Virus record (IMG/VR): IMGVR_UViG_3300009500_000011
Location: 104,585-168,584 of that record
Reading direction: 5' to 3' (one strand)
Origin: a virus
Taxonomy: Duplodnaviria > Heunggongvirae > Uroviricota > Caudoviricetes
DNA length: 64,000 nt
Shown: positions 1 to 64,000 of the stretch, one piece after another
How positions within the stretch are numbered: position 1 is the stretch's first letter
Layout: each line of letters opens with the position of its first letter
Program-made: the position numbers and the translations under genes
The notes under the pieces: model-generated
Told to the model about the DNA's origin: nothing
Databases searched by the model: none
Seen by the model: the letters and a program-made list of their open reading frames with translations, nothing else

Positions 1-1
1 A

Positions 2-112
2 GAAGAAATAGATTCTATGCAAAAACAATTAACAGAATTGTGTGAAAATCCTGAAATGGTCTTAGTCTCTCATAGAAGATTAAAAGTTGAAAGGCTTAGA
101 AATCCTAAATAA
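2..112 (+). CDS. 3' end of an upstream gene (partial, continues left of window); its TAA stop overlaps the primase ATG (TAATG)
   Basis: Open frame from position 2 to TAA 110-112; absent from the ORF track only because no start lies in the window. Confidence 0.4.
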   Translation, partial: EEIDSMQKQLTELCENPEMVLVSHRRLKVERLRNPK

Positions 113-1179
113 TGAAACCGGGGTTTAAATTAGACCCGGTTGCTGACCAATTCTGTGAAGTTTATGGTGTTAAGCAATTACTTGAAGATTGTGGTCTAAA
201 AAAAATTAGAAGTAGCGGAGATTATTTGATGGCTCTTTGTCCTTTTCATGATAATTCGCGTGAACCTGATTTTCAGATTACAAAGAAAAATGGTTTATAT
301 CTTTGCTTTGGCTGTGGTGCCGCAGGCAATCTTTATACTTTTGTTTCGCAAATTCATGGAATTTCAACCAAAGATGCAAATTCTTTTATTCAAAAATTAG
401 CAGGATTTGATTCTTCTATTAGTGTTGAAGATATCAAGTTTAGAGCAAATCTAAAAAATATATTTGGATTAAATAAAAATGGTGAAGAAGAGGAAGCAGA
501 AAGCAAGGCTCAATTTAAAATTACAGATTCTATAATTGCCAGAATGAATACGGGTCCAGACCCATATAATTATCTTTCCTCTAGAGGTTTCACTCCTGAA
601 ACAATCGCATATTTTGAATGTACGTTCACTAATAAGTGGCGAGTTTATAATCAAGAAACGGACCAATACGAATTCCAAGAACGTATTGTAGTTCCTGGTC
701 ATAATATAGATGGGTCTTTGTGTGGTTATATAGGTCGAACGCCTGTAAATCAAACACCTAAATATAGGTATACCGCACTTTATCCTAAATCAACATCTTT
801 ATTTAATTTACATAGAGTTAAAAATGAGATAAGTTCTACGGGAGTTATTCTTGTAGAAGGACCATTAGACGCTATGCAAATTCATAACTTGGGAATACCT
901 TATGTTTGCTCTATTTATGGAGCGAAATTACATCCCGCTCAAATTCAATTATTATGTAAATATACAAATAAAGTTTACTTAATGTTCGATAATGATAAAG
1001 CAGGACAAAATGTAATGAAAGAAAGTATCTTAAGTCTTAACGAATTATTAGATGTAAATATTGTGAGTCTTGATACTTATAAAGACCCTGGAGAAATTTT
1101 AATTCGTTCAGAATTAGATAGATTGTTAAAATCTTCTTTAAATTTTTCTACTTGGAAATTAATGAATGCAATTACATAA
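112..1179 (+). CDS. DNA primase, DnaG-like (CHC2 zinc finger + Toprim)
   Basis: N-terminal CPFH...C..C zinc-binding motif; Toprim-like EGPLDAM...DNDKAG acidic motifs. Confidence 0.8.
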   Translation: MKPGFKLDPVADQFCEVYGVKQLLEDCGLKKIRSSGDYLMALCPFHDNSREPDFQITKKNGLYLCFGCGAAGNLYTFVSQIHGISTKDANSFIQKLAGFDSSISVEDIKFRANLKNIFGLNKNGEEEEAESKAQFKITDSIIARMNTGPDPYNYLSSRGFTPETIAYFECTFTNKWRVYNQETDQYEFQERIVVPGHNIDGSLCGYIGRTPVNQTPKYRYTALYPKSTSLFNLHRVKNEISSTGVILVEGPLDAMQIHNLGIPYVCSIYGAKLHPAQIQLLCKYTNKVYLMFDNDKAGQNVMKESILSLNELLDVNIVSLDTYKDPGEILIRSELDRLLKSSLNFSTWKLMNAIT

Positions 1180-1316
1180 AAAGGTAGAAATTATGGCTAT
1201 TAGAAAATTTGGAGCCCCTTCAACATCACACGTTAAAGGCATTATTGCTGAAGATGTTCAAGAAGTTTTAATTAAGGCAAGTGAAAAATTATCCCAAACA
1301 GAAAAAGATAAATTAA

Positions 1317-1730
1317 ATGAAAAAGAACATGACAGCAATGAAGATGAAAGAAAAGAAGACAAATAACCCAGAAGAAAAGGCTTCTTTTATTCTTTCAGAA
1401 TTACAAATTATTTTAAATGAGCAAACCTTATCTGATATTGAAAAAGTCAAAAAGGTTTGCTCTTTAATTGAAAATTACTCTAATTTAGAATTTGCTGAAA
1501 TTGATGATACTGCTGAAAAAAATTGGTATCAAGAACAAATTTTAAATTTAGATGAACAAATATCTTTTTTGCAGGCAGAATTAGATGGTCTTATTAAACA
1601 AGGCTCAATGCTTAATGAAACATCTATTATAAAAATACAGAATGATGCTAGATTAAAGCAATTAGACCTAGATAAAAGAATTTTAGAAAATAAAAAACAA
1701 AGTTACTCCAACAAATTAAAAGGAATTTAA
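1317..1730 (+). CDS. hypothetical coiled-coil protein
   Basis: ORF track; Lys/Glu/Leu-rich heptad-like sequence; start ambiguous (1166..1366 overlaps). Confidence 0.4.
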   Translation: MKKNMTAMKMKEKKTNNPEEKASFILSELQIILNEQTLSDIEKVKKVCSLIENYSNLEFAEIDDTAEKNWYQEQILNLDEQISFLQAELDGLIKQGSMLNETSIIKIQNDARLKQLDLDKRILENKKQSYSNKLKGI

Positions 1731-1732
1731 TC

Positions 1733-4195
1733 GTGATTGTTGCTACAAAATCTATCGAAGATGTTTTAAAAGTTACCGCTGAAGAATTTTTCAAGAATGA
1801 AAAGATGGCAGTTGATGTATTTAATAGTAAATATGCATTGCAAAAAAAAGATGGAAGTTTAGAAACTCCAGGCGAATGTTTTTATAGAGTAGCAAAGTAT
1901 ATTGCATCTGCTGAAATTGATGATGGATTTACAAAAGAACAGGCAGATGATTTAGCTTCACAATGGTTCTGGGCAATGTGGAATAGAGACTTTATTCCAG
2001 GCGGAAGAATTATGTATGGTGCAGGTAATCCTGATAATGTTTCATTAGTGAATTGTACTACTGTGTCTTTAGGACCTAATGCAGAATTTCCAAATCAAGA
2101 TGATGATAATATTGAAGGTATTTATCGTTCTGCTTATGAAATGGCCCGTGTGCTTTCTAAAGGTGAAGGTGTTGGTATTGATGTAACTGCTTTACGTCCT
2201 ATAAATTCGCCTGTTAATAATGCTGCGAAAACAACTTCTGGTGCAGTTTCTTGGATGAGTTTATATGATTATACTACTGGAACTATTGCACAAAATGGTC
2301 GCCGTGGTGCATTATTAATTTCAATGAAAATTACTCATCCAGAAGTTTTTGAATTTATTAAAGTTAAATCTGATTTAAATAAAATTCAAAATGCTAATAT
2401 TTCTCTTCAAATTAATGATGCATTTATGAAGGCATATAAGAATGATGAAGAGTGGGAATTTAAATGGTCTTCTCTTGATGGGAAAAAAGTTATAACTTCA
2501 ACAGCCCCAGCAAGACAAATAATGAAGGCTATTGCAGAACATAGCGCAATGTTTGCAGAACCGGGTTTGCAATTTTCAGATACTGCGGCCAGGTATTCTA
2601 ATTCTGATGCTGTGGGTTATCCTGTAATAAGTACGAATGCTTGCTCTGAACAATTTTTAACACATTTGGATTCATGTGTTCTTGGTCATGCTAATTGGGC
2701 TACATTACCATTAAACTTAGAAGAAGCAGAAGTTGAAGCAGAAAAACGAGGATACTATATTTCTTGGTTTTTAGATAATGTTGTGACTAAGCAATTAGTT
2801 GATAAACGTTCTCCACTTCCAGGTTCAGCAGAAAAATCAAGATTATTGCGTCGAATTGGTCAAGGTTTCACAGGGTTAGCAGATTATTTATCTAAGATAG
2901 GCATTTCATATGATAGTGATGCAGCAATACAAGTTGCATCTAGATTATCAAAAGCAATGACCAAAGGCGCTTATAGACGTTCTATGGATGCTGGTAAAGA
3001 ACGTGGAAGTTACTTGGCTTTTAATAAAACAAAACTTTTAAATTCAAAATTTATTCAAAATATGATTGAAGATGGAGTTATTCCTGAAAATTTTGAACAC
3101 ATGAGAAATGTTTGTAATACTACGGTTGCACCTGTTGGTACAGGTAATCTTATGGTGCAAGGATGGGCCAATGGAACTGAACCAGGTATTGGTTTTGTTT
3201 ATTGGCGTAGAACGCGCGTTTCCGGTGAATATGTATGGTACTTTGTTGTTAACGAATTTGTTTTTGAATTGCTTAAAGATTATCCAGAATTAGTTGATGA
3301 AATAAAGAACAAAGTTGCAGAAATTAATGCCACTCCAATTGGCCAAAAACGTTTTGATATGGAAGATTCGGTATTTAATTTAATTGACGGAAAAATTAAT
3401 TTAAATATTCACAAATTCTCTCATTTAGTTGACCCTATAAAAAAAGCCGATTTGATGGGCGCTGTTCAAAGATATATTGATTCTGCTTTATCAGTTACTT
3501 ATAACATGCCTTTTTCAACAACAGTTGAACAAATCGAACAATTATATGTACGTTGTTGGGAAAATGGATTAAAAGGTGTTGCAATTTATCGTGAAGACCC
3601 TCAAAATAGAGAGCCAATCTTTATGTTTCAACGTCCAGAATCATATAATTATCGTCAAGTTCCAATTTCTCCTGTCATAAAGTATATGTTATCAGAAGAA
3701 AGAGTTGTTGACAAACGTCCACCTGAATTAACAGGTAAAACACAAGTTGTAAATGCAGAAGGTCATAAATTTTATTTTACATATAATTTTAATGAAGTTG
3801 GAGATTTGTATGAAGTCTTTTGTACAACGAACAGTCGTGAGCCCAAGATTTCAACAGAAGCTGCTCAAAATGTATTGGTCAATCTTTTAGAAGAATGTAA
3901 TGTTCCGAAAGATTTTATTAATGACCAATTAGAGAAATCAAGTCACCAAGGTTCTGCACAAAAAATCACTAGATTGGTTTCATTGGCTTTACGTCACTAC
4001 ATTAGTGTTCCTTTAATCGTACTTGCTCTTGATGAACTTGAAGTTCCTGTTTCTTCATATATTTATCATTTACGCAGAGGGCTTTCGCAATTTTTACCAA
4101 GACAGGTAGAAAAATGTGCTAGTTGTGGAGAAGATTCAATGATTATTGAGAGTGGATGTGAACATTGCGATAATTGCGGCGCTAGTAAGTGTTAA
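1733..4195 (+). CDS. ribonucleotide reductase, single-chain (probably class II, B12-dependent), with C-terminal Cys4 zinc ribbon
   Basis: GTG start with AAGGA RBS; NxCxE active-site motif (STNACSEQF); 820 aa; no small-subunit gene nearby; C-terminal CASCG...CEHCDNCG. Confidence 0.8.
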   Translation: MIVATKSIEDVLKVTAEEFFKNEKMAVDVFNSKYALQKKDGSLETPGECFYRVAKYIASAEIDDGFTKEQADDLASQWFWAMWNRDFIPGGRIMYGAGNPDNVSLVNCTTVSLGPNAEFPNQDDDNIEGIYRSAYEMARVLSKGEGVGIDVTALRPINSPVNNAAKTTSGAVSWMSLYDYTTGTIAQNGRRGALLISMKITHPEVFEFIKVKSDLNKIQNANISLQINDAFMKAYKNDEEWEFKWSSLDGKKVITSTAPARQIMKAIAEHSAMFAEPGLQFSDTAARYSNSDAVGYPVISTNACSEQFLTHLDSCVLGHANWATLPLNLEEAEVEAEKRGYYISWFLDNVVTKQLVDKRSPLPGSAEKSRLLRRIGQGFTGLADYLSKIGISYDSDAAIQVASRLSKAMTKGAYRRSMDAGKERGSYLAFNKTKLLNSKFIQNMIEDGVIPENFEHMRNVCNTTVAPVGTGNLMVQGWANGTEPGIGFVYWRRTRVSGEYVWYFVVNEFVFELLKDYPELVDEIKNKVAEINATPIGQKRFDMEDSVFNLIDGKINLNIHKFSHLVDPIKKADLMGAVQRYIDSALSVTYNMPFSTTVEQIEQLYVRCWENGLKGVAIYREDPQNREPIFMFQRPESYNYRQVPISPVIKYMLSEERVVDKRPPELTGKTQVVNAEGHKFYFTYNFNEVGDLYEVFCTTNSREPKISTEAAQNVLVNLLEECNVPKDFINDQLEKSSHQGSAQKITRLVSLALRHYISVPLIVLALDELEVPVSSYIYHLRRGLSQFLPRQVEKCASCGEDSMIIESGCEHCDNCGASKC

Positions 4196-4200
4196 ACAAA

Positions 4201-4236
4201 AAGGACCTAAAGCGTAAATGTTTTAGGTCCTTTACT
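4201..4236 (+). terminator. intrinsic terminator hairpin after the RNR gene
   Basis: aaggacctaaagcgtaaatgttttaggtcctt: perfect stem followed by T-rich tail. Confidence 0.6.
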
Positions 4237-4282
4237 ACAATTACTAAGTACACAACAATATAAATCTAAGGATAAATTTTTA

Positions 4283-5812
4283 ATGTTAGATGCCGATTCT
4301 GATTCTCTTTTTGATGTACCTGTGTCACACAATTCTTTATTTTCATCTGTTACTCCAACTCCAAATCCACCCAAAAGTAGTATTTCTAGTTTTAATGAAA
4401 ATAATCCTAATAAAAGTCGTTTGGATAAATTTTTTAAAGGTTTAAGCAAAGAAGAAAAACAAGAATTAAAACGTAAAATTCAAGATGAAGCATATACATT
4501 TACTGATTCTTTGTATTCAATTATTGTTGATATAGCTCGCGGGCAAGGAAAACAAGTAATAGATTATCCTGAACGTTGGTTATTACCAGAAGACCAAAGT
4601 GATGTTGATGAAACATCAATGGCTTCATTAACTAAAAATCTTGTTATCGGGTATACAAAATATATCAATGTTGTTTACTATTTGTCATTTGATTATTTAG
4701 TTCACACGAAATATTCTATCGTTAAAAGTTTTTTAATGAGAGGTGATGAACATAGACCTCCATATAAATCTAAATTTGATATTTCTTTGGATGAACAAAA
4801 AGAAGTTGTTATTCAAGGTATTTTTCACATCATAAATAATGAAAACAAAAATAAACTTCAAGTTGAAGTTACTGATGAAGCTATTATTATTACTGGATTA
4901 AACACGGATAATGAAGCTGAAAAATTTCGTGAAACTTTTGAAGAAGAACTAAAAAATAATGATGTTTTTAAAAATAAAACTTTCACTTTTACAGATAAAT
5001 TATTTCCAAAATTTATTAAACAAAGTGGTGTTGAAAGAGCGGATGTTGTTTTCCCAAAAGAAATTTGGAAAGAAATTGAAATTAATGTTATAAATGTATT
5101 TTTAAAAAATGAACAATATGTCGCCAAAAATATACCTACTAAACGCGGTATTATTTTGGAAGGACCTCCAGGTAATGGAAAATCGTTACTTGTAAAATAT
5201 ATAGAGAATGCTCTTGCTGATAAGGTAACTTTTATTTATGTTACTGATGCTTTAGTTGCAAATCCTAATTCTTTAAGTAAAATATTTGATATTGCTCGTC
5301 GGTATACTCCGTGTGTTCTTGTTTTAGAAGATGTAGATTCTATTGGTTCTTCTAGAGAATACGGAAATCCAAGTATTACTGCTGAACTTCTTTCACGATT
5401 AGATGGTTTGGAAGAATTAGTAGATTTTGTTACTATTGCTACTACAAATTTTCCTGAAAAAATTGATGATGCATTAAAAAATAGACCTAATCGTTTTGAT
5501 AGAAGAATCAAAATTAAATTGCCAAGTCCAGAAAGATGTGCCGAACTTTTAAAAATTTCCCTAAATCATAGAGGCGTTTTAAATATAAAAAATGAAGAAG
5601 TAAATCAAATTAGTGAAAAATTAAATGGGTTTTCAGGGGCACAAATTAAAGAAGTTATTATTACTGCACAGATGATTGCTCTTTATGAAAATAGAGAAGT
5701 TGAATACAAAGATTTAATTCAATCTGTTGAATTTTTAAAAGAAAACTATTATGATGACAAAAATATCGGAGTTGGAGATACTTCTAAGAAAAAAGTAGGA
5801 TTTAGAGGATGA
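4283..5812 (+). CDS. AAA+ ATPase
   Basis: Walker A GPPGNGKS; Walker B VLVLEDVD; sensor/arginine region. Confidence 0.75.
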   Translation: MLDADSDSLFDVPVSHNSLFSSVTPTPNPPKSSISSFNENNPNKSRLDKFFKGLSKEEKQELKRKIQDEAYTFTDSLYSIIVDIARGQGKQVIDYPERWLLPEDQSDVDETSMASLTKNLVIGYTKYINVVYYLSFDYLVHTKYSIVKSFLMRGDEHRPPYKSKFDISLDEQKEVVIQGIFHIINNENKNKLQVEVTDEAIIITGLNTDNEAEKFRETFEEELKNNDVFKNKTFTFTDKLFPKFIKQSGVERADVVFPKEIWKEIEINVINVFLKNEQYVAKNIPTKRGIILEGPPGNGKSLLVKYIENALADKVTFIYVTDALVANPNSLSKIFDIARRYTPCVLVLEDVDSIGSSREYGNPSITAELLSRLDGLEELVDFVTIATTNFPEKIDDALKNRPNRFDRRIKIKLPSPERCAELLKISLNHRGVLNIKNEEVNQISEKLNGFSGAQIKEVIITAQMIALYENREVEYKDLIQSVEFLKENYYDDKNIGVGDTSKKKVGFRG

Positions 5813-6513
5813 ATTTAAAATTTAAAAATCGAATTGCTTTAATTGGTAGAATGGGTAGTGGAAAATCAGAAATTGCAAAACACTTTGTCAATAGTTTAAA
5901 TTTTAAGCGTGTTGCTTTAGGTGATGCTTTAAAAGAAGAAATTGTTAATTATGGTTTAATACCTGGAAGTATTATTGAAAAAAGTAGAGATAGAAAAACA
6001 CTTCAAGATTGGGGACAACATCGCAGAGGTGAAAAAGAACGTTTTGTTTTTAAATCCAAACTTTTTCATAATAAAAATAAAGTTTCTGATGGTGTAACCA
6101 ATTATATAAATTATCAAGGGAAAAAATTAAGTCTTGTAACATACAATGTTGATTCATATAATATGATTTCCAAAAGTTTTGGTGAATGTTACCTAGATTA
6201 TTGGATTGATTTATTGATGCCAAATGTCAAAAAATTAATTGCTCAAGGTAATTATGTAATTAATGATGATATTCGTCGTCAAAATGAACTTGATGCTTTT
6301 AAATATATGGGATTTACTACTGTAAAAATATCTGTTGAAAACGATATAAGATATAAACGATTAAAAATTAGAGATAATCAATCTGATTTTGATGAGTCTA
6401 TTATGAATGATATTTCAGAAAATGAAATAGATTCATTAATTGCTGATTTCGATATTAGTAATAATGGTACAATTGAAGAAACTTTGAGTACACTATATCA
6501 ATATATAATGTAA
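5809..6513 (+). CDS. P-loop nucleoside/nucleotide (dNMP) kinase-like protein
   Basis: N-terminal IALIGRMGSGKSE P-loop; ~230 aa. Confidence 0.6.
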   Translation: MNLKFKNRIALIGRMGSGKSEIAKHFVNSLNFKRVALGDALKEEIVNYGLIPGSIIEKSRDRKTLQDWGQHRRGEKERFVFKSKLFHNKNKVSDGVTNYINYQGKKLSLVTYNVDSYNMISKSFGECYLDYWIDLLMPNVKKLIAQGNYVINDDIRRQNELDAFKYMGFTTVKISVENDIRYKRLKIRDNQSDFDESIMNDISENEIDSLIADFDISNNGTIEETLSTLYQYIM

Positions 6514-6542
6514 CATTTAATTAAATATTCCCTATAATATTA

Positions 6543-6572
6543 AAGAAGAAATTTTAATTTTCTTCTTTTTTC
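6543..6572 (+). terminator. intrinsic terminator
   Basis: aagaagaaattttaattttcttctttttt hairpin plus T-run. Confidence 0.6.
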
Positions 6573-6605
6573 TATTCTTTATATCGAAAGAAGTAATTTA
6601 TTATA

Positions 6606-6983
6606 GTGAGAACATTTGACGACGTAAGTCCAGAAAAACATAAAGAAATATCTATAAAAGTTTTAAAATATTGGTTAAAAAACATTTATAAGATGGATGG
6701 TTTATCAACTCCGTCTAATGGTGTTATCAAGCAAGAAGATATTTTATTGCAATCTCAACAACTAGGTAATGTTTTTTGTTTAAAATTAGATATTACTGCT
6801 GCAATTGATACGTTACCACTTCGCTTAAAAAAAATTGTTTATCTTCATTATATAATTGGTTTCCCGGTTAGTAAAATTTGTTTAATGTTAGGGTTTAAAT
6901 TTCGTGTTGACCTTTATAGAAGACTTGACGAATGCTTTGAAATAATGTATGATTTTTTAGGACCTAATTGGTTACGTTCTTAA
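6606..6983 (+). CDS. sigma-70 region-4-like HTH protein (possible phage transcription factor); start uncertain (GTG or internal ATG)
   Basis: LPLRLKKIVYLHYIIGFPVSKICLMLGF resembles sigma region 4.2 (LP.RER.V..L....G.S..EIA..LG). Confidence 0.4.
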   Translation: MRTFDDVSPEKHKEISIKVLKYWLKNIYKMDGLSTPSNGVIKQEDILLQSQQLGNVFCLKLDITAAIDTLPLRLKKIVYLHYIIGFPVSKICLMLGFKFRVDLYRRLDECFEIMYDFLGPNWLRS

Positions 6984-6994
6984 TAAGAATCAAT

Positions 6995-7546
6995 ATGGAA
7001 AATCTTTTAAAATCAGCAAAAAATATAGGATGTATTGGGACTAAGGATGATTTAGACGAGATTAGAATTAAAACTTGTCTTTTGATTGGTTATTGGATAG
7101 CAAAACAAAATAAGTTTGTTCATAGTGGAAACGCTAAAGGTTGTGATAATTTGTATGCAACTGGAGCAAATAATGTTAATCCATCTTTGGTTCACTTATA
7201 TTTAAGTGATAATAAGCATAATTCTAAATTCATAGTAGATGGAAATATTTTACATTATCAAGAAGATTTTCCTGATTGGTCTGGAATTGCTGAAATGTAT
7301 CATCCGCGATACAATTTCTTGCCGAAATATGCACAAAAACTGTTTAATCGTAATGCTGGAATTGTTCTTGCTTCGGATTTAGTTATCGCTATGCCAAGTA
7401 GATTAAAGTCTTGGGGTGGTGGAACAGGACATGGAATGAAGATAGCCAAAGGTCTTGGTATCCCAGTTATTAATTTGAGCCGAGAAGAAGAAAGAGAAGA
7501 AATTATTAAATTTATATTAAATGATAGCGACGTTTTTTCGTTGTAA
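6995..7546 (+). CDS. DprA/Smf-like Rossmann-fold (SLOG) nucleotide-binding protein
   Basis: GNAKGCDNLYATGA...AGIVLASDLVIAMPSRLKSWGGGTGHGMKIAKGLGIPV matches the DprA/LOG fold signature; ATG at 6995 is preferred over the track's TTG start. Confidence 0.55.
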   Translation: MENLLKSAKNIGCIGTKDDLDEIRIKTCLLIGYWIAKQNKFVHSGNAKGCDNLYATGANNVNPSLVHLYLSDNKHNSKFIVDGNILHYQEDFPDWSGIAEMYHPRYNFLPKYAQKLFNRNAGIVLASDLVIAMPSRLKSWGGGTGHGMKIAKGLGIPVINLSREEEREEIIKFILNDSDVFSL

Positions 7547-7561
7547 ACAAGATGGTGATTT

Positions 7562-8041
7562 ATGGAAATTATAGAAACTACTACTTCCGAAAGCGCAAAC
7601 CCACTTATAATAGATGAATTAGACTCAAAGACTCAGGAAATGGTTGAAGAAATTATTGCAAAGGAACCTCAACAACCCTTGCATGTTGTTTCAGAGATTC
7701 CAATAACTATGGATAATTTTGATTTATTAAAGAAAAAATATCGTCCATTAATGTGGAGATATATTCGTTTGGTGCATAATATGCATAATAAATCTGTTGA
7801 ATTTGATGATTTAGAACAAGAAGCAGATTGGGCATTATGGAATTCAATTAAAAATTTTGATGATACTAGAAATGTATTTTTTCCTGTTTATTTAGGTAAA
7901 GCTGTGCTAAATCGCTTATTATGTTATTGTCGAAATTACTTACCTCATTTCTATAAAAAAGACCCCGAAAAAGAAGGTAAGTTTAAGCGTGTTAAAGTTA
8001 ATGTTGATACTTTAGACGACCCAAATACTTATAATTTTTAA
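7562..8041 (+). CDS. sigma-70 region-2-like protein
   Basis: FDDLEQEADWALWNSIKNFDDTRNVFFPVYLGKAV resembles sigma region 2.1-2.2. Confidence 0.4.
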   Translation: MEIIETTTSESANPLIIDELDSKTQEMVEEIIAKEPQQPLHVVSEIPITMDNFDLLKKKYRPLMWRYIRLVHNMHNKSVEFDDLEQEADWALWNSIKNFDDTRNVFFPVYLGKAVLNRLLCYCRNYLPHFYKKDPEKEGKFKRVKVNVDTLDDPNTYNF

Positions 8042-8045
8042 TTAA

Positions 8046-8411
8046 ATGCAAAAACAAGATATAGACAAAATTTTATCTACGGTATATGAATTGTACGATT
8101 TGCGTCTTCAAATGGCTAATCTTATTCAGGATTTACAAGAAAATTTAGGTAAAATAGAAAATTCTGAAAATCAATTGGTTAATATGTCATATATATTAAG
8201 AGATTTTTGGGAAACTTTGTCTAACATAGATTTAAATGAATCTTTTTCTTTTATTAATGATATAGAACAAAATGCAAATGAACTATCATATAAAGTGAGG
8301 AAGGCAGAAGAAGAGATTAGAACGGCTGTAAATCCTATATTAAAAAATACGCCAGTATATTTTGATGCACTTCATCCACCAAACGAATTAGATTATTTTA
8401 GTAAGGAATAA
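8046..8411 (+). CDS. hypothetical protein
   Basis: ORF track; tight + strand packing. Confidence 0.5.
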   Translation: MQKQDIDKILSTVYELYDLRLQMANLIQDLQENLGKIENSENQLVNMSYILRDFWETLSNIDLNESFSFINDIEQNANELSYKVRKAEEEIRTAVNPILKNTPVYFDALHPPNELDYFSKE

Positions 8412-8417
8412 AAATTT

Positions 8418-8780
8418 ATGTCAGTAAATACACCAACTGCTCCTACAAGTGGAGCAACTACTCCAACGAATACAACTTCGGACCAAATCAAAGCAGTTCT
8501 TGTTCATGTTGGAATTTTAGCTGCATTAGGCGCAGGAGTCGCATTAATTCCAGCATTAATTGCTTGGTTAACAAATGCAAACTTTTCTACCTTATTGCCT
8601 CCAGCATTAGCTGTATATGGCTCTATGATTGTACCACTTGTTGTTTCTGCTTTACAAAAAGTTCAAGCACAATTGCAAGCACAACTTGCACAAGAACAAG
8701 CCGCAGTTGCAAATGCTCAAGTTTCGGCACTTCAAGCCAAATTGTTAACTTTAACGCCTAAGTCTAAAAAAACTTCATAA
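8418..8780 (+). CDS. small Ala-rich membrane protein (two TM helices) with coiled-coil tail
   Basis: hydrophobic AVLVHVGILAALGAGVALIPALIAWL segment; RBS aaggaataaaaatttatg. Confidence 0.5.
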   Translation: MSVNTPTAPTSGATTPTNTTSDQIKAVLVHVGILAALGAGVALIPALIAWLTNANFSTLLPPALAVYGSMIVPLVVSALQKVQAQLQAQLAQEQAAVANAQVSALQAKLLTLTPKSKKTS

Positions 8781-8781
8781 A

Positions 8782-9054
8782 ATGGACTTAGTGAGAAAAA
8801 CCGTTGAGCTTTCTGAATTACCGTTTCAATTTGAAGGTGCTTCAGTAAGAATAAAGTATAAAGGTCCAAATATAAATAAAGACAATATAGTGATTCCAAC
8901 ATCGGACAATTATATTGTCGAAGTTTATGACCCAAAAGATAATGAATGGAAAGTTTGGCATATGGTTCAATCAATTAAGATTGAAATAGATGTAAATACA
9001 AAAATTCCAAAATTAGAAATATCTTGGATTGATAAAACAAACGGTATTTTTTAA
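8782..9054 (+). CDS. hypothetical protein
   Basis: ORF track. Confidence 0.5.
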   Translation: MDLVRKTVELSELPFQFEGASVRIKYKGPNINKDNIVIPTSDNYIVEVYDPKDNEWKVWHMVQSIKIEIDVNTKIPKLEISWIDKTNGIF

Positions 9055-9057
9055 AAT

Positions 9058-9084
9058 AAAGGAACCTAAAAACAGGTTCCTTTA
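9058..9084. terminator. bidirectional terminator between convergent genes
   Basis: aaaggaacctaaaaacaggttccttt perfect 10-bp hairpin with T/A tracts on both sides. Confidence 0.65.
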
Positions 9085-9113
9085 TTGTTTATGAGTCAAC
9101 CAATAGGCGCTTT

Positions 9114-9836
9114 TTATGTTGGGTCTTGGTCAAGAGCCCATAGGTCACTTATTAAGGAAGCATCAGCTTTAATGAGATGAGCCATATTACGAATCCATGC
9201 CGCAGATGAATGAACGGAAGCAATTGCTGTTGTTGCATCATTTAATAAATGATTTTGACTTGGGTCTAAACATGCAATGTCCCAGCGACAAGAAGAATCT
9301 CCTGAAAAGATTCCATATCCTCTTTGAGGAACGGTATCTTCTCCATCGTCATTTGTTTGAAGTGCGCGTTCACCGTGAGTTGAAACAATATAAATAGGTC
9401 CATTTATTAAAACAGATGGTTCTACAGAAACATTAAATGAACCGTTTGCTTCAATATTTTTTATTTTACAAACTCTTGCTACAATTCCGGCATGAATCCA
9501 TGCATGTGCAAAAGTATAAGGATTTGGACCCCAAGAACCTGTAGTAGTTACATCTGAACCATCCATCGTAAGAGCAGCGATTTCAACGTTTGCGCTTCCA
9601 TCACGGGGGTCAGAATTAAGGTGCCATGTTCCGTATGTCGTAACATCAGTTAAGTTGTTGTTTTTATAAATTGTGAATGCGTTTTTAAGAGTTTTCCAAT
9701 CAATTTTTGAGGGGTCGGTTACAGTTCCAAGAGAGGCGATATATTCACTTGAAAGATTGCCTGTTAAAGCAAATTCAATATGATAATCTCTCTGTCTTGT
9801 TGGTGGAGTAACGCTCCAATGACATGTTAAAATCAT
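9114..9836 (-). CDS. hypothetical protein; one of only a few convincing minus-strand genes
   Basis: 240-aa ORF bounded by the bidirectional terminator and a divergent promoter region; no recognisable motif. Confidence 0.55.
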   Translation of the reverse strand: MILTCHWSVTPPTRQRDYHIEFALTGNLSSEYIASLGTVTDPSKIDWKTLKNAFTIYKNNNLTDVTTYGTWHLNSDPRDGSANVEIAALTMDGSDVTTTGSWGPNPYTFAHAWIHAGIVARVCKIKNIEANGSFNVSVEPSVLINGPIYIVSTHGERALQTNDDGEDTVPQRGYGIFSGDSSCRWDIACLDPSQNHLLNDATTAIASVHSSAAWIRNMAHLIKADASLISDLWALDQDPT

Positions 9837-9846
9837 TTTAAAAATC

Positions 9847-10038
9847 CTAATTTAATTTTTGAATAGTAATAGTAGTTCCGCCTTCAGTAATAGAAACGTC
9901 TCCAAGACCATAGGCAGATAAATTAGCTGTTGTAGTCATTGTTGGAATTTGAACAACGATTGGTTTATTATCTTCAAAATTAGAAATATCTTTTAAAATA
10001 GCACCAATCATGCGAAGGTCTGTAAGTGGATTGCTCAT
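9847..10038 (-). CDS. hypothetical small protein, co-oriented with 9114..9836
   Basis: 63-aa ORF 10 nt upstream of the 240-aa gene; TATAAT directly upstream of its ATG on the minus strand. Confidence 0.45.
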   Translation of the reverse strand: MSNPLTDLRMIGAILKDISNFEDNKPIVVQIPTMTTTANLSAYGLGDVSITEGGTTITIQKLN

Positions 10039-10053
10039 AATTATACCCTTTAT

Positions 10054-10092
10054 GTATCAATTCTGGTTATATAATAAGAATATGCAATTGAT
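10054..10092. promoter_or_regulatory. 9-bp perfect inverted repeat (gtatcaatt ... aattgatac) in the divergent promoter region
   Basis: seen between the minus-strand operon start and gene 10111; candidate operator. Confidence 0.35.
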
Positions 10093-10110
10093 ACAAAATG
10101 AGAGTCAAAT

Positions 10111-10644
10111 ATGTTAAGACAATTAGAAGATTTAGATGAATTTTTTAAACTAAAATCTGCCGATGCTGATATTTATGCCGAACATGTTGCTGCCGAACTA
10201 TTTCGGTTTCAAACTGCTGTAAGAGCAGGAATAGAAACTGTTTTAGAAACTGCTAAACCGCACCATAATGGTATGAGTCGGGCTGTTAAAATTTTAGCTT
10301 TATGTTCGAGTATGGAAATTATACAGGCTCTTAGAAGATATTTTGCTAAAAAATCTTCTGAGGAAAGAGATACAAATATCAAAATTTTGATTCGTTCAAT
10401 TTTGGAGAATCATTCTATTGATATTTACTCAAAAATTGATATACTTCAAAATTATATTGGCAATCCAAGATTTGAACAATCTATAGATATTAAACATGAA
10501 ATAATTGATGCTTTATGTATCCTTAAATATCAATTAGATGATATAATTGAAGAAATTAAGCAATTATTGTTTAAATATTACTCAGATAAAGATGTTCGCG
10601 AGATATCTAAAAAAACTGTTGCAAAATTATTTTCATCTGATTAA
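10111..10644 (+). CDS. hypothetical protein
   Basis: ORF track. Confidence 0.5.
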   Translation: MLRQLEDLDEFFKLKSADADIYAEHVAAELFRFQTAVRAGIETVLETAKPHHNGMSRAVKILALCSSMEIIQALRRYFAKKSSEERDTNIKILIRSILENHSIDIYSKIDILQNYIGNPRFEQSIDIKHEIIDALCILKYQLDDIIEEIKQLLFKYYSDKDVREISKKTVAKLFSSD

Positions 10645-10647
10645 ATG

Positions 10648-10676
10648 TTGACAATATTTAACTTTTATGGTATTAT
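10648..10676 (+). promoter_or_regulatory. sigma70-like promoter (TTGACA-17-TATTAT)
   Basis: ttgaca atatttaacttttatgg tattat upstream of 10715. Confidence 0.5.
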
Positions 10677-10714
10677 AATAATTTGTTCGTCTTCTTAAAG
10701 GATTTTATGTTAAA

Positions 10715-11146
10715 TTGGAAGCTTTTGGAACTCATGTGATTCTTGAATTATCACAATGCGTAAATATACATTCATTTGATTCTAACGAAACGCTTGAAGT
10801 GATGATGTTGGAATCTGTGCAAAAAGGAAATTTAAGTCCTTTGCTAATAAAGACTCATAAATTTGACCCTCAAGGCATTAGCTCTGTAGCTATTTTGCAA
10901 GAAAGTCATTTAAGTTGTCATTTATTTCCTGAGATAGGATATGCTTCAATGGATGTTTATACCTGTGGAGAACAAAATAGAGTGGGTGCATATCTTGCTG
11001 CATCTAATTTTGCTTTTTGTATAGGTGCAAAAGAAATAACTATTTTAGGCTTAAAAAGAGGTATTCCCTTTACTAAAGGTTATACCTATAGAATAGATAC
11101 AGAATCATATAATTTATTTTATGATGATTTCTTAGGGAAAATATAA
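10715..11146 (+). CDS. S-adenosylmethionine decarboxylase proenzyme (pyruvoyl-dependent, SpeH/SpeD class)
   Basis: MEAFGTHVILELSQC ... ESHLSCHLFPE ... MDVYTCGE family signature including the self-cleaving Ser. Confidence 0.7.
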   Translation: MEAFGTHVILELSQCVNIHSFDSNETLEVMMLESVQKGNLSPLLIKTHKFDPQGISSVAILQESHLSCHLFPEIGYASMDVYTCGEQNRVGAYLAASNFAFCIGAKEITILGLKRGIPFTKGYTYRIDTESYNLFYDDFLGKI

Positions 11147-11659
11147 ATGGATTTTTTAGTTGGCGATATATTAGTTTTAAAACAAGATGCTCTTGACCTT
11201 GAAGATAAAACTGGCAAAACAATTTTATATCCCGCAGGTTCCGAAGCTGAAATTATACAAATAAAAAATGAAAATGAATATCATCTGCAATTTCCAGATG
11301 CCAAAATATGGCCTCATGACTTGGCAACTTTATTGATTTTCTTTAATCGTAAAAAAGATGGTAAAAATGTTTATACTCGCCAGGTTTCAGAGTATGGTAC
11401 GCCACCAAAAGAGCTTGCTTTTTATATACCTAGAGAAGTTGATTGGCGTAAAAACTATAGGTATACTGTCAGAATTGAAGCAGAAGATTGTGGCTTTAAA
11501 AAATTGATTTGTCCTAGTTGTTTCAATGACCTGGGAGAAAATGGCGAACCAGATAATGAAGGTTTGCAAAAATGTCAAAAATGTGGTACAATGGTTCTCC
11601 CGATAGACCCATTAACATTCAAGTATCCACATGATGACGGAAATGAACACACAACTTAA
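11147..11659 (+). CDS. hypothetical protein with C-terminal Cys4 zinc ribbon
   Basis: CPSCF...CQKCG. Confidence 0.5.
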   Translation: MDFLVGDILVLKQDALDLEDKTGKTILYPAGSEAEIIQIKNENEYHLQFPDAKIWPHDLATLLIFFNRKKDGKNVYTRQVSEYGTPPKELAFYIPREVDWRKNYRYTVRIEAEDCGFKKLICPSCFNDLGENGEPDNEGLQKCQKCGTMVLPIDPLTFKYPHDDGNEHTT

Positions 11660-12935
11660 GAGTAATTCTCAAAAATTCTTAGAAGCAGCAAATTGGGCTC
11701 TTGTAAAAGAACGCTTTGGCGAAGATACAGGAGTTAATATTCGTCGCGCTTCTATAGATAATGTGCAAAATATTACGCTTTTCAATGGTTCAAAAGGTTT
11801 ACTTTTTGATGGATATTCGTTTCCTGAACAAGAACATCTTAAAGGCTTGATTGTTCACGAAGTATTAGGAAGCGCACATTCGGTTATAGCGGCATGTTTT
11901 CCTAAATTCTATAACTATGGCGAACCTGCTGAAAAACAAAAGCATCTTGAATACTTAAATGACGATTCTATGAGTGTGTTATTTGCTAAGAAAGAGGATG
12001 GAGTAAATATTCGTCCTTATTTCAATGCTGCAACAAATAGAGTTGAATTTGCTACGCGCGGAACCTTGCTTGTTGTTTCTGATATTGAAGAAACGTCTAA
12101 TCTTGATTATGGCGCAATGGCTCGTTCAATTGCAGAAGAAAAATATCCAATTCTTTTGGATGAGGAATTTGTAAAGAAATACTCTTGTATTTTTGAAATG
12201 ATTCATCCTGATTCCAAAATTCTTACGGATTATGGACAAAGAAAAGACCTTATTCTTCTGTCAGTATTTGATTTAGAAAATAACTGCTATGAATTTTCGC
12301 GTGAATGGGTAGCATCTTGGGCAAATATAATTGGGTTAAATTATGTTGAATATTGGTTTGACCAATATGCGCCTGTTTCTGAATTTTCTTCTTTAGTTGA
12401 AAAACTACTTAAAAAATGGAACGAAACGGATGTAGAAGGTTCTGTTGTTATATTTGTAAACTCTGAAGCAGAACCTGTATATCGTCTTAAAGTTAAAAAT
12501 GCTTATTATTTACAAATGCTTCGACTTGCAAAATTTTGCACTTTGAAGAATTTAGTCTCAATCATGGAAGAAAATAACTTTTCAAATTGGGAACAACTTC
12601 GTGCATATTTGTACGAAAGCCCTTCAATGAATGAAGAATTAGAAATGGCATATAAGGCTCATTTTGATGTATATGAAAATTGGTTAGCAAATCTTGAAAT
12701 CGAAAAACAAAATGTTTTAAAAGAATATCAAGAATTACCTTCTTTCGAATTACAAAAAGATTTTGCTTTATACATCTTAAAAGATGGCGCTTATCCATAC
12801 AATCCGCTATTCTTTGCTATTCGCAAATGGTTAGCAGAAGCCAAAAATCCTAATTTAGAACAATTCTTTGAAGAAAATGTTAAAGCAACAGTAATGTTGA
12901 AGAAAATCTATCCACTATCGGAAGTAGAGGAATAA
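11631..12935 (+). CDS. ATP-dependent RNA ligase, Rnl1 (T4 RnlA)-like
   Basis: nucleotidyltransferase motif I FAKKEDGVNIR (KxDG) at a position comparable to T4 Rnl1; 434 aa. Confidence 0.7.
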   Translation: MMTEMNTQLKSNSQKFLEAANWALVKERFGEDTGVNIRRASIDNVQNITLFNGSKGLLFDGYSFPEQEHLKGLIVHEVLGSAHSVIAACFPKFYNYGEPAEKQKHLEYLNDDSMSVLFAKKEDGVNIRPYFNAATNRVEFATRGTLLVVSDIEETSNLDYGAMARSIAEEKYPILLDEEFVKKYSCIFEMIHPDSKILTDYGQRKDLILLSVFDLENNCYEFSREWVASWANIIGLNYVEYWFDQYAPVSEFSSLVEKLLKKWNETDVEGSVVIFVNSEAEPVYRLKVKNAYYLQMLRLAKFCTLKNLVSIMEENNFSNWEQLRAYLYESPSMNEELEMAYKAHFDVYENWLANLEIEKQNVLKEYQELPSFELQKDFALYILKDGAYPYNPLFFAIRKWLAEAKNPNLEQFFEENVKATVMLKKIYPLSEVEE

Positions 12936-12936
12936 C

Positions 12937-13443
12937 ATGGGTTTATTTGATTATGTAATTTGTGATTATCCTTTACCTGATTCATATAAAGGGAGTATTA
13001 AGTTTACAACTAAAGACTTAAATTCTTTTATGAATACTTTTACTATTACTGAATCAGGTCAACTTTTAGAACACAAATTTCATTTTGAAGAAGTTCCTGA
13101 AGAAGAACGTCCTAAATTTAATACACCCGAATGGAATTCTGATAACGAAACAATTAAAACTTGGACACGCTTAATGGGTTCAAAGATTCAAGTATTTGAT
13201 GGCTTGGAACCCTACCTTTACACAGGTGCTGTTTGTTTTTACGGTTCAAATTTAGATAGTTGTAATTCGGATGGATATTATACTACAGAAAATGATGAAC
13301 CTTATGAATACAAAGAATACATTGCTTTGTTTAAAAATGGTATGTTAATTAACATTATTGAAAATAATGAAAAAGACAATGAATTTTTTACTCCAGAATG
13401 TTTTTTAACACAAAAACAGTATAAAGAAAAATATAATGAATGA
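12937..13443 (+). CDS. hypothetical protein
   Basis: ORF track. Confidence 0.5.
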   Translation: MGLFDYVICDYPLPDSYKGSIKFTTKDLNSFMNTFTITESGQLLEHKFHFEEVPEEERPKFNTPEWNSDNETIKTWTRLMGSKIQVFDGLEPYLYTGAVCFYGSNLDSCNSDGYYTTENDEPYEYKEYIALFKNGMLINIIENNEKDNEFFTPECFLTQKQYKEKYNE

Positions 13444-14197
13444 CTCGCTTGGCGACCGAATGAAAACATATTATGAAGATGTGACGCGGCATTACTTGCC
13501 TCGGCGAACTCATACAATTATTCGGTTAGATGGAAAATCTTTTCATACGTATACAAAAAAATTAGCAAGACCATTTGATGCTGGTTTGATTGAAGATATG
13601 CAAAAAACCACAATTCGACTTTGTGAGAATATTCAGGGCGTTGTTCTTGGTTATACGCAATCTGATGAAATATCTCTTGTTTTATGTGATTATAAAGAAA
13701 AAGAAACTGAATCCTTTTTTAAAGGTAATATTCAAAAAATTTGTTCAGTATCTGCAAGTATGGCTACTGCATTCTTCAATGCTTTTAGACAAGCCCGTAA
13801 TTTTGAAGGTGGTCCAGCATTTTTTGATGCTAGAGTATTTACTATTCCAGAAAAGGTAGAAGTTCTTAATTATCTTATTTGGAGACAAAAAGATGCAACA
13901 AGAAATTCTATTCAAATGGCCGCACAATCTGTTTATTCTCATAAAGAACTTAATAAAAAGAAGTGGTCTGATTTAAATGAAATGCTTTTTCAGAAAGGTA
14001 TTAATTTTAATGATTATTCTTCTTCTGAAAAACGTGGTTCTTTAATTGTGAAAGAATATTTTGAAGGGGAAGCCTATGATAAGCGTAAGCAAGAAAATGT
14101 TATAGTTACTCGGTCGCGTTGGATTGTAGAACCTGAAACACCTCTTTTTACTGCTGAAGAAAATAGAGATTTATTTGAAAGGTATTTATATAAATAA
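13436..14197 (+). CDS. Thg1-like protein (tRNA-His guanylyltransferase family / TLP, 3'-5' nucleotide addition)
   Basis: N-terminal MKTYYEDVTR...IIRLDGKSFHTYTKK...KPFD matches the conserved Thg1 N-terminus (FE...R.DG..FH.F). Confidence 0.75.
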   Translation: MNDSLGDRMKTYYEDVTRHYLPRRTHTIIRLDGKSFHTYTKKLARPFDAGLIEDMQKTTIRLCENIQGVVLGYTQSDEISLVLCDYKEKETESFFKGNIQKICSVSASMATAFFNAFRQARNFEGGPAFFDARVFTIPEKVEVLNYLIWRQKDATRNSIQMAAQSVYSHKELNKKKWSDLNEMLFQKGINFNDYSSSEKRGSLIVKEYFEGEAYDKRKQENVIVTRSRWIVEPETPLFTAEENRDLFERYLYK

Positions 14198-14278
14198 ATT
14201 TAGTTATTTTCTGACTTCTTTTCATGTCGAATCGCGTACTCTATTGACATGAAGAAATTTCTCGGAAATTTTCCCTAC

Positions 14279-14322
14279 AAAAAAGCCAACCATTTGTAAT
14301 AATAATGGGTGGCTTTTTGTTT
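14279..14322 (+). terminator. intrinsic terminator
   Basis: aagccaaccatttgtaataataatgggtggcttttt. Confidence 0.5.
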
Positions 14323-14349
14323 GAAAAACACTATTTATGATGGAGAGCA

Positions 14350-15051
14350 ATGTATATGCCAAAAAAACAATCTTCTCAAACACCTAGAAGAATTCCAACC
14401 ATAAGAACGGTACAATTTGAAGCCCAAACAATAAATCAAGAGAAGTTTGTAAAAAATATAGAAAGAAATGTTGTTTCATTCGGAATAGGTATACCAGGTT
14501 CAGGAAAAACGTATTTAGCATTAGCAACTGCTCTTAAAGCATTAGTTGAACAAAAATGTGAACGAGTTGTAATAACTAGACCAATGGTTGAAGCAGGTCC
14601 TTCTATCGGATTCCAACCTGGAAATGAAGAAGAAAAACTTGGAGTATATTTAAAACATATTTATGATATGATATATAAATTACTACCAAAAGTTTTGGCA
14701 GATGATTTGCTTGATTCAGGAAAAATATCAATTGGTGCTATTACATTTATGAGAGGAATGAATTTTGAAAACTCATATGTAATAATAGATGAAGCCGAAA
14801 ACTTAGACAAAAAATCATTTTATTTGTTATTAACAAGAATTTGTGAAGGGTCTAAAATGATTTTTTGTGGTGATACTGGCCAGGTTGATTTAAAAAATCC
14901 TAGTGAAAGCGGATTAAATGATGCAGTTTTAAAATTTCAAGGTAAAGAAAATTTTAGTGTAACTGAATTTACTATTGAAGATTGTCGCAGAAGTAAAGTT
15001 GTTATGGAAGTTATTAAAGCATATTTCCCTAACTCAACCAAGACAAAGTAA
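14350..15051 (+). CDS. phoH: PhoH-like ATPase
   Basis: GIGIPGSGKTYLALA Walker A; IIDEAEN Walker B; overall PhoH layout. Confidence 0.85.
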   Translation: MYMPKKQSSQTPRRIPTIRTVQFEAQTINQEKFVKNIERNVVSFGIGIPGSGKTYLALATALKALVEQKCERVVITRPMVEAGPSIGFQPGNEEEKLGVYLKHIYDMIYKLLPKVLADDLLDSGKISIGAITFMRGMNFENSYVIIDEAENLDKKSFYLLLTRICEGSKMIFCGDTGQVDLKNPSESGLNDAVLKFQGKENFSVTEFTIEDCRRSKVVMEVIKAYFPNSTKTK

Positions 15052-15102
15052 AACAAATTGCGTACTTAATTATGCAAACTTATTTTATGAGGCTTTTTTA
15101 GT

Positions 15103-16095
15103 ATGTTGTTTTTTGCAAATAAAATTAAAAAAATTGCATCAACCCCTTTATGGGCAAATGTTGTAAATTTAGATGACGGCTCTGGTCCTGTACAAGGGTT
15201 TTGGGTTGATTCAAGTTTGGGTATGCCATTCTTTTTAAGAAAATCCGACCATGTGATTTGGTTGCCTAAAACTTTACGTGGCAAAAAAATTGATTCTTTA
15301 ACACCAGAAGAATTACAAAATGTTCCGAAAGAAGATTCTGGAAAAGTTCATTATAAAAATTGGAAAGCAAATTCAGATAAAAGAAATATTGCCGCAAAAT
15401 TATTTAATGGATATGCTTTTACGGACGCTGGAATTCAATTAGTTCAAGGATTAAAAAAATTAGCAGATAAATATGAATTAGATGATGTTACAAATGTTCG
15501 TCTTGAACGTCGTCTTTCCATCAATCCTGGTCTTTTTGATAGACTTTTACAATGTAATAATCTTCAAGATGTTCAACGTCTTGGGCGTCTTATAGTAAGA
15601 AAATTTGTTTTCATTATTAAAAATATGAGTTTAACTGAACCTAAAATTGCCAAAAGATTAGATGCTGATTTTATGTATCAATACAAAAAAATTGAACCTC
15701 TTTTTGATATTGACCCGCTATCTATAGATGTAGAACTTCCTGAAACATTTGAAGAAAATGAAATTCCAGACCCACGTTTAGACCATGTTAAAGTTTTAAT
15801 GCAAAATTGTGAAGCAGAAATAGAACCAATGATGGATAATGACCTTCAGCTTTCTGCACCTCTCACTTGGCTAAAAGATGCTTCTAAAGTGCTTAAAAAA
15901 GCTCAAGATATTCAATCTGAAAATATAATGGAAGAAGTAAAATTTTATCTTATTTCAATGATTTTTTCTCTTCAAAAATTAGCAAAGGTTGCTCCTGCTG
16001 ACCATCCTCTTGTAGGTAAAGTCGAGCAAATTTTGAATGCTAAAAGTCTAAGTGCCATTTTAATGGCACTTGCAAAGACTGACCCGCAAATGTAA
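15103..16095 (+). CDS. hypothetical protein
   Basis: ORF track. Confidence 0.5.
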   Translation: MLFFANKIKKIASTPLWANVVNLDDGSGPVQGFWVDSSLGMPFFLRKSDHVIWLPKTLRGKKIDSLTPEELQNVPKEDSGKVHYKNWKANSDKRNIAAKLFNGYAFTDAGIQLVQGLKKLADKYELDDVTNVRLERRLSINPGLFDRLLQCNNLQDVQRLGRLIVRKFVFIIKNMSLTEPKIAKRLDADFMYQYKKIEPLFDIDPLSIDVELPETFEENEIPDPRLDHVKVLMQNCEAEIEPMMDNDLQLSAPLTWLKDASKVLKKAQDIQSENIMEEVKFYLISMIFSLQKLAKVAPADHPLVGKVEQILNAKSLSAILMALAKTDPQM

Positions 16096-16104
16096 TATAG
16101 AGTC

Positions 16105-16287
16105 ATGGAAGAAATAATTCGGGGTCGTTCTAATGAAGTTATTGGACGCCTCATCAAATCAAATGGCGAAACTAGTGTGTACGGTGACCGAGGTCAATAT
16201 CTTGGTTATGCTAACCAAAATGGAACTTTCGATGCTTCTGGGCGTCTTGTAAGCAATTCGGAATCTCCTACCCTACTTCTTCGGTAA
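16105..16287 (+). CDS. hypothetical small protein
   Basis: 60-aa ORF; weak support. Confidence 0.3.
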   Translation: MEEIIRGRSNEVIGRLIKSNGETSVYGDRGQYLGYANQNGTFDASGRLVSNSESPTLLLR

Positions 16288-16302
16288 TAGTCGATAAAAT
16301 TG

Positions 16303-16331
16303 TTGACAAATCTATTTTAATAGACTATACT
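16303..16331 (+). promoter_or_regulatory. consensus sigma70 promoter TTGACA-17-TATACT
   Basis: ttgaca aatctattttaatagac tatact. Confidence 0.65.
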
Positions 16332-16338
16332 TTCAATA

Positions 16339-16468
16339 GGACCCGTTGTAGGGACACCCGCCTGGGTATGACAGTCACTTGTCGTTTTGCCGGGCTGACC
16401 AAGAAATAGTGAACATTTTGCGGTCGTATTAAATAACCCCAGCGTGACTTATGTTCGCTGGGTTTTTA
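16339..16468 (+). ncRNA. candidate ~130-nt small RNA (promoter to intrinsic terminator, no RBS-preceded ORF)
   Basis: Bracketed by promoter 16303-16331 and terminator hairpin ccccagcgtgacttatgttcgctggg+TTTTT; only a 12-codon ORF without SD. Confidence 0.45.
16437..16468 (+). terminator. intrinsic terminator
   Basis: cccagcg...cgctggg stem followed by tttttaatttg. Confidence 0.65.
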
Positions 16469-16509
16469 ATTTGTTGGAAAACACTCTCAAAAATTTTTTT
16501 GAACGAATG

Positions 16510-16538
16510 TTGACAAAACTAAAAAAATGGCATATACT
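16510..16538 (+). promoter_or_regulatory. consensus sigma70 promoter TTGACA-17-TATACT
   Basis: ttgaca aaactaaaaaaatggca tatact. Confidence 0.65.
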
Positions 16539-16652
16539 ATAAATGCGAGCGGGCGGTTTAGTATCGCGTGAGTCTCATAAGCTCATCAAACTGGCGCAAA
16601 TCCACGGCTACGCAACCAATTTTTTAAATATTGAGGGAAGGAGATAATCAAA

Positions 16653-16775
16653 ATGTTGAACATTGCTTGTATTAATGAATGCATCAATTATCAAGGTACG
16701 AACGATAATCAGTTCGATACCCAATTTTTTCCGATTATCTCAGACTTCAATTCCGCAAGGGCTGTACCGGCTTAA
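16653..16775 (+). CDS. 40-aa small protein MLNIACINECINYQGTNDNQFDTQFFPIISDFNSARAVPA with strong RBS
   Basis: GAGGGAAGGAGATAATCAAAATG; own promoter (16510) and terminator (16803); below the 60-aa track cutoff. Confidence 0.5.
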   Translation: MLNIACINECINYQGTNDNQFDTQFFPIISDFNSARAVPA

Positions 16776-16802
16776 TAAAACCGAAAAAGCCTAAAAAGAG
16801 TC

Positions 16803-16837
16803 AAGGACTGAGATAGTAAAAATCTCGGTCCTTTTTG
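16803..16837 (+). terminator. intrinsic terminator
   Basis: aaggactgagatagtaaaaatctcggtccttttt. Confidence 0.65.
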
Positions 16838-16875
16838 TTTAATAGAACTTTGAAAACTGAATAAGATTTATTTTT

Positions 16876-16950
16876 GGCTCTATAGTGTAGTGGTCTGCAT
16901 AAAAGCTTGTCACGCTTTAGGTCGGGGGTCGGAACCCCGTAGAGTCGCCA
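16876..16950 (+). tRNA. tRNA-Asp (anticodon GTC), CCA encoded
   Basis: acceptor ggctcta/tagagtc; anticodon loop ttGTCac; unusual T-loop GTCGGAA. Confidence 0.7.
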
Positions 16951-17025
16951 TCCCCTTGTCGCTTAATGGTCTAAAGCAACTTACTGATAATGAGTAGATG
17001 AAAGTTCGATTCTTTCCGAGGGGAC
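16951..17025 (+). tRNA. tRNA-Ile (anticodon GAT)
   Basis: acceptor tcccctt/gagggga; anticodon loop ctGATaa; T-arm gaaagttcgattctttc. Confidence 0.6.
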
Positions 17026-17049
17026 CAAAATACATATAATTTGGAATAT

Positions 17050-17126
17050 GGCAACATAGCCAAGGGGATAAAGGCGAAGGTCTGCAAAACCTTCATGCGT
17101 TGGTTCGAATCCAACTGTTGCCTCCA
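17050..17126 (+). tRNA. tRNA-Cys (anticodon GCA), CCA encoded
   Basis: acceptor ggcaaca/tgttgcc; loop ctGCAaa; T-loop ggttcgaatcc. Confidence 0.75.
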
Positions 17127-17137
17127 ATTTAATTTAT

Positions 17138-17224
17138 GGAAGTATCGCATAGCGGCGATTGCATCTGACTGTAAATCAGACGCGCGAAAGCGCCTCGGAG
17201 GTTCGAGTCCTTCTACTTCCACCA
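17138..17224 (+). tRNA. tRNA-Tyr (anticodon GTA), long variable arm, CCA encoded
   Basis: acceptor ggaagta/tacttcc; loop ctGTAaa; variable arm cgcgcgaaagcgcctc. Confidence 0.75.
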
Positions 17225-17237
17225 TTTTAATAATATT

Positions 17238-17308
17238 TTGAGTTGCGCTAGAATAAAGTTACTTCGTCTGTAAAACGAGGAATCCGGGTTCGAGTCCCGG
17301 TCGGAATC
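17238..17308 (+). ncRNA. tRNA-like / Y-RNA-like element: 5' motif GAGTTGCGCTAGAATAAAGTTACTTC, then anticodon-like hairpin (loop ctGTAaa) and canonical T-arm, but no pairable acceptor stem
   Basis: 5' 26 nt match the triplicated motif upstream of the Ro60 gene (45037, 45278, 45367); T-arm ccgggttcgagtcccgg. Confidence 0.45.
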
Positions 17309-17399
17309 TAACGATTTCGGTACTTTAATCGGTAAAATCCTAAACACTTTGTTCGCTACCTTCGCTCAAAATATTTTAAAAACTTGTTGCCCATAGTAT

Positions 17400-17474
17400 G
17401 CCGAACTAGTATAATGGCTATTACATCTGTTTCGTAATCAGAGAATCTCAGTTCAATTCTGGGGTTCGGCCCCA
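17400..17474 (+). tRNA. tRNA-Thr (anticodon CGT as read), CCA encoded
   Basis: perfect acceptor gccgaac/gttcggc; loop ttCGTaa with U-U at 31:39. Confidence 0.6.
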
Positions 17475-17485
17475 AAAAAATTTAT

Positions 17486-17562
17486 TCCTCTATAGCACAA
17501 TTGGTAGTTGCATCTGACTGTTAATCAGAGGGTTCCTGGTTCGACCCCAGGTAGAGGAGCCA
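17486..17562 (+). tRNA. tRNA-Asn (anticodon GTT), CCA encoded
   Basis: acceptor tcctcta/tagagga like E. coli Asn; loop ctGTTaa. Confidence 0.75.
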
Positions 17563-17567
17563 ATTAT

Positions 17568-17641
17568 TCCTTCTTCGTTCAATGGTAGGACGTCTGGTTG
17601 TTACCCAGATAATCGCGGTTCAAGTCCGTGAGAAGGAGCCA
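17568..17641 (+). tRNA. second tRNA with anticodon GTT (Asn-type), distinct body
   Basis: acceptor tccttct/agaagga; anticodon stem tctgg/ccaga; loop ttGTTac. Confidence 0.55.
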
Positions 17642-17712
17642 ATTTATTCAGTTCGAAAATTATTATAAATTCAAACTAACTTACATACTATACATTTCAG
17701 AGGTACAAAATA

Positions 17713-18174
17713 ATGAAATGTAGAGTATGTAAAATAGAAAAAGAAATTGAATTATTCCCTTGGGCTAAAGTAGGTGCTAGACGTAGTTCTCGTTGTAAAG
17801 ATTGTCAAAAAATTTTAAGTAAAAAACACTATCAAAATAATAAAAAATATTATCAAGATAAAGAAAAAATTCGCCGCGAAAAATATTATAGTGAAACCAA
17901 TAAATTACTTTATGATTATTTAATTGAGCATCCATGTGTAAAATGTGGCGAATCTGAACCATTATTTTTGGATTTTGACCATTGTACTGGAACAAATGAT
18001 AAAATAGCAAATATTTCAGTTTTAGTTTCAATTAAAGTAAATTTTGATAAAATTCTTAAAGAAATAGAAAAATGTCAAGTATTATGTTTAAAATGCCACA
18101 GAATAAAAACTGCCAAAGAAGGTAATTGGTATAAATATCAAAGATATATAGAAAAACAAAATTTAAAAAATTAA
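17713..18174 (+). CDS. HNH homing endonuclease (paralog 1 of 3)
   Basis: Cys4 N-terminal zinc finger; DFDHCTGTNDKIANI ... CQVLCLKCHRIKT HNH core; paralogous to 36827 and 59627. Confidence 0.75.
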   Translation: MKCRVCKIEKEIELFPWAKVGARRSSRCKDCQKILSKKHYQNNKKYYQDKEKIRREKYYSETNKLLYDYLIEHPCVKCGESEPLFLDFDHCTGTNDKIANISVLVSIKVNFDKILKEIEKCQVLCLKCHRIKTAKEGNWYKYQRYIEKQNLKN

Positions 18175-18270
18175 AATCTTGCAGTTTGGGTATACTGCGT
18201 TCGTCGTCGTGGAGAAAGACTTTCTGATTAAGGATGTTTCCAAGGACAGTAAAACAAAAATACTCGTTAT

Positions 18271-18345
18271 GGCCCAGTCGTCTAGTGGCTAGGATTGCTG
18301 ATTTTCACTCAGTAGAAGGCGGGTCGGAACCGCTCTGGGCTACCA
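18271..18345 (+). tRNA. tRNA-Glu (anticodon TTC), CCA encoded
   Basis: acceptor ggcccag/ctgggct; loop ttTTCac; T-loop GTCGGAA (same oddity as tRNA-Asp). Confidence 0.7.
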
Positions 18346-18372
18346 AATTTTAGATTAAGAAAAGAGAAGAGA

Positions 18373-18615
18373 ATGCAAAAAATTCAAATTGTTTATACAG
18401 ATAATCCAAGTGAAATAGAAGCAGTTTTTATTGATGGTAAGATAGTTGCTGCTTGGTATTTAAGTGATGCAAGTTGGCGTGGTGAATATTTTAATGGATT
18501 CATGGGAAAACTTGGTATTGAAGTAGATGATTATAGTCGAGCAACTTCGGAACAAATTGAATCTATTAAAGATTGGTTTAATTTAGATGAAGATGAATTA
18601 CTTTATGCCTTATGA
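18373..18615 (+). CDS. hypothetical protein; stop codon overlaps the 5' end of tRNA-Gln
   Basis: ORF track; tRNA 5' end tgcctta begins inside the final codons. Confidence 0.5.
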   Translation: MQKIQIVYTDNPSEIEAVFIDGKIVAAWYLSDASWRGEYFNGFMGKLGIEVDDYSRATSEQIESIKDWFNLDEDELLYAL

Positions 18616-18676
18616 TGTAATGGTAGCATAAGATGCTCTGAACATCTTTGTAATCGTTCGAGTCGATTTAAGGCAG
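18606..18676 (+). tRNA. tRNA-Gln (anticodon CTG)
   Basis: acceptor tgcctta/taaggca; anticodon stem agatg/catct; loop ctCTGaa; T-arm aatcgttcgagtcgatt. Confidence 0.65.
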
Positions 18677-18684
18677 CGATTTAA

Positions 18685-18759
18685 TCCCTTGTCGTCTAAT
18701 TGGTAGGACGCGAGATTTTGGTTCTCGCTATCGTGGTTCGAGTCCATGCGAGGGAACCA
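18685..18759 (+). tRNA. tRNA-Gln (anticodon TTG), CCA encoded
   Basis: acceptor tcccttg/cgaggga; loop ttTTGgt. Confidence 0.65.
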
Positions 18760-18766
18760 GTTTTAT

Positions 18767-18843
18767 TGGAGAATGGCCAAGTTGGTAAGGCACCTCGCTT
18801 TGAACGAGGAAATGCGAAGGTTCGATGCCTTCTTCTCCAGCCA
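18767..18843 (+). tRNA. second tRNA with anticodon TTG (3-bp D stem, 6-nt variable loop), CCA encoded
   Basis: acceptor tggagaa/ttctcca; loop ctTTGaa; T-arm gaaggttcgatgccttc. Confidence 0.55.
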
Positions 18844-18867
18844 AATTTTTTAAATATCAAACATCGA

Positions 18868-18943
18868 CCGGGTTTAGCTGAGACGGTTCAAGCGTGTCCC
18901 TGAAGAGGACGAGACGGGGATTCGAGCGCCCCAACCCGGACCA
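18868..18943 (+). tRNA. tRNA-Phe (anticodon GAA), CCA encoded
   Basis: acceptor ccgggtt/aacccgg; loop ctGAAga; T-loop ttcgagc. Confidence 0.65.
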
Positions 18944-18948
18944 ATCAT

Positions 18949-19020
18949 TGGAGTGGTAGCATAGAGGTAATGTACCGTTTTATCGCGAGCGGGATGAAGG
19001 TTCGAGTCCTTCCCCTCCAG
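18949..19020 (+). tRNA. tRNA-like gene with canonical T-arm and acceptor but unresolved anticodon arm (possible pseudo-tRNA or atypical tRNA)
   Basis: acceptor tggagtg/ccctcca (one mismatch); T-arm gaaggttcgagtccttc; no clean 5-bp/7-nt anticodon hairpin found by eye. Confidence 0.35.
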
Positions 19021-19040
19021 TTCTTTTTTAAAAAGAAATC

Positions 19041-19214
19041 ATGATTAATAAACAATTAGTAAAAGAAGTTGCTGCTCGAATTAAAAATCCATCACCACGT
19101 ACAGCAAAGCGTGAATCTTTTGCTATTGCTTCTATGGTAGCAGAATCTTTAAAATTATCAGGAATAATGACAACTCTAGAAGATGTTTTAAAATCTTATT
19201 ATGGAGATAAATAA
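19041..19214 (+). CDS. hypothetical 57-aa protein (below track cutoff)
   Basis: ATG ORF filling the gap between tRNA cluster and gene 19218. Confidence 0.35.
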   Translation: MINKQLVKEVAARIKNPSPRTAKRESFAIASMVAESLKLSGIMTTLEDVLKSYYGDK

Positions 19215-19217
19215 TTT

Positions 19218-19496
19218 ATGATGAGATTCAAACCTGGTGATAAAGTAACAGCAGTTTTTTCTGCTGATAAGACAGCCCACATAATGAAATATCCAAATGG
19301 TTTGCCCGGATATGACCATTGTTGTGACAAATGCCGTGGCGTTGCTCGCATGGTTTGTTTGGCGTTTATGCATTATGATTTTGGAATTAAAGAGGGAACG
19401 CTTTTACCTACTTGTGAGTTTTGTGCAAAAGGTTTAATTGATGAAGGTAATTTATCTCCTGCTCTTGGAAAATATTTAAAAGAGATACAGGTATGA
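19218..19496 (+). CDS. hypothetical Cys-rich protein
   Basis: RBS ggagataaataatttATG; HCCDKC...CEFC. Confidence 0.55.
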   Translation: MMRFKPGDKVTAVFSADKTAHIMKYPNGLPGYDHCCDKCRGVARMVCLAFMHYDFGIKEGTLLPTCEFCAKGLIDEGNLSPALGKYLKEIQV

Positions 19497-19696
19497 AATA
19501 CAAAGTTGTTTATGAATATTATGCCGGAATGGGTGATTATGGTATTGATGAACGATTTATAGAATCAAGAGAAGAATTAATTAAAATTTTAAATAATGTT
19601 TTTAGGGACGATATAATGATTAATGCTATCAAAATTTATCGTTTAAATCCAAATAGCGAATATTTAGGAGAAATAGATTATCATGACAAAATTTGA
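19493..19696 (+). CDS. hypothetical protein
   Basis: ORF track; start overlaps previous stop. Confidence 0.5.
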   Translation: MKYKVVYEYYAGMGDYGIDERFIESREELIKILNNVFRDDIMINAIKIYRLNPNSEYLGEIDYHDKI

Positions 19697-19913
19697 AGCC
19701 TTGCCTCAATCTCAAGAAAAATATAACCGTAATACAACAACTGACAAAGTTCCTAATGCTACTCAGGCTTCTTTTCGTCGTGCTGAAATGTTAATATGTA
19801 AACATTGCAAGAAAAACTGGAATGAGCATTTAGGTTATTTTGTTGGCAAAGCAGTTCCTGGAATGTGTTTAACTGAAGAAAATTTTAAAGAAACAGGAAC
19901 AAAAATCTCTTAG
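19683..19913 (+). CDS. hypothetical protein
   Basis: ORF track. Confidence 0.5.
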   Translation: MTKFEALPQSQEKYNRNTTTDKVPNATQASFRRAEMLICKHCKKNWNEHLGYFVGKAVPGMCLTEENFKETGTKIS

Positions 19914-19951
19914 TATAAGATAATAATAGAAATTATATTGTCTTTGATTTG

Positions 19952-20026
19952 CAGGTGTCGTATAATGGATAATTACAGGGCATTGCCAATGCTCAAATAG
20001 GAGTTCGATTCTCCTTACCTGCTCCA
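19952..20026 (+). tRNA. tRNA-Gly (anticodon GCC), CCA encoded
   Basis: acceptor gcaggtg/tacctgc; loop ttGCCaa; T-arm aggagttcgattctcct. Confidence 0.7.
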
Positions 20027-20045
20027 ATATATAAAAAAAGGCAAT

Positions 20046-20414
20046 ATGTTTTCGCGTAAAATTTTTAAACCAGTTGAAATTCCAAAGTTTGATTTAAGAC
20101 CAATTAAATTACAAAGATTAGCATTTATAAAAAATTCTTGCTTTCACTCTGATTATTTATGTGTAGAACCCAATGTTGTTGAAGAAATAAAATTCTTTAA
20201 AGACAAATTTTATCCAGTTCAATTCTTTGAAAAAGTAACTCAATTTACTCTATACAGAAGTTTAGACTATTTAGATAATAATACTACTATTGGATTTTAT
20301 AAATATTCTAATATATTTAATATTAATACTAATTTAATAGATTGGATAGGACAAGAATTTGATACCGAGGAATTTCTTAATTATCATGAAGTTATAAAGG
20401 TTACGCGCAAATGA
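20046..20414 (+). CDS. hypothetical protein
   Basis: ORF track. Confidence 0.5.
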   Translation: MFSRKIFKPVEIPKFDLRPIKLQRLAFIKNSCFHSDYLCVEPNVVEEIKFFKDKFYPVQFFEKVTQFTLYRSLDYLDNNTTIGFYKYSNIFNINTNLIDWIGQEFDTEEFLNYHEVIKVTRK

Positions 20415-20578
20415 CAGATTCAACTGTAGATGCAATAAAAAATATGAATCAATTTAAAGATAAACATAGACGTATGCAACTTATGGCTGATATTTTTGAT
20501 GCTTCAAAAGATTTTGAAGAAGATGAAGAAAATAATATAGAAGTAAAAAAAGAAGTTAAAAATAATGCAAATAAATGA
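20411..20578 (+). CDS. hypothetical 55-aa acidic protein (below track cutoff)
   Basis: ATGA start/stop overlap with upstream gene, typical operon coupling. Confidence 0.4.
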   Translation: MTDSTVDAIKNMNQFKDKHRRMQLMADIFDASKDFEEDEENNIEVKKEVKNNANK

Positions 20579-20777
20579 AACATCTGTTTACGAACTTCGT
20601 TTAAAATATCCTCTTAATGGCGCTTCTTCTCAGGAAGAAGTTCATAAACGCCTTAAGGATATTTCTGCTTTATTAAAAGAGCATGGGTTTACTTCTGTTG
20701 AAATAACTGCTGCGGGTCTTGAAGTTGCTAGTGGAGATTTAGACATTAGAACTTTTAAAACTCCTTTGAAATACTAA
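20565..20777 (+). CDS. hypothetical protein
   Basis: ORF track. Confidence 0.5.
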   Translation: MQINETSVYELRLKYPLNGASSQEEVHKRLKDISALLKEHGFTSVEITAAGLEVASGDLDIRTFKTPLKY

Positions 20778-21223
20778 TGTTAGAGCGTAATCAAGATATA
20801 TTAACTCAAATTAATGAACCTCATGTAGCAACCTGTGTGACAACGAATGCAGTAGTCAAACAGGATGGTAAAGCGGTAATGGGTGCAGGGGTTGCAAAAG
20901 TTATTAGAGACATGTATAGTGGTTCCGACACAATTTTAGGTGCGCTTATTAAAACTTATGGGCATAAAGTTCAACAGTTTTGGATAACACCTGCATTAGT
21001 ATCTTTTCCTACTAAAGACCATTTCAAAAATAAATCAAATATTTCTTTAATTCAACGTTCTGCAAAAGAACTTTACGAATGGGCAAATCTTAATACACAA
21101 TATTTGACCATAATATTGCCAAGACCTGGTTGCAATAATGGGGGTTTAAATTGGGAAGATATAAAACCAACACTAGAATCAATCTTAGTAGATAATAGAT
21201 TTGTTGTAATAGATAAAGGATGA
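20777..21223 (+). CDS. macro-domain-like protein (ADP-ribose binding/processing)
   Basis: CVTTNAVVKQDGKAVMGAGVAKVI resembles the macro NAAN...GGGV motif. Confidence 0.5.
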   Translation: MLERNQDILTQINEPHVATCVTTNAVVKQDGKAVMGAGVAKVIRDMYSGSDTILGALIKTYGHKVQQFWITPALVSFPTKDHFKNKSNISLIQRSAKELYEWANLNTQYLTIILPRPGCNNGGLNWEDIKPTLESILVDNRFVVIDKG

Positions 21224-21227
21224 AAGA

Positions 21228-21500
21228 ATGAGAATTGTTATTAATACGTGTTATGGCGGATTTAGTCTTTCCAAAGAAGCATATAAATATTTAAACAAAG
21301 AATGGGATGGATATGGATACGATTTTAATTTGTCAAGACATGACCCAAAACTTGTTGAATGTGTTGAAAAACTTGGTGCATCAGCAAATGGTACGTATGC
21401 AGAATTGAAAGTCATAGAAATTCCTGATGATGTTGATTACATAATCGAAGAATACGATGGAATAGAACATGTTGCAGAACGTCATAGAGTCTGGAATTAA
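21228..21500 (+). CDS. hypothetical protein
   Basis: ORF track. Confidence 0.5.
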   Translation: MRIVINTCYGGFSLSKEAYKYLNKEWDGYGYDFNLSRHDPKLVECVEKLGASANGTYAELKVIEIPDDVDYIIEEYDGIEHVAERHRVWN

Positions 21501-21741
21501 AATGAATAACGAATATTATTGGGTCATATCCTGTTCTGAAGATGGCGATGTAAGAATAGAACCATATAGTAAACCTATACTTTTAAGAGGGTTAAAAGAA
21601 AAATGGTGGGGTCAACCTTTGGAAAATATACCATACGGAGGAATTGACCCCCAAGATTGGGGTAATAGAATACTAATAATTAAAGGTTCTCAAGTAGTTC
21701 CTTTTGAAAAAGAAATTGTTACGGAGTACGATATTATTTAA
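21469..21741 (+). CDS. hypothetical protein (start possibly ATG 21502)
   Basis: ORF track. Confidence 0.45.
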   Translation: MLQNVIESGIKMNNEYYWVISCSEDGDVRIEPYSKPILLRGLKEKWWGQPLENIPYGGIDPQDWGNRILIIKGSQVVPFEKEIVTEYDII

Positions 21742-21925
21742 AATGGGTAAAGTTGAATTTATTTATGATAATTATAGTGGAGAACTTCGTTTAGTTGTTA
21801 TTAATGGTCGCATGTTTAGAATTTTTGATGATACAATAACTTCTTTTAAAGATATTTTTGAACATCTTCGTTATGATGTTACGGTTAAAGGAATTGAACC
21901 CGAAGAATTTGAAGAATTAATGTGA
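21704..21925 (+). CDS. hypothetical protein
   Basis: ORF track. Confidence 0.45.
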   Translation: MKKKLLRSTILFKMGKVEFIYDNYSGELRLVVINGRMFRIFDDTITSFKDIFEHLRYDVTVKGIEPEEFEELM

Positions 21926-22161
21926 GCAATTCAACTTGCGAAATGATTGCTTATGGCACTCCTTGTCGCAAAAACAACAATTTGACAAAATGTGAAACTT
22001 GCGGTAAAGTATTTTGTGGTAAGTATCATGAACGAAGTCATAATTGTCCAAAAGGCACCATTGATTCCAAAGAAGAATATAATCAATGGTTAAAAGATAC
22101 AAATTCAGAACCTTGGAGAATAGATACAGAAGCATCAAGATATAAACATCCAGGAGTATAA
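21922..22161 (+). CDS. hypothetical zinc-finger protein
   Basis: CETCGKVFCGKYHERSHNC motif. Confidence 0.5.
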   Translation: MSNSTCEMIAYGTPCRKNNNLTKCETCGKVFCGKYHERSHNCPKGTIDSKEEYNQWLKDTNSEPWRIDTEASRYKHPGV

Positions 22162-22163
22162 GA

Positions 22164-22454
22164 ATGACTAAAGAATTTGACCCTATAACACTTCGAAATT
22201 TAGTTTGGGAAGAACTAGATGAAAATGAAGATTATAAAGTGATTGTAGATGAAATAATATCAACTACAAGATGGGCGGTAGTTCACAAGCTTATTTTTAA
22301 GCACGACGGTAAATTTTGGCAAACTACATATAATGTGCCTGCAACCGAAATGCAAGAAGAAATGCCTTTTGAATATCAAGAAGTAGTAAATTGTCGTCAA
22401 GTTGTTCCTAAAGAAGTAACCACAATAAAATACGTGCCTGCTAATGATGAATAG
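22164..22454 (+). CDS. hypothetical protein
   Basis: ORF track. Confidence 0.5.
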   Translation: MTKEFDPITLRNLVWEELDENEDYKVIVDEIISTTRWAVVHKLIFKHDGKFWQTTYNVPATEMQEEMPFEYQEVVNCRQVVPKEVTTIKYVPANDE

Positions 22455-22803
22455 TATAACTTTAAATTATACAATTTCGGGTTCTGCCGCAAAGTGTGCC
22501 GCTGCTGCATCGCTTCTTATTAAAAAATTTGAAGAAGTCATTTTCTTAAATGAAAGTGGTCAATTTGAAAATGCTACAAAAATTTCATTGTTTAATTTTC
22601 AGAATCAGTATCCAAATGCTTACAAAGGTATAATTGAATTTAAATCAAAGGAAAATATCCATAGAATCTCTCAATTATTAGGCGGAACATGGAAGAAACC
22701 TGTTGACCACAATATCTATTTAATTTCAGAAAAAGGTTTTCAAGAAATAGGAATTGATTGGGCTTGTCTGGAATACAGCGGAGAATGGCCTAAAATAAAA
22801 TAA
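22444..22803 (+). CDS. hypothetical protein
   Basis: ORF track. Confidence 0.5.
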   Translation: MMNSITLNYTISGSAAKCAAAASLLIKKFEEVIFLNESGQFENATKISLFNFQNQYPNAYKGIIEFKSKENIHRISQLLGGTWKKPVDHNIYLISEKGFQEIGIDWACLEYSGEWPKIK

Positions 22804-22893
22804 ATCTAAACAGATTTATATACAAACAATCTTTACTACAATATAAATGCCTATAGGATTCACTAATTAATTCTAAATATTTTATGAGGACAT

Positions 22894-23004
22894 ATGGACG
22901 AATACGGCGAAGACGAAGATTTATTTGATAATTTATATGATGATGATTTCGTTGATAATGAAGACGAAGAAGACATTTATATAGAAGACGAAGAAGAATT
23001 TTAA
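22894..23004 (+). CDS. 36-aa extremely acidic peptide MDEYGEDEDLFDNLYDDDFVDNEDEEDIYIEDEEEF
   Basis: good RBS (GAGGAcatATG); 21 of 36 residues D/E. Confidence 0.4.
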   Translation: MDEYGEDEDLFDNLYDDDFVDNEDEEDIYIEDEEEF

Positions 23005-23091
23005 AATTTGCACGGGCGTTGGTGACAAGGGACAGGGAAACGACCAACGAAGAATGATGACGGGCGTGGGGTTGTCATTCAAAATAATAAT

Positions 23092-23174
23092 GCTGGGGTG
23101 GCTCAGAGGCGACAGCGCCAGTTTTGTAAACTGGTATACAAACAACGTGGGTTCGAGTCCCACCCCCAGCCCCA
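23092..23174 (+). tRNA. tRNA-Thr (anticodon TGT) with unusual unpaired 12-nt variable loop, CCA encoded
   Basis: acceptor gctgggg/ccccagc; anticodon stem ccagt/actgg; loop ttTGTaa; variable tatacaaacaac. Confidence 0.6.
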
Positions 23175-23388
23175 ATTATGTTATATAATGAGTATTAAGC
23201 AGATACAATATTCTAGTAGTCTAGATGGGACCCGAGCTTGTCATCCCACGGACGTTAAAGTGGTGCGGCGATAGATGTGGTTCAAGCATATGAACGACAC
23301 ATATTATTAACTGAAATAAATGCCAAATAAACAGCCTTTTGAAAGGTGTTAAATTAAGGTAATTATTGTCTTAGAAAGAAAATTAAAT

Positions 23389-24129
23389 ATGTCAAAAACA
23401 ATAAAACGAACAGTCACAACCATCGTTGAAGAAGAAGTTGTGCCTACTAATGAAGGTCTTTATACCGAAGTATTAGTAGATATGTCAGGTTCTATGTCAA
23501 ATGTTTGGGACTCTACAATTGCCGGTATCAATGAATTAAAAAACGGCCCATCTGGTTCCAATGATACAATGTCATTGACGTTTTTTGATAACGTTGTTGA
23601 ACGTCCATATATCAACAAATCTGTTAAATCAATTCCAGATGTAACTCGCGAATTATATCATCCACGCGGTTCTACTGCGTTACTTGATGCAATTGGAACA
23701 ACAATTAGAAGTGTTGAAAATATGAAAGATAGACCTTCTAAAGTTTTGTTTGTCATCATAACTGATGGTCAAGAAAATGCAAGTCGTGAATTTAATAATT
23801 CTCAAGTCTCTGCTCTTATTCGTGAAAAAGAAGCACAAGGCTGGGAATTTCTTTATATGGGAGCAAACCAAGATGCTTGGTCAACTGCTACGAATATTGG
23901 TATTCAAGGTGTAGGTAAATTTAATTTTGCTTCTAATCCTACTGTTACTGCTGCTGCTTTTAAAGGTGCTTCAGCAACACGTTCTGCTTATTCTAGTGGT
24001 ATGTCATACAATGCATCGGTTGGTGCGACATACAGCACGTTAAATGCTGTAGCACCAGAACTTAATGCAAACTATCTTGACAATAGTGGAAACACTTCTA
24101 TAATCGACACAGATATTACAAAGATTTAA
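23389..24129 (+). CDS. von Willebrand factor type A (vWA) domain protein
   Basis: MIDAS DMSGSMS; TALLDAIG; FVIITDGQENAS. Confidence 0.7.
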   Translation: MSKTIKRTVTTIVEEEVVPTNEGLYTEVLVDMSGSMSNVWDSTIAGINELKNGPSGSNDTMSLTFFDNVVERPYINKSVKSIPDVTRELYHPRGSTALLDAIGTTIRSVENMKDRPSKVLFVIITDGQENASREFNNSQVSALIREKEAQGWEFLYMGANQDAWSTATNIGIQGVGKFNFASNPTVTAAAFKGASATRSAYSSGMSYNASVGATYSTLNAVAPELNANYLDNSGNTSIIDTDITKI

Positions 24130-24165
24130 TTTGTACGCCCAGCCCAAGCGTTATTGGGCTCCTTT

Positions 24166-24240
24166 GCCTCTATCTTTCAACGGCTAGGAAACATCATTGG
24201 TAATGATGCAATGAAGGTTCGATTCCTTCTAGGGGCTCCA
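24166..24240 (+). tRNA. tRNA-Thr (anticodon GGT), CCA encoded
   Basis: acceptor gcctcta/taggggc; anticodon stem catca/tgatg; loop ttGGTaa. Confidence 0.65.
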
Positions 24241-24257
24241 ATTCTTAAGAGGATAGA

Positions 24258-24425
24258 ATGTTTGATAGATTAAAAGAAATATTTGCGGTTAGATTAATTA
24301 TTAAACTTGGTTTTGAAGATAAATTAATGGGCGCTCATCTTCCTAAGATTACTGATATGGATATTAAAGCAATTTTGGTCCAGATGAGAAAAGAGGGCTA
24401 TTATAGTCCTCATGGTTTTATATAA
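24258..24425 (+). CDS. hypothetical 55-aa protein (below track cutoff)
   Basis: RBS AAGAGGAtagaATG. Confidence 0.45.
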   Translation: MFDRLKEIFAVRLIIKLGFEDKLMGAHLPKITDMDIKAILVQMRKEGYYSPHGFI

Positions 24426-24446
24426 AATTAAAAAGATTGATGTAAA

Positions 24447-24935
24447 TTGAAATATTTTTTTGATACCGAATTCATAGAAAATGGAGAAACTATAGACCTA
24501 GTAAGTATAGGTATTGTTTCTGAAATTGGACGTACTTACTATGCAATTAGTAAAGAATTTGACCCTACCAAGGCTGACCCTTGGGTTATTGAAAATGTTC
24601 TAACTCTTTTAGTTAAAGATGGTAAGCCAATCGAACCTGAAAATTGGAAAAGTCGAGAACAAATTAAGAATGATATTTTAACATTTGTTGATGATGAACC
24701 TGAATTTTGGGCTTGGTACGGAGCTTATGACTGGGTATGTTTAGCACAATTGTTTGGTAAAATGGTAAATTTACCAAAACATTTTCCCATGTATGCCAGA
24801 GATATAAAATTATTATCAGAATTAAAGGGTAATCCTCCTAAGCCTCCTCAAGCAGGAAGTAAGCATAACGCTCTTGAAGATGCAAAATGGAATAGAATGT
24901 TTTATAATATGCTTATCAAGATGCCTTACGTTTGA
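24447..24935 (+). CDS. DEDDh 3'-5' exonuclease (DnaQ-like / oligoribonuclease-like)
   Basis: Exo I FFDTEF; Exo III HNALEDA. Confidence 0.7.
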   Translation: MKYFFDTEFIENGETIDLVSIGIVSEIGRTYYAISKEFDPTKADPWVIENVLTLLVKDGKPIEPENWKSREQIKNDILTFVDDEPEFWAWYGAYDWVCLAQLFGKMVNLPKHFPMYARDIKLLSELKGNPPKPPQAGSKHNALEDAKWNRMFYNMLIKMPYV

Positions 24936-24938
24936 TAC

Positions 24939-24967
24939 TTGACAAAATATTTGAAATAGAGTAATAT
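24939..24967 (+). promoter_or_regulatory. sigma70-like promoter TTGACA-17-TAATAT
   Basis: ttgaca aaatatttgaaatagag taatat; precedes a small Cys-rich ORF and two tRNAs. Confidence 0.55.
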
Positions 24968-24973
24968 GTAAAT

Positions 24974-25093
24974 ATGAATACTAATCATAGAGTCTGCCGT
25001 TGCGACGGTAAACCATATCCAAAAAGTCTAAGATGCAAGTGTAATTGCCAATGCGAAGGTTGTTCAGGAGCCCGCAAGGCAAGAAGCAAATAA
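24974..25093 (+). CDS. 39-aa Cys-rich peptide MNTNHRVCRCDGKPYPKSLRCKCNCQCEGCSGARKARSK
   Basis: ATG 7-8 nt after the -10 (leaderless or near-leaderless); 9 Cys. Confidence 0.35.
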   Translation: MNTNHRVCRCDGKPYPKSLRCKCNCQCEGCSGARKARSK

Positions 25094-25103
25094 ACTGAAT
25101 ATT

Positions 25104-25188
25104 GGGACTTTGGCAGAGCGGTTATGCAACGGACTCTTAATCCGTGAGGGAAACCTCTATGTGGGTTCGACCCCCACAGGTCCCACCA
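25104..25188 (+). tRNA. class II (long variable arm, Ser-like D-arm) tRNA with anticodon CTT as read, CCA encoded
   Basis: acceptor gggactt/aggtccc; D-loop gagcggttat; perfect anticodon stem acgga/tccgt; loop ctCTTaa; variable arm gagggaaacctctat. Confidence 0.55.
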
Positions 25189-25197
25189 AATAACTAT

Positions 25198-25274
25198 GGG
25201 ATAGTAGGAGAATTGGCATATCTACCACGTTTAGACCGTGGGTTCTGTGGGTTCAAGTCCCACCTATCCTACCA
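25198..25274 (+). tRNA. tRNA with anticodon TAG (Leu-type) but class I body (5-nt variable loop), CCA encoded
   Basis: acceptor gggatag/ctatcct; anticodon stem ccacg/cgtgg; loop ttTAGac. Confidence 0.55.
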
Positions 25275-25282
25275 AATATTTA

Positions 25283-25306
25283 AAAGACCTGATATCAGGT
25301 CTTTTA
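25283..25306 (+). terminator. intrinsic terminator
   Basis: aaagacctgatatcaggtctttt. Confidence 0.7.
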
Positions 25307-25329
25307 TCATTCAAAAAGTTTAATTTAAT

Positions 25330-25473
25330 ATGGCAAGAAAAAACATAGATGATATTTATAACGAAAACAATTATGTTCAGAAAAATTATACAGGCAGCGG
25401 TTTTGCCCTTGGTTTAGCCTTGGCGGCGACATGTTTGATAGCGTTGCACCTTCTGGGAGTTAAATTGATTTAA
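25330..25473 (+). CDS. 47-aa small membrane protein (below track cutoff)
   Basis: hydrophobic C-terminus GFALGLALAATCLIALHLLGV. Confidence 0.4.
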   Translation: MARKNIDDIYNENNYVQKNYTGSGFALGLALAATCLIALHLLGVKLI

Positions 25474-25587
25474 TATGGTAAGATTAAAATTAAAATGGAA
25501 AATAAAAAAAGATGGATATGGTTTAAAATCATCTTGGAAAAAGAAAAACAAACATAAAAAATCTTTTATTATCTGGAAATAAAAATA

Positions 25588-26253
25588 ATGCCTTTAAAAA
25601 TCGTGTGTATTTCTGATACTCACAATTCATTAAATCAACTTGAACTTAATGGATTAAAAATGCCAGAAGCAGATGTTCTTATACATGCTGGTGATTTAAC
25701 ATTTAAAGGCCAACTTCCAGAAATTTCAAAAGCAAATTATCATTTAGGGAAAATTAAACATAAGTATAAACATGTGGTTTTTGTTCCAGGAAATCATGAT
25801 TTTCTTTTTCAAAAAGATGAAGCAATTGCAAGGGCTGTATTGTCTAATGCAACCGTATTAATTGACCAACCTTTAGAAATTGAAGGTTATAAATTTTACG
25901 GTAGTCCTTGGCAACCCTGGTATCAAGATTGGGCATTTAATTTTAAAAAATATTCAGCAGGAGGAAAAGAACAGTCAATTCGTATTTGGGGAGCTATTCC
26001 TGAAGAGACTGATATTTTAATTACTCATGTCCCGCCATATATGATGATGGATAAAACTGAATATGGTGAAAATATTGGTGATGCTTGGCTTGCTAAACGT
26101 TTGAAAGAACTTCCTAATCTTAAACTTCATGTTTTTGGGCATGTTCATGAAAGATACGGTAAAGTAGAAGCAAAAATTACCTTTGTTAATGCAGCTTCTA
26201 TGAACCGTAGATATAGCATTGTGAATCCACCAATTGTTATAGATTTGCCTTAA
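25588..26253 (+). CDS. calcineurin-like metallophosphoesterase
   Basis: CISDTH; GDLTFKG; GNHD; HVPP; GHVH motif series. Confidence 0.75.
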   Translation: MPLKIVCISDTHNSLNQLELNGLKMPEADVLIHAGDLTFKGQLPEISKANYHLGKIKHKYKHVVFVPGNHDFLFQKDEAIARAVLSNATVLIDQPLEIEGYKFYGSPWQPWYQDWAFNFKKYSAGGKEQSIRIWGAIPEETDILITHVPPYMMMDKTEYGENIGDAWLAKRLKELPNLKLHVFGHVHERYGKVEAKITFVNAASMNRRYSIVNPPIVIDLP

Positions 26254-26262
26254 AATAAGAAT

Positions 26263-26742
26263 ATGGATAACAAAGATTTGGTAGTTCATTGTAAGATAAA
26301 ACCTTACGACGTTTATATTGGGCGAAGCAAAGACCCTAAAAAAGGTAAGTGGGGGAATCCTTATTCTCATGAAGAAGGAACCCTTGCCGAATATAAAGTG
26401 GCAACCCGAGAAGAAGCGGTAGAATGTTTTCGTAAATATTTATTAAAAAATGTCGATTTAATGAAACAAATTTTAACCTTAAAAGGTAAAGTTTTGGGAT
26501 GCTGGTGTAAGCCTAAATCTTGTCATGGAGATATTATTGTAGAATTTATTAATAAAATTGACAATGGTGAATCCTTGTGCGATAATTGTGAAGAGGAAGA
26601 TTGTTATTATTGCAATCTTGGTTGTCCTTGGTGTGGACATGCACACAGTTTAGATGGTTCATGTAAAAATTGTTGGTTAGAAGCATGTCAAATAAATGAT
26701 GAAGAAATGCTTCTAAGAATAAAAGATTTAATACCTAAATAA
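26263..26742 (+). CDS. DUF4326-like protein with C-terminal Cys-rich extension
   Basis: KWGNPY ... LGCWCKPKSCHGDII pattern. Confidence 0.45.
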   Translation: MDNKDLVVHCKIKPYDVYIGRSKDPKKGKWGNPYSHEEGTLAEYKVATREEAVECFRKYLLKNVDLMKQILTLKGKVLGCWCKPKSCHGDIIVEFINKIDNGESLCDNCEEEDCYYCNLGCPWCGHAHSLDGSCKNCWLEACQINDEEMLLRIKDLIPK

Positions 26743-26746
26743 AATT

Positions 26747-26833
26747 GGCCGAATGGCGGAATTGGTAGACGCGGCAGACTCAAAATCTGTTGTCCGAAAG
26801 GGCGTGTGGGTTCAAGTCCCACTTTGGCCACCA
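26747..26833 (+). tRNA. tRNA-Leu (anticodon CAA), class II, CCA encoded
   Basis: D-arm tggcggaattggtagacgcg identical to bacterial Leu; loop ctCAAaa; long variable arm. Confidence 0.75.
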
Positions 26834-26862
26834 CAAATTGAATTCTTTAAGAAGAGGAAAAA

Positions 26863-27309
26863 GTGATTAACTTTATTAAAAAGATTTTTAAACTAGGTAG
26901 TACCCAACCGAAGAATATTTCGTCAAATTCAAAACCATCGACAGCGAGTAATTCAATTAATTACAATGTTCATCCCATTGTGATTGAGCGACCTCTTCCG
27001 ACTCCTAAGCCGGTGTATTACGATGATACATCTTCGCAATTAACGAATATGTTGTTAATGGAAGAGATTATTGATTCAAGTTATCAACCTACCACAACGG
27101 TAATTGTAGAACCACCAGCACCTGTTGATAATTACAATAACTATTCGGCACCAGAACCTTCGCCGTCTTCGTCGCCAAGTCCATCATATGATAGCGGTTC
27201 ATCATATTCAGATAGTAGTTATTCGTCGTCTTCTTCATGGTCTTCTTCGTCATATGATAGCGGTAGTAGTAGTTCGTCTTCATCATATGATAGTGGTGGT
27301 GGTTGGTAA
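26863..27309 (+). CDS. Ser/Tyr-rich low-complexity (disordered) protein, GTG start
   Basis: RBS AAGAGGAAAAAGTG; C-terminal SSYDSGSS repeats. Confidence 0.5.
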   Translation: MINFIKKIFKLGSTQPKNISSNSKPSTASNSINYNVHPIVIERPLPTPKPVYYDDTSSQLTNMLLMEEIIDSSYQPTTTVIVEPPAPVDNYNNYSAPEPSPSSSPSPSYDSGSSYSDSSYSSSSSWSSSSYDSGSSSSSSSYDSGGGW

Positions 27310-27320
27310 ATAATAATAAA

Positions 27321-27403
27321 GGGCAAGTGGTGGAACTGGTATACACGTATGTCTAAGAAGCATATGCGAAAGCATGTGGGTTCGAGTCCCACCTTGCCCA
27401 CCA
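27321..27403 (+). tRNA. class II Leu-like tRNA, anticodon read as AAG (A34), CCA encoded
   Basis: acceptor gggcaag/cttgccc; Leu-type D-arm gtggtggaactggtatacac; anticodon stem tatgt/gcata; loop ctAAGaa. Confidence 0.5.
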
Positions 27404-27425
27404 TAATTTAAGGGAATATAAATCT

Positions 27426-27881
27426 TTGATGTTAGATGATTTAATTACGCCACTTAATTCTTTTCAAGAATTAAAAAATATTCTTGAAGAAAATCCTAGA
27501 CTACATTATAGCAAAGGTTATGCAGGTAATATTTCTACGATACCTGGTCCTGTAATTCTTTATCCAATTATTGGTGTGGTTAGAAATAAGGCTAATTGGC
27601 GTTTGATAAATGGCAAAATTTATGGCGGAGAAATTTTAATAAAAGTTTTTGCAGAAGTCGATTATACAACTACTGTTTATCCTTTAGATTATTTACTTGA
27701 TGATTTAAATGAACTTACTCTTGAAGAATTAGCACGACCTATTTTGATTTCTCCATGTAAGAGAAATCAAAATATCGAAGAAGTCACTCTATATGCAGAG
27801 TGTGCAGGAATTTTAACTCGACCAGATGAATTTGATACCAACCTATATTTAGGTTTTGGAAAATTGCCAGAAATCATATAA
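27426..27881 (+). CDS. hypothetical protein
   Basis: ORF track. Confidence 0.5.
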   Translation: MMLDDLITPLNSFQELKNILEENPRLHYSKGYAGNISTIPGPVILYPIIGVVRNKANWRLINGKIYGGEILIKVFAEVDYTTTVYPLDYLLDDLNELTLEELARPILISPCKRNQNIEEVTLYAECAGILTRPDEFDTNLYLGFGKLPEII

Positions 27882-27889
27882 TGAAATTT

Positions 27890-27979
27890 GGGGATATGGT
27901 GAAATTGGTCAGACACAACAGGCTTAAACCCTGTCGGGCGTTATATCCCATGTCGGTTCGAATCCGACTATCCCTACCA
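27890..27979 (+). tRNA. tRNA-Leu (anticodon TAA), class II, CCA encoded
   Basis: acceptor ggggata/tatccct; stem acagg/cctgt; loop ctTAAac; long variable arm. Confidence 0.7.
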
Positions 27980-27987
27980 ATTAAATA

Positions 27988-28155
27988 ATGAAATGCATTG
28001 AAAACACTAAATCCTGTAGTAATATAATTTTTACTTGCAGGATTTGTAATAATAAGAATTGTTTTATTCATTCTAATTTGCTTCATTGGTCAACAATGAA
28101 AGCGATTTGTTTGCATTGTCAAAAGGAAAAGAAGAGTAATGATGCACAATTATAA
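27988..28155 (+). CDS. 55-aa zinc-ribbon protein (two CxxC pairs), overlaps start of next gene
   Basis: CSNIIFTCRIC...CLHC; below track cutoff. Confidence 0.35.
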   Translation: MKCIENTKSCSNIIFTCRICNNKNCFIHSNLLHWSTMKAICLHCQKEKKSNDAQL

Positions 28156-28615
28156 AGTGTCAGAAAAATATTGGGCGCAATTTGATACTGATGAGAAACT
28201 TATAGAATTTGCGTATAGTCGTCTTTTAAAATATTCTTTAAAAGATTTAAATAAATTAGCGCGCGAATGGTTATCCGAGATTGGTGCCATTGAAGGTAAA
28301 GAATTTTATATAGAATATATTATTGAAAATAATATTGATACTGATGATGTTGAATATCATGAACTAGATACACTTGATAAATGGGATTTAGAAGATTACA
28401 TCGTTTCAGATATGTATTTTTATACACCTTCTGATGTTGTTCTTTGGTTAAAAGATACAAATTATTTTAATCTTGATAAAGAAATTCTTCGTAGTGAACT
28501 TATTGCTTTTGTAGAAAATACTTTTAGCGATTTTGATGATTGGCCAGATGAACAATCTATAATTGAAGTGTTCAAGAACCCTAATCAATTAGAATTTAAT
28601 TTTGATGAAATATAA
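28139..28615 (+). CDS. hypothetical acidic protein
   Basis: ORF track. Confidence 0.5.
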   Translation: MMHNYKVSEKYWAQFDTDEKLIEFAYSRLLKYSLKDLNKLAREWLSEIGAIEGKEFYIEYIIENNIDTDDVEYHELDTLDKWDLEDYIVSDMYFYTPSDVVLWLKDTNYFNLDKEILRSELIAFVENTFSDFDDWPDEQSIIEVFKNPNQLEFNFDEI

Positions 28616-28862
28616 AACCATAAAATACTTTGATTGTCAAGATATGCCTGAAAAAGTAAAAGAGGCATTTTTTAATACTTTTGAAATTTTTGAAAAATAT
28701 TATCCAAATAATATCATTATTGAATGGTTTGAAGAATATTCAAAAAGTGGATTTAAAAAACAATTTCCAAATAATGCTGATAATTTAAACAAAGTAAATC
28801 TTTGGTTGAAAAAAAATGGAGCATTACCTGGAGAATTAGTATTAATTAAACATTGGTGGTAA
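28602..28862 (+). CDS. hypothetical protein
   Basis: ORF track. Confidence 0.5.
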   Translation: MMKYKTIKYFDCQDMPEKVKEAFFNTFEIFEKYYPNNIIIEWFEEYSKSGFKKQFPNNADNLNKVNLWLKKNGALPGELVLIKHWW

Positions 28863-28864
28863 AT

Positions 28865-29404
28865 ATGTCTAAAGAAATTTTAACCGTGTATTTAGCCGGT
28901 CGTATAGATGGTATTAGTGCAGATAGAGCAACAAATTGGCGCGATGAAGCATTAAAGTTACTTGCAAAAAATAAATTTGCAGGTCTTTGTCCTATTACTC
29001 ATGGTGTTGATTTAGAACTTAACTCTGGTGTTCCCGCCGATTTGACTAAACCAGAAATACATAATAAAATTTTTGAAATAGATTTAGATTTAATTTTTAG
29101 AAGCGATGCAGTTATTGCAAATATGGAATATATATCGTTTGGAACCGCACAAGAAATATTTTATGCAGATAAAATATTAAATATTCCTGTAATTGCATTT
29201 AATAATAAAAGTTGCACTTCTGCTTTTCTTTATGCAACAACTTACAAAATAGTTGACACATTAGAAGATGCTATTGAAGTGTTAAAAACATTAAATAAAA
29301 AATCAGAAATGTTAACAATTGGTGGTTTAAGAGAAGTTCTTTGGAGTACAAGAGAGACATACGATATTCCTTTAGAAAAACTAAAAAAACGTAATTCTTT
29401 TTAA
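28865..29404 (+). CDS. possible nucleoside 2-deoxyribosyltransferase-like protein
   Basis: N-terminal VYLAGRIDG resembles the YLAGP motif of the family; ATG 28865 with GGTGG RBS. Confidence 0.35.
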   Translation: MSKEILTVYLAGRIDGISADRATNWRDEALKLLAKNKFAGLCPITHGVDLELNSGVPADLTKPEIHNKIFEIDLDLIFRSDAVIANMEYISFGTAQEIFYADKILNIPVIAFNNKSCTSAFLYATTYKIVDTLEDAIEVLKTLNKKSEMLTIGGLREVLWSTRETYDIPLEKLKKRNSF

Positions 29405-29408
29405 AAAT

Positions 29409-29609
29409 ATGGGTTGTTTTGATGACTTTCAAGCATATTATAATGCTATATGTCCTAACTGTGACCCCGATGATATTCATGAAAATTTCGCATCTTTGCA
29501 TCAACGATGTTTTGAATATTACACATCCTTAATAATTATGCGTTTAGATTATGGCCTTCATATGAATATCCTAAATCTTATACTAGGATTAGAAGATTTA
29601 GGATATTAG
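29409..29609 (+). CDS. hypothetical small Cys-containing protein
   Basis: ORF track. Confidence 0.35.
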   Translation: MGCFDDFQAYYNAICPNCDPDDIHENFASLHQRCFEYYTSLIIMRLDYGLHMNILNLILGLEDLGY

Positions 29610-29682
29610 GAACAATTCTCGTTTGACTTTTCTTTCTAAATATGTTATCATATAAGGGTAATATAAAAAAAGGAAAAGAAAA

Positions 29683-30408
29683 ATGATTAATACATATGTT
29701 GTAGGGGACGTACACGGTTGCTACGATTCTCTAATCGAATTACTAGAATTGGTTAATTTTAATGTTGACCGAGATATGTTAATAAGTGTTGGCGACCTTG
29801 TAGATAAGGGTCCAAAAACCAAGGAAGTTTTAGACTTCTTTATGAAGTATGGTTATCCTGTGGTTAGAGGCAATCATGAAGATAAGATTGCTCGTCTTGC
29901 CAAGGGAAACAAGATTAAGATTAACTCTGAAATTCAAGATACTGTTGAACAACTTGGAGAAGGTTGGCAGGAAACGTATGGCCTATTTCTTCAATCAATG
30001 CCATTATATCTTCCGTTTGAAGATGCTTTGGGTAAGGGATATATTGTCCACGGTGGCGTTGCACCAGACCTTCCTATCGAAAGGCAAAGTTCTAATTTCT
30101 TAATGCGTCTTAGAACGTGGCCTTTTGAAGAATATGTACGTGGGGTAGAGGCAACTCAACCTCCTTGGCAGACTGAATATAGAGGTCACTTAGGAACAAT
30201 ACTTCACGGGCATATTCCAAGTGCAGGCGTAATGTATGCAGGTTCTGAAAAGCATGGAAATCCCAATGTATATTCATTGGATGGTGGATGTGTTTACGGG
30301 AATGACCGTCCTTGGGGCGGTAGTCTTCGGGCTATTAAACTTGATACTAGAGAGATTTTCTCTGTTCCCGGTAATCAAGAACAAACAGAACATTATAACA
30401 GTTTGTGA
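29683..30408 (+). CDS. PPP-family Ser/Thr phosphatase (lambda-PPase / ApaH-like)
   Basis: GDVHG; GDLVDKG; GNHE; HGG motifs. Confidence 0.8.
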   Translation: MINTYVVGDVHGCYDSLIELLELVNFNVDRDMLISVGDLVDKGPKTKEVLDFFMKYGYPVVRGNHEDKIARLAKGNKIKINSEIQDTVEQLGEGWQETYGLFLQSMPLYLPFEDALGKGYIVHGGVAPDLPIERQSSNFLMRLRTWPFEEYVRGVEATQPPWQTEYRGHLGTILHGHIPSAGVMYAGSEKHGNPNVYSLDGGCVYGNDRPWGGSLRAIKLDTREIFSVPGNQEQTEHYNSL

Positions 30409-30420
30409 AATAATCACAAA

Positions 30421-30466
30421 TTGACAAAACAATAGCCTACATTGTAATATATGTAGGCTATTATGT
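30421..30466 (+). promoter_or_regulatory. TTGACAAAAC promoter-like element overlapping an 11-bp perfect palindrome (atagcctacat/atgtaggctat)
   Basis: ttgacaaaacaatagcctacattgtaatatatgtaggctat; could be promoter plus operator, or a terminator hairpin for the upstream gene. Confidence 0.4.
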
Positions 30467-30888
30467 TTTCTGAAGAACTTGCCACTTTACCTTTTGGTTT
30501 GAAGATGGCTCAAAAAGTATTTCAAAATACTCCTGATAAAAAGAAGCGGGTAACTGCTTGTTTTGTGAAAGGAGGTTTATTTCTTGCTGACACCAATCAA
30601 TTTAAGACCGACCCTACAGGCCATAAATTGAATAGTCGGGGTTGTCGCCTTCATGCTGAAATGAAAGTTCTAAAAAGACTTCGTTTCCAAGAAACAAATG
30701 GTGGCAAGTTGTTTGTTTATAGAGAAGATATGTCCGGTGCAATTAAAAATGCCAGGCCGTGTCGTGCTTGTAGAAAAATGATAGTAGAATGTGGAATTAA
30801 CACAGTTTACTATACAATAGAAGAAGGATACATAAAAGAGAAGATAAACAACTCAGCAGATTATATAGGCTCAGATAATGAATATTGA
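30463..30888 (+). CDS. dCMP/cytidine deaminase-fold zinc deaminase
   Basis: HAEMKVL ... PCRACRKMI zinc-binding motifs. Confidence 0.75.
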   Translation: MFSEELATLPFGLKMAQKVFQNTPDKKKRVTACFVKGGLFLADTNQFKTDPTGHKLNSRGCRLHAEMKVLKRLRFQETNGGKLFVYREDMSGAIKNARPCRACRKMIVECGINTVYYTIEEGYIKEKINNSADYIGSDNEY

Positions 30889-31186
30889 TGATAAGTGCGA
30901 AACATGCGATGGTAAAGGTACATGGGAAGTACCCTGGGATGAAGTTGATGATGCAACCAAGGCTATGCTTGGTGGCATTGATGACTTGATAAGTAAATTT
31001 CCTGGTTCTAAATTGGGTCCATTAGTTTATAATTGTCCTGATTGTCAACAAACTGGTTCGCAAGCCGTTCGAGAACAATGGTCAATAAATCGTTTAGACC
31101 CTAAAAAACATGAGTATGTTTTTCAATGTACTGATGGTGACCCTTGTTGGGAATGTAAAGCAGAGAAAAAAGAGCATTTAAAATGA
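30878..31186 (+). CDS. Cys-rich zinc-binding protein
   Basis: CETCDGKG ... CPDCQ ... CWEC. Confidence 0.5.
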   Translation: MNIDDKCETCDGKGTWEVPWDEVDDATKAMLGGIDDLISKFPGSKLGPLVYNCPDCQQTGSQAVREQWSINRLDPKKHEYVFQCTDGDPCWECKAEKKEHLK

Positions 31187-32001
31187 TTGATTATACAACA
31201 AAACCGGATTTAGGAAAATTATCTGAATCAGAATTTTTTGATTTAGATAATCCGCCTTTTGATATTCAAAAACATTGTTTATATTCAGTCATATCTGGTT
31301 CAAAAGCATATGGATTAGATACGCCTACAAGCGATACTGATATTCGTGGAGTTGTATATTTACCAGAAAGAATGTTGCTTGGTTTAGGTAGATTTGAACA
31401 AATTGAAAATCAAAGCAAAGATATTTGTTATTACAGTCTACAAAAACTTTTTAATTTGGCATTAAAAAATAATGTTCATGCAATGGAAATGCTTTGGATG
31501 CCAAAAAGAACGGTTAACTTTATACATCCTTTATTTGAGCAAGTTCTAGATAATAAAAATTTATTTATGTCTAAACGCATTGCATATACTTGTGGTGGAT
31601 ATGCTTTCCAACAAGTTAAGGTTGCCTTTACAAAGATGAAAAATAAGACTGGTAGAGTTAGTTTATTAGAACAATTTGGCTATGATACTAAATTTATGAG
31701 TCATAGTATTCGTATTTATAGAATGGCCCGTGAAGCATTAGAAACAGGTTTTCTAAATGTCTATCGACCTGATAGAGAGTTTTTACTTGATGTTAAGGTT
31801 GGTAAATATAAACTTGAAGATATTGTTGTTATGGGTAAAAATTCAGAAGGTAAAGATACTTTTGTTGGTGGATTATTAGCAGAAGAATTGCGACTTTTTA
31901 ATGAAGCACTTGCAAAAACAAAATTACCAACCGACCCTCCTTTCCAAAAAATTGAAAATCTTTTAATTAAAGTTCAAAAAGAAGCTTTATCTTTTAATTA
32001 A
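31183..32001 (+). CDS. Pol-beta superfamily nucleotidyltransferase
   Basis: GSKAYGLDTPTSDTDIRGV (GS...DxD catalytic signature). Confidence 0.55.
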   Translation: MIDYTTKPDLGKLSESEFFDLDNPPFDIQKHCLYSVISGSKAYGLDTPTSDTDIRGVVYLPERMLLGLGRFEQIENQSKDICYYSLQKLFNLALKNNVHAMEMLWMPKRTVNFIHPLFEQVLDNKNLFMSKRIAYTCGGYAFQQVKVAFTKMKNKTGRVSLLEQFGYDTKFMSHSIRIYRMAREALETGFLNVYRPDREFLLDVKVGKYKLEDIVVMGKNSEGKDTFVGGLLAEELRLFNEALAKTKLPTDPPFQKIENLLIKVQKEALSFN

Positions 32002-32003
32002 CC

Positions 32004-32321
32004 ATGCCTTTTTCCCGAATAAATAGTATTTCTGATTTAGAATATCTTCCCAAGTTTAATAAAGCAATTCAACAACGATATAATAAGAATGCTGTTGGAA
32101 TTACTATTTATCATTCTTATTCTGATTTGAATAAACTAGAAATAGTTTTTGATTTCAGAATCGTTAAAAGAGAAAATATTAAATTAATAAAAAGATTACC
32201 TTTTTGTATATTGAAGGATAATTGTGCAAAAACAGCCAATTTAGTTTCTTTTGTAGACGAAGCAAGAGAAGAATTAGAACAGAATTTCTTTGAGAAAGCA
32301 CATTTTAGTGTATTTGAGTAA
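32004..32321 (+). CDS. hypothetical protein
   Basis: ORF track. Confidence 0.5.
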   Translation: MPFSRINSISDLEYLPKFNKAIQQRYNKNAVGITIYHSYSDLNKLEIVFDFRIVKRENIKLIKRLPFCILKDNCAKTANLVSFVDEAREELEQNFFEKAHFSVFE

Positions 32322-33611
32322 TTGATGAGTTTTGATATAACACCAGTAACAACATTTATAAAATCAAATCCTTGGGTAATTGGAGGATTTTCTTTTATCG
32401 CAGGCGGAAGTTTTGTTGCAGCAATAAAAGAAATTCCTATTGCTATTTTTCAAGGTATTCGTCGTCAATGTATTCTTAGTTTAGATATTACTGATGAAAC
32501 AGAATTATATAATATTGTTCTTGAATGGTTAAATGACCATCAATATTCAAAAAAAACAAGACTTGTTACTGCTAATATTGACGACGATGACGACGATGAT
32601 AACAGACCTGGAACAAGTTATTCTTCTAATAAAAAGCAAAATGTTTATAATTTAAAAATGACACCTGCTCCGGGTAATCATTTTATTTGGCATAAACGTA
32701 AATTGATTTGGATGAATAGATATCGTCGTCCCTCTAATGCTGGTAATCACAAAAGTTATGTTCAAGGTTTCGAGATTGTTTGTGTAGGTAGAAATCAGAA
32801 ATTTCTTCGTACTTTTCTTGAAGAAATAATAAAATCTTATGCAGAAAAACATGAAGATAAAATTTCACTTCATGCCAATGTTGATGGAAGTTGGCGTTTG
32901 GTTAAAGAATTACCACAACGTGAACTTTCAAGTGTTATTTTAAAAGAAAATGAAATGGAAAATATTATAAATGATTTAACTGAATTTCAATCTAATGAAG
33001 AATGGTATCATAAATTAGGTATACCCTATCATAGAGGTTATCTTTTATATGGTTTGCCTGGAACAGGAAAATCAAGTTTAATTCAAGTCTTAGCACAAAA
33101 TTTTAAGAAAAATCTGTATGTTATCAATCTATGTGAAAAATATATGAGTGATGCTACATTAACTAATCTTATTTTGAGAATGCCTCATAGTTCTTTTCTA
33201 TTATTAGAAGATATTGATGCTGTTTTTAAATCTAGAGAAGAAATTCAAAATAAAACAGATTATCAAGGTGATGATAGCGAAGTAACCCTTTCTGGTTTGT
33301 TAAATGTATTAGATGGCGTAGTTGCTAAATCTGGTATTATCACATTTATGACAACAAATTATAAAGAAAAATTAGATACAGCATTAATTCGCCCAGGTCG
33401 TATAGACTATGAGTTGGAATTTACTTATGCAGATAAATTTCAGTTTAAAAAAATGTTTGAACGATTTTATCCAAATGCTGGAAAATCAGAAATGACAGAA
33501 CTTTTAAAAATAATTCAAGATAAACAAATGACAATGGCACAAATTCAAATGATTTTCTTAAAGAATAAAGACAATCCAAAAGGCGCAATAAAGGATATTG
33601 CAAAAATATGA
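32322..33611 (+). CDS. BCS1-like AAA+ ATPase with N-terminal transmembrane segment
   Basis: TM helix VIGGFSFIAGGSFVAAI; Walker A RGYLLYGLPGTGKSS typical of BCS1 subfamily; Walker B LLLEDIDA. Confidence 0.7.
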   Translation: MMSFDITPVTTFIKSNPWVIGGFSFIAGGSFVAAIKEIPIAIFQGIRRQCILSLDITDETELYNIVLEWLNDHQYSKKTRLVTANIDDDDDDDNRPGTSYSSNKKQNVYNLKMTPAPGNHFIWHKRKLIWMNRYRRPSNAGNHKSYVQGFEIVCVGRNQKFLRTFLEEIIKSYAEKHEDKISLHANVDGSWRLVKELPQRELSSVILKENEMENIINDLTEFQSNEEWYHKLGIPYHRGYLLYGLPGTGKSSLIQVLAQNFKKNLYVINLCEKYMSDATLTNLILRMPHSSFLLLEDIDAVFKSREEIQNKTDYQGDDSEVTLSGLLNVLDGVVAKSGIITFMTTNYKEKLDTALIRPGRIDYELEFTYADKFQFKKMFERFYPNAGKSEMTELLKIIQDKQMTMAQIQMIFLKNKDNPKGAIKDIAKI

Positions 33612-34465
33612 GCAGAATTTATTTTCATTCACTAGATAAAGAATCAGAAGTTTATGGTTCTGAAAGAGCATATATGGGTCATTTGTGTACAGACTTGGCT
33701 TATAGTGTTTCAGACCTTGATTCGTTCTTTTTTGAAAAATCTCCGATGCTTAAAATTTTAGAAGAATCTAATAATCGTAAATACAACAAAGAAGATGCAA
33801 AAATGGCATTTAATCCATTTAATTCAATGTTTTTTAATATTAACTGGAAGGTCAACGATAGAAATGTAAATCCTTTTGCAGTTGTTTTAAATACAGCAAT
33901 GGCTCTTGGCGGTGATGCCATAAAACTATATGCCAGATTACATGGCCAATGCGAGATTCATGCATATGTTGAAGGAGAATACAGAAGTTGGCTTGCTGAT
34001 ATTATTGATAAAGGCGTCGAATCAAAAATTTTGCGTGTTTTTCCTGAAGATGGCGAAAAAGAATATTTACAAAATCAAAAAAGATTTATTGGATGGAATC
34101 AAGTTTCTAAACATTTAAGAGAAAATAATGTTAATCCTGTTGTAACTTCTTATAGTGTTTGTGAATCTTTTCCCAATTATCAATTTACTTTTGATTATCA
34201 AAATTTAAAAGATAAGTTGTCCAAAAAAGAAGATTTATCAAAAGATAATTTTCACAAGAAAATTGAGGATTGGACTGAAAAGAATTATTATTCATGGTCA
34301 ACAGAAATGCAATGGAGAGAGTGTATGCATTATTTGAGAACATGTGACAACGGATTGAGGGAAATTTGTCCTGAAACTTGGGATAATTTTTATTTTGGAC
34401 CACAAAATGATACTGTTTTTTCAATAATAGAAGAAGTGAATACCGCACAAAAGGAATTAATTTAA
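33608..34465 (+). CDS. hypothetical protein
   Basis: ORF track. Confidence 0.5.
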   Translation: MSRIYFHSLDKESEVYGSERAYMGHLCTDLAYSVSDLDSFFFEKSPMLKILEESNNRKYNKEDAKMAFNPFNSMFFNINWKVNDRNVNPFAVVLNTAMALGGDAIKLYARLHGQCEIHAYVEGEYRSWLADIIDKGVESKILRVFPEDGEKEYLQNQKRFIGWNQVSKHLRENNVNPVVTSYSVCESFPNYQFTFDYQNLKDKLSKKEDLSKDNFHKKIEDWTEKNYYSWSTEMQWRECMHYLRTCDNGLREICPETWDNFYFGPQNDTVFSIIEEVNTAQKELI

Positions 34466-35905
34466 TTGAACAAAATTTACGACCTTATCATTATTGGAAC
34501 TGGCCCAGCAGGTTTTTTCTGTGCAATAGATTTAGTTAGAAAAGGATATACAAATATCCTTATGATTGATAAAGGTTCTCTTCGTACAGGTAAATCAGAC
34601 GAAAATGTGACAGAAGGATGGGCAGGGGCTGGGGCACATTCCGATGGTAAGGTCAATATGACTCATAAAGTCGGAGGAATCTTAGCCGACGTTATTGGGT
34701 TAAAGCGTTTCCATGAGTTATTAGAAAAACAAGACCAAATGTGGCTTGATTTTTCTCCAACAAATGAACAAAAAAAATTACGTCAACAAAAATCTCCTGA
34801 TGCTGATTTAGATGTAAGGTTATTCGTTCCAACTGATGAATCTAAAATTTTAAGAGCTAAAGCCTTAGCAAATCACATGGAACTTGAAACATATCCAATA
34901 AGACATTTGGGCACAGATAATATGTTAGATTCAACTAACAATATGCTCGAATATCTTAAATCTAATGGTGTTGAAGTAGTATTAGAGGCTGAAGTAAAGC
35001 AAATCTGTAAATATAAAAATGAAGAAGAATTTGTAGTAAGAGTTCAAAAAAAAGATAGTTGGTGTGACCCAGAATTTGGAGACTATGAACTTGAACATTA
35101 TGACGGGAAGAATGTTCTTATTGCTACAGGACGCTCTGGGGGGCATTTCTTCCGTGAAACCATGCAATGCTTAGATATTCCTATGTTAAATAATGGCGTT
35201 GATATTGGTGTTCGTGTCGAAGTTCCAAATGAGATTACAGATGGACTCTTAAAAGCCGGTATTTATGAACCTAAAATGCTTTATAGAACACCAACATTTG
35301 ACGATTCCGTTCGCACATTTTGCTGGTGTAATAGTGGATTTGTTGCAATAGAAGAATATCGTGATACCGGAATTAAGACAGTTAATGGTCATTCCTATGC
35401 CGACAAGAAATCTAACAATACAAATTTTGCTTTACTTGTTACAAAAACATTTACTTCGCCATTCGATAACCCACAAGCATATGCAGAATCAGTTTCAAGA
35501 ATGGCCAATCTTTTATCGGGTAATTCTGTTTTAGTTCAAAGATATGGAGATTTTAAAGCAGGTAGACGTACAACAGAAAAAAGATTAAATGAAGGAGCCC
35601 TTGTTCCAACTCTTGATGCAGTACCAGGAGATTTATCTCTTGCTATTCCTTATCGTCAAATGTTGGCAATCGGAGAAATGTTAGAAGCTATGGACAAAGT
35701 TTTACCAGGTATTGCAAGTAAATACACCTTGTTATACGGTATTGAAGCTAAATTCTATAGCAATCGAGTTAATATTGATTCAAATAGTATGACAGAAATT
35801 AAAGGTCTTTATGTTGCTGGAGACGGTTCTGGATGGACAAGAGGGTTAAATCAAGCGGCAATTCAAGGACTTGTTGTTAGTGAAGGAATTTTAAATGCAA
35901 AATAA
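34466..35905 (+). CDS. FAD-dependent oxidoreductase (COG2509-like)
   Basis: N-terminal DLIIIGTGPAGFFCAIDL dinucleotide-binding motif; C-terminal GLYVAGDGSGWTRG. Confidence 0.65.
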   Translation: MNKIYDLIIIGTGPAGFFCAIDLVRKGYTNILMIDKGSLRTGKSDENVTEGWAGAGAHSDGKVNMTHKVGGILADVIGLKRFHELLEKQDQMWLDFSPTNEQKKLRQQKSPDADLDVRLFVPTDESKILRAKALANHMELETYPIRHLGTDNMLDSTNNMLEYLKSNGVEVVLEAEVKQICKYKNEEEFVVRVQKKDSWCDPEFGDYELEHYDGKNVLIATGRSGGHFFRETMQCLDIPMLNNGVDIGVRVEVPNEITDGLLKAGIYEPKMLYRTPTFDDSVRTFCWCNSGFVAIEEYRDTGIKTVNGHSYADKKSNNTNFALLVTKTFTSPFDNPQAYAESVSRMANLLSGNSVLVQRYGDFKAGRRTTEKRLNEGALVPTLDAVPGDLSLAIPYRQMLAIGEMLEAMDKVLPGIASKYTLLYGIEAKFYSNRVNIDSNSMTEIKGLYVAGDGSGWTRGLNQAAIQGLVVSEGILNAK

Positions 35906-36149
35906 TAAAACAGATTTATGTTTAAAGGCTTGGTTCTTTGCTTTTAATGTCGGAGATAGAATTTCTTTCACTTATAATAGCGCAGAATGTCAAGGCGAAA
36001 TTATTGAAATTCTCTATCAAACAGAATCAGATAATGAATTTGTAGCAGCCGTTAGCTTCTGTAATGATTGGCCAGCACTTGGTAATAGTACGCAGGTGAC
36101 ACTCACTAACAGTAATAACCTTAAATTACTTTATCCTCAAAATTGGTAA
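35895..36149 (+). CDS. small protein paralogous to the C-terminal domain of the 1111-aa repeat protein (both end ...PQNW)
   Basis: VGDRISFTYNSAECQGEII ... FCNDWPALG ... YPQNW vs IGQRVKFRYNGALCQGKII ... FCSNWKAIG ... NPQNW. Confidence 0.55.
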   Translation: MQNNKTDLCLKAWFFAFNVGDRISFTYNSAECQGEIIEILYQTESDNEFVAAVSFCNDWPALGNSTQVTLTNSNNLKLLYPQNW

Positions 36150-36233
36150 ATAATTAAACCACTTGAGTATAGTATACTTGTGTGGCCATAACTATTATAT
36201 CATGGCTTAATTTTGAAGGAGTATTTAAATTTT

Positions 36234-36779
36234 ATGTTCGAAAAACTAAAAACTTTTTTAAGCGTTGCCTATGATGTAATTCGCGGACGCGCTTTAGTAG
36301 AAACGCTTCATCCACGTAAACGTAATAAAGTTCGTTTGGAAATTATTCGTGCTGATGGCACAAGAGAATTACTTTCCGCAGGATGCAATAGTCGTGTAAA
36401 TAGCGGAGCAAACTGGCAAGCTTCACTTATGGGAAGTGCCGCAGGTACACCAGCAAATTATATGGCCCTTTCAACGGCAACATTATCTCCTGCTCTTACA
36501 GATACTTCACTTACCGGAGAAATTACTTCAGGTACAAATGCTGGACTTGCAAGAACACAAGCAACATATCAAAACTATACAGCACCAACAACCTTGGGCG
36601 GTCCTGCTTCATATCAATTGCAACATACATTTACTTCTTCAGCAACCGCTACAGTAAATAGTGCTGCTCTTTTTAATGCGTCTTCTTCTGGAACAATGTT
36701 CGTTGAAGCAAACCTTTCCCCCTCTGCCACACTTGCTTCTGGGGACCAGATAGTTTTAACGTGGAGTGTTCAAATTTAA
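36234..36779 (+). CDS. probable virion structural protein (Ser/Thr/Ala-rich)
   Basis: RBS AAGGAGtatttaaattttATG at 36234 (track start 36213 less likely). Confidence 0.5.
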   Translation: MFEKLKTFLSVAYDVIRGRALVETLHPRKRNKVRLEIIRADGTRELLSAGCNSRVNSGANWQASLMGSAAGTPANYMALSTATLSPALTDTSLTGEITSGTNAGLARTQATYQNYTAPTTLGGPASYQLQHTFTSSATATVNSAALFNASSSGTMFVEANLSPSATLASGDQIVLTWSVQI

Positions 36780-36826
36780 TAATTAATCAATGTTAGGTAA
36801 TTGTTAAATTTGACTTTCTATATTTT

Positions 36827-37306
36827 TTGTTATATGATTCTATCATGGAAGATATGAATTTATTCAAAAAATGTGGTCATTGCAAATTAGTTTATCGTAA
36901 AACTTTCTTTTTTAATAATAAAGCAAGATATGATGGATTAAGTAGTCAATGCAAAAAGTGCCATCAAGAAGACACTACCAAACGATATAATTCATTAAAA
37001 CAAAAATGTTTTGAAAAATATGGTGGTAAATGTATAAAATGTGGCGATACTGATAGTCGAGTTCTTCAATTTGACCATATAAATGGTGGTGGTGCAAAAG
37101 AATTAAAAAGTCAAATTTTTGGCGGAACTTATGTACCTTCTACTTACTTTCAAAAAGTTTTAAAAGATACTACAAATAAATTTCAATTATTATGTGTAAG
37201 ATGTAATTGGATAAAGAGACATGAGGAACGTGAGCAGTTTACTCGTCTGAATGAGCAGCCAATTACAGGTGAATTACTTCAAAGGTTTATAGAATATAGG
37301 GGCTAA
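36827..37306 (+). CDS. HNH homing endonuclease (paralog 2 of 3), inserted between structural genes
   Basis: Cys4 finger; DHINGGG; CVRCNWIKRHE. Confidence 0.7.
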   Translation: MLYDSIMEDMNLFKKCGHCKLVYRKTFFFNNKARYDGLSSQCKKCHQEDTTKRYNSLKQKCFEKYGGKCIKCGDTDSRVLQFDHINGGGAKELKSQIFGGTYVPSTYFQKVLKDTTNKFQLLCVRCNWIKRHEEREQFTRLNEQPITGELLQRFIEYRG

Positions 37307-37310
37307 TTAA

Positions 37311-40300
37311 ATGCCAGAAGGCTTTGTTTCAGTCCCAGATAATAGTGATGCAAGTATAACAGTTAAGGTAGTTGATACAAATGAAATAAGCATTATATCA
37401 ACTACCTTAACCACAGCAGTTACAGGTGCAGGTATATTTACCGTAACGCCTGCATCTATTACTGGAATTGGTATCGGAACACCATTAATTGTTGACACTC
37501 TTGTAAGTGGTGTACAAGAATCTGTCAATGTTCTTTCTATTGTTGGTTCAAGTTTTTCTGCAAAATTTGCATATGCTCATGCTTCAGGTGTTCCATTAGT
37601 ATTAAATGTAGAGCGCCAGAATATGAGTATAGCAGACCCAACAACTTATGGCAATATTGCTAAGGTTGCAAGTGGTACTGCATCTATAACTGATATTGGT
37701 TTAACTGTAAGACCTATTCCTACTTCGATTCCTGCTGGGACAAATACCATTGGAAATGTTGCTATAACTAGTCCTAATGGTGCTGCTGCTGGTATATATG
37801 GCCTTGTTAATCCTTATGGTACTACTCGTATTAGTGGAGAGCCAATAGGTTTATTTACTGATACTTTTGATGGTACAACTTTTGATACTGTAAATCGTTG
37901 GAATACGCCTACTGTGGTTAATGGTGGTGCATATTCACAAAATAATGGAGATTTAAGTTTAACAACTGGTCTTACTGCTAATGCTCAATCTATTGTTACA
38001 TCGCAACCAAATTTTGTGCATGTAGGTAGTAGTTTTCTTGAATATACAACAGTTGTTCAATTAGAATCTAGTCCAATAGCTACAGGTTGTCATCGTTATT
38101 GGGGAACAGGAACTTCTCCAACAGTTATTTCTGCGACAAACCCTGTTCAAAATGGATATGGATTTGAAGTAACAACTACAGGAACAATGAATGCAGTTGT
38201 TTATGCATCTGGAACTAAAGTTGGTTCTTATCCATTATCTATTCCAACGGATGGACTTCCACATAGATATGCAATTATTATTCGTTCAGATGTTGTTTTT
38301 TATTATGTAGATAACATCGAAGTTCCAGTTGCCGAATTTATGTTTGTTTTACCATCTGTACAAACTCTACCAATAAGATTTCATATTTTAAATGGAACTT
38401 CTGCTTTAACAAAAGCGCCAATTCTTTATGCTTATGGTGTTGCTATGTCCGATACGGCAGAAAATTCATCTGCTATTTCTGATGGTACTTATCCTTGGCG
38501 TAAGGCTTCTGTTGAAAATATAAATCCTAGTTCATCTGATTATGGGTTAGTAACTAGAAATATTCCCAATAGTACATCTAATCAAGCAATCGTTTCAAAT
38601 GATTTATCTACGACAGGAACTATACAAAATTTAAATGATACTGTTTCTTTAACATTAAATGGTATATCAAGTTGGATTGCTGAATTACAAGGAACTTGGA
38701 CAGGAACAGTACAATTTGAAGCATCAATTGATGGTATTAATTTTGTACCATTACGCGGCAGACAAAGTGGTATGGGTGGAAACACTATACTTTCAACTCA
38801 GGTTACAAGTACAAATGGGTATTGGCGTGGTAATGCTGCTGGGTTTAATATTTTTAGAGTACGTGCAATAACTGCTTTAACTGGTCCTGCAACTATAAAT
38901 ATTAAAGCAAGCATTGGTACAGATGCTGTCTTTTTAGATGCAGGTTTACCTCCAGGAACTGATTATATCGGTCAGGTTGGAGGAACTACCACAACATATC
39001 CTGTTACAGCCGGTGCAGTAATTACAACTACTCCAGGAACTACTGGTGTATCCGTTTATTCAGATACATATGGTAATATGAGAACTATTGTTTCTGATTA
39101 TGTTCAAACAGGAACACTTGTTAATTTAAATGATACTATTGTTGTAAATCAAAATGGTGGTTATACTGCTTGGAATGTATCATTATCTGGAACTTGGACT
39201 GGCGTAGTAACTTTTGAAGGTTCAGTAGATGGTACTAATTGGCAATCTATTACGGGTAGATTAGCCGGTGTAGAAAGTGGTCCTTTATATAATTCAACAG
39301 GTCTTAACGGTGTGTATAGAGGAAATGCTGCTGGTCTTCAATTCAGAGTAAGATTAAGTGCTATAACTAGCGGAAGTGTTACTGTTACAATTCGTTTAGG
39401 TCAAGGACCTTATGGAGTTTTCTTAAATTCTGCATTACCTGTTGGAACTAATAATATCGGTAGTATTTCTACTAGCACATTTCCTTCAACAGGCGTAAAC
39501 AATGCCCCAGGTACAGTTGGACAGACGCTATTATCTGATAGTGACGGTTCATTAAGAATACATGCTGCTGATATTTATTCTTCGGGAACAATTAATACAT
39601 TAGGCGCTACTGTTCAAATACAACCTGTTGGTCATGCTACTGCTTTAATTAATATTCAAGGAAGTTTTGTTGGTACGTTTCAATTTGAAGTTTCATTAGA
39701 TAGTTTAACGTATTATCCTATTGAAGTCAAACAAGTAGGTGTTTCAACAACGACATTATTAACAACCTCTAATGTTGGTGGAATTTTTAGAGGAAATATT
39801 GCCGGGGCTTTATATTTTCGTGTTCGCGCAACAAGTTGGACTTCAGGAAGTGCTACAGTTTATATTAACGGTTCACATGCTACTGCCCCTGTATTTTTAG
39901 ATGCTGGTCTTCCTATAGGTACAAATAACCTTGGAAGCACACAATTAGCGGACGGAACAAATAGTTCTCAATTAGCCAAGGTAACATCTGATGGGGCTCA
40001 ACTTGTTGCTATAGATTCAACAACATCATTGCCTGCTGGAACTAATTCAATTGGAAATGTTACATTAAATAACGACCTTACCTATACTGGAACTATTCTT
40101 GCCGGAACACAATTAAGCCATATTATTATACCTTTAAATGGTGCTAATACTATCGGTGTTAGCTGGACAAATAACAGTACAAATGCTATTTTACAATTTC
40201 AAGCAAGTGTTGATGGAGTAAACTATGTAGGTATTGTTCCTTATGAATCAAGTGTTTTGAATTCTTATGTTTCTACAGTATCGTCAGTATTATTTAACGG

Positions 40301-40886
40301 GCGTGTAAGTGTTGCTGGTTATAGTTACTTTAGAATTAGTAATCAATCCGCAACAGGTAGTGTTGGTTCAAATACAATCAATGTTAATTTTACTGTTAGT
40401 GGTAATTCTTCTATTGTAACTCTTGTAGACCCTATTCCACCTGGTACAAATGCTATCGGTACTGTTGGAGTAACAGCATTGCCATCAATACCTGCTGGTG
40501 GTAATACAATTGGAAATGTAAAATTAGTTGATACTGCTGGAAGCAATCAAGCTTCTGTAAATACAAATGGTTCTCTTTCGGTTTTATCTTACAATGATTC
40601 AACTACGACATATTATTATGCTACCGCAGCTAGTGCAAATGTTCTTGTTAAAAATGGTCCCGGCAGATTAATCTCTGTTACTGTTTTTAGTGCAAGTACA
40701 GGCATTTATGGTATTCTTTTTGATACTAATGGAACTCCAGTAGCAGGAACAACCACTCCATTAGTTGTTATACCTGCTTATGCCCCGGCAGGATATACAG
40801 TTTTTTGTGATATTCCTTTTGCAAATGGTTTGACTATTTTTGGAACCGGCTCAACCGGACCTACATATACTGTAAATTATCGTTAA
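37311..40886 (+). CDS. tail fibre / receptor-binding-like protein with four internal ~110-aa domain repeats
   Basis: Gly/Thr/Ser-rich 1191 aa; repeated WTGTVQFEASIDG..N...RGNAAG..FRVRA modules each preceded by LPxGTNxIG motifs. Confidence 0.6.
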   Translation: MPEGFVSVPDNSDASITVKVVDTNEISIISTTLTTAVTGAGIFTVTPASITGIGIGTPLIVDTLVSGVQESVNVLSIVGSSFSAKFAYAHASGVPLVLNVERQNMSIADPTTYGNIAKVASGTASITDIGLTVRPIPTSIPAGTNTIGNVAITSPNGAAAGIYGLVNPYGTTRISGEPIGLFTDTFDGTTFDTVNRWNTPTVVNGGAYSQNNGDLSLTTGLTANAQSIVTSQPNFVHVGSSFLEYTTVVQLESSPIATGCHRYWGTGTSPTVISATNPVQNGYGFEVTTTGTMNAVVYASGTKVGSYPLSIPTDGLPHRYAIIIRSDVVFYYVDNIEVPVAEFMFVLPSVQTLPIRFHILNGTSALTKAPILYAYGVAMSDTAENSSAISDGTYPWRKASVENINPSSSDYGLVTRNIPNSTSNQAIVSNDLSTTGTIQNLNDTVSLTLNGISSWIAELQGTWTGTVQFEASIDGINFVPLRGRQSGMGGNTILSTQVTSTNGYWRGNAAGFNIFRVRAITALTGPATINIKASIGTDAVFLDAGLPPGTDYIGQVGGTTTTYPVTAGAVITTTPGTTGVSVYSDTYGNMRTIVSDYVQTGTLVNLNDTIVVNQNGGYTAWNVSLSGTWTGVVTFEGSVDGTNWQSITGRLAGVESGPLYNSTGLNGVYRGNAAGLQFRVRLSAITSGSVTVTIRLGQGPYGVFLNSALPVGTNNIGSISTSTFPSTGVNNAPGTVGQTLLSDSDGSLRIHAADIYSSGTINTLGATVQIQPVGHATALINIQGSFVGTFQFEVSLDSLTYYPIEVKQVGVSTTTLLTTSNVGGIFRGNIAGALYFRVRATSWTSGSATVYINGSHATAPVFLDAGLPIGTNNLGSTQLADGTNSSQLAKVTSDGAQLVAIDSTTSLPAGTNSIGNVTLNNDLTYTGTILAGTQLSHIIIPLNGANTIGVSWTNNSTNAILQFQASVDGVNYVGIVPYESSVLNSYVSTVSSVLFNGRVSVAGYSYFRISNQSATGSVGSNTINVNFTVSGNSSIVTLVDPIPPGTNAIGTVGVTALPSIPAGGNTIGNVKLVDTAGSNQASVNTNGSLSVLSYNDSTTTYYYATAASANVLVKNGPGRLISVTVFSASTGIYGILFDTNGTPVAGTTTPLVVIPAYAPAGYTVFCDIPFANGLTIFGTGSTGPTYTVNYR

Positions 40887-40892
40887 TAAATT

Positions 40893-41540
40893 ATGCCTGG
40901 TTTACAAACGTTATATCTTACAAACACAGAATCCGTTATAACACCTGTTACTTCAATAAAACAGATGAATTTAGCATATGGTACAGCAAGTGATTCGTCT
41001 ACAAAAGTTGTTAATACAGCAAGTGGAACATATCAATTTATTCCAGCAAATGCTGCTAATGGAACTGCTGCAACTGTAAGCACTTCGCCGACTTCTAAAG
41101 GTTGGATATTTGAAAATACAATACCAGGGAGATATTGGCCTGGAACATGGACAATTCAGGCTTATGTTGCTTGTTCAAATAGTGGAGTTTGGACAGGTGA
41201 AACAGGGAATCTTGAAGCAAAATTTTATATTGTAACTCCAGGAACAACCACCGTTACAGAATATGCTGGTAATGCAAGCGGTACATTTACGTCAACAGCA
41301 CAAAATTTATCAGCAAATAATTTTACATTTTCTTCAAATTTAACTGTTAATCAATTTTTTTACATTTATCCAACTGCTTTATTATATGTAGAGCTTTATT
41401 GGGTTCTTGCCAATAATGCTTTTACTACAACAACTGCTTTATGGTTGGATTCACCAAACACATTTATTAAAACTTCATTTTTTGAAGAATATACAAATTT
41501 CAATTATCAAACTAGAAGAAGAACAGGAATGGGGAATTAA
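40893..41540 (+). CDS. virion structural protein (Thr-rich)
   Basis: ORF track; composition like neighbouring fibre genes. Confidence 0.5.
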   Translation: MPGLQTLYLTNTESVITPVTSIKQMNLAYGTASDSSTKVVNTASGTYQFIPANAANGTAATVSTSPTSKGWIFENTIPGRYWPGTWTIQAYVACSNSGVWTGETGNLEAKFYIVTPGTTTVTEYAGNASGTFTSTAQNLSANNFTFSSNLTVNQFFYIYPTALLYVELYWVLANNAFTTTTALWLDSPNTFIKTSFFEEYTNFNYQTRRRTGMGN

Positions 41541-41542
41541 AA

Positions 41543-44500
41543 ATGTCGCTACTCTTGTTGTATAACCGTAAACTTTTTCAGTCTACATTAACTAATTCTA
41601 ATTTAACTTCTGATTCAAATTCAAGAAAAACTTATTTTTCAAGAACTAATGTAGATTCAAGTTTGTTTTCTGATTCTTCTGCTAGAAGTGCAAATTATAA
41701 TAGAGCATCATCAGATATATTCAACTTATCTGATAGTCTTTTGCGTAATACGTTTTATGCACGTAGTTTTCAAGAAATATATTCTTTTTTCGATTCATTA
41801 AATAGACAAGTTGATAACAGTAGAAGTGAATCAGAAATTTTTAGTACGATTGATATTCAAAATTTATCACGATTTTATAATCGTTCATCCACAGATTCTT
41901 TTAATTTTTCTGATAGTAATTCTCGGTTTTTAGATTTTGCTCGTCTTCAATCTGATGTTTTAATTTTTAATGACTTAATTAATCGTTCCACTAATGTAAA
42001 TCGTTCTATAACCGACCAATCTATAGAGATAGATTCTTTAACAAGACAAATTATTGATAATCGCCAAACTTCGGACGTATTCAATACTATTTTATCTTTT
42101 ACAGAACAGCAGTTTTTATCTAGGTCAACTACCGATGGATTAAGTTCTTTTACAGATTCTTCATCGTATAGTCGAGTTTTGCCACGTTCTGTTATGGATA
42201 CTTTTAGTTTTTCGGATTCAAATTCTATTTCTCAATTACTTCTAAGAACATTTAGTGAAAGTTATTCTTTCAATGATGTTCTTAGTAATTCTGGAACTCA
42301 TATCGCTTTTTTAAGTGATGTATTAACAAATTTTGTAGATTCAATAAGCGCCGAACAGTTTGTTTCAAGAACAATGTCTGATAATCTAACGACATTAGAT
42401 TTAGTAACTTCAGTTAAGACTTTTTATAGATTAAATTCAGATAATACTAACTTTGCAGATGCTATCTCTTCTGCTAATATTTTAAATAGATTTAATATTC
42501 AAAATTTAAATTTTAATGATTCACTTAATAATCAAAATATTTTTAATAGAAATAATAGTGATTTAGTTAATAATTTTAATGATTCCACTTTAATATCTCA
42601 ATTTTTAAATCGAACCTCAAATGAGGTGTTTTCAACATCTGATATTTTATCTTTGGCGCAATTTTTGTCTCGTAATCCAACAGATATTCTTACAACGTTA
42701 GATAATAACGGTAGAAATATCTTTATTTCTAAATCAGTAATTGATTCTATTTTAACTTTCGATAGTCTTCAAAGCACGAAGATTGCTAATTTAAATCTTC
42801 AAGAAACATTTAGCTTTAGTGATGTTCTTTTAAGAAATATTATAGATTTCCGTACAAATTCAGACAGTTTTGCGTTTGTTGATTTTGTCAATAATTATAA
42901 TATATTTACAAAATCAATTGTTGAATCTTTCCAAACAAATGATTTGCTAACAAGGGAGTATATCTCAAATCAAAATCTTCAAGAAAACTTTAATTTTTTA
43001 GATATATTATCTGAAAGTCAATTTTTACAAAGACAATGTTCAGAACAATTTAATTTTATTGATGGTATATTGAGAGAAGTAATCATTAATAGGGCCATGA
43101 ACGAAACTCTATTGGAATCAGATGACATTACTACTGCTTTAGTTTTCTTTAGGAATATAAATGAACAATTCTCTACCGCAGCATCTGTAAGTTATGTACA
43201 TTCATTCGTTAGAAATTTGTTAGAAAATTTTGCAACTTCTAATTCCATTAGCAGGGCTCTTATTTCTCCAAGAAATACTTCTGATTTCTTTAATCAAATT
43301 GTCGATACTTTAAATTCATATAAAATTGCCAATTTTAATCTTGATGAAACTTTTGCATTTAATGATTCTTTATCTCAAATGTCTCTGGTTTTTAGGAATT
43401 TTTCAGATTTATTTAGTTTTTTTGATTTTACAACAAGTAATGCAATAATTCCTAGAAATATTGAAGAATCATATCCTATAAGTGATTCATTGTCCAATAA
43501 CAATTTGTTTTCAAGACTTTTCGAAGAAGAATTTAATTTTACTGATGCTGTTAATATAAGTCAGAGTTTGGCGCGTCAATTCTTAGATAGTTTTATTTTT
43601 TTTGATAATGTTTCAACAAATAGTTCAGGCGGTTTGTTTTTAAGAGTAATATCAGATGTTTTAAATACTAATGATTCTAGTGAAATAAATCAATTTTTAA
43701 ATCGTGAAAATACCGATACATCATTAACTAGTGATTCGCTCCAAAACTCCAATATTTTAAATAGACAATTTCAAGACTTATTAAGTATAGCAGATACCTT
43801 AACTTCTACTAATGAATTTAATAGATTTTTTTCTGATTTGTTGCAAACTAATGATGCTGCAAATTCAAATTACGTTTATAATTCAAATTTATCTGATAAT
43901 TTAAACACAAGTGATTCGCTAAATAGATTTTTTCTAAATATTGCAAACTTAGCAGAAACATTTACAACAACAGATTCCAACTCCAGAGAATCTATTTTGG
44001 CGCGAAGTCTATCTGAAACATTTTCTCTATTGGATTTATTAACTAGAGTTTTATCTAAAGTAAGGTTATTAAACGATAATCTTCCCTTTACTTTTGATTC
44101 ACTTGCAACATATAGTACGTTTTTTAGAGAACTGCAAGAAGAGTATATATCATCCGAAGAATTAATTAACGAATCTATTTATAAAAGGCAACTTGAAAAT
44201 ACATTTACAACTTTGGATGAGTTGATGCGTGTTTTACTTATTGCTAGGGAAGTATTTGAAGTCGGAGAAATATCAGATACTGTTGCAAGTAAAGCAGTTA
44301 TTCTAAGATTTGTAGAAGAATTTTTTGAATTAGTAGATAATATTGCCTTAAATCAAAGAATTAATCGTAGTTCTGAGTATCAAAGTAACTTCTCGGATAT
44401 TCTAAATAGAGAAGTTATATTAGAAAGATTTTTGTCTGATTCAAGTCAATTTTTTGACAATTCTTTACTTCAAAAAGTTGGTGCAAGATTTTTCGTTAAT

Positions 44501-44878
44501 TTATTTGATGAATACTCATTTACTGATGAACTTATTGGGACAAGTTTGTTAGAAAGATTTTCTCAGGACATATTACAAACAGCCGATGAAGTTGCTCGTT
44601 TAGTAAATAATAATAGAAGTGTAGAAGAAATTTTTGAATTCTTAGATATTGCTTCGCGTAAACCAGTATTTAAAATTGGTCAAAGAGTTAAATTCAGATA
44701 TAATGGTGCCTTATGTCAAGGTAAAATTATTTTAAGATATTATGCAACAAATCCTAGTGAAGGCATTAGATATCAAGTTAATGTTGATTTTTGTAGTAAT
44801 TGGAAAGCAATTGGAAAAACAACACGAATTGATGTAGATTTAAATGATTTATTATCAATTAATCCTCAGAATTGGTAA
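41543..44878 (+). CDS. giant tandem-repeat protein (~50 copies of a ~21-aa unit) with C-terminal PQNW domain
   Basis: repeating ...SDxFxFxDSLxRxxxxxRxxx... units across >1000 aa; unique C-terminal 80 aa shared with ORF 35895. Confidence 0.6.
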   Translation: MSLLLLYNRKLFQSTLTNSNLTSDSNSRKTYFSRTNVDSSLFSDSSARSANYNRASSDIFNLSDSLLRNTFYARSFQEIYSFFDSLNRQVDNSRSESEIFSTIDIQNLSRFYNRSSTDSFNFSDSNSRFLDFARLQSDVLIFNDLINRSTNVNRSITDQSIEIDSLTRQIIDNRQTSDVFNTILSFTEQQFLSRSTTDGLSSFTDSSSYSRVLPRSVMDTFSFSDSNSISQLLLRTFSESYSFNDVLSNSGTHIAFLSDVLTNFVDSISAEQFVSRTMSDNLTTLDLVTSVKTFYRLNSDNTNFADAISSANILNRFNIQNLNFNDSLNNQNIFNRNNSDLVNNFNDSTLISQFLNRTSNEVFSTSDILSLAQFLSRNPTDILTTLDNNGRNIFISKSVIDSILTFDSLQSTKIANLNLQETFSFSDVLLRNIIDFRTNSDSFAFVDFVNNYNIFTKSIVESFQTNDLLTREYISNQNLQENFNFLDILSESQFLQRQCSEQFNFIDGILREVIINRAMNETLLESDDITTALVFFRNINEQFSTAASVSYVHSFVRNLLENFATSNSISRALISPRNTSDFFNQIVDTLNSYKIANFNLDETFAFNDSLSQMSLVFRNFSDLFSFFDFTTSNAIIPRNIEESYPISDSLSNNNLFSRLFEEEFNFTDAVNISQSLARQFLDSFIFFDNVSTNSSGGLFLRVISDVLNTNDSSEINQFLNRENTDTSLTSDSLQNSNILNRQFQDLLSIADTLTSTNEFNRFFSDLLQTNDAANSNYVYNSNLSDNLNTSDSLNRFFLNIANLAETFTTTDSNSRESILARSLSETFSLLDLLTRVLSKVRLLNDNLPFTFDSLATYSTFFRELQEEYISSEELINESIYKRQLENTFTTLDELMRVLLIAREVFEVGEISDTVASKAVILRFVEEFFELVDNIALNQRINRSSEYQSNFSDILNREVILERFLSDSSQFFDNSLLQKVGARFFVNLFDEYSFTDELIGTSLLERFSQDILQTADEVARLVNNNRSVEEIFEFLDIASRKPVFKIGQRVKFRYNGALCQGKIILRYYATNPSEGIRYQVNVDFCSNWKAIGKTTRIDVDLNDLLSINPQNW

Positions 44879-44904
44879 CTTTACAGTTTCTTTACATAGC
44901 ATTG

Positions 44905-44933
44905 TTGCAAATATTGGTATGCTTGTCTATAAT
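44905..44933 (+). promoter_or_regulatory. sigma70 promoter TTGCAA-17-TATAAT
   Basis: ttgcaa atattggtatgcttgtc tataat at the start of the ORF-free region. Confidence 0.6.
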
Positions 44934-45036
44934 CTCTAATAGAGTTGAAGCTGAAGGAAACGAAGCAGGTGGTTTAAATGCCATCGGAAGCAAGTGCAAG
45001 TCTTGCCATCTCTGCCATAAAAAACTAAATAAATTT

Positions 45037-45078
45037 GAGTTGCGTTAGAGTACGGTTACTTCTTAATTGACATATACC
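45037..45078 (+). repeat. motif copy R1 GAGTTGCGTTAGAGTACGGTTACTTCTTA
   Basis: aligned by eye with 45278, 45367 and 17238. Confidence 0.5.
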
Positions 45079-45277
45079 TAATGTCCCACCTCAATAAAGG
45101 AGTAAAATCTTTTATTGGGCTAGTCACCTGAGTCGTGGTGAGACGCATTGTGCAAATGTTAGTGGAGGCTCGTAAAATAAGCCTAGAACTAAAAATTCTT
45201 AGACTTAAGATGTAAAAATCAAAAGTCGGTCCCGTACTTGCCCTCTTCTCTCAAATTTATTTTAAAAATTAAAAACT

Positions 45278-45312
45278 TGGGTTGCGACAGATTACAGATA
45301 CTTCTTATATGG
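45278..45312 (+). repeat. motif copy R2 GGGTTGCGACAGATTACAGATACTTCTTA
   Basis: shares TTGCG...TA.A...(A/G)(A/T)TACTTCTT with R1/R3. Confidence 0.5.
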
Positions 45313-45366
45313 AATAAAAAAGCTGTATTCGCTACCTTCTCCCGAGTATAAATTTTATAATATTTA

Positions 45367-45440
45367 AATTGCGTTAATTACAGATACTTCTTGTATATTG
45401 GTTCGAGTCCATTAAGTGTAGTCGGTACACAACTGTAGTT
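45367..45440 (+). repeat. motif copy R3 AATTGCGTTAATTACAGATACTTCTTG followed by T-arm mimic and 3' complement (aattacag / ctgtagtt)
   Basis: 5' aattacag pairs with 3' ctgtagtt (8 bp, one G-U) enclosing ggttcgagtcc. Confidence 0.5.
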
Positions 45441-45465
45441 GTTCCATTCGTTTAAATTTTATTTA

Positions 45466-45499
45466 ATCCTTGGGAATATATTTCTCAAGGATTTTTTTG
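45466..45499 (+). terminator. intrinsic terminator
   Basis: atccttgggaatatatttctcaaggattttttt. Confidence 0.65.
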
Positions 45500-45519
45500 T
45501 TGTCATAAAGGAAAAAAGA

Positions 45520-47205
45520 ATGAAATACAATACTAAAACAGTAAATGCTGGTCCAGGAACAAAAATGATAAATCTTGCAGGCGGAGAAGCTTTTAAAGTT
45601 GATAATCGTACTGCATTATATTTAACTTCTGCAACTTCTTTAGGTGGCGGTCAAGGAAATAAATATTATGTTTCTGCAAATCAAGAATACAAAAATATTC
45701 TTGAACTAATTGAAAAGGTTTCCGCTCAAGACCCAGAATTTATTTTCCAATTGGCTGCATATTGTCGTCAAGATTTATACCTTCGTAGTATTCCAACGGT
45801 ATTATTTATCGAAGGTATTCGTGCAATGCATAAGCAAAAAAAGGCCAATGCACCATATCCAGTAGATGCATCTAAGTATGCAAATGCTATTTTTGGTCGT
45901 GCTGATGAAATTGTTGAAGCAGTTGCATATTGGCTTGGAGTTGAAGGCCATCACAAATTGCCTTCCCCTCTTCGTAAATCTTTGACCATTGCTTTAAATT
46001 CATTTGATGAATACCGCTTGCTTAAATATAATCAAGAAGATAAGCAAGTTACATTTAAAGATATTGTTCGTCTTGTGCATCCAGAACCAAAAACTGATGT
46101 GCAAAGTGCAATTTTCAAATACTTCATCAAGGATGAAATCAGTCCAGAATTAATGCCAAAGGCAACTGCCCGCAAGGCTTTGCTTTCACGTACTCAATTT
46201 GATGAAGAAGCACAACGCTTGATGAGAGATTCATCTGCTACTTGGGAAACTGTAATTGCTAAATTCGGTTCGACTAAAGAAATTTGGGAAGCAGTTATTC
46301 CAAATATGGGATACATGGCTTTATTACGTAATCTTAATAATTTTCTTAAAAAAGAAGTAGATTTAGATTTAGTAATTCCTCGCCTTGTGAATCCGCAAGA
46401 AATTCGTAAAAGCAAGCAATTGCCTTTCCGTTTTTACACAGCAATGAAACAACTTGGTGTAGAAGATAACAATAAGAATTCTACGATGACATATTATGGA
46501 TATTCCGATTCAGTAAAAACAGCATTTGAAAAATGGCGTAATGTAAATTCTAGCGATGGAATTTCTCGTTTACGTAATGCTCTTGGTGTTGCTATGAATA
46601 TTGCAGTAGAAAATGTTCCTCACCTTTCAGGTCGTACCGTTGTTGCGGCAGACCTTTCTGGTTCTATGAGTCAACCTCTTAATAACAAATCAAATGTAAC
46701 TTATCGTGAAATCGCTTGTATTATGGCTGGTATTGCTGGTTCAATAGCACCAGATAATGTAATTTGTGGATTTGGTTGTTCATTTGCTGTTGCTAAAAAA
46801 GGCAAAGATATTCTTGAAACTGCAAATAATATTGATAAATTAAATGTTGGAATGTCAACGGATGCATGGCGTATTCTTGATTACTTGCTTACAAACAAAA
46901 TTTTTGTAGATAGAGTCATGTATTTTACAGATACACAATGTTATAATTCATATGGGGGCGCAAATTTAAACGAACTTTGGAAAAAATACAAAGTTCTTTG
47001 CCAATCAACTGGTAAAAAAGTTCCTGTTCTTTATGAAGTAAATCTTGCAGGTGGTAATACATCTAGTTTTAATTCTGAACAAAGAGTTGCTACCATTGGT
47101 GGATGGTCTGAAAGAATTTTTGATTTAATTACTACTTATGAAACTGACCCTCGTCAAGCAATAAGTAAAATTAAAGAAAAATATTCAGATTTAGTATCTG
47201 TTTAA
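45520..47205 (+). CDS. rsr: Ro60 (Rsr) ortholog: TROVE module + C-terminal vWA domain
   Basis: GGGQGNKYYVS, FQLAAYCRQD, ALLRNLNNF, LPFRFYTAMKQL and vWA MIDAS VVAADLSGSMSQ align with conserved Ro60 blocks; ATG 45520 with RBS AAAGGAAAAAAGAATG (track start 45439 is upstream read-through). Confidence 0.8.
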   Translation: MKYNTKTVNAGPGTKMINLAGGEAFKVDNRTALYLTSATSLGGGQGNKYYVSANQEYKNILELIEKVSAQDPEFIFQLAAYCRQDLYLRSIPTVLFIEGIRAMHKQKKANAPYPVDASKYANAIFGRADEIVEAVAYWLGVEGHHKLPSPLRKSLTIALNSFDEYRLLKYNQEDKQVTFKDIVRLVHPEPKTDVQSAIFKYFIKDEISPELMPKATARKALLSRTQFDEEAQRLMRDSSATWETVIAKFGSTKEIWEAVIPNMGYMALLRNLNNFLKKEVDLDLVIPRLVNPQEIRKSKQLPFRFYTAMKQLGVEDNNKNSTMTYYGYSDSVKTAFEKWRNVNSSDGISRLRNALGVAMNIAVENVPHLSGRTVVAADLSGSMSQPLNNKSNVTYREIACIMAGIAGSIAPDNVICGFGCSFAVAKKGKDILETANNIDKLNVGMSTDAWRILDYLLTNKIFVDRVMYFTDTQCYNSYGGANLNELWKKYKVLCQSTGKKVPVLYEVNLAGGNTSSFNSEQRVATIGGWSERIFDLITTYETDPRQAISKIKEKYSDLVSV

Positions 47206-47282
47206 TAATGAAGGGGTAGGGGAAATCTTACCCCTTCGTTATATAATTAGACTATATAAACTTTAATAAAAGGAATGATTTT

Positions 47283-47858
47283 ATGATTTCTTGTTGCGAT
47301 GAATGTGTAAATTATGTTGAGTGTGATAAATGTGAAGGATGTTATGAGTGTGATTCTTGTATTTGTTCGCAATCAAACTCTGGAGAAGAAGACTTTGTGG
47401 CAGAACTTCCTGATGCACCATTTGAAACTTATTATGCTCAAGATGGTTTAATTTCTTTTGGCGCATATTTAGACATTATCTTAATGTATAAAAAATTATT
47501 TTCACCTAATTTAGAAAATTCATTAAGTGTAAATGAAATGTCTATTAATTCTATGCGTGAATTTATTTGGGAAAAACTAAAAGAGCTTTCAACAGAAAAT
47601 GATGAATTTAAAGAATCTGTCGTAAATACTCAACAAAATGTTGATAAAATGCGATTAGAGTTTGAAGCAAATAAAAATAAAATGCAAAGCTTAGAGCAAG
47701 AAAACGTTAATCTTGGTAAAAATATGATTGACAAAGATGCTGAACTTGAAAGATTAAGACGAGAAATAGATACTTTAAAGAGTGAACTTAGAGTTGCCCG
47801 TGGAGTCAATTATTTTCAATCACATAATATTAAAACGGAAGACATGAAGCATGAATGA
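47283..47858 (+). CDS. Cys-rich N-terminus plus coiled-coil protein
   Basis: CCDECVNYVECDKCEGCYECDSCIC then heptad-rich region. Confidence 0.5.
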   Translation: MISCCDECVNYVECDKCEGCYECDSCICSQSNSGEEDFVAELPDAPFETYYAQDGLISFGAYLDIILMYKKLFSPNLENSLSVNEMSINSMREFIWEKLKELSTENDEFKESVVNTQQNVDKMRLEFEANKNKMQSLEQENVNLGKNMIDKDAELERLRREIDTLKSELRVARGVNYFQSHNIKTEDMKHE

Positions 47859-48468
47859 AAATAAAAAATACACAGGCATAATTTTTGTTGGTCCTCTTGG
47901 TTCAGGGAAAGATTTTATTTTATCTCGTATTCGTAAAGCTTTTGATGAAAGTTTGACAGAATATCATGTCTGGAATGTTGGAGATTATTATTATAAGCAT
48001 TTAGGCAAACAAATTAATAAATCCGTTAAATATATTGTTGATAATAAAGCTCGTTTTAGAAGTCAACTGCAAGCAATAGGAACAACTCCATCTATTGTTG
48101 AACAAGGTGTTGCGTATTCACTCGGGAAATATCAAGACCTTAGTGCTTGGGGTGTCTTACCTGTTTTAACAGGTAGATTAAAAAATGAAGTTATTGCTTT
48201 AAAAGAATTAGGTATTGCAGTTATTTTTGTTAAAACTTCTGTTGAAACAAGAGCAAGACGTATATATCAAAGAGACGGAAAATTTCCTTCTGAATCCCAA
48301 TTAAATCATCCAGTAGAACCTAAATTTGAAGATTTTGAAGAATTGGCAGATGCAGTAATCATAAATGAAGATGAATCTGGAGATTTTTATGTAAAATTTA
48401 ATCCCGATGTTAATGCATTAACATATCTTAATAAATCATGTCAAGGCAAACTTATTTTTGACATTTAA
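47851..48468 (+). CDS. P-loop kinase (dNMP kinase / polynucleotide kinase-like)
   Basis: IIFVGPLGSGKDF Walker A. Confidence 0.55.
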   Translation: MNENKKYTGIIFVGPLGSGKDFILSRIRKAFDESLTEYHVWNVGDYYYKHLGKQINKSVKYIVDNKARFRSQLQAIGTTPSIVEQGVAYSLGKYQDLSAWGVLPVLTGRLKNEVIALKELGIAVIFVKTSVETRARRIYQRDGKFPSESQLNHPVEPKFEDFEELADAVIINEDESGDFYVKFNPDVNALTYLNKSCQGKLIFDI

Positions 48469-48495
48469 TGTGTTTTATGATATAGAGAAATAGTT

Positions 48496-49146
48496 ATGGA
48501 AACTCAAAAAACCTTCTTTACTAGTGATAATCACTTCAATCATGAGAATATAATTAAATTTTGTTTTCGTGGTTATGGTTCTTATGAAGAAAGAAAAAAT
48601 AACCCAGAACTTCATTTCAAATCAATAGGTGAAATGAATGAAATTATGGTTCAACGTTGGAATGAAGTGGTTGGACCAACCGATACTGTATATGTACTCG
48701 GTGATTTTGCTATGGGTGATAAATATAAGTCTGTTGAATATTTTAATAGGCTAAATGGAACAAAACATCTAGTTCTTGGAAATCATGATTGTAGTAACTT
48801 TGTCAAAAAAGAAGTTCACCCTGCAATCCTTGAAATGGGTTTTGCTTCAATTACTGAAGAACTATACGCAAAAATAGATGGTCGAAATGTATGGATGGCT
48901 CACATTCCATATGGTCATAATAATGATAAACGTAACTATCTTCGTGAAAAAGTTAAGCCAGGTTTTTCTCTTAAAAAAGATGTTATTCTAAGTGGCCATG
49001 TACATGATAAATGGATTATAAATAATCATAATTCCATTAATGTGGGAACAGATGTTTGGGATTTTTACCCTCAAACCTTGTCTCAACTTCTGGAAAAAAC
49101 AAAAGACCTTCCTCGTTTTGATTCTTCAATATTTCTTCCTGTTTAA
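48496..49146 (+). CDS. calcineurin-like binuclear metallophosphoesterase
   Basis: TSDNHFNH; LGDFAMGD; GNHD; GHVH. Confidence 0.7.
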   Translation: METQKTFFTSDNHFNHENIIKFCFRGYGSYEERKNNPELHFKSIGEMNEIMVQRWNEVVGPTDTVYVLGDFAMGDKYKSVEYFNRLNGTKHLVLGNHDCSNFVKKEVHPAILEMGFASITEELYAKIDGRNVWMAHIPYGHNNDKRNYLREKVKPGFSLKKDVILSGHVHDKWIINNHNSINVGTDVWDFYPQTLSQLLEKTKDLPRFDSSIFLPV

Positions 49147-49147
49147 G

Positions 49148-49402
49148 ATGTGGCGACCTTTTTTCTTTTTTTCAAAGGAACCTATTGCCATTGCTAATGG
49201 TAAATTAGATGTAAACGATTATATTTGTGAAAATATGACTGATTTAAAATATGGATTTCCTACACTTTCAGATTTTAAAATAGGTCGCATGTTAGGCATG
49301 AAATATTGTAATTTATTATGGACGAGTGAAACAAGTTTTACTCCTCTTGTAATTGATTATATTAATATACATAAATTCTTTAATTTTGGTAGTGTTCCAT
49401 GA
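49148..49402 (+). CDS. hypothetical protein (track 49040..49402 trimmed to first ATG after the upstream stop)
   Basis: ATG 49148 immediately after TAA 49144-49146. Confidence 0.4.
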   Translation: MWRPFFFFSKEPIAIANGKLDVNDYICENMTDLKYGFPTLSDFKIGRMLGMKYCNLLWTSETSFTPLVIDYINIHKFFNFGSVP

Positions 49403-49680
49403 ATCTCTATTTAGCTATTTATTTAATAATTGGGTTAATATGTGTATTAATTGGTTATTTTTTTGCTGAGTATGGCGAAGGATTGGCGATAACAGCAAAA
49501 GAATTTGAAAATCAATATACAAAATATGAATATGAAAATATAAATGAATTAATCGAATATTTTCACTATCTAAAAAATAGACCATTTTTTTCAAGAGTTT
49601 TTGGAGCATTATTGTTTGTATTTATTTGGCCAATATTCTTTTTATTAGTTATATTTCAATTAATTGCTATGCAAAAATAA
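49399..49680 (+). CDS. small two-TM membrane protein
   Basis: hydrophobic N- and C-terminal helices. Confidence 0.5.
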   Translation: MNLYLAIYLIIGLICVLIGYFFAEYGEGLAITAKEFENQYTKYEYENINELIEYFHYLKNRPFFSRVFGALLFVFIWPIFFLLVIFQLIAMQK

Positions 49681-49723
49681 AAATTGTATATCTTATTAAA
49701 GACTTTAAGTTTTTTTAAGAAAT

Positions 49724-50029
49724 GTGGTGGTTGCTATGGCAAGAGATACAGTTTACATCACAATTGATATACAATTAGATTCATATGAAATAGCAAACCT
49801 ACTTTTGGCTTTAGACTATGTTCCAAAAACTGGCGAATGGTATGATAAAATTGTAAATAAAATAGCAGATGCTATGGCTCTAAAAGGTGTGAAAATAGAA
49901 GAATTTTATTATAAGCCTAATTCAGGTTTAAATTTAAAATCTGTTCATAGACACCTCGAACTTATGGAACACAAAGAAAAATATCCACATTTAAAAACAA
50001 AAAAAGTTGACAAAACTACTGAAAAGTGA
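49724..50029 (+). CDS. hypothetical protein
   Basis: ORF track. Confidence 0.5.
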   Translation: MVVAMARDTVYITIDIQLDSYEIANLLLALDYVPKTGEWYDKIVNKIADAMALKGVKIEEFYYKPNSGLNLKSVHRHLELMEHKEKYPHLKTKKVDKTTEK

Positions 50030-50046
50030 TAAAATGTAAGAATCTT

Positions 50047-50124
50047 GGTGTTTGTAGTGTAGTGGTTTTAGCACGTTAGCCTGTGAAGCTGAAAGGGCCG
50101 TTTCGAATACGGTCAAACACCCCA
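50047..50124 (+). tRNA. tRNA-His (anticodon GTG) with genomically encoded G-1 opposite C73, CCA encoded
   Basis: g(-1)+gtgtttg / caaacac+c; loop ctGTGaa. Confidence 0.7.
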
Positions 50125-50155
50125 ATTAAATCTTTCTTGAAGAAGAGAAAAATAA

Positions 50156-50284
50156 ATGCACATTATAAAAACTTACTCACCTTATCATGTTGCTTGTACA
50201 TGTAATCATCCTAAATATAAACATATTGAAGGAGCAAAATGTGTAAAAGCAGAATGTAATTGTGAGTCATTTAACCGTAAGTAA
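50156..50284 (+). CDS. 42-aa Cys-rich peptide (below track cutoff)
   Basis: ORF between two tRNAs; 6 Cys. Confidence 0.3.
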   Translation: MHIIKTYSPYHVACTCNHPKYKHIEGAKCVKAECNCESFNRK

Positions 50285-50290
50285 AATTTT

Positions 50291-50368
50291 TGCGAGTATG
50301 GTGTTTAACGGTTCAGCATGGGTGCCTTCCAAGCATTTGGTGCCGGTTCAAATCCGGCTACTCGCTCC
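50291..50368 (+). tRNA. tRNA-Gly (anticodon TCC), CCA encoded
   Basis: perfect acceptor gcgagta/tactcgc; loop ctTCCaa; T-arm gccggttcaaatccggc. Confidence 0.7.
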
Positions 50369-50387
50369 AATTATTTAAGGAATTATA

Positions 50388-50858
50388 GTGGCAAAACATA
50401 GATTAAGTTTTTTTCAACGTTTATCTGGTTTAACAACTGAACTTGATGGATATAAACTTGATGACAATGCCTACTTTATTTATAGTTATCGACCTCATAA
50501 ATTAAATGACGTTTATAGATATGAAATCACATTAGCCCAGGGCAAAATTGTTCAAATATCTACATTTGATTTTGATGATGACTTTCATCCTTACACTATT
50601 AAAACTGAAAAAATTTATCACCATATTCTGGATATTTTCAGAACAAGACAAAAAGTTACACCACTAGTTGATATTGATAGAAACATTGGTGTTAACCGAA
50701 ATAATATTTTTGTTAGTTATGATGCTGCACTTGAAAAATATGAAAAAATTGTTACTGAAACATTTTACTTTTTTAAAGATATGGAAGCAGCATCTTCATT
50801 TAAGAACCAAGCAGACGAATTGAATGCTCATCATGAATATCTTTTGAAGTTTTTGTAA
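50388..50858 (+). CDS. hypothetical protein
   Basis: ORF track. Confidence 0.5.
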   Translation: MAKHRLSFFQRLSGLTTELDGYKLDDNAYFIYSYRPHKLNDVYRYEITLAQGKIVQISTFDFDDDFHPYTIKTEKIYHHILDIFRTRQKVTPLVDIDRNIGVNRNNIFVSYDAALEKYEKIVTETFYFFKDMEAASSFKNQADELNAHHEYLLKFL

Positions 50859-51162
50859 GAGTTGTTTGCATAAAATCAAGACAATCTTTACACATTAAAA
50901 TTAATTTTGGATTTTGAAAATTTTCTTCATCAATAATTTCAACAAAATTATTTTTTTCTGTCTTGCAAAGCAAACATAAATGTGGTATTCCATCATTAAC
51001 TGCCAAAAAATATAAAGAATTGGAAAATTTTTCAACAATAATAAATGGCCTCATTTGATGAACAATTTCTCCAATATTTAAAAGATATTTTTCCATTAAA
51101 TCGAATTCTTCATCGGTACTAAACCCAGCAGATGTTCCATCGGGCTTGAATTTGAATAGCAT
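50800..51162 (-). CDS. hypothetical protein on minus strand (overlaps 3' end of 50388..50858 by ~60 nt)
   Basis: 120-aa ORF with GGAG upstream on minus strand; two CxxC pairs. Confidence 0.4.
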   Translation of the reverse strand: MLFKFKPDGTSAGFSTDEEFDLMEKYLLNIGEIVHQMRPFIIVEKFSNSLYFLAVNDGIPHLCLLCKTEKNNFVEIIDEENFQNPKLILMCKDCLDFMQTTLTKTSKDIHDEHSIRLLGS

Positions 51163-51186
51163 ATATTGTATAATCTCCTTATATAT

Positions 51187-51263
51187 GGCCGTATACCAGC
51201 CTAATTTCCTAAATTAGTAACTGTAGATGGACAAGGTAGGTTCGAATCCTATTGCGGCCTCCA
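51187..51263 (+). tRNA. tRNA-like gene: perfect acceptor and T-arm, CCU-anticodon hairpin, aberrant/absent D-arm (possible tRNA-Arg CCT variant or pseudo-tRNA)
   Basis: acceptor ggccgta/tgcggcc; hairpin ctaat/ttCCTaa/attag sits where the D-arm should be; CCA encoded. Confidence 0.35.
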
Positions 51264-51286
51264 TATAATTATAAGAAGATAATAAT

Positions 51287-51637
51287 ATGCTTGAAGATTT
51301 TAGTATTCGTGTATATCCAAATCAAAGCCTTACTCATGAAGAAGTGGTATTTTTTCTAAAAAATCGAATATTATGTTCTGATAGGATAACAAAAAAATTT
51401 ATTGCTTTAAAGAAAAAAACTATTCTAAATGGACTTTTTAGAAATTGTATAACTAGAGGTTCAAAGTGGAAACAAGCTTTTCAAACTAAAGAAGAAGCTA
51501 ATACTTTTGTTGAAAAACGATTTGGTAAAGATAAAGCATATAGTTATAAATGTGAACTTCATGGTTATCACATATCTTGCATAGATGAAAGTACGTATCG
51601 AAGAGGATATTTGAAAAGAGAAGAAGAGACGAGATAA
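51287..51637 (+). CDS. hypothetical protein
   Basis: ORF track. Confidence 0.5.
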   Translation: MLEDFSIRVYPNQSLTHEEVVFFLKNRILCSDRITKKFIALKKKTILNGLFRNCITRGSKWKQAFQTKEEANTFVEKRFGKDKAYSYKCELHGYHISCIDESTYRRGYLKREEETR

Positions 51638-51670
51638 ATTTATTGGACCTTTCTCAAAGGAAATAATAAA

Positions 51671-52426
51671 ATGCGCGCTCTTGGTTTAAAATCTTTAGTA
51701 GACCCACGTAGGGACCAATATCCAAAATTAATTTTAAAAGATGGTCCAATTCCTTCAAAAGTTGAATATGCTCCTTTATATCCTCCGGTTGATGACCAAG
51801 GAAATTTTGGTACATGTGTTGCATTTGGAACCGGCAAAGTCTTTGAATACTTTTATAATAAGCAGAACAACAAACAACTTTTAATTTCAAAACGTGCCCT
51901 TTTTTCAGAAATTAAACAAAATTTTTACCCTCATGATACTCAAGATGATGGTGCCCAAGTTTCTGATGGATTACAAATATTATCTTTAAATTACATCTTA
52001 GAATCTGATTTTCCTTATGAACCGGCTGGAGATTTTAGTCAGTTTTTACATGGGGTTCCAGCAAATCTTGAAAAAACAGATTTTAAAATAAAACATTTTG
52101 TATCGGTAAATCCCGTCATTGATGATATGAAAAATGCATTATTTCATCAAGGCCCTTTAGCTATCGGAACATCCTTTGCAAACGAATGGATGGAGATTGG
52201 TAGTGATGGTCGTTTACCTGGTTCTAATCTTACATCTGCTGGTGGACATTGCATGTCTATTACCGGATATGATGATGACTTTGTAAATCTAGATGGTTCA
52301 AAAGGTGCTTTCCATTATATTAACAATTGGTCAACTGCTTGGGGCCAAGAAGGATATGCTTGGTTGCCATATAACGTTGATACAGACTTTTTTCCAACCG
52401 ACCTTTTTACAGTTCAAGTTCAATAA
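51671..52426 (+). CDS. papain-like (C1 family) cysteine peptidase
   Basis: QGNFGTCVAFG (Gln oxyanion + Cys); GGHCMSITGYDD (His); NNWSTAWGQEGYAW (Asn-Trp). Confidence 0.75.
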   Translation: MRALGLKSLVDPRRDQYPKLILKDGPIPSKVEYAPLYPPVDDQGNFGTCVAFGTGKVFEYFYNKQNNKQLLISKRALFSEIKQNFYPHDTQDDGAQVSDGLQILSLNYILESDFPYEPAGDFSQFLHGVPANLEKTDFKIKHFVSVNPVIDDMKNALFHQGPLAIGTSFANEWMEIGSDGRLPGSNLTSAGGHCMSITGYDDDFVNLDGSKGAFHYINNWSTAWGQEGYAWLPYNVDTDFFPTDLFTVQVQ

Positions 52427-52437
52427 TAATCAAACTG

Positions 52438-52466
52438 TTGACAAAACAGAGGAAATTGATTATACT
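52438..52466 (+). promoter_or_regulatory. consensus sigma70 promoter TTGACAAAAC-17-TATACT
   Basis: ttgaca aaacagaggaaattgat tatact. Confidence 0.65.
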
Positions 52467-52471
52467 ATAGA

Positions 52472-53098
52472 TATGGTCGTAAGAGACTAGTCGCGGTCTG
52501 AAAAAAAGCCGCCTTGCGTTGACCCTCTTATCACGCCCGTAAACTCGGGACTTAGTAAGTCCTTCCAGAACAAGTCTAATAAACACTCTGGAAGGCAAAC
52601 TTGGGATATAGCAGTTTTGACTGGAAAACCAAGGGCTATAAGACAAGCAGTAGAGCATTAGGCTACTATAAAAAATGCAAACAAACAATCGCAGACTTTT
52701 CTGTAACTGGGTTCAACGACTTCATCGCTCGCGAAGCGGTCGCTGCCTAAAACCTCTCTAGGCTCGTAGAGTAATACGGGCTAAGGGAAACATAGTTTCC
52801 CTACCTTATCCGTGGGGCCACACGGAAGGTTCGATTCACGTTTCAGAGGTTACTACTCTGTAGCACCATAAACGAGAATATTACCCTTATGAATAAGGGC
52901 GACCGGAGGGCTAGGTCGTAAATGGCGCTCATTGTAGGCTGAAATTTCCTACAAAACCAAGTCCTGGTTGAGGGAATAAATATCAGGAAGCTTGTATAAT
53001 CAAATAGTTCGAAGATTCTAGGACTCGGGGGGCGGCTCCCCGAATATTCCACCAAATAATAATAAACCTTCAATGTAAAAGTTGAAGGTTTATTTATT
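52472..53098 (+). ncRNA. ~625-nt highly structured non-coding RNA; candidate ROOL/GOLLD-like large ornate phage RNA
   Basis: ORF-free on + strand; promoter at 5' end, strong terminator at 3' end; many perfect hairpins. Confidence 0.5.
53064..53098 (+). terminator. intrinsic terminator
   Basis: aaaccttcaatgtaaaagttgaaggtttatttatt. Confidence 0.7.
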
Positions 53099-53125
53099 GA
53101 CATTCTTAGGTAATTCTGATATAAT
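53097..53125 (+). promoter_or_regulatory. sigma70 promoter TTGACA-17-TATAAT driving a leaderless mRNA (ATG 7 nt after -10)
   Basis: ttgaca ttcttaggtaattctga tataat attgat ATG(53132). Confidence 0.6.
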
Positions 53126-53131
53126 ATTGAT

Positions 53132-53335
53132 ATGTACCCAATGAATATTCAAGTAATTTATAAAGATATTCCTGGTTTTAAAGGAATGGGTCGCGTTGTC
53201 GGTGTTGCATCTTATGCTTTTCCTGGAATGGGCTGCATGTATATTGTTGAAGACTTAGATGGTAATATTCCGACCAAAGAATATCCTTATAAAACTTTTA
53301 TTGTTCAAGAATCTTTATTACATTTTTGTACTTAA
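53132..53335 (+). CDS. hypothetical protein (leaderless)
   Basis: ORF track; no SD, start at predicted TSS. Confidence 0.5.
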   Translation: MYPMNIQVIYKDIPGFKGMGRVVGVASYAFPGMGCMYIVEDLDGNIPTKEYPYKTFIVQESLLHFCT

Positions 53336-53538
53336 TAAAAATGACAGTTAAAGAATTAATTTTGGGATTATCTAAATTTGACGAAAATTTTACTATTGTT
53401 ACCAGGACTGGAAAATATTATTTAGCAGATAAAGTAACAACCGTTGAAGATGGATGGTTTGATGAAGAAAATATGATTTTTTATATTGAATCTTCATTTA
53501 AAGACATAAATATTAAAAACGCTGTATTAATAGAGTGA
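53326..53538 (+). CDS. hypothetical protein; stop overlaps tRNA-Ser 5' end
   Basis: ORF track. Confidence 0.5.
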   Translation: MYLIKMTVKELILGLSKFDENFTIVTRTGKYYLADKVTTVEDGWFDEENMIFYIESSFKDINIKNAVLIE

Positions 53539-53624
53539 TGGGTGAATTGGTCAAACCACCTTCCTGCTAAGAAGGCGCGACCCCTCAAAAGGTCTTCCGG
53601 GTTCGAGTCCCGGTCACTCTGCCA
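53532..53624 (+). tRNA. tRNA-Ser (anticodon GCT), class II, CCA encoded
   Basis: perfect acceptor agagtga/tcactct; stem ccttc/gaagg; loop ctGCTaa; long variable arm; T-arm ccgggttcgagtcccgg. Confidence 0.7.
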
Positions 53625-53646
53625 ATTTAAATCTAAGAAAATTATA

Positions 53647-53868
53647 ATGCGAAATATAAATGATTCTGTTGCAATTATAGCTTATTCTCAAGATGATTAT
53701 ATTATTGTTACATCTGGAAGAATAGTAGGTATAAAAATCCATGTTACTAAACCTGATTTATATAATGTTCTTAGTATAGATGGCAACATTTATAGTGTAT
53801 CAGATGATAAAATTTTTGATTCTTTTGAATCTGCTTTAGAAATAGCCAAATCAAAACCAAATTTATAA
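53647..53868 (+). CDS. hypothetical protein (track ORF 53542 trimmed; its 5' part is the tRNA)
   Basis: first ATG downstream of tRNA-Ser. Confidence 0.45.
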   Translation: MRNINDSVAIIAYSQDDYIIVTSGRIVGIKIHVTKPDLYNVLSIDGNIYSVSDDKIFDSFESALEIAKSKPNL

Positions 53869-54287
53869 TGTCTTATAAATTATTAAAAATTATACCTGGG
53901 GCTTCAAAAGGCATAAAATTATTTAGAACAAGTAAATTTAATCGTGATGGTATGCCTAAAATAAAGCCCAAATCTAGCAAATATAGGTCTTCTATGTTTG
54001 CTTCTTATTTTATAGAACATACCCGTTGTGCTTTTAAAGGTCATGTTCCTAAACCTTCGGGTCGCAAAAATCATTTGCCAACATGTAAATATTGTTATCA
54101 TATTTTGCCTGAATATGGATACGGTTATGGATGGACAAAAGAATTAGAAATTTCTATATATGGTGAAAAGGATTGTCGTCGGTATTGTGAGAATTGCACA
54201 TCAGGTTATTATTTAAAGCCAGATTCGATTAAATGTAATAACTATTTTTGCGGTAAAGAAAGAAAATATATTATTAATCATGCATAA
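53868..54287 (+). CDS. Cys/His-rich hypothetical protein
   Basis: ORF track. Confidence 0.5.
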   Translation: MSYKLLKIIPGASKGIKLFRTSKFNRDGMPKIKPKSSKYRSSMFASYFIEHTRCAFKGHVPKPSGRKNHLPTCKYCYHILPEYGYGYGWTKELEISIYGEKDCRRYCENCTSGYYLKPDSIKCNNYFCGKERKYIINHA

Positions 54288-54567
54288 ATATGCTGTTTTC
54301 CATCAAAATTATAATGAAAAATATGATAAACGTTTGATTGCAGTAGTTGAAATTGCAGAAGGTGTTAATCCTCATGCTGCTCATATGTATGGGCAATCAT
54401 TTTTAAATGACCCTGAGCATTATTATACCATTGTCGAAAGATATGAAGAACCAAAGGTTGTATTGATAACAGAAAAAGTTCTTCAAGCAAGATTGTCTAT
54501 AATAGAAAAGCAACGTGAAATTGCTGAAAGACAAAAAGAAATTAATAAGTTATTAAAGGTTGGATAA
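54280..54567 (+). CDS. hypothetical protein
   Basis: ORF track. Confidence 0.5.
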   Translation: MHKYAVFHQNYNEKYDKRLIAVVEIAEGVNPHAAHMYGQSFLNDPEHYYTIVERYEEPKVVLITEKVLQARLSIIEKQREIAERQKEINKLLKVG

Positions 54568-54881
54568 TGAAACCAGCAAATAAACCATGTTCAAAAGAGT
54601 ATTGTTTTAAAGAGGCAAAAGAATTTGAAGATGCTTTAATTGAAGATGGCATGGTTGTCACACGAACAAAACCTAAACTTTTTAAGTGTGGCAAATGTGG
54701 TATTCTTGTTTGTGCCTACCATTCGACGGCATTAGTTATGTTTAGGGATGAACATGGAAATCGAAAACAAATTGCGTATAAACCAGCAATTTGTCGTCGT
54801 TGTTCTTGGTTAGAAGATAATGCTGGTTTACATGGTAGACCCGCAGGTTGGATTGCAACGAGAGTCCCTATTCCTTGGTAA
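54567..54881 (+). CDS. hypothetical Cys-containing protein
   Basis: ORF track. Confidence 0.5.
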   Translation: MKPANKPCSKEYCFKEAKEFEDALIEDGMVVTRTKPKLFKCGKCGILVCAYHSTALVMFRDEHGNRKQIAYKPAICRRCSWLEDNAGLHGRPAGWIATRVPIPW

Positions 54882-54924
54882 TAATCAAAATAATAATTGA
54901 CAACACTAGAAAAGAAAGTAAGAT

Positions 54925-55179
54925 ATGAACATGGATACTAAATCACAGAATTCGGAAGAAACAAAAATTGTAGGTCGTACTGCTTTAGTTACTGGCAAAA
55001 TTGGCCCAGACACACTTGGTCAAGTTACTGTTGCTATACGTGAAGGCACAGATACATATTCTGCGCGTTCGGCTCATCCTGACGAAGTAATATCTGTTGG
55101 TTCTGAAGTTGTAATTTCAAAGTTTTTTCCTCCACGGACTGTTTTAGTTTCAAAAACTACTACTTCTACGAAAGAATAA
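54925..55179 (+). CDS. NfeD-like OB-fold (beta-barrel) protein, partner of the downstream SPFH protein
   Basis: small Gly/Val-rich beta protein TALVTGKIGPDTLGQVTVAIREG...VISVGSEVVISKF directly upstream of a flotillin-like gene (canonical NfeD-SPFH arrangement). Confidence 0.5.
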   Translation: MNMDTKSQNSEETKIVGRTALVTGKIGPDTLGQVTVAIREGTDTYSARSAHPDEVISVGSEVVISKFFPPRTVLVSKTTTSTKE

Positions 55180-55185
55180 TAAATC

Positions 55186-56619
55186 TTGACTAGTTTACTT
55201 ATGACATATGGAATTCCGGTAGGTATCGGATTATTAGCATTATTTTTCATCGTTGGACTTCTTCGTTCAATGTATAAAGTCGCAGAACCGAATGAAGCTT
55301 TAATTATTTCAGGTTTTGGGGCAGGCAAAAAAGGTTCTGACTTAGATTTCAAATCAGTTGCTGGCGGTGGCACATTTGTAATTCCTGGCCTTCAAATTGT
55401 GCGTAAACTTTCTTTAGAAGCCCGTACTGCTAAATTGGTTACAAGTTGTGTTTCTAAGCAGGGTATTGGTGTATCTATTGAAGGTGTTTGTATGTACAAA
55501 ATTGGTGATAGCGCACAATCTATTGCCAACGCTGCACGACGTTTTCTAGGTCAACCAGATGACTTAATTGATAGCAATATTCAAACAGTTCTTGACGGTC
55601 ATCTTCGTTCAATTATCAGTAATTTAACGATTGAAGAAATTCTTCAAAATCGTGAAAAACTTACTGGTGAGACAAGAAGTGCTGCTGATGATGAACTTGC
55701 ACAGATGGGTCTAGTTATTAACTCGCTTCAAATCATTAGTATCAAAGATTCTAGTAATTATGTTGCAAGCATGGCTGCTCCTCATGTTGCAGAAGTTCAA
55801 AAGAATGCTCGTATTGCACAGGCTGCTGCTGAACAAGCAGCAACAATTGCTGAACAAGAGGCTGCTGCTCAAAAGGCCGCTGCTACTAGAGATTCAGAAG
55901 TCAAACAGGCTGCATATTTAGCAGAGATTGAATCTGCGAAAGCAACAGCAGCACAACAAGGCCCTCTAGCGGCTGCTAAAGCGCAACAAGCCGTTATGGT
56001 TGAACAAACTAAAATGACGGAACTTGAAGCTAATCGTAAAGAACAAGAACTTCAAGTTAGTGTTCGTCGTCCTGCTGATGCAGAAGCCTATGCTGTTACA
56101 GTTAAGGCAAATGCTCAAAAGGTTGCTACGATTGCTGCTGCTGAAGCAAATGCACAACAAACTAAACTTGAAGCTGAATCTCGCGCTGCCGCAGCTAGGG
56201 TTCTTGGTGAAGGTGAAGCAGAGGCTACAAAGGCCCGTGGTGCTGGTGAAGCTGCTGCTATTGAAGCCAAAGGTCTTGCTGAAGGTAAAGCAATTCAAGC
56301 GCGTGTACTTGCCGAAGCCGAAGGTATTGCCGCTAGTGGTAAAGCATTCGCTGAAAATAAAGAATCTGTTATTCAAAAGATTCTTGCAGAACATATGCCT
56401 GAAATTGTTAAAGAAGCTGCACAACCATTTGCTGCAATTAAAAACTTCATGGTTCTTGATGGTGCCCAAGGTGTAAATCGTACACTTACCGGAATCATCG
56501 GTGTGGGTGCAACCTTGCTTCCACAAATCATGCAGACTTTTAAAGATGGTGCAGAGGTTGTTAAGAATCAAGTATCACTCACGAATTCTGGAACAGACTC
56601 TGAAAAACCCAAGAAGTAA
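55186..56619 (+). CDS. SPFH/band-7 (flotillin-like) membrane protein with long Ala/Glu/Gln-rich coiled coil
   Basis: N-terminal TM helix; YKVAEPNEALIISG SPFH start; EA/AA coiled-coil repeats typical of flotillins. Confidence 0.8.
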   Translation: MTSLLMTYGIPVGIGLLALFFIVGLLRSMYKVAEPNEALIISGFGAGKKGSDLDFKSVAGGGTFVIPGLQIVRKLSLEARTAKLVTSCVSKQGIGVSIEGVCMYKIGDSAQSIANAARRFLGQPDDLIDSNIQTVLDGHLRSIISNLTIEEILQNREKLTGETRSAADDELAQMGLVINSLQIISIKDSSNYVASMAAPHVAEVQKNARIAQAAAEQAATIAEQEAAAQKAAATRDSEVKQAAYLAEIESAKATAAQQGPLAAAKAQQAVMVEQTKMTELEANRKEQELQVSVRRPADAEAYAVTVKANAQKVATIAAAEANAQQTKLEAESRAAAARVLGEGEAEATKARGAGEAAAIEAKGLAEGKAIQARVLAEAEGIAASGKAFAENKESVIQKILAEHMPEIVKEAAQPFAAIKNFMVLDGAQGVNRTLTGIIGVGATLLPQIMQTFKDGAEVVKNQVSLTNSGTDSEKPKK

Positions 56620-56637
56620 GTAATTTACTACAATCAC

Positions 56638-56677
56638 ATAGCAGGTAGATTAATCTCTACCTGCTATGTTTATTTAA
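56638..56677 (+). terminator. intrinsic terminator
   Basis: catagcaggtagattaatctctacctgctatgtttattt. Confidence 0.65.
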
Positions 56678-56690
56678 AAGGTTCATATAT

Positions 56691-56993
56691 ATGTTAAGCG
56701 AAGAATTTAAAGAAAAAAGATTTAAAGAAAACACATCATTAGATAAAGACCGCATTCTATATTCAGGTGCTTTATATGATGATGTTAGAGCGGCAATATA
56801 TGCTGTAGTTCGTCAATGGCGCGCTTCACATAATAATTTTGGTAAAAATTCTACAATGAAACATGTAGATGAAATTATGACTATGCCTGAAGTAATTCGA
56901 TTATATGACCCATTTTATACAACAAAAAGTTGGTTTAATTATACAGGTTGCACCTGTCGCGGTGATTGCTGCGAAAATCATGAAGAGGAATAA
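56691..56993 (+). CDS. hypothetical protein
   Basis: ORF track. Confidence 0.5.
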   Translation: MLSEEFKEKRFKENTSLDKDRILYSGALYDDVRAAIYAVVRQWRASHNNFGKNSTMKHVDEIMTMPEVIRLYDPFYTTKSWFNYTGCTCRGDCCENHEEE

Positions 56994-57000
56994 TAAAAAA

Positions 57001-57228
57001 ATGCCGTTTTACAAATTTCGTTGCTCAAATTTTGAATGTAGTTATAACCAAAAAGATTTAAAACCATTAGTATTTGAATTAAATATGTCAATGACAAATT
57101 ATTCTCAATTATCTAAAGATAGTATCACCGGGAATCCAATGGTAAAATGTCCAGAATGTTCTTATGATGCTATTAGAGTATTTGAAGCCCCAGCAGTTCA
57201 TACAGAAACGGGAGTTAAATCAAGATAA
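57001..57228 (+). CDS. FmdB-family zinc-ribbon protein
   Basis: MPFYKFRCSNFEC ... VKCPECS matches the MPxYEYxCxxCgxxFE FmdB signature; RBS GAAGAGGAataataaaaaaATG. Confidence 0.55.
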   Translation: MPFYKFRCSNFECSYNQKDLKPLVFELNMSMTNYSQLSKDSITGNPMVKCPECSYDAIRVFEAPAVHTETGVKSR

Positions 57229-57443
57229 TGAATCAAAAAGTTTACCAACCTAGAAAAGAAGATAGAAGAAAATCTTCAAGACGCGAAGCTGATGATAAAG
57301 TTATGGTAACCTTTGAACTTGATAGAGAAGTTTATTTCGAAGTTTTAAAAATTTGTATTGAGACAAAACAAACCTTTGAAGAATTTGTTGTCAAAGCGGT
57401 AAAAGAACAATTAGAAAGAATTAAAAATTCGGATGTTGGGTAG
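57228..57443 (+). CDS. ribbon-helix-helix (CopG/Arc-like) protein
   Basis: basic N-tail then beta-strand KVMVTFELDREVY followed by two helices. Confidence 0.45.
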   Translation: MNQKVYQPRKEDRRKSSRREADDKVMVTFELDREVYFEVLKICIETKQTFEEFVVKAVKEQLERIKNSDVG

Positions 57444-57681
57444 ACAACAATCTTTGTACAATTCTTGTAAAATTAATTTTAATACTTTAAAACAAAATGT
57501 TAAAATTTTGTTGGGTGATAATAAAAAAGTTTTAGATGCCTTACAAGTTGTTGAATTAGAACTAATTAAAGTCAATCCTTATTGTAAAATAACTTCAATT
57601 AAAAATGTTACAGAAGAAGAAAACAATTCTCCTGTTCTAGAAAAAGAGAATACTACTGATGAAAGCAAAACAAGCAATTAA
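57433..57681 (+). CDS. hypothetical protein
   Basis: ORF track. Confidence 0.45.
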   Translation: MLGRQQSLYNSCKINFNTLKQNVKILLGDNKKVLDALQVVELELIKVNPYCKITSIKNVTEEENNSPVLEKENTTDESKTSN

Positions 57682-57853
57682 AATGCTAAAAAACATAGGA
57701 TTTGATATAGAGCGTATGGGAAAAGGTGACCATATATTATTGCGGAGTCCTGATAATAAAAGAATTGTTCTGCAAAATGGTGCATTAGAATTATCTCCAG
57801 GTTTGACAGGTAAAGTTAGAAGTCTTTTGCAAAAAGGTAAGTTAAATGAGTGA
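57659..57853 (+). CDS. hicA: HicA-like mRNA interferase toxin (YcfA family)
   Basis: KQAIKMLKNIGFDIERMGKGDHILLRSPDNKRIVLQNGALELSPGLTGKVRSLL matches the HicA pattern (GsH..l..p.....v.vp.H...l..g.l..il). Confidence 0.6.
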   Translation: MKAKQAIKMLKNIGFDIERMGKGDHILLRSPDNKRIVLQNGALELSPGLTGKVRSLLQKGKLNE

Positions 57854-58106
57854 CCATTATACTTATTCCTATGATTCTCCTCCTTTTTGTTATAAATGTA
57901 AAACATTACATAATAATAATCTAATTTGTGATGTTCTTAAAGAAGAATATCTTAAAAAAAGTTTAGAACCCGAAAGATTTATAAAAGTCCACGAAGAAAA
58001 ACGCTGGATTGATTCGACTAATTTCCGAATAATAGAATATTTCAATCTTTTGCCTAAAAAAATTTATGGAAATTGGGCTAAACCAATATTGTTGACAAAA
58101 CAATAA
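57846..58106 (+). CDS. hypothetical protein immediately downstream of hicA (no recognisable HicB fold)
   Basis: ORF track; overlaps hicA stop. Confidence 0.45.
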   Translation: MSDHYTYSYDSPPFCYKCKTLHNNNLICDVLKEEYLKKSLEPERFIKVHEEKRWIDSTNFRIIEYFNLLPKKIYGNWAKPILLTKQ

Positions 58107-58120
58107 AATTGTGCTATTAT
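58092..58120 (+). promoter_or_regulatory. sigma70 promoter TTGACAAAAC-17-TATTAT for the tRNA-Val/Arg unit
   Basis: ttgaca aaacaataaaattgtgc tattat; tRNA starts 11 nt downstream. Confidence 0.6.
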
Positions 58121-58130
58121 AAAAGTATAT

Positions 58131-58213
58131 CGGCGGGTTCCCGTAGCGGCGAACGGTCTGCTTTTACATGGCAGCATACCACATCGTGGGTTCGAGTCCC
58201 ACCCTGCCGACCA
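58131..58213 (+). tRNA. tRNA-Val (anticodon TAC) with unpaired 11-nt variable loop, CCA encoded
   Basis: acceptor cggcggg/cctgccg; stem ctgct/ggcag; loop ttTACat; variable cataccacatc. Confidence 0.6.
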
Positions 58214-58230
58214 CTTTAGCAGAGAAACAA

Positions 58231-58560
58231 ATGGCAAAAGTAACAAAAAAATTAGAGCATTGCCCTGATTGTTATGTTAAGATAAATGAACGCCATCATA
58301 AAGGCTGTGACATTGAAAGATGTACGGTTTGTGGCGGTCAAAGACTTGTTTGCGGTTGTAAAGGTCATAAGCCTTGGAGTGCTGTTTGGACCGGATTTTG
58401 GCCCGGTGTAATTGAATGTCAAGTTTTAGGATGGTATTCAAAATTTATTCCGAATTATGGTTGGCGTCAAACTACCCAAGATGACCCAGATGGAATGGAA
58501 GATTTAAACCGATGGGTTATCTATAACATGGAAGTTCATCAGTTGACAAATCTTTCCTAA
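58231..58560 (+). CDS. Cys-rich hypothetical protein (track ORF 58168 trimmed past the tRNA)
   Basis: ATG 58231; HCPDC ... CTVCGG ... CGCKG. Confidence 0.45.
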   Translation: MAKVTKKLEHCPDCYVKINERHHKGCDIERCTVCGGQRLVCGCKGHKPWSAVWTGFWPGVIECQVLGWYSKFIPNYGWRQTTQDDPDGMEDLNRWVIYNMEVHQLTNLS

Positions 58561-58685
58561 TTTAGTATCATATAATTGTAAGCACCAAGCGGGTAAGAGA
58601 ATGAATGTAAGAAGTTCTCTCTTCGTAGTGCAATTCCGTGGTTCTTGTCGTCTTAAACCGAACGGCGCTTTTTCGGTTAAAATAT

Positions 58686-58776
58686 CTCGGTGTGGTGTAA
58701 CTGGATAGCACAAAACGCTACGAACGTTTAGGGAGCCGCAAGGCCATTGGGGGTTCGAATCCCTCCATCGAGGCCA
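58686..58776 (+). tRNA. tRNA-Arg (anticodon ACG) carrying a 19-nt variable arm, CCA encoded
   Basis: Arg-type D-loop aactggatag; perfect stem aaacg/cgttt; loop ctACGaa; variable agggagccgcaaggccatt. Confidence 0.6.
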
Positions 58777-59010
58777 ATTAAAAAATTCCTTCTAGTAAAG
58801 AAGGGTAAGAGCATGAGTTAGGCGGGTAAACTGTACTATGCCAGGCCAAGGTAGTGGCAGCACAAATCTACTGTAGAGCAAGAGTCGAACAGTTTACATA
58901 AGAACACCTAGCAAACTGGGAGAGTTGAGGCCCAGGGATGCCGCCGAACATTCACTCTGTACAATTCGGCATTCAAAATTTCAAACTGCAAATTGAGTGC
59001 AGTATTTAAT

Positions 59011-59294
59011 TGAAACATTATAGATATCAAAGTCAAGAAGATGGTTACTGTCTTTCAAAAGAAGAATGGTGCTATCTTTGGTCATTAGAAGATGATTATT
59101 TAGGTCCAAATTGGACTCATGAAGATAGTTGGGAAGTTTATTTTGATGAAAGGTTGAATAACAAAAGCTTTATATCTATTGAAGATGAACAACATTCATG
59201 CAATAGATATAAAGGACAAACAATTCAACAAATAGAAGAAGAAATGATTCACTACTTTGAAAAAATTGAAGGAATGAAAAAAATTTCAAAGTAA
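59011..59294 (+). CDS. hypothetical protein, TTG start, no RBS (doubtful)
   Basis: ORF track only; no in-frame ATG near 5' end. Confidence 0.25.
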
Positions 59295-59297
59295 GAC

Positions 59298-59326
59298 TTG
59301 TCTTTTCCACAACAATGATATATAAT
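59298..59326 (+). promoter_or_regulatory. sigma70 promoter TTGTCT-17-TATAAT
   Basis: ttgtct tttccacaacaatgata tataat. Confidence 0.55.
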
Positions 59327-59383
59327 GCTACAAGTGTGGATTTTCCACATAATTTGATTAAAGAAGAAAGGAACTTATCGAAA

Positions 59384-59467
59384 ATGCAAACTGCTAATAA
59401 CGTTGCAATGGCCCCGGTTGTTGTCGTTCCCGCACCTCAAGGTGTGTTAGTTAGTTATGCCCGATAA
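59384..59467 (+). CDS. 27-aa hydrophobic peptide MQTANNVAMAPVVVVPAPQGVLVSYAR with own promoter and terminator
   Basis: RBS AAAGGAActtatcgaaaATG; terminator 31 nt downstream. Confidence 0.4.
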   Translation: MQTANNVAMAPVVVVPAPQGVLVSYAR

Positions 59468-59496
59468 GTAACCTTAAGGTCTAAAAAAGAATTTAG

Positions 59497-59526
59497 AACC
59501 CCTGGTGAAAACCGGGGGTTTTTTGT
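59497..59526 (+). terminator. intrinsic terminator
   Basis: gaacccctggtgaaaaccgggggttttttg. Confidence 0.7.
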
Positions 59527-59626
59527 ATAATCGGGGGTAGGCAAGCGGTGAGCCATCTGGCCTGGACTCATTGTTATTAATCCAAATCAATTGAGTATTT
59601 CTCCTTTAGAAGGAGATTATTCAAAA

Positions 59627-60082
59627 ATGAAAACTTGTTTAAACTGCAAACAAATTAAAGACGAATCTTTATTTAGATGGAAAAATAAATCCAAGGGTTG
59701 GAAAAAAGCTAATTGTATAGAATGTGATAAAGTCTACGATAGAAAATATCATCAAAATCGACCATTAGAAAAGAAAAAAAATAAATTAATTTTAAGTAAA
59801 AAAAGAATAGACGATATAACAGAAAAAATTTGTTTACTTTTATTAAATAAAAAATGTATTGATTGTGGTCAATCTGATATTAGAGCTTTAGATTTTGACC
59901 ATCAAGAAAATAAAACTAATAATATTGGTAATCTTACTAGTATTAAATGGAGTTGGGAAAGAGTTCAAGAAGAAATCGAAAAATGTGTAGTTAGATGTGC
60001 TAATTGTCATAGAATTAAAACTCATAAAGAGAGAAAAACACGAAAATATTTATTTGGTTTAAAATATAATCTCTGGGAGTAA
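59627..60082 (+). CDS. HNH homing endonuclease (paralog 3 of 3)
   Basis: ATG 59627 with RBS GAAGGAGAttattcaaaaATG; DFDHQENKTNNIGNL ... CVVRCANCHRIKT; 40-50% identical in blocks to 17713. Confidence 0.7.
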   Translation: MKTCLNCKQIKDESLFRWKNKSKGWKKANCIECDKVYDRKYHQNRPLEKKKNKLILSKKRIDDITEKICLLLLNKKCIDCGQSDIRALDFDHQENKTNNIGNLTSIKWSWERVQEEIEKCVVRCANCHRIKTHKERKTRKYLFGLKYNLWE

Positions 60083-60122
60083 CTCAAAAGTAGAGTGCTA
60101 TGTTTGGAACATAGAAGTTGGG

Positions 60123-60515
60123 ATGGCAGAATTCCCCTCTCAGACCAATCTTTTAGAAAGAAGAGACATGGGACTGTTTAGAAAAATATCTACGGCCACT
60201 TTACCATCAAATAACGCTGTAATGAAAAGTTATTTGGTAGATACAAAAAATCCAAATCCCTATAAGTATAAAATTTTAAAAACAGAACAATTAGGTGAAT
60301 ATTTGATTGTCAAAATTAATTATCCTAATTGTGAAAATTACGAAGGAAATAAAATTTTAGTTTATAAAAATACTACAATAGATAAATTAGTATCAGGAAA
60401 ATATATAGACCCGCATTTTTTTGATAATAAAATTTACAATTCTCCAATTGCTAGATTTCGACCAACCAAAGAAGGTTGGAATATGGCAATTAATTTTGTA
60501 AAAGGTTTAAAATAA
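60123..60515 (+). CDS. hypothetical protein
   Basis: ORF track. Confidence 0.5.
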   Translation: MAEFPSQTNLLERRDMGLFRKISTATLPSNNAVMKSYLVDTKNPNPYKYKILKTEQLGEYLIVKINYPNCENYEGNKILVYKNTTIDKLVSGKYIDPHFFDNKIYNSPIARFRPTKEGWNMAINFVKGLK

Positions 60516-60519
60516 ATAT

Positions 60520-60593
60520 AGCGGAGTGGTGAAATGGTATCATGCGTGGTTTGGGACCATGTGGCGAGGGTTCGATTCCCTCCTCTGCTACCA
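60520..60593 (+). tRNA. tRNA-Pro (anticodon TGG), CCA encoded
   Basis: acceptor agcggag/ctctgct; stem cgtgg/ccatg; loop ttTGGga; T-arm gagggttcgattccctc. Confidence 0.7.
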
Positions 60594-60597
60594 ATTT

Positions 60598-60672
60598 CCC
60601 CGGTTAGTTCAGCGGGAGAACGCCACATTGACATTGTGGAGGTGGTAGGTTCGACACCTACACCGGGGACCA
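60598..60672 (+). tRNA. tRNA-Val (anticodon GAC), CCA encoded
   Basis: perfect acceptor ccccggt/accgggg; stem ccaca/tgtgg; loop ttGACat. Confidence 0.75.
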
Positions 60673-60792
60673 ACAAACTTAAAGAAGTTGCGCTCAATCC
60701 GACGCTACAAGGTCGCTCCTTGTATCTTGTATAGAGAATATCGGAGTGCGAGACGTTTTCGGTTCACTACGAGTAAGAAGGGAACCGTTTAA

Positions 60793-60867
60793 GGGGAACT
60801 AGTGCTAATGGTAACACGACTCGCTTGCACCGAGTAATTCAGAGTTCGATTCTCTGGTTCTCCACCA
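60793..60867 (+). tRNA. tRNA-Ala (anticodon TGC) with G3:U70, CCA encoded
   Basis: acceptor ggggaac/gttctcc; perfect stem actcg/cgagt; loop ctTGCac. Confidence 0.75.
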
Positions 60868-60891
60868 AATTTATTCAAGGTAAATAGTAGT

Positions 60892-61110
60892 ATGTCATTT
60901 AGAAAATTTGTATTTGAAAGAAGTGAAGATGTAAGCGGAGTATCAGGAATCGGTATTGTTGCTGAAGGCGTAGAATTTTCAAATGGTAAAACAGTAATTG
61001 CTTGGTGCGTTCCTGGAAAACCAAATTCAGCAGTTATATACGATAATATACACGAAGCAATAGAAGTACATGGTCACGAAGGCCGAACAGTAATAAAATG
61101 GATAGATTAA
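60892..61110 (+). CDS. hypothetical protein
   Basis: ORF track. Confidence 0.5.
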   Translation: MSFRKFVFERSEDVSGVSGIGIVAEGVEFSNGKTVIAWCVPGKPNSAVIYDNIHEAIEVHGHEGRTVIKWID

Positions 61111-61111
61111 G

Positions 61112-61513
61112 ATGGATGAATTTGAAGAAATTATTGATGTTTTAGTCCGAAAAATTGAACTATCTGATGATAGATATGTTTTGGTTATAAATGGTAAATA
61201 TCAATTAGTAGTTGATGCAGATTGTTGCTCTGAAACATGGATTGAACATATTATTGGTGTAAAACAATTATTAGGTTCAAAAATAAGAAGTGTAAAAAGA
61301 TTAGAATTTCCATCTGAATATATTGAATGCTTGACGAAAGCAGAACCATCTGCCGACTATACACAATATTATGGATTAGCTATAACTTCTAGAAATGGGC
61401 AAATGATTATTGATTTTCGTAATCGGAGCAATGGTTATTATGGTGGAAGTATTCAGTTGCTTATTAGCGAAAAAATTCCTTCAAATTTAAGATTGATAAC
61501 CGAGGATGAATAA
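61112..61513 (+). CDS. hypothetical protein
   Basis: ORF track. Confidence 0.5.
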   Translation: MDEFEEIIDVLVRKIELSDDRYVLVINGKYQLVVDADCCSETWIEHIIGVKQLLGSKIRSVKRLEFPSEYIECLTKAEPSADYTQYYGLAITSRNGQMIIDFRNRSNGYYGGSIQLLISEKIPSNLRLITEDE

Positions 61514-61515
61514 TA

Positions 61516-61716
61516 ATGTTCTGCGGTAAAAAACCAACTCAAGATGAAATAATGAAAATCAAAGAGTTTGCTGCTTTCTTAAGAAATATAAATTCTATCG
61601 AAAAAGATGAGAACTTGACAAAAGAAGAAAAAAAAGATAAACTAAACGAAATTATAGCGCAAGCAAATAATAAAATACAAAAAGAATGGGAAAATGGCAG
61701 AAAAAAACGACGATAA
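61516..61716 (+). CDS. hypothetical Lys/Glu-rich protein
   Basis: ORF track. Confidence 0.45.
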   Translation: MFCGKKPTQDEIMKIKEFAAFLRNINSIEKDENLTKEEKKDKLNEIIAQANNKIQKEWENGRKKRR

Positions 61717-61924
61717 GTTTGAACTAAAAGGTTTTGTACTTAAATCACATCCCGGAGCAACTTTTTCAGTTCGATTAGAAGGAATAGAAAAAGATGTTCT
61801 TTGTCATCTTTCTGGGAAAATGCGAATGAATAATATTCGTGTTCTAGAAGGTGATACTGTGGATGTTGAAATGGATGTATATGATTTATCTAGGGGTAAA
61901 ATCATATTTAGGTATAAGAAATAG
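61694..61924 (+). CDS. infA: translation initiation factor IF-1 homolog (S1-like OB fold)
   Basis: LKGFVLKSHPGATFSVRLEG...VLCHLSGKMRMNNIRVLEGDTVDVEMDVYDLSRGKIIFRYK aligns along its full length with bacterial IF-1 (MQGTVLE..PN.MFRVELENGH.V.AHISGKMRKNYIRIL.GD.V.VE..PYDLSKGRI.FR). Confidence 0.85.
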   Translation: MAEKNDDKFELKGFVLKSHPGATFSVRLEGIEKDVLCHLSGKMRMNNIRVLEGDTVDVEMDVYDLSRGKIIFRYKK

Positions 61925-62081
61925 ATGGTCGATAGACTATTACATTTTCTTCAAAATAAATATGTTCCCGCACTATGGGCAGTTTTATTAACAGTATGGT
62001 TAATTGGTGCTATAATTGATACAACTCCCAAAGTATATAATGTAATAAATTTAATAAATAAACAAATAAAGGTCAATCATC

Positions 62082-62360
62082 ATGTTTGAAATTGAATTTG
62101 TTGGTGGATATCATGATGGAAGAATTGAAAAGGTTGCTAAAACAAATCCTACAAAAACATTAACAATTAGCCAAAAAATGTCTACGAATGATTTAACTGG
62201 AGAAATTAAATCTCTTGTAAGCAGCTACAAATTAGATAGGAAAACTGAAGGTGTAAATGGTTTTCCACGCATTATTTATATAATTGATGCAGAAATTATA
62301 GAAACATCATTGATGCAAGATTTAATTAAAAATACAAGACACCTTCCAGAAGGATTATAA
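62082..62360 (+). CDS. hypothetical protein
   Basis: ORF track. Confidence 0.5.
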   Translation: MFEIEFVGGYHDGRIEKVAKTNPTKTLTISQKMSTNDLTGEIKSLVSSYKLDRKTEGVNGFPRIIYIIDAEIIETSLMQDLIKNTRHLPEGL

Positions 62361-62361
62361 A

Positions 62362-62562
62362 ATGGCAGAAAAAGTTCAAAGTGATTCAACTATGTTTTTT
62401 AATTCGCGAGAAGATTCTGAAAAATTAATTAAAGAAGTTAAACATATTTCGACTACTAAGGTTCAAATTCCATTGCATGATGAATTACAAAAATTGATAT
62501 CCCATTCTGTTGGGATACCTCCTGAAGTAATGAATATTGACAAAACTAAAGAAAAAGAGTAG
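62362..62562 (+). CDS. hypothetical protein
   Basis: ORF track. Confidence 0.45.
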   Translation: MAEKVQSDSTMFFNSREDSEKLIKEVKHISTTKVQIPLHDELQKLISHSVGIPPEVMNIDKTKEKE

Positions 62563-62565
62563 TAT
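62537..62565 (+). promoter_or_regulatory. TTGACAAAAC-type promoter (TTGACA-17-TAGTAT) upstream of tRNA-Ala
   Basis: ttgaca aaactaaagaaaaagag tagtat; embedded in 3' end of ORF 62362. Confidence 0.4.
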
Positions 62566-62577
62566 ATAAATAAATAT

Positions 62578-62652
62578 GGGGTTATCATATAGTGGCTATT
62601 ATGACGGTTTTGCAAATCGTTCACCTCAGTTCGACTCTGAGTAGCTCCACCA
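62578..62652 (+). tRNA. second tRNA-Ala (anticodon TGC) with G3:U70, different body, CCA encoded
   Basis: acceptor ggggtta/tagctcc; stem acggt/atcgt; loop ttTGCaa; T-arm ctcagttcgactctgag. Confidence 0.6.
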
Positions 62653-62662
62653 AACAAAAATT

Positions 62663-62863
62663 ATGGAACATAATGATATAGACCAAAAAACAGTTCATGC
62701 TCTTGTATATAAATTTGCAAATGATTTAAATGCATTATTTGGCTGTGAAACAACTTTTAAAATTTCTAAAATGCCCCATGCAAAATATGGAATGGCTATG
62801 GAAATAAAGGTTCATCCACATTATCCAGTTAATGAAATAAACATTGATTTAACAATAAATTAA
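62663..62863 (+). CDS. hypothetical protein
   Basis: ORF track. Confidence 0.45.
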   Translation: MEHNDIDQKTVHALVYKFANDLNALFGCETTFKISKMPHAKYGMAMEIKVHPHYPVNEINIDLTIN

Positions 62864-62868
62864 AATAT

Positions 62869-62944
62869 GGCTCTATCGTATAGCGGTTTATTATAGGGGT
62901 TTCATAAGCCTTTGACGAAAGTTCGACTCTTTCTAGAGCCTCCA
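62869..62944 (+). tRNA. tRNA with anticodon CAT (Met or lysidine-Ile), weak G-U-rich anticodon stem, CCA encoded
   Basis: perfect acceptor ggctcta/tagagcc; loop ttCATaa; T-arm gaaagttcgactctttc. Confidence 0.55.
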
Positions 62945-62969
62945 AAATTCTTACTTTTAAGGAAATCCT

Positions 62970-63194
62970 GTGCAAGTAAACAAGAACGGTATTCCCATTG
63001 CCGGTTTTCGGGTTAAAAATATACCTGCTAGTTGCAGGAATAAAAGCCGTCAAACTGGCATGAAGAAAAGTTTTCAAACTCAAGCCAGCGCACAAAAATG
63101 GCTTGATAAAAAATTTCATGTAGATTTTATAGGAATGGAGCCTTATCCTTGTAGCATACATGGTTGGCATGTAGGCCATTCTATACGTAATTGA
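62970..63194 (+). CDS. hypothetical small basic protein, GTG start
   Basis: RBS AAGGAaatcctGTG. Confidence 0.4.
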   Translation: MQVNKNGIPIAGFRVKNIPASCRNKSRQTGMKKSFQTQASAQKWLDKKFHVDFIGMEPYPCSIHGWHVGHSIRN

Positions 63195-63219
63195 TTTTTC
63201 TTGTGCATTCTGGTACAAT
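63191..63219 (+). promoter_or_regulatory. sigma70 promoter TTGATT-17-TACAAT driving leaderless ybiA-like mRNA
   Basis: ttgatt tttcttgtgcattctgg tacaat; ATG 63226 is 7 nt after -10. Confidence 0.5.
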
Positions 63220-63225
63220 TTGTGT

Positions 63226-63738
63226 ATGAAAATTACTGATAAATACGTTTTGTTTTTTGGGCCAGAAGATTGTCCTTCCCAATGGTATCCTGTAAAGTTC
63301 AAAACTAGATTATTCGATTTTGAAAATTTAGAATTTAATTGTAGTGAACAATTCATGATGGCTGCAAAAGCATTATTCTTTGATGACAAAGAATCATTTG
63401 TTAAAATCATGAATACGTCTAGCCCCAATCAACAAAAATCTTTAGGTCGAAATGTTCAAGGTTTTGATAAAGATAAATGGAATGCTGTTTGCCGACCTTT
63501 AGTGACAGTTGGCAATATGGCTAAATTTACTCAAAATGATGATTTAAAGCAGTTTATGTTAGACAATGAGGGGAAAATTTTTGTTGAGGCTTCTCCTTAT
63601 GACGATATTTGGGGTGTTAAACTTGGGGCCAACGACCCTAGAATTTTAGACCCTTCTAAATGGAGAGGGACTAATTGGCTTGGAGAAATTTTGACTAGAA
63701 TTAATATTATAATTTGCAAAAAGGAGAAGTCAAAATGA
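63226..63738 (+). CDS. YbiA-like N-glycosidase (DUF1768 family)
   Basis: FFGPED...SEQFMMAAKALFFDD...PYDDIWGVKLG...WRGTNWLGEIL family hallmarks. Confidence 0.7.
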   Translation: MKITDKYVLFFGPEDCPSQWYPVKFKTRLFDFENLEFNCSEQFMMAAKALFFDDKESFVKIMNTSSPNQQKSLGRNVQGFDKDKWNAVCRPLVTVGNMAKFTQNDDLKQFMLDNEGKIFVEASPYDDIWGVKLGANDPRILDPSKWRGTNWLGEILTRINIIICKKEKSK

Positions 63739-64000
63739 GTATTTGGGAACCTTTCACGGAAAGAGCTAGACGTTCAATTGTTTTAGCCCAAGAAGAATCT
63801 CAACGTCTTGGTAGGGATTATATTGGAACCGAACATATTTTGCTTGGTATAATTTCTGAAAATGCATCTTTTGCAGCAGAAACATTAATCAATGAAGGTT
63901 TAAATCTTCAATCTGTGAGAGGAGAAGTTGAAGCAATTGTAGGTAGAGGTCAAAGAGCAAACAACAATGAAATGGTGTTTACTCCTCGTTCTAAAAAAGT
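63735..64000 (+). CDS. Clp ATPase N-terminal domain protein (ClpC/ClpB-like), 5' part only; continues beyond window
   Basis: RBS AAAAGGAGAAGTCAAAATG; ERARRSIVLAQEESQRLGRDYIGTEHILLGII is the Clp_N repeat. Confidence 0.7.
   Translation, partial: MSIWEPFTERARRSIVLAQEESQRLGRDYIGTEHILLGIISENASFAAETLINEGLNLQSVRGEVEAIVGRGQRANNNEMVFTPRSKK

What the first reader, a model, noticed from the sequence alone, without database searches (positions are those of the whole stretch)
44880..47205. Ro60 (Rsr) ortholog preceded by a 600-nt non-coding locus with triplicated motif and T-arm mimic: candidate phage Y RNAs
CDS 45520..47205 carries the conserved Ro60 TROVE blocks plus a C-terminal vWA MIDAS (DLSGSMSQ). 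Bacterial and phage Ro60 genes are typically flanked by Y RNAs that they bind, and some Y RNAs contain tRNA-like domains. The 640 bp directly upstream has no ORF. It has a TTGCAA-17-TATAAT promoter (44905), an intrinsic terminator (45466-45499) just before the Ro60 RBS, and three copies of a ~27-nt motif (45037, 45278, 45367; TTGCG..TA.A....TACTTCTT). The third copy sits in a module whose 5' end (aattacag) can pair with its 3' end (ctgtagtt) around a T-arm mimic (tattggttcgagtccatta). That is the architecture of YrlA-type Y RNAs.
Basis: partly seen in the sequence, partly recalled or inferred. Interest (0 to 1): 0.8.

Follow-up and report, generated by a model that had tools for sequence, protein, structure and literature searches.

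The report
Phage Ro60 gene with Y-RNA array
A large uncultivated phage carries a Ro60 RNA-binding protein gene preceded by a small operon of three structured non-coding "Y RNA"-like modules plus a tRNA-shaped leader, a divergent example of a known protein-RNA partnership rather than a new kind of system.

Summary
CDS 45520-47205 is a Ro60 (TROVE plus vWA with a DLSGS MIDAS motif). The 641 bp upstream is non-coding. It contains a promoter-like site, a tRNA-shaped element with an encoded CCA, three modules and an intrinsic terminator.

In 16 short modules from related Ro60 loci, all 13 stem pairs show compensatory changes (87.5% paired against 58.8% shuffled). A covariance model built from them finds four modules in the 64 kb window. 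Three lie upstream of Ro60. The fourth, a complete YrlA-type module at 17232-17375, sits inside the tRNA array and ARAGORN had called part of it tRNA-Tyr.

The same model hits 33 of 79 more distant viral Ro60 loci. All 52 hits are on the Ro60 strand.

Module 3 has T- and D-arm mimics but no acceptor-like hairpin. Its GNCGAA motif is diverged, and Rfam YrlA does not score it.

Verdict: these are candidate Y RNAs of a known kind in a variant architecture. Expression and Ro60 binding are inferred, not shown.

The parts
44905..44933 (+). Sigma-70-type promoter-like site: TTGCAA, 17-nt spacer, TATAAT. The predicted start is near 44940-44941, at the first base of the tRNA-like element.
   Evidence: Consensus scan. 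It is identical in L001. A promoter scoring at least 10 of 12 lies at the equivalent position, just 5' of the first module, in L004, L005, L006, L008, L010, L014, L015 and L018.
44941..45017 (+). tRNA-shaped leader with an encoded 3' CCA. It is probably not a decoding tRNA: the anticodon loop is 8 nt and the T loop is UGCAAGU.
   Evidence: Rfam tRNA scores 32.0 bits against a gathering score of 29. ARAGORN does not call it. The minimum-free-energy fold is a cloverleaf, z -0.4. Against L001 it is the least conserved part of the locus (85.9%). The changes sit in loops, or keep or restore stem pairs, and the anticodon loop is 9 nt in L001.
45028..45261 (+). Module 1, a large Y-RNA-like module. 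The 5' arm is 45028-45062 (basal strand AAUAAAUUUGAG, then UUGCGUUAGA, GUACGG, UUACUUC). A 166-nt multi-hairpin apical domain spans 45063-45228. The 3' arm is 45229-45261 (CCGUAC, UUGCCCUCUUCUC, UCAAAUUUAUU).
   Evidence: A 12-bp basal stem and a 6-bp upper stem join the two arms. The fold has z -4.44, with 0 of 200 shuffles as stable. The R1 model hits its 5' arm at 29 bits. Relatives carry large-insert modules of the same design, but the inserts are not alignable beyond L001.
45275..45347 (+). Module 2, a minimal 73-nt Y-RNA-like hairpin. It has a basal stem (ACUUGGG/CCCGAGU), an internal loop (5' UUGCGACA, 3' GCUACCUUCU), an upper stem, and an apical loop carrying AUACUUCUU and an A-run.
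   Evidence: The fold reproduces the consensus structure. It is a member of alignment A1, where all 13 pairs show compensatory changes. R1 scores it 76.2 bits, but it was a training sequence.
45362..45457 (+). Module 3, a Y-RNA-like stem carrying a truncated tRNA-like domain. Its parts are: basal stem 45362-45368 with 45451-45457; upper stem 45376-45383 with 45433-45440; small hairpin 45384-45396; T-arm mimic 45397-45413; D-arm mimic 45416-45430. There is no acceptor-like hairpin.
   Evidence: R1 scores it 31.0 bits, E 4.8e-6, and it was not in the training set. The minimum-free-energy fold shows all of these elements, z -1.36. It is 96.9% identical to L001. Rfam YrlA gives no hit at E up to 10.
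45465..45500 (+). Intrinsic terminator: a 12-bp stem, 5-nt loop and T-run. It ends 19 nt before the Ro60 start codon.
   Evidence: Scans. One terminator follows the last module in every related locus that has a complete upstream region.
45520..47205 (+). Ro60 (Rsr) ortholog of 561 aa: TROVE ring plus a vWA domain with the MIDAS motif DLSGS. The RBS is AAAGGA at about 45507-45512.
   Evidence: Pfam matches, translation, solved Ro60 relatives, 202 phage records with homologs and 929 database homologs.
17232..17375 (+). Fourth module, a complete YrlA-type Y-RNA-like RNA inside the tRNA array. It lies between tRNA-Tyr (17138-17224) and tRNA-Thr (17400-17474). Its parts are: V hairpin 17263-17281; T arm 17284-17300; acceptor-like hairpin 17301-17320; D region 17321-17338. 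It has the same 5' and 3' arm motifs as the other modules.
   Evidence: R1 scores it 50.6 bits, E 1.5e-11, and it was not in the training set. The fold is a four-way junction, z -3.74. ARAGORN called 17242-17308 tRNA-Tyr, but Rfam tRNA gives only 24.8 bits, below its gathering score. It is close in sequence to the last module before Ro60 in L004 and L014.

Best explanation
The 641-bp interval is a small non-coding RNA operon that supplies the phage Ro60 protein with its Y RNA partners.

**Shown by sequence and comparison**
- One promoter-like site (44905-44933) precedes the array.
- Next comes a tRNA-shaped leader with CCA (44941-45017).
- Three tandem modules follow (45028-45261, 45275-45347, 45362-45457), then an intrinsic terminator (45465-45500).
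- Each module is a long stem made from its own 5' and 3' ends. It has a variable, covarying basal helix, a conserved asymmetric internal loop or mini-helix (5' UUGC(G)-N-YAG, 3' UCGC-Y-N-CCUUCUC), and a covarying upper helix capped by the conserved (A/U)UACUUC block.
- Only the apical part differs between modules. Module 2 has a short A-rich loop. Module 3 has a T-loop/D-loop "elbow". Module 1 has a 166-nt multi-hairpin domain.
- A fourth, complete YrlA-type module lies in the tRNA array at 17232-17375.

**Inferred**
- The primary transcript is cut into individual RNAs by host tRNA-processing and other RNases. The modules abut tRNAs or tRNA-like elements, here and in Arthrobacter phage Atuin.
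- Phage Ro60 binds the conserved bulged stem. This stem occupies the position of the GNCGAA(N)G / GGUCCGA Ro60-binding site of known Y RNAs.
- The different apical domains act as adaptors or gates. They would couple Ro60 to different partners, such as host PNPase (as in the Deinococcus and phiLo Ro60-Y RNA-PNPase complexes) or tRNA-recognising enzymes.
- The genome is rich in tRNA and RNA-repair genes (32 tRNAs, Rnl1-like ligase, Thg1-like enzyme, RlaP). In that setting the likely role is surveillance or turnover of structured RNAs during infection.
- No promoter lies between the terminator and the Ro60 start codon. Ro60 is therefore probably translated from terminator read-through, which would keep the Y RNAs in excess over the protein.
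For: **Ro60 identity:**

**Motif above chance:** 4 matches against 0.28 expected.

**Conserved organisation.** A gene-free stretch of 560-1180 nt lies upstream of Ro60 in every related contig that has upstream sequence. Each is a tandem array of 2-8 modules of the same design.

**Covariation:**
- Alignment A1 (MAFFT, 16 short modules): 13 of 13 pairs carry double-sided changes. 87.5% of cells are paired against 58.8% shuffled. The covariation score is 0.80 against 0.24, 0 of 500 shuffles reach it, and slid controls stay at or below 0.27.
- Alignment A6 (34 model hits): 93.7% paired.
- Alignment A5 (18 distant hits): 94% paired.

**Specificity of the R1 model:**
- In the 64-kb window it gives only the four modules at E < 1e-4.
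- In the clade loci it gives 31 hits, all upstream of Ro60 and on its strand.
- In 79 IMG/VR Ro60 loci it gives 52 hits in 33 loci, all on the Ro60 strand.
- In 674 kb of unrelated viral loci it gives no hit at E <= 0.001.

**Link to known Y RNAs:**
- Relatives give Rfam YrlA hits with significant E-values: L014 at 43.5 bits, L010 at 36.7, L008 at 30.7.
- Distant R1 hits carry GUAGUGAAG or UUGCGAAGG, that is the CGAA motif, at the position of UUGCG-YAG.
- The UUAC of the conserved block matches the YUAY feature described for YrlA (PMC4201824).
- In YrlA-type modules the acceptor-like hairpin between the T and D arms covaries: 6 of 6 pairs, 90.9% paired.

**Independent transcription unit.** Promoter, modules and terminator are arranged this way in all nine complete relatives. 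Five of them have a second promoter for Ro60.

**Precedent.** Y RNAs are encoded next to Ro60 in 254 bacteria and 22 phages (PMC4201824). Thermus phage phiLo Ro60 binds two upstream Y-RNA-like RNAs and host PNPase (PMC12135203).

**RNA-repair context:**
Against: - There are no expression data. Transcript ends, processing and Ro60 binding are all inferred.
- Rfam YrlA (RF02553) gives no hit on the Ro60-upstream region, even in a 641-nt search at E <= 10. It gives only 15.5 bits on the 17.2-kb module.
- The canonical GNCGAAN0-1G motif is not strictly present in any of the four window modules.
- Single-sequence fold z-scores of modules 2 and 3 are unremarkable, at -1.1 and -1.4.
- Alignments A5 and A6 were fitted to the model, which inflates the percentage of cells paired. 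A1 and A2 were not fitted.
- R1 E-values come from a shortened calibration.
- R1 does not find the experimentally tested phiLo Yrl1/Yrl2 upstream of that Ro60. It gives only a weak downstream hit.
- The promoter count in the region is not above the shuffle expectation.
Confidence: 0.8

Rival explanations
1. The array is a cis-acting leader (5' UTR) of the Ro60 mRNA. It would control Ro60 synthesis by attenuation or autoregulation, with Ro60 binding its own leader, rather than yield free trans-acting RNAs.
For: In the window, L001, L004, L015 and L018 no promoter was found between the terminator and Ro60, so Ro60 must be read through from the array promoter. In the window and L001 the terminator ends 19 nt before the start codon.
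Against: Five relatives (L005, L006, L008, L010, L014) have a strong second promoter (10-12 of 12 matches) between the terminator and Ro60, so there the array is a separate unit. Modules also occur downstream of Ro60 (and Atuin). One lies 28 kb away inside a tRNA array in this window. Known Y RNAs are likewise co-transcribed with rsr and then processed, as in M. smegmatis (PMC4201824). Co-transcription therefore does not argue against trans action.
Confidence: 0.07
2. The modules are tRNA-associated RNAs whose partner is not Ro60. They might be processing punctuation, or decoys for tRNA-targeting host nucleases or tRNA enzymes. On this view they sit near Ro60 only because Ro60 genes themselves lie in phage tRNA arrays.
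For: In many viral loci Ro60 is embedded in tRNA arrays: 106 tRNAs in 20 loci. Modules abut tRNAs in Atuin, ending 1 nt before tRNA-Trp and tRNA-Thr. One window module sits between two tRNAs. Several modules carry tRNA elbow mimics.
Against: L004, L005, L008, L014 and L015 have no tRNA called anywhere in the fetched locus, yet carry 4-6 modules directly upstream of Ro60. The window has 32 tRNAs but only one module among them, against three at Ro60. Short modules have no tRNA-like part at all yet keep the conserved bulged stem. That stem occupies the position of the known Ro60-binding motif.
Confidence: 0.1
3. The repeats are decaying tRNA-derived or mobile repeat sequences with no present function.
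For: ARAGORN and Rfam tRNA partly recognise the 17.2-kb module and the leader. The leader is the fastest-evolving part of the locus.
Against: Both helices keep pairing through many compensatory changes, across Ro60 divergence down to about 26% identity. Against L001 the arms are 97% conserved while the spacers are 70-92%. All hits share the Ro60 strand.
Confidence: 0.03

Closest known systems
YrlA-type bacterial and phage Y RNAs (Chen et al. 2014, PMC4201824; Rfam RF02553)
   Same: - Encoded on the Ro60 strand next to the gene.
- 5' and 3' ends form a long stem. A conserved 5'-strand motif sits at the position of GNCGAA(N)G and pairs with a 3' UCGC block, followed by a pyrimidine-rich 3' tail. 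The Rfam consensus ...GucGccgucuu compares with ...GUCGCCUCCUUCUC here.
- A YUAY block (UUAC/AUAC) is present.
- T-arm and D-arm mimics occur in permuted order (T first, then D).
- In the 17.2-kb module and most relatives, an acceptor-like hairpin lies between the T and D arms.
   Different: - The Ro60-site motif is diverged: UGCG(A/U)(C/U)AG instead of GNCGAANG.
- An extra covarying basal helix closes the stem beyond the pyrimidine-rich block.
- Module 3 lacks the acceptor-like hairpin and the V arm.
- No window module reaches even E = 1 against RF02553, whose gathering score is 69 bits.
- Arrays hold 3 modules here and up to 8 in relatives.
- One module lies 28 kb from Ro60.
YrlB and other short Y RNAs without a full tRNA-like domain (Salmonella, M. 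smegmatis; PMC4201824)
   Same: Module 2 is a short stem-loop with the Ro60-site motif and no tRNA-like domain. It lies in tandem with a YrlA-type RNA upstream of Ro60, plausibly processed from one precursor as in M. smegmatis.
   Different: There is no sequence similarity to YrlB beyond the motif position. The closed basal stem and the conserved CCUUCUC loop are specific to this group.
Thermus phage phiLo Ro60 with Yrl1/Yrl2 (PMC12135203; PDB 9KOP, 9L5Y)
   Same: It is the closest solved Ro60 (E 8e-34). Its Y-RNA-like RNAs are encoded upstream of the phage Ro60 gene and were shown to bind Ro60 and host PNPase. This is the best experimental precedent for the proposed mechanism.
   Different: phiLo has two RNAs, defined by a CGAA motif. 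The R1 model does not detect them upstream of phiLo Ro60. No tRNA-like leader is described there.
Metazoan Y RNAs (Ro60 bound to a bulged helix; Xenopus structure 1YVP)
   Same: The overall logic matches. A terminal stem with a conserved bulged helix serves as the Ro60 site, and a variable distal loop specifies partners.
   Different: There is no sequence homology (GGUCCGA/UUGACU against UUGCG-YAG/UCGC). Transcription is by bacterial-type promoter and terminator rather than Pol III. tRNA mimicry is absent in metazoan Y RNAs.

Membership tests
Ro60 / TROVE protein family | TROVE (HEAT-repeat ring) domain | tested here: met
   Pfam PF05731, E 3.5e-32, 112.6 bits against a cut-off of 23. phmmer against solved Ro60 structures 9KOP/9L5Y gives E 8e-34. 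It also matches 2NVO and 1YVP.
Ro60 / TROVE protein family | C-terminal vWA domain with a MIDAS motif (DxSxS) | tested here: met
   The translation contains AADLSGSMSQ. Pfam vWA_Ro60 scores 27.4 bits, just under its 27.7-bit cut-off. Close homologs carry PF25045.
Y RNA (general) | 5' and 3' ends pair into a long stem containing a conserved bulged helix, the Ro60 site | tested here: met
   The basal and upper helices flank a conserved internal loop. All 13 pairs covary in A1. A6 and A5 give the same result.
Y RNA (general) | Encoded next to Ro60 on the same strand | tested here: met
   Modules 1-3 end 63-492 nt upstream of the Ro60 start codon, on the + strand. Of the model hits, 31 of 31 in the clade and 52 of 52 in IMG/VR lie on the Ro60 strand. 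The fourth module (17232-17375) is 28 kb away, on the same strand.
Y RNA (general) | Physically bound by Ro60 and accumulates as a discrete small RNA | not testable with these tools
   This needs EMSA, RIP, Northern blotting or RNA-seq.
YrlA (Chen 2014; Rfam RF02553) | GNCGAAN0-1G motif near the 5' end | tested here: not met
   The window modules read UGCGUUAG, UGCGACAG, UGCGUUAA and UGCGCUAG. That is 2-4 mismatches to the motif. More distant R1 hits at the same position do read GCGAAG or GUGAAG. I therefore read the window motif as a diverged homolog, not a match.
YrlA (Chen 2014; Rfam RF02553) | Conserved T and D stem-loops resembling tRNA arms, T before D | tested here: met
   In module 3 the T arm is 45397-45413 (loop UUCGAGU, one U-U mismatch in the stem) and the D arm is 45416-45430 (loop AGUCGGU). 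In the 17.2-kb module the T arm is 17284-17300, and the D region 17321-17338 is weaker. Modules 1 and 2 have neither.
YrlA (Chen 2014; Rfam RF02553) | Acceptor-like (AS) hairpin between the T and D arms | tested here: not met
   In module 3 only 2 nt separate the T and D arms. L004 module 1 is likewise AS-less. The feature is met in the 17.2-kb module (17301-17320, 8 bp) and covaries in relatives (6 of 6 pairs).
YrlA (Chen 2014; Rfam RF02553) | Conserved YUAY at the start of the V region | tested here: met
   UUAC or AUAC within the (A/U)UACUUC block is invariant or nearly so in A1 and A2.
YrlA (Chen 2014; Rfam RF02553) | Score at or above the Rfam gathering threshold (69 bits) | tested here: not met
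   There is no hit in 44879-45519 at E <= 10. The 17.2-kb module gets a 15.5-bit partial hit. Relatives reach 26-43.5 bits. None of 20 IMG/VR Ro60 loci reaches the gathering score.
tRNA (for element 44941-45017) | Cloverleaf scoring above the Rfam tRNA gathering score | tested here: met
   32.0 bits against 29. The minimum-free-energy fold is a cloverleaf. CCA is encoded at 45015-45017.
tRNA (for element 44941-45017) | 7-nt anticodon loop and a canonical T loop (U54-U55-C56-R57-A58), conserved between close relatives | tested here: not met
   The anticodon loop is 8 nt here and 9 nt in L001. The T loop is UGCAAGU here and CGUGAGU in L001. ARAGORN does not call it.

The most novel reading that the evidence does not exclude
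This reading has three parts.

1. Tandem Y-RNA arrays (3 modules here, up to 8 in relatives) form a modular adaptor set. One conserved Ro60-docking stem is fused to interchangeable apical heads. The heads seen are a bare loop, a tRNA elbow without acceptor stem, a full tRNA mimic and a roughly 170-nt structured domain. One phage Ro60 would thereby be directed to several different host or phage RNA-processing partners during infection.
2. The modules are matured by the tRNA-processing machinery. They are punctuated by tRNAs or by a tRNA-shaped leader carrying CCA.
3. The subfamily is widespread in tRNA-rich phages. It occurs in 33 of 79 viral Ro60 loci and in Arthrobacter phage Atuin, and current Rfam thresholds do not detect it.
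Probability: 0.3. Interest if true: 0.55.

Novelty: new variant of a known kind. Interest (0 to 1): 0.4.

Why it matters
Ro60-Y RNA complexes are conserved from bacteria to humans, yet their function is understood in only a few organisms. Phage versions have only just begun to be studied biochemically (phiLo, 2025).

This locus and its relatives provide three things:
- **A sequence and structure definition.** It describes a Ro60-associated stem that curated models miss at their thresholds, and it gives concrete nucleotides to mutate.
- **A natural series of apical domains.** The same docking stem is fused to different heads, so the adaptor or gating model of Y RNA function can be tested directly.
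- **Better annotation.** At least one false tRNA call (17242-17308) and several probably spurious ORF calls in related contigs are explained by these RNAs.

It does not reveal a new principle. A phage Ro60 gene with adjacent Y RNAs, one of them mimicking tRNA, has been described since 2014.

Tried and rejected
- **Rfam YrlA and Y_RNA on the window.** No hit appeared in three searches, including a 641-nt search with permissive filters. Membership could therefore not be shown directly. The weak His_leader hit is simply the terminator.
- **blastn of the locus against 50,697 phage genomes.** No match.
- **Single-protein scan of IMG/VR.** No relative was found. The scan succeeded only with a protein alignment.
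- **Loose DNA pattern in IMG/VR** (TTGC-N12-13-TACTTC-N15-45-GGTTCRA). None of the 80 loci returned had an R1 hit at E <= 0.001, so these were taken as chance matches. I used them as a negative control.
- **Aligning the large apical inserts** of module-1-type modules across loci. There is no conserved sequence beyond L001, so no structure or function could be assigned.
- **The leader as a suppressor or frameshift tRNA** (loop contains UUA, 8 nt). Rejected, because loop length and sequence differ in the 94%-identical relative and the T loop is non-canonical.
- **The motif as a promoter** (TTGCGT ... TACTTC). Rejected, because the spacing is wrong and the motif pairs with a 3' partner.
- **R1 on Thermus phage phiLo**, to tie the model to the experimentally tested Yrl1/Yrl2. 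It gave only a weak downstream hit (18.4 bits), so no direct link was made.
- **The Annual Review on bacterial Ro60** (PMC10870794) was not held in the library.


Full report
**1. What is at the coordinates**

The + strand ORF with ATG at 45520 (stop at 47205) encodes a 561-aa protein.
- It matches Pfam TROVE (E 3.5e-32) and, just under the cut-off, the Ro60 vWA domain.
- Its translation contains the MIDAS motif in AADLSGSMSQ.
- Its best solved relatives are the Ro60 of Thermus phage phiLo (9KOP/9L5Y, E 8e-34), D. radiodurans Rsr and Xenopus Ro60.
- Homologs occur in 202 deposited phage genomes, none above 30% identity.

The upstream gene ends at 44878, and no ORF longer than 58 aa lies in 44879-45519. 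Compared with a 94%-identical relative (L001), this interval carries 11 scattered indel columns, which fits non-coding DNA.

The promoter-like TTGCAA-17-TATAAT (44905-44933) and the terminator (45465-45493 plus a T-run) are both present.

The window is phage-like and rich in RNA-related genes:
- 32 tRNA calls;
- primase, ribonucleotide reductase and PhoH;
- an Rnl1-type RNA ligase, a Thg1-like enzyme, RlaP and several metallophosphoesterases.

**2. The triplicated motif is real and is one arm of a two-armed structure**

TTGC-N12-13-TACTTC occurs four times in 64 kb against 0.28 expected, and 0 of 100 shuffles reach four. The sites are 45040, 45282, 45369 and, unexpectedly, 17243.

Reading the sequences of relatives showed that each copy is followed by a second conserved block, UCGC-Y-N-CCUUCUC. 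The distance to that block ranges from about 25 to about 230 nt. The bases just outside the two blocks are complementary, with 5-12 contiguous pairs in most modules.

Each module is therefore built as follows:
- a basal helix;
- a conserved internal loop (5' UUGC(G)NYA, 3' GC-YNCCUUCU), within which GC can pair with GC;
- an upper helix;
- an apical part that begins with (A/U)UACUUC.

In the window:
- Module 1 spans 45028-45261 and has a 166-nt apical domain. Its fold has z -4.4.
- Module 2 spans 45275-45347 and is a bare hairpin.
- Module 3 spans 45362-45457.

A further 7-bp basal helix (45362-45368 with 45451-45457) closes that module.

**3. Comparative evidence**

A protein search found a clade of Ro60 proteins 49-94% identical to this one, all from metagenomes.

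*Organisation of the related loci*
- I fetched eleven lineages. One (L003) has only 57 nt of sequence upstream of Ro60.
- The other ten all carry a gene-free stretch of several hundred nt, up to 1180, upstream of Ro60.
- These stretches are tandem arrays of two to eight modules of the same design.

*Covariation*
- A MAFFT alignment of 16 short modules gave an RNAalifold structure of 6 + 7 pairs. Every pair shows compensatory changes.
- 87.5% of cells pair against 58.8% after shuffling. The covariation score is 0.80 against 0.24, and 0 of 500 shuffles reach it. Sliding the partner by 1-3 columns drops the score to 0.27 or below.

*The covariance model R1*
- In the window it finds exactly four significant matches. 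These are module 2 (a training sequence), the 17.2-kb module (50.6 bits, E 1.5e-11), module 3 (31 bits, E 4.8e-6) and the 5' arm of module 1.
- In the clade loci it finds 31 matches, all upstream of Ro60 on its strand.
- It finds none at E <= 0.001 in 674 kb of unrelated viral DNA.

*More distant viral Ro60 loci*
- Across 79 loci (Ro60 identity 25-53%) it finds 52 matches in 33 loci. All are on the Ro60 strand, just upstream or downstream of the gene.
- In those distant hits the helices again pair in 94% of cells, with extensive compensation. That alignment was fitted to the model.

*Cultured phages*
- Arthrobacter phage Atuin has two unannotated modules flanking its Ro60. Each ends one base before a tRNA.

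**4. Relation to known Y RNAs**

Chen et al. (PMC4201824) defined YrlA by these features:
- a 5' GNCGAAN0-1G motif, the likely Ro60 site;
- nearly invariant T and D stem-loops;
- an acceptor-like hairpin between them;
- a V region beginning YUAY;
- a location within 4 kb of Ro60 on the same strand.

They reported such RNAs in 254 bacteria and 22 phages. phiLo Ro60 has since been shown to bind two upstream Y-RNA-like RNAs and host PNPase (PMC12135203).

*Evidence that these modules are homologs.* Relatives give Rfam YrlA hits with significant E-values but sub-threshold scores (L014 at 43.5 bits, L010 at 36.7, L008 at 30.7). Distant R1 hits read GUAGUGAAG or UUGCGAAGG where the window reads UUGCG-YAG. 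The window motif therefore occupies the position of the CGAA motif. The Rfam consensus pairs ggCga with ucGcc and ends in a pyrimidine tail, as UUGCGA/UCGCC...CCUUCUC does here. The UUAC of the conserved block is the YUAY feature. In the YrlA-type modules of this clade the order is V, T arm, acceptor-like hairpin, D arm, and the acceptor-like hairpin covaries (6 of 6 pairs, 90.9% paired).

*Evidence that they differ from the curated family.* The window modules do not meet the GNCGAA motif strictly. Module 3 has T and D arms but only 2 nt between them, so it has no acceptor-like hairpin. Rfam YrlA does not score the Ro60-upstream region at all. None of 20 viral Ro60 loci reaches the Rfam gathering score. 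I conclude that these are homologs of YrlA/YrlB-type Y RNAs in a divergent subfamily, not members by the curated test.

**5. The fourth module**

Module 17232-17375 lies between tRNA-Tyr and tRNA-Thr in the tRNA array.
- It has the full set of elements: 12-bp basal helix, both motifs, V hairpin, T arm (CCGGG-UUCGAGU-CCCGG), 8-bp acceptor-like hairpin and D region.
- It folds as a four-way junction with z -3.7.
- ARAGORN called part of it a 67-nt tRNA-Tyr. Rfam tRNA gives 24.8 bits, below its gathering score.
- It closely resembles the last module before Ro60 in L004 and L014.

**6. The tRNA-shaped leader**

Element 44941-45014 scores 32 bits against Rfam tRNA (gathering score 29) and is followed by CCA. 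It starts where the promoter predicts initiation.
- Its anticodon loop is 8 nt here and 9 nt in L001.
- Its T loop is non-canonical and differs between the two genomes.
- It is the least conserved part of the locus (85.9%). Its stem changes keep or restore pairing.

I read it as a structural tRNA mimic, perhaps a processing handle, and not a decoding tRNA. L004 and L018 also have a tRNA or tRNA-like gene inside their arrays.

**7. Transcription units**

All nine relatives with a complete upstream region show the same layout. A strong promoter sits just 5' of the first module, and one terminator follows the last.
- Five relatives have a second promoter (10-12 of 12 matches) between the terminator and Ro60. 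In those, the array is an independent unit.
- The window, L001, L004, L015 and L018 have none. Ro60 here probably depends on terminator read-through. This is an inference.

**8. Mechanism proposed**

*Shown:* the conserved docking stem, the variable heads, linkage to Ro60, and the promoter-terminator framing.

*Inferred:* processing into discrete RNAs by tRNA-processing and other RNases; binding of Ro60 to the bulged stem; and use of the heads to tether or gate Ro60 towards partners such as PNPase or tRNA-recognising enzymes. The setting is a phage that invests heavily in tRNAs and RNA repair.

**9. Rival explanations**

The rivals considered are a cis-acting leader, a non-Ro60 partner tied to tRNA arrays, and decaying repeats. 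They are weighed in their own section. Each is disfavoured by at least one of the following:
- the second promoters in five relatives;
- tRNA-free loci that still carry 4-6 modules at Ro60;
- the covariation.

**10. Verdict**

The kind of system is known. This is a divergent, multi-module variant with:
- an elbow-only tRNA mimic;
- a large module of unknown head function;
- a tRNA-shaped leader;
- a dispersed copy in the tRNA array.

Interest is moderate.

Noticed in passing
window 17242-17308: ARAGORN calls a 67-nt tRNA-Tyr(gta) here. It is in fact the 5' arm, V hairpin and T arm of a Y-RNA-like module (17232-17375). Rfam tRNA scores it 24.8 bits, below its gathering score.
   Followed up: yes
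window 18948-19021: ARAGORN reports a tRNA of undetermined identity with a 4-base anticodon (atcg). Rfam tRNA scores it only 35.2 bits. It could be a tRNA with an 8-nt anticodon loop, or another tRNA-like element.
   Followed up: no
window 11631-12935, 13436-14197, 31183-32001, 25588-26253, 29683-30408, 48496-49146: The window encodes an RNA-repair or tRNA-maintenance toolkit. It comprises a T4 Rnl1-type RNA ligase, a Thg1-like tRNA-His guanylyltransferase / 3'-5' polymerase, RlaP and three metallophosphoesterases, alongside 32 tRNAs. The nearby genes conserved with Ro60 in relatives include Metallophos_2, Peptidase_C1 and, in L004 and L017, an RNA ligase.
   Followed up: partly
window 45500-45519: No promoter-like site lies between the array terminator and the Ro60 start codon, and only 19 nt separate them. 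Five related loci have a strong second promoter at that position. Ro60 expression here may depend on terminator read-through.
   Followed up: partly
L010 6685-6761 and 6763-6837: A related phage contig carries two adjacent tRNAs with anticodon CUA (amber suppressors; ARAGORN labels them Pyl). This hints at stop-codon reassignment or suppression in that lineage. No suppressor tRNA was called in the window.
   Followed up: no
L010 603-875 and 914-1114; L004 3079-3591 (-); L005 3209-3415 (-): The gene calls recorded for these contigs overlap the Y-RNA module arrays. They have no Pfam hit and are probably spurious ORFs over structured RNA.
   Followed up: partly
L219 (Arthrobacter phage Atuin, OK040794.2) 2438-2511 and 4740-4816: Two unannotated R1-type modules flank the annotated Ro-like gene of a cultured phage. 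Each ends one base before a tRNA (tRNA-Trp and tRNA-Thr). This suggests that RNase P cleavage of the tRNA defines the Y RNA 3' end.
   Followed up: partly
L139-L217 (IMG/VR Ro60 loci): In many viral contigs the Ro60 gene is embedded in a tRNA array. There are 106 tRNAs in 20 loci, all on the Ro60 strand, and none of these loci has an Rfam YrlA hit at the gathering score.
   Followed up: partly
L001 9078-9695: The closest relative carries a TnpB / IS605 OrfB-like gene (Cas12f1-like TNB domain) about 3.4 kb downstream of Ro60, after two tRNAs.
   Followed up: no
window 45063-45228: The 166-nt apical domain of module 1 folds into about six hairpins (z -4.4 for the whole module). It has no Rfam match and no alignable counterpart beyond the nearest relative. 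One compensatory change against L001 falls in its longest hairpin.
   Followed up: partly

Follow-up and report, generated by a model that had tools for sequence, protein, structure and literature searches.

A bacterial-type Thg1-like protein and a tRNA-His gene with encoded G-1 in a tRNA-rich, probable phage sequence: a predicted function in repairing tRNA 5' ends

The stretch of DNA analyzed here (64 kb, the window) carries a tRNA-His gene in which the G-1 nucleotide is encoded opposite C73, and it also encodes a bacterial-type Thg1-like protein (TLP), whose gene shares a tight operon with that of an Rnl1-like RNA ligase. The best explanation, which we consider probable, is that G-1 is supplied by the gene itself and that the TLP serves as a templated tRNA 5'-end repair enzyme within an RNA-repair kit. 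The argument starts from direct results, namely the anatomy of the genes and the tRNA, the family to which the protein belongs, its catalytic residues and predicted fold, and the conserved linkage of its gene, and leads to the likely activity, substrates and source of damage, which we infer from homology and gene context. Many PHROG gene matches and relatives in IMG/VR suggest that the window comes from a phage; clear structural genes were not found in the 64 kb.

The combination of a TLP with a tRNA-His that has an encoded G-1 has already been catalogued in many large phages, is ordinary for tRNA-rich ones, and does not constitute a new principle. New here are the tight operon of TLP, Rnl1-like ligase and PhoH, the order of which is found in the two closest relatives, and the quantified linkage between TLP and RNA ligase genes.

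The tRNA-His gene encodes G-1

The tRNA-His(GTG) gene was located at 50047..50124 (+ strand) with ARAGORN, the Rfam tRNA model RF00005 and direct reading of the sequence. ARAGORN called tRNA-His(gtg) at 50048..50124, with the CCA counted in, and RF00005 matched 50048..50121 from end to end with 55.7 bits (gathering score 29). Position 1 is therefore at 50048 by two independent methods, and G-1 (50047) is encoded. Positions +1 to 73 correspond to 50048..50121, with C73 at 50121, and the encoded CCA follows at 50122..50124. A preliminary description of this DNA had claimed that G-1 is encoded opposite C73, and the G at 50047 and the C at 50121 bear this out.

All seven pairs of the acceptor stem (GTGTTTG/CAAACAC) are standard as read from the sequence, and the G at 50047 is able to pair with C73, extending the stem to 8 bp. 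The remainder of the cloverleaf is canonical: the D arm has a stem of 4 bp and a loop of 10 nt, the anticodon loop reads CUGUGAA, the variable loop has 4 nt, and the T loop is TTCGAAT. An 8-bp acceptor stem is typical of bacterial tRNA-His, and the G-1:C73 pair directs bacterial RNase P to the correct cleavage site. The window tRNA-His shares the encoded G-1:C73, the GUG anticodon, the 4-nt variable loop and the encoded CCA with bacterial tRNA-His of the E. coli and B. subtilis type, and its G-1 G1 U2 G3 is presumably the same as in E. coli tRNA-His. There is no essential difference, apart from a near-consensus promoter of its own and a very short predicted leader. The gene is thus a standard bacterial-type tRNA-His gene.

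The G at position -1 is not a chance occurrence, since it is absent from all 28 further tRNAs of the window that Rfam supports; their -1 base is T in 23 cases and A in 5, and of the 32 tRNA calls tRNA-His alone has G-1. The G content of the window is 18%. In two unrelated viral contigs that carry a TLP gene (L017 and L027), tRNA-His likewise has G-1 and C73, and G at -1 occurs in 3 of 130 non-His tRNAs. The base at -2 of the window tRNA-His is T, compared with T at -1 in 23 of the 28 other supported tRNAs, which would fit an RNase P cut displaced by one position upstream.

A pattern scan identified a near-consensus sigma-70-type promoter at 50007..50035 (+ strand; TTGACA, 17 nt, TAAAAT, with an upstream TG). 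It has 11 of 12 consensus matches, is the best of the region as judged by consensus match only, and ends 11 nt before G-1. A start site placed according to this match implies that the tRNA-His precursor would have a leader of about 5 nt before G-1. We expect the precursor transcript to include G-1, which would pair with C73 and stay on the tRNA, since RNase P would cut one position upstream. With G-1 supplied in this way, no post-transcriptional addition of G-1 should be needed.

A tRNA-His of another design was observed in Bacillus phages. In phage Bc431v3, the TLP of which is 75% identical to the TLP of Bacillus thuringiensis (BtTLP), the tRNA-His gene (NC_020873.1, 156701..156774, minus strand) has a C at -1, C1:G72, A73 and no CCA. 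The design is kept, with stem-preserving changes, in phages QCM8, Deep Blue, Tsamsa and Chewbecca, and tRNA-His(GTG) of this family (C1:G72, A73, and C or A at -1) is present in 36 phage records. An encoded G-1 and C73 are the usual identity elements for bacterial HisRS, and the family has neither. It is therefore not true for every TLP phage that G-1 is encoded. Eighteen of the 36 records are not among the 164 records found to be positive for TLP (see below), so that the TLP is not generally required for the Bacillus phage tRNA-His, and we rejected the idea that it meets a general need in the maturation of these G-1-less tRNAs.

The Thg1-like protein is of the bacterial type

The ORF at 13436..14197 (+ strand) encodes a protein of 253 aa, which we assign on the basis of Pfam and PHROG matches, similarity to BtTLP and fold to the bacterial-type TLPs, and which is predicted to be a templated 3'-5' RNA polymerase. 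The Pfam Thg1 domain (PF04446) matched with an E-value of 3.8e-29 and 101.7 bits (cut-off 29.2), and the match to the Thg1C domain was weak (22.8, cut-off 26.3). PHROG 4717, named "tRNA-His guanylyltransferase", matched with an E-value of 1.9e-84; this phage family, which includes gp143 of Bacillus phage Bc431v3 and proteins of Pseudomonas phage 201phi2-1 and of jumbo phages, is the family of the window TLP. Among proteins of known structure, phmmer found BtTLP (4KGK/4KGM; 6.3e-56, 47% identity over 227 aligned columns of a trimmed alignment), Candida Thg1 (5.6e-15, 29% identity), human Thg1 (1.2e-13, 29% identity) and the Methanosarcina TLP (MaTLP; 1.2e-11, 31% identity). The similarity to BtTLP spans the whole protein, including the C-terminal tRNA-binding part.

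In a neighbor-joining tree of 171 sequences, built without bootstrap and with unambiguous distances, the window TLP and BtTLP fell into one clade of 168, together with 87 sequences of viral or metagenomic origin and 79 from cells, which left out MaTLP and both eukaryotic Thg1 sequences. The preliminary description had favored a TLP-type enzyme, and the protein does group with BtTLP in the bacterial-type clade, apart from archaeal MaTLP and from eukaryotic Thg1. The nearest cellular TLPs were from Bacteroidota (53-55% identity), which may be taken as a weak hint at the host lineage. A protein identical to the window TLP is encoded on a Logan contig from SRR5829579, which represents the same phage.

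The catalytic carboxylates are retained. D32, D77 and E78 align to D29, D76 and E77 of human Thg1 and are invariant across an alignment of 17 homologues. The stretch that contains the HINNLYN motif in Thg1 (RQxDCHINNLYN) reads RQKDATRNSIQ in the window TLP, so that HINNLYN is absent. In eukaryotic Thg1, this motif reads the GUG anticodon, and its histidine stacks on the anticodon base G36 (PMC6471195). An AlphaFold model of the window TLP (pLDDT 87.9, pTM 0.86) was submitted to Foldseek, which returned 4kgm/4kgk as best matches (E 1e-24, TM 0.86-0.89). Human Thg1 and archaeal TLP ranked next, and there were also weak matches to the GGDEF and Cas10 folds.

Comparison with BtTLP (Rao et al., 2011; Hyde et al., 2013) showed the same catalytic D/D/E, N-terminal DSxGDRMK motif and RQxDAxxNS segment, and a similar predicted fold (TM 0.88-0.89). 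The organism that encodes BtTLP also encodes G-1 in its genome, so that the same question of why a TLP is present arises there. Unlike BtTLP, the window TLP, the activity of which is predicted, has R45 in place of the K found in BtTLP and Thg1. Its gene is carried by a phage-like element that has 32 tRNA genes, and shares an operon with the gene for an Rnl1-like ligase. Eukaryotic Thg1 (yeast, human, Candida; PDB 3OTB, 3WBZ) shares the superfamily, the palm fold and the two-metal carboxylates with the window TLP. However, eukaryotic Thg1 adds a non-templated G opposite A73, whereas in the window identity to Thg1 is about 29%, HINNLYN is missing, position 73 is C and G-1 is encoded.

The TLP gene lies in an operon among RNA-repair genes

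The TLP gene is the last of a run of three genes that begins with an Rnl1-like RNA ligase gene (11631..12935, + strand, 434 aa), which was recognized by Pfam (RNA_lig_T4_1, PF09511, E 1.3e-16, 61.6 bits), PHROG 562 and the motifs KEDG, EGSVV and LKVK (motifs I, IV and V) visible in its translation. Between the two, the ORF list contains an ORF of 168 aa with no assigned function (ORF168, 12937..13443, + strand), which has no Pfam match and a weak N-terminal match to PHROG 1615, and which among the loci examined occurs only in this phage. The junctions are tight, with 1 nt between the end of the ligase gene (12935) and the start of ORF168 (12937), and with an overlap of 8 nt between the end of ORF168 and the start of the TLP gene. 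A gene for a PhoH-like ATPase (14350..15051, + strand; Pfam PhoH, 1.3e-60) lies directly downstream of the TLP gene, and together with it the run forms a tight operon. The main tRNA island starts 2.7 kb downstream of the TLP gene, and the tRNA-His gene is 36 kb away.

Further genes of the window point to RNA repair or quality control. We found an RlaP-family (RNA-ligase-associated Pol-beta) nucleotidyltransferase (31183..32001, + strand; PF10127, 5.4e-17; PHROG 388, 3.9e-47), a Ro60/TROVE RNA-binding protein involved in RNA quality control (45520..47205, + strand; Pfam TROVE, 3.5e-32, and vWA_Ro60; PHROG 850, 1.8e-46), and three metallophosphoesterases identified by Pfam Metallophos (25588..26253, + strand; 29683..30408; 48496..49146), which match PHROGs 1649, 246 and 547. 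The metallophosphoesterases are candidate RNA 3'-end healing enzymes and may have a role in RNA repair. The Rnl1-like ligase, RlaP, Ro60 and the three metallophosphoesterases amount to a broad RNA-repair and quality-control toolkit in 64 kb. Neither a polynucleotide kinase-phosphatase (Pnkp) nor a CCA-adding enzyme was recognized in the subset of window ORFs that was scanned, and two P-loop kinases (5809..6513 and 47851..48468) matched the dNMP kinase PHROG 139. Sequence searches of the PDB with the Rnl1-like ligase and RlaP gave zero matches, T4 Rnl1 included.

The arrangement resembles tRNA repair in phage T4, in which Rnl1 and Pnkp act against the damage done by the PrrC anticodon nuclease. 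In both cases, a phage Rnl1-family ligase is encoded near tRNA genes, and the window would share with T4 the concept that a phage mends tRNA damage inflicted by its host. In contrast to T4, no Pnkp was recognized among the window ORFs scanned, and the Rnl1-like protein is too divergent for T4 Rnl1 to be matched in a PDB search. To our knowledge, T4 lacks a TLP for 5'-end rebuilding, RlaP and Ro60, all three of which are present in the window.

Unusual phage cargo was also noted (32325..33611, 55201..56619, 51671..52426, 10802..11146 and 37311..44878). It comprises a BCS1-like AAA ATPase that carries a BCS1 N-domain, as well as an SPFH/flotillin protein, a papain-family protease and an AdoMet decarboxylase, and the same regions contain two ORFs of more than 1100 aa without Pfam or PHROG match.

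Linkage of TLP and RNA-repair genes in other viruses is frequent, but not universal

TLP homologues were found in 164 GenBank phage records, nearly all of them from phages larger than 100 kb, and are routinely labelled tRNA-His guanylyltransferase. The hosts of these phages include Bacillus, Prevotella (Lak phages), Caulobacter, Mycobacterium, Erwinia and Vibrio, among others. All of the GenBank phage homologues are less than 60% identical to the window TLP, and a Megablast search of the TLP region against GenBank phages gave a tRNA-Asn of cyanophage S-CAM3 as the sole match. A profile-guided scan of IMG/VR identified at least 598 viral contigs with a TLP; a scan of IMG/VR with the TLP of Caulobacter phage CcrColossus as single query protein matched only that phage group.

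In the closest relatives, the uncultured L006 and L007 (64% identity), the order Rnl1-like ligase, TLP, PhoH is kept and is followed by Ku. The Rnl1-TLP-PhoH arrangement is common only to the window, L006 and L007, and in many other loci the TLP gene is paired with Rnl2 instead. In L008, a 98-kb contig with a 58% identical TLP, a span of 10 kb takes in the genes for Rnl1, Rnl2, TLP and RlaP as well as those for a metallophosphoesterase and a PNK-like kinase.

In order to quantify the linkage, we used a set of 67 viral TLP loci, dereplicated at 90% TLP identity. In 25 of the 67 an Rnl1, Rnl2, RlaP or PNK-like gene lies within 10 kb of the TLP gene, and about 60% have no repair marker in this range. 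An RNA ligase gene is found within 3 kb in 16 of the 67 loci, and always on the strand of the TLP gene. The density of markers is 9.8 per 100 kb in the first kb and about 2 per 100 kb beyond 3 kb (about 4-fold), a comparison with an internal control only, made among loci that are phylogenetically related and not independent. Linkage between TLP and repair genes is thus frequent, but not universal.

A tie to tRNA-His was looked for as well. Among some 140 further TLP loci of viruses, just 2 have a tRNA-His gene within 10 kb of the TLP gene, and with the two genes 36 kb apart in the window, we rejected physical association of TLP with tRNA-His. The 40 kb around the TLP gene of CcrColossus contain no tRNAs. 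The Caulobacter lineage, to which the host of this phage belongs, is said to lack G-1.

Two minor observations were made in these loci. Amber-suppressor tRNAs (CTA anticodon, "Pyl" in ARAGORN) are encoded beside the TLP gene or close to it in L004 (7938..8093), L049, L071 and L072, which suggests that stop-codon-recoded phages also carry TLPs. A protein family of about 252 aa without Pfam match occurs in 6 of the loci examined and is encoded directly upstream of the TLP gene in L008 (9250..10008), L009 and L027 (9219..). In L008 and L009 its gene overlaps the TLP start by 8 nt. The family is unrelated to ORF168 and is a possible TLP partner.

Templated 5'-end repair is the probable role of the phage TLP

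In vitro, BtTLP adds G-1 opposite C73 with an efficiency of 5500 per M per s, equal to that of yeast Thg1, and opposite A73 with about 108. It prefers the restoration of missing +1 nucleotides on 5'-truncated tRNAs 5- to 160-fold, adds any of the four bases without G bias, and does not act on tRNA-His alone, as tRNA-Phe is also used. Templated addition with a preference for truncated tRNAs has been shown for BtTLP and MaTLP only (all PMC3061083). Since BtTLP does both in vitro, the repair of truncated tRNAs and the restoration of G-1 are both biochemically plausible. Rao et al. reasoned that G-1 is genomically encoded in most bacteria and that TLPs should therefore do something else, probably tRNA 5'-end repair (PMC3061083). 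The argument that an encoded G-1 speaks for repair was thus already published in 2010-2011, and the reasoning of the preliminary description is the published rationale for bacterial TLPs. A role of RNA repair in phages against host defence has likewise been proposed, in 2010 (PMC2904730) and 2021 (PMC7824862), and Iyer et al. (2021) listed Thg1 among the RNA-repair enzymes of jumbo phages, together with RlaP, Rnl1/Rnl2 and Ro/TROVE (PMC7824862). Our literature search found no experimental study of the activity, substrate or expression of any phage TLP.

We propose that the window TLP is a Watson-Crick-templated 3'-5' RNA polymerase that rebuilds missing 5' nucleotides of tRNA acceptor stems. 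The 5'-phosphate would be activated with ATP or GTP, and the 3' strand would serve as the template; if G-1 of tRNA-His were lost, the enzyme could also put it back opposite C73. The TLP would be one tool of a phage RNA-repair kit that also includes the Rnl1-like ligase of the same operon, RlaP, the phosphoesterases and Ro60. This kit may keep the large tRNA set of the phage, and possibly tRNAs of the host, usable in infection, probably in the face of host nucleases. The preference of the preliminary description for templated 5'-end repair over an obligatory G-1 addition is supported by the sequence, the structure prediction and the gene context. The main weak point is that we know of no nuclease in phage defence that truncates tRNA 5' ends, and the damage to be repaired is therefore hypothetical. 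It also speaks against this explanation that a polynucleotide 5'-kinase was not recognized among the window ORFs scanned, and that about 60% of the viral TLP loci have no repair marker within 10 kb.

The TLP might instead be mainly a safeguard for tRNA-His, which restores a lost G-1 opposite C73 and so allows charging by HisRS. Loss of G-1 could be due to exonucleases, or to RNase P, which with a leader of only about 5 nt might sometimes cut at +1, and the promoter of the tRNA-His gene does imply such a very short leader. The G-1:C73 pair is itself an established cleavage signal for bacterial RNase P, which argues against the safeguard role. The window tRNA-His has the C73 opposite which BtTLP adds G-1 at the efficiency of yeast Thg1, but BtTLP prefers truncated tRNAs of any identity (PMC3061083). 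The gene context is similarly divided, as two other TLP contigs have tRNA-His at a distance of 3.6-4 kb from the TLP gene, but it is not near this gene in most TLP loci, and in the window 36 kb separate the TLP gene from tRNA-His, while its linkage is to an RNA ligase gene instead. On balance, we consider a main role as a tRNA-His safeguard unlikely. It is somewhat less likely still that the TLP acts on RNAs other than tRNA, such as a putative Y-like RNA encoded beside Ro60, mRNA 5' ends or primers, or that it makes a small nucleotide product. The broad RNA recognition of TLPs and the non-tRNA role of one Dictyostelium TLP (PMC6471195, PMC5041481) are in line with this idea, as are the presence of Ro60 and a tRNA-like noncoding region in the window, and the kinship of the TLP/Thg1 palm domain to GGDEF and Cas10 (PMC2904730), which is echoed by the weak fold matches. 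However, the similarity to BtTLP includes the C-terminal tRNA-binding part, the TLP gene lies at the edge of a tRNA island, and there is no experimental precedent for a bacterial-type TLP that acts on anything but tRNA.

The database name of the family would make the protein a canonical tRNA-His guanylyltransferase, required as in eukaryotes for the non-templated addition of G-1, and the Bacillus phage tRNA-His family, without encoded G-1 and with A73, might appear to call for such an enzyme. Yet half of the Bacillus phage records with this tRNA lack a TLP. In the window, G-1 is encoded and position 73 is C, the motif that would read the anticodon is absent, and the protein belongs to the TLP and not to the Thg1 clade. 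The sequence largely refutes this reading, and we regard it as highly improbable.

Templated 5'-end repair remains our preferred explanation. The TLP and RNA ligase operon at the edge of a set of 32 tRNA genes, in the company of RlaP, Ro60 and phosphoesterases elsewhere in the window, supports the idea of a part for 3'-5' polymerization in the conflict of phage and host over tRNA. Bacterial-type TLPs repair 5'-truncated tRNAs in vitro, and their natural role has been a question since 2010; loci like this one are tractable systems in which a role in tRNA conflict could be tested. A more specific and rather doubtful version is that the Rnl1-like ligase, ORF168, TLP and PhoH constitute a counter-defence module, which would repair tRNA 5' acceptor ends, G-1 of tRNA-His included, after clipping by an undescribed host immune nuclease. 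If true, it would provide the first physiological substrate for bacterial-type TLPs and a new class of tRNA-targeting defence.

Other tRNA genes and the noncoding region upstream of Ro60

ARAGORN predicted 32 tRNA genes, every one of them on the + strand of the window, with 22 calls in the main island (16876..27979) and ten further calls at 50048..62944. Rfam supported 29 of the 32 at gathering score. All Rfam-supported tRNAs have perfect 7-bp acceptor stems, and 28 of the 29 have an encoded CCA. Neither 5' acceptor-stem mismatches nor overlapping tRNA genes, as known from 5' editing of the mitochondrial style, occur among them. As the stems are perfectly paired and tRNA genes do not overlap, there is no need for a repair of the editing type.

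The leaders of the tRNA genes have the consensus T-A-T at -3 to -1 (e.g., 62859..62868 and 58676..58685), with T at -1 in 23 of 28 (binomial P of about 1e-7); 18 of the 28 have A at -2. Together with the encoded CCA, this looks like an optimization for RNase P processing and for independence from a CCA-adding enzyme.

Several calls are atypical. The genes for tRNA-Thr(tgt), tRNA-Lys(ctt), tRNA-Val(tac) and tRNA-Arg(acg) (23092..23174, 25104..25188, 58131..58213 and 58686..58776) are 83-91 nt long and have extended variable regions, which are unusual for class I tRNAs; all except tRNA-Val(tac) are supported by Rfam. The call at 18948..19021 has a 4-base anticodon, atcg (Rfam, 35 bits at 18950..19019). 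A second tRNA-Tyr of only 67 nt (17242..17308) and a tRNA-Gln(ctg) without CCA (18606..18677) are below the Rfam gathering score. The call with the 4-base anticodon, the short tRNA-Tyr and the CCA-less tRNA-Gln may be pseudo-tRNAs or non-canonical decoders.

The Ro60/TROVE gene is immediately preceded by a noncoding gap of 640 nt (44879..45519). When this neighborhood of Ro60 was searched with Rfam for a Y RNA, there was nothing at gathering score and only a weak tRNA-like match, and the minimum free energy fold of the region was no better than that of shuffled sequences. The tRNA-like element (44941..45014, 32 bits) has odd anticodon and T loops, and there is a second T-arm-like sequence, GGTTCGAGTCC, near 45400. 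A TTGCG..TACAGATACTTCTT-like motif occurs three times in the gap (near 45040, 45283 and 45370), which also contains a terminator-like hairpin at 45463..45500. We regard it as a candidate location for a phage Y RNA, a tRNA-mimicking partner of Ro60.

What the first reader, a model, noticed from the sequence alone, without database searches (positions are those of the whole stretch)
61694..61924. Phage-encoded translation initiation factor IF-1
The 76-aa ORF aligns across its whole length with bacterial InfA, including the GKMR..IR..GD.V.VE..YDL..G.I motif. It lies among tRNA genes. It could bias initiation toward phage mRNAs, notably the leaderless transcripts predicted here.
Basis: partly seen in the sequence, partly recalled or inferred. 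Interest (0 to 1): 0.55.

Follow-up and report, generated by a model that had tools for sequence, protein, structure and literature searches.

The report
Divergent IF-1 gene in huge phage
A roughly 275-kb bacteriophage carries its own intact, selectively maintained copy of bacterial translation initiation factor IF-1, which is a real but already-reported kind of gene for huge phages, and its role during infection has not been tested.

Summary
ORF 61694-61924 (+) encodes a 76-aa full-length IF-1. It scores 82.8 bits on NCBIfam infA TIGR00008 (cut-off 61.15) and 67.4 bits on Pfam PF01176. Its best PDB sequence and fold matches are all bacterial IF-1, with rmsd 1.3 Å to 30S-bound IF-1.

Eight of nine published 30S-contact residues are identical and the ninth is Arg→Lys. 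Between two strains of this phage, infA differs at 8 nucleotides, all synonymous (neutral P≈4e-6).

The setting is phage: 32 tRNAs, RNA-repair genes, PHROG-family neighbours, and the exact protein on a 274.8-kb contig. It is not the cellular secY-adk-map-infA context.

The protein is an orphan long branch: ≤62% identity to anything, no supported donor, and among the lowest infA-model scores of the IF-1s compared.

IF-1 genes in huge phages are already published (Al-Shayeb 2020; a Jug phage core gene), so this is a new member of a known kind.

The leaderless-mRNA idea is not supported. infA overlaps the upstream ORF by 23 nt, over half of the window's genes are tightly packed internal cistrons, and the literature ties leaderless initiation to IF2 and IF3, not IF1.

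Most likely it binds the host 30S A site and sustains or tunes initiation during infection.

The parts
61694..61924 (+). infA-like CDS: 76-aa translation initiation factor IF-1 homologue (single OB-fold domain)
   Evidence: HMM and PDB matches; AF2 model and Foldseek: the top 14 hits are all IF-1; 8 synonymous and 0 nonsynonymous differences against the strain on L001
61516..61716 (+). Upstream 66-aa ORF whose last 23 nt overlap the infA start. infA is therefore an internal cistron, probably translationally coupled. Only GGG at -6 to -4 lies upstream, so there is no well-spaced SD.
   Evidence: The same overlap is conserved in L001-L006. No Pfam or PHROG family.
60892..61513 (+). Two co-directional genes at the head of the same tRNA-bounded block: a 72-aa Pfam Acb5-family protein (phrog_7499) and a 133-aa DUF7448 protein (phrog_2650)
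   Evidence: Both are phage protein families. The Acb5-like gene has pN/pS 0.03.
61925..62562 (+). Three small co-directional ORFs immediately downstream of infA (54, 92 and 66 aa), with no family assignment. The first starts at the base after the infA stop codon.
60793..60867 (+). tRNA-Ala(UGC), upstream boundary of the block (absent at this position in the L001 strain)
62578..62652 (+). tRNA-Ala(UGC), downstream boundary of the block
62869..62944 (+). tRNA(CAU). It is not an initiator tRNA: G1:C72 is paired and only two G:C pairs lie at the base of the anticodon stem.

Best explanation
This is an intact, expressed-type gene of a huge (roughly 275 kb), low-GC (about 32%) tailed phage, and it encodes a functional IF-1. 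The protein most likely binds the A site of the host 30S subunit as cellular IF-1 does: the short helix 41-45 and its flanking basic residues against the 530 loop and the flipped A1492/A1493 of helix 44, and the beta3/beta5 face against S12. In that way it would supply or supplement IF-1 activity during infection. It would then be one component of the phage's own translation and RNA-upkeep toolkit, alongside 32 tRNAs, Rnl1 RNA ligase, Thg1, RlaP, Ro60 and PhoH, which keeps initiation running, and possibly re-tunes it, while host gene expression is shut down or under attack. Shown here: homology, fold, retention of contact residues, purifying selection and phage context. Inferred: ribosome binding, and any benefit or selectivity for phage mRNAs.
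For: (1) The match to the infA equivalog HMM is above its curated cut-off and full length; Pfam and PDB searches agree. (2) The AF2 model (pLDDT 76) has five beta strands plus a short helix. The 14 best Foldseek PDB hits are all bacterial IF-1, including ribosome-bound 1hr0_W (TM 0.85, rmsd 1.3 Å) and 9fco_I. (3) The residues reported to contact G530 (K39, M42), A1492/A1493 (R41, R46) and S12 (H35, Y60, R64, R66), together with the essential C-terminal Arg (PMC10913371; PMC4611024), map to H38, K42, R44, M45, R49, Y63, R67, K69 and R73. Eight are identical and one is a conservative change, which is as good as the cellular IF-1s in the same table. (4) Two strains that differ by about 10% in DNA around the gene encode the identical protein. 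All 8 differences are synonymous (pS 0.168, pN 0, neutral P=3.7e-6), whereas neighbouring genes have pN/pS up to 0.73. (5) Context: phage PHROG families flank the gene, the window holds 32 tRNAs and RNA-repair genes, and the exact protein is on a 274.8-kb contig and in 5 further assemblies from other runs. (6) IF-1 has been acquired and kept by several unrelated huge-phage lineages: Lak, LR756511, LR756508, Phosso, DAC and IMG/VR contigs of 160-395 kb. It has been reported as IF1 in huge phages and as a Jug-phage core gene.
Against: There is no experimental or expression evidence for any phage IF-1 in the literature searched. The protein scores among the lowest on the infA model of the IF-1s compared: 82.8 bits, against 128 for a typical bacterium, 97 for Mycoplasma and 83-116 for other phages. 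The beta1-beta2 loop, which in cellular IF-1 inserts into the helix 44 minor groove, is altered (LPNAMF[K/R]V becomes HPGATFSV). The basic residue at position 25, which is K or R in 81% of the cellular set, is Ser here. The beta2-beta3 turn is one residue longer. The host and its own IF-1 are unknown, so compatibility cannot be judged. No other protein translation factor or ribosomal protein was found in the 64-kb window.
Confidence: 0.62

Rival explanations
1. Re-programmer or inhibitor. The phage protein still docks in the 30S A site, but because of its altered helix-44 loop and beta2-beta3 turn it changes initiation checkpoints (IF3/IF2 cooperation, subunit joining, start-site fidelity). 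It would then favour phage mRNAs or depress host translation, rather than simply supplementing IF-1.
For: The contact residues of the helix region are retained, while the helix-44-inserting loop and the N-terminal strand are the most divergent parts. The protein is a long branch under current purifying selection, i.e. it has a derived but fixed sequence. Only about a third of the window's genes have an SD-like core, and upstream regions are A-rich, so phage mRNAs may use a different initiation mode.
Against: There is no direct evidence. Similar loop variants (LPG, LPQG, HTTD) occur in cellular IF-1s of Bacilli, Mollicutes and CPR bacteria, so the divergence need not mean a new activity. The host IF-1 is unknown.
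Confidence: 0.17
2. Off-ribosome RNA chaperone or antiterminator. The OB-fold protein acts like a cold-shock protein on phage RNAs (melting structure, antitermination, assisting tRNA or RNA-repair transactions) rather than in initiation.
For: E. coli IF1 has RNA-chaperone and transcription-antitermination activity and complements a cspB cspC double knock-out in B. subtilis (PMC3017892). The gene lies in a window rich in RNA-repair and tRNA genes.
Against: The residues that are kept are exactly the ribosome-specific ones, which a generic chaperone would not need. There is no match to cold-shock-domain families; only weak S1 and RsgA_N similarities appear below their cut-offs. Phage IF-1-like proteins that have lost those residues (P0161, P0012, P0136) fit this rival better than the window protein does.
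Confidence: 0.12
3. Not phage. The gene is the housekeeping infA of a small-genome bacterium or a mis-binned or chimeric contig, or it is a recently captured passenger gene with no function in the phage.
For: No unambiguous virion hallmark (major capsid, portal, terminase) was found inside the 64-kb window; there is only a weak 'head protein' PHROG hit at 36213-36779. Some 'phage' database records with IF-1 are really bacterial DNA.
Against: The window has no ribosomal-protein, rRNA or other housekeeping context, whereas the closest cellular homologue sits in secY-adk-map-infA-rpsM-rpsK-rpsD-rpoA. The immediate neighbours belong to phage-only PHROG families. The window also has a T4-type Rnl1, a BCS1-like ATPase shared with more than 200 mostly jumbo phages, and 32 tRNAs on one strand. 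The same gene order occurs in 6 independent assemblies. No donor is closer than 62% identity, and purifying selection argues against a recent passenger.
Confidence: 0.04

Closest known systems
Bacterial translation initiation factor IF-1 (InfA; NCBIfam TIGR00008, Pfam PF01176; structures 1AH9, 1HR0, 6C00)
   Same: Same length class (76 aa against 71-72) and same OB fold with the short helix between strands 3 and 4. The SGKMRMNxIR...GD...YDL..G.I core is identical, 8 of 9 published 30S-contact residues are identical, and the score is above the equivalog cut-off.
   Different: It is encoded by a phage, outside any ribosomal or housekeeping operon. It is only 43-55% identical to solved IF-1s, whereas those are 64-80% identical to C. 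difficile IF-1 (PMC10913371). The beta1-beta2 loop is altered (HPGATFSV), the beta2-beta3 turn is one residue longer, 'DV' replaces 'S/T-P' before YDL, and R66 is Lys.
IF-1 genes of huge or jumbo phages (Al-Shayeb et al. 2020, PMC7162821; Lak megaphages; Jug phage core gene, PMC12880540; Sinorhizobium phage Phosso; PHROG 30201)
   Same: A single-domain IF-1 carried by a phage of more than 200 kb together with many tRNAs and other translation or RNA genes. It matches phrog_30201 at 8.8e-19. The presumed role is 'interception or redirection of host translation'.
   Different: It is not closely related to any of them: 41-54% identity to the phage records and at most 62% to one IMG/VR contig. No neighbouring genes are shared with them. 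This phage lineage has no megablast match in the phage collection, and its IF-1-specific motif is absent from IMG/VR.
Derived IF-1-like proteins of abundant ~255-263-kb jumbo-phage contigs (cluster of P0087/P0161; also P0012, P0136)
   Same: Shared unusual N-terminus (MAKNSNKFEMEG against MAEKNDDKFELKG), the one-residue-longer beta2-beta3 turn, and the 'VEMD' segment. They are the nearest neighbours in the distance tree, and the contigs have a similar GC (0.32).
   Different: Those proteins have replaced three to six of the nine contact residues (for example SGRLQINHIH and VDI in P0161), whereas the window protein keeps the canonical set. Tree support for the grouping is weak (45% bootstrap or less), and no other homologous genes occur in the 20-kb flanks.
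Cold-shock-domain RNA chaperones (CspA family) and eIF1A/aIF1A
   Same: OB-fold, small, RNA-binding. E. coli IF1 overlaps functionally with Csps. eIF1A and aIF1A are the structural homologues that occupy the same A-site position (Foldseek ranks 15-50).
   Different: No CSD family match. The eIF1A and aIF1A models score 14-16 bits against cut-offs of 91-108. The protein lacks the N- and C-terminal tails of eIF1A.

Membership tests
Bacterial IF-1 (InfA, TIGR00008/PF01176) | Full-length match to the family HMM above the curated cut-off | tested here: met
   TIGR00008: 82.8 bits against 61.15, profile 2-69/69. PF01176: 67.4 bits against 30.2. Calibration: cellular IF-1s score 97-128 bits and other phage IF-1s 83-116 bits.
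Bacterial IF-1 (InfA, TIGR00008/PF01176) | [quoted passage not shown] | tested here: met
   AF2 model: pLDDT 76.4, elements E8-19, E23-28, E34-39, H41-45, E55-61, E67-71. The top 14 Foldseek PDB hits are all IF-1, with TM 0.69-0.85. The model rests on a shallow 5-sequence alignment.
Bacterial IF-1 (InfA, TIGR00008/PF01176) | Conserved basic and aromatic residues that contact the 530 loop, A1492/A1493 of helix 44 and protein S12, plus the essential C-terminal Arg | tested here: met
   H38, K42, R44, M45, R49, Y63, R67 and R73 are identical; K69 replaces Arg. The beta1-beta2 loop that enters the helix 44 groove is divergent.
Bacterial IF-1 (InfA, TIGR00008/PF01176) | Binds the 30S A site and stimulates IF2/IF3-dependent initiation; essential in vivo | not testable with these tools
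   Needs 30S binding or footprinting assays, reconstituted initiation, or complementation of an infA depletion.
Bacterial IF-1 (InfA, TIGR00008/PF01176) | Maintained by purifying selection as a protein-coding gene | tested here: met
   Window against L001 allele: 8 synonymous and 0 nonsynonymous differences, pS 0.168, neutral P 3.7e-6. Only two alleles were available.
Bacterial IF-1 (InfA, TIGR00008/PF01176) | Typical (not universal) cellular context in the secY-adk-map-infA-rpmJ-rpsM region | tested here: not met
   The cellular homologue P0004 has that context. The window gene lies between tRNAs among phage PHROG families. This is expected for a phage copy and is not a defining feature of the protein family.
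Phage-encoded IF-1 of huge phages (PHROG 30201; Al-Shayeb 2020) | IF-1 homologue encoded on a phage genome, typically over 200 kb and with many tRNAs | tested here: met
   phrog_30201 at 8.8e-19. The exact protein is on a 274,834-bp contig. The window has 32 tRNAs. Flanking genes are in phrog_7499, phrog_2650 and phrog_1017. Jumbo-phage BCS1-like ATPase and T4-type Rnl1 are present. No capsid, portal or terminase was seen within the window itself.
Cold-shock domain (CspA-type) RNA chaperones | Match to the CSD family with RNP1/RNP2 motifs | tested here: not met
   No CSD family among Pfam hits up to E=1. The only other hits are RsgA_N (18.3 bits, cut-off 27) and S1 (14.1 bits, cut-off 22).
eIF1A / aIF1A | Match to the archaeal or eukaryotic family models; N- and C-terminal extensions | tested here: not met
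   TIGR00523: 15.7 bits against 102.9. NF003082 and NF003084: 14-15 bits against 91-108.
Initiator tRNA (tested for the neighbouring tRNA-CAU as a possible partner of infA) | Mismatched 1:72 pair and three consecutive G:C pairs (29-31:39-41) in the anticodon stem | tested here: not met
   G1:C72 is paired. The stem has G29:C41 and G30:C40, but U31:G39.

The most novel reading that the evidence does not exclude
The window protein may belong to a jumbo-phage-specific IF-1 lineage, marked by a shared N-terminus and a longer beta2-beta3 turn with the P0161/P0012/P0136 group. On that reading the lineage has been evolving inside phages for a long time. This member would keep the ribosomal A-site contacts but carry a remodelled helix-44 loop, making it a phage-tuned initiation factor that changes start-site selection or subunit-joining checkpoints in favour of the phage's weak-SD, A-rich mRNAs, or that makes initiation immune to a host shut-off or defence acting on IF-1. 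Its sister proteins, which have lost the contacts, would have moved on to a different, non-ribosomal role.
Probability: 0.15. Interest if true: 0.65.

Novelty: new member of a known kind. Interest (0 to 1): 0.3.

Why it matters
Huge phages are known to carry pieces of the translation apparatus, but no phage IF-1 has been studied experimentally, as far as the literature searched shows. This copy is a good candidate for such a study. It is short, it keeps the full set of published ribosome-contact residues, and it is demonstrably under purifying selection. It is also far enough from every cellular IF-1 (62% identity at most) that any functional difference, such as altered fidelity, altered kinetics or host-range restriction, should be measurable. 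On its own, as an annotation, it adds a new divergent lineage to an already reported class and does not change current understanding.

Tried and rejected
1. The idea that loss of the invariant Pro before YDL (DVYDL) is a phage signature. In the pattern-selected cellular set Pro was 100%. In the unbiased 150 representatives, 17 have Val there, including a large family that looks cellular, so the idea was rejected.

2. The idea that the neighbouring tRNA(CAU) is an initiator tRNA forming an initiation module with infA. It was rejected because 1:72 is paired and only two G:C pairs are present in the anticodon stem.

3. A search for sister orthologues through the lineage-specific motif HPGA.F.VRL in IMG/VR. 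Only chance matches were found and none was an IF-1. The metagenome and genome scans also gave nothing closer than 62%.

4. Donor or host inference by distance tree. There is no supported sister group (bootstrap 45% at most) and no phylum signal.

5. Synteny with other IF-1-bearing huge phages. No genes are shared around infA. One IMG/VR group has distant RlaP and metallophosphatase homologues nearby. tRNA adjacency is not general.

6. A search for virion hallmark genes. The two giant ORFs (1191 and 1111 aa) have no Pfam, PHROG, PDB or phage-database match. Walking off the window edge gained only 1.6 kb.

7. Environment or host from the run accessions. No paper was found.

8. Other translation factors or ribosomal proteins in the window. 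None was found among ORFs of 50 aa or more.

9. Rfam scan. It found only tRNAs, with no regulatory RNA near infA. The promoter and terminator consensus scans around infA were not informative in this AT-rich DNA.

Full report
**1. Observation**

Window 61694-61924 (+) is an ATG-to-TAG ORF of 76 codons. It matches bacterial IF-1 over its whole length.
- NCBIfam TIGR00008 (infA, equivalog): 82.8 bits against a curated cut-off of 61.15, profile positions 2-69 of 69.
- Pfam PF01176: 67.4 bits against 30.2.
- phmmer against the PDB returns only IF-1 chains, E=1e-18 to 6e-13.
- The archaeal and eukaryotic eIF1A/aIF1A models score far below their cut-offs, and no cold-shock-domain family matches.
- An AlphaFold2 model from a shallow 5-sequence alignment (mean pLDDT 76) has five strands and a short helix at 41-45.
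- The 14 best Foldseek hits in the PDB are all bacterial IF-1, including 30S-bound copies: 1hr0_W at TM 0.85 and rmsd 1.3 Å, and 9fco_I at rmsd 1.3 Å.
- The gene is flanked by tRNA-Ala(UGC) at 60793-60867 and 62578-62652 and by tRNA(CAU) at 62869-62944. The window holds 32 tRNAs by ARAGORN, 29 of them confirmed by Rfam.

**2. Is it a phage?**

The window is about 32% GC, and almost all of its genes are on the + strand. It encodes:
- DnaG-type primase, class I RNR large subunit, T4 Rnl1-type RNA ligase and a Ro60/TROVE protein;
- a BCS1-like AAA ATPase with about 30% identical homologues in 226 phage records, mostly jumbo phages;
- Thg1, PhoH, RlaP, an Rv2179c-like exoribonuclease, a sigma-70 region-2 protein and several metallophosphatases.

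The genes next to infA fall in phage PHROG families: phrog_7499 (Pfam Acb5), phrog_2650 (DUF7448) and phrog_1017 (NADAR). The exact IF-1 protein is on a 274,834-bp ENA contig and on shorter contigs from five other runs, with the same gene order. The window is 100% identical to one of them (L004, a Logan contig from run SRR5829579) and about 90% identical to the long contig around infA.

There are no ribosomal-protein genes, no rRNA and no housekeeping operon. By contrast the closest cellular homologue found by the word-indexed search (P0004, 56% identical) sits in the classical S8-L6-L18-S5-L15-SecY-Adk-Map-InfA-S13-S11-S4-RpoA-L17 array.

I did not find a capsid, portal or terminase gene inside the 64 kb. 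There is only a weak 'head protein' PHROG hit at 36213-36779. The two giant ORFs (1191 and 1111 aa) match nothing. 'Phage' is therefore very well supported by context but not by a virion hallmark in this window.

**3. Is the gene functional?**

The two available alleles (window/L004, and L001/2/3/5/6) differ at 8 of 231 nucleotides, and all 8 changes are synonymous. By Nei-Gojobori counting, pS=0.168 and pN=0. With 21% synonymous sites, the neutral probability of eight synonymous changes out of eight is 3.7e-6. Neighbouring genes over the same stretch have pN/pS from 0.03 to 0.73, and several carry indels. The gene is therefore under purifying selection in the phage.

**4. Does it keep the ribosome-binding surface?**

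NMR titration and modelling of C. difficile IF-1 on 1HR0 give the following contacts (PMC10913371):
- K39 and M42 on the G530 backbone;
- R41 and R46 on the flipped A1492/A1493;
- H35, Y60, R64 and R66 facing S12;
- the beta1-beta2 loop in the helix 44 minor groove.

The C-terminal Arg69 of E. coli IF1 is essential for 30S binding (PMC4611024). Through the alignment these map to phage H38, K42, R44, M45, R49, Y63, R67, K69 and R73. Eight are identical and one is Arg→Lys. That is as good as the cellular IF-1s in the same table: the Acinetobacter protein has K at the M42 and R64 equivalents, and P0004 has K at R46.

The invariant core G41-K-M-R44, N46, I48-R49, G53-D54, Y63-D-L65, G68 and I70 is intact.

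The differences are concentrated in four places:
- strand 1 and the beta1-beta2 loop, where LPNAMF(K/R)V becomes HPGATFSV;
- position 25, a K or R in 81% of the cellular set, which is Ser here, while Arg appears two residues later where Glu is usual;
- the beta2-beta3 turn, which is one residue longer (EGIEKD);
- the residues before YDL, which are D-V instead of S/T-P.

**5. How divergent, and from where?**

An exhaustive HMMER scan of 1.84 billion cluster representatives found 5,463 relatives at E≤0.001, none at E<1e-30 and none above about 60% identity. Scans of 185,579 species genomes, IMG/VR and JGI metagenomes gave at most 62% identity, on one contig type of 205-355 kb that shares no other gene with the window.

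The protein is 43-55% identical to solved IF-1s, while those are 64-80% identical to C. difficile IF-1. Its TIGR00008 score (82.8) ties with the huge phage LR756508 (82.7) for the lowest among the IF-1s compared. The others were Acinetobacter 128, Mycoplasmopsis 97, Lak 103, LR756511 116, Phosso 110 and DAC19 91.

A distance tree places it next to three unannotated proteins (P0012, P0087, P0136), but with 45% bootstrap or less. One of these clusters (P0087/P0161) is encoded on very frequently assembled contigs of 255-263 kb at 32% GC, with an RNAP beta-like gene, DNA ligase and topoisomerase IV, so it is another jumbo phage. Those proteins share the window protein's N-terminus and its longer turn, but they have replaced three to six of the nine contact residues, for example SGRLQINHIH and VDI in P0161. 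Phage IF-1-like proteins therefore range from canonical to strongly derived, and the window protein is at the canonical end for the interface. No cellular donor can be named.

**6. How it most likely works**

The best-supported reading (confidence about 0.6) is a working IF-1 that occupies the host 30S A site and supplies or supplements IF-1 activity in the infected cell. It would be part of a broad phage investment in translation and RNA upkeep (32 tRNAs, Rnl1, Thg1, RlaP, Ro60, PhoH).
- Shown: homology, fold, interface residues, selection and context.
- Inferred: binding, activity and benefit.

The rivals are:
- (a) a factor that docks normally but re-tunes or inhibits initiation through its altered helix-44 loop (about 0.17);
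- (b) an off-ribosome RNA chaperone or antiterminator, an activity documented for E. coli IF1 (PMC3017892) but hard to square with retention of ribosome-specific residues (about 0.12);
- (c) not phage, or a passenger gene (about 0.04).

**7.

The leaderless-mRNA suggestion is not supported.
- infA starts 23 nt inside the preceding ORF, with only GGG at -6 to -4 upstream, so it is itself an internal and probably coupled cistron.
- 54 of 100 + strand junctions are 20 nt or shorter.
- 36 of 101 starts have an SD-like core of at least 4 nt, against about 11 expected.
- Leaderless initiation is described as IF2-dependent and IF3-antagonised, with no special role for IF1 (PMC4611024).
- The nearby tRNA(CAU) is not an initiator tRNA.

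**8. Novelty**

Phage IF-1 is already known. Al-Shayeb et al. 2020 list IF1 and IF3 among the genes of huge phages that may intercept host translation (PMC7162821). 'Translation initiation factor 1A' is one of 39 core genes of the Jug gut phages (PMC12880540). Sinorhizobium phage Phosso is annotated with IF-1. Lak megaphages and Bacteroides DAC/SJC phages carry unannotated copies. PHROGs has a family for it (phrog_30201, labelled 'unknown function').

Of the 36 'phage' database records that matched, at least the two Acinetobacter phage MD-2021a records are bacterial chromosome. I found no experimental work on any phage IF-1.

The finding is therefore a new and unusually divergent member of a known kind. 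Interest is 0.3. What this analysis adds is the evidence for selection, the retained ribosome interface, and the contrast with derived phage IF-1-like proteins.

Noticed in passing
L189-L191 (gene at 10001-10225 in each); proteins P0087, P0161, P0163, P0012, P0136: An IF-1-like protein of another, very frequently assembled jumbo-phage group (contigs of 255-263 kb, GC 0.32, next to an RNAP beta-like gene, DNA ligase and topoisomerase IV; listed in 202 index blocks) has lost several ribosome-contact residues (SGRLQINHIH, VDI). It shares the window protein's N-terminus and longer beta2-beta3 turn. It may be the Jug-phage 'IF1A' core gene, but that is unverified.
   Followed up: partly
window 11631-16095, 24447-24935, 31183-32001, 45439-47205: A dense RNA and tRNA maintenance set: T4 Rnl1-type RNA ligase, Thg1 tRNA-His guanylyltransferase, PhoH, an Rv2179c-like 3'-5' exoribonuclease, an RlaP RNA-repair nucleotidyltransferase, and a Ro60/TROVE protein with a vWA domain. 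No Y-RNA-like partner was detected by Rfam.
   Followed up: partly
window 23092-23174, 25104-25188, 58131-58213, 58686-58776, 18948-19021: Unusually long tRNAs for normally short classes: Thr(UGU) 83 nt, Lys(CUU) 85 nt, Val(UAC) 83 nt (not recovered by Rfam) and Arg(ACG) 91 nt. One tRNA-like gene is called with a 4-base anticodon (lowest Rfam score, 35 bits). These could reflect introns, long variable arms or a frameshift-suppressor-like tRNA.
   Followed up: no
window 37311-40886 and 41543-44878: Two adjacent giant ORFs (1191 and 1111 aa) have no Pfam, PHROG, PDB-sequence or phage-database (tblastn) match. They follow a small ORF with weak head or fiber-protein similarity and an HNH endonuclease.
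   Followed up: partly
L095 3546-3619 (LR756511) and L096 5610-5681 (LR756508): In two published huge phages a UAG-suppressor tRNA (anticodon CUA) lies 0.35-2.4 kb downstream of their IF-1 gene.
   Followed up: no
L002 1-605 and 5880-7073: One strain of this phage (ENA ERZ25039472 contig_52515) carries two IS605 OrfB/TnpB (Cas12f-like) genes a few kb upstream of infA. They are absent from the window and from L001.
   Followed up: no
window 60892-61110: A 72-aa protein of the Pfam family named Acb5 (phrog_7499) heads the infA gene block and is under strong purifying selection (pN/pS 0.03). In the L001 strain, NADAR, Clp_N, NAMPT and NMNAT-like genes follow downstream. This region may combine anti-defence and NAD-salvage functions.
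   Followed up: no
phage collection records CAKLQH020000005.1 and CAKLQF020000005.1 (L098): 'Acinetobacter phage MD-2021a' records carrying infA are ordinary bacterial chromosome (leuBCD, truA, ansA, gadX). The unannotated Staphylococcus, Listeria and Enterococcus 'phage' records that matched (OR84xxxx) may be similar host contamination, so counts of phage IF-1 from this collection are inflated.
   Followed up: partly
window small ORFs; AdoMet_dc at about 10715-11146: Among 52 small ORFs, single matches were found to S-adenosylmethionine decarboxylase, a dCMP/cytidine deaminase zinc-binding domain and a HicA mRNA-interferase toxin. Only the AdoMet_dc ORF's coordinates were resolved.
   Followed up: no
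window 60793-60867 compared with L001: The window strain has an extra tRNA-Ala(UGC) copy upstream of the infA block, whereas the L001 strain has a second tRNA-Pro(UGG). The tRNA content differs between closely related strains.
   Followed up: no
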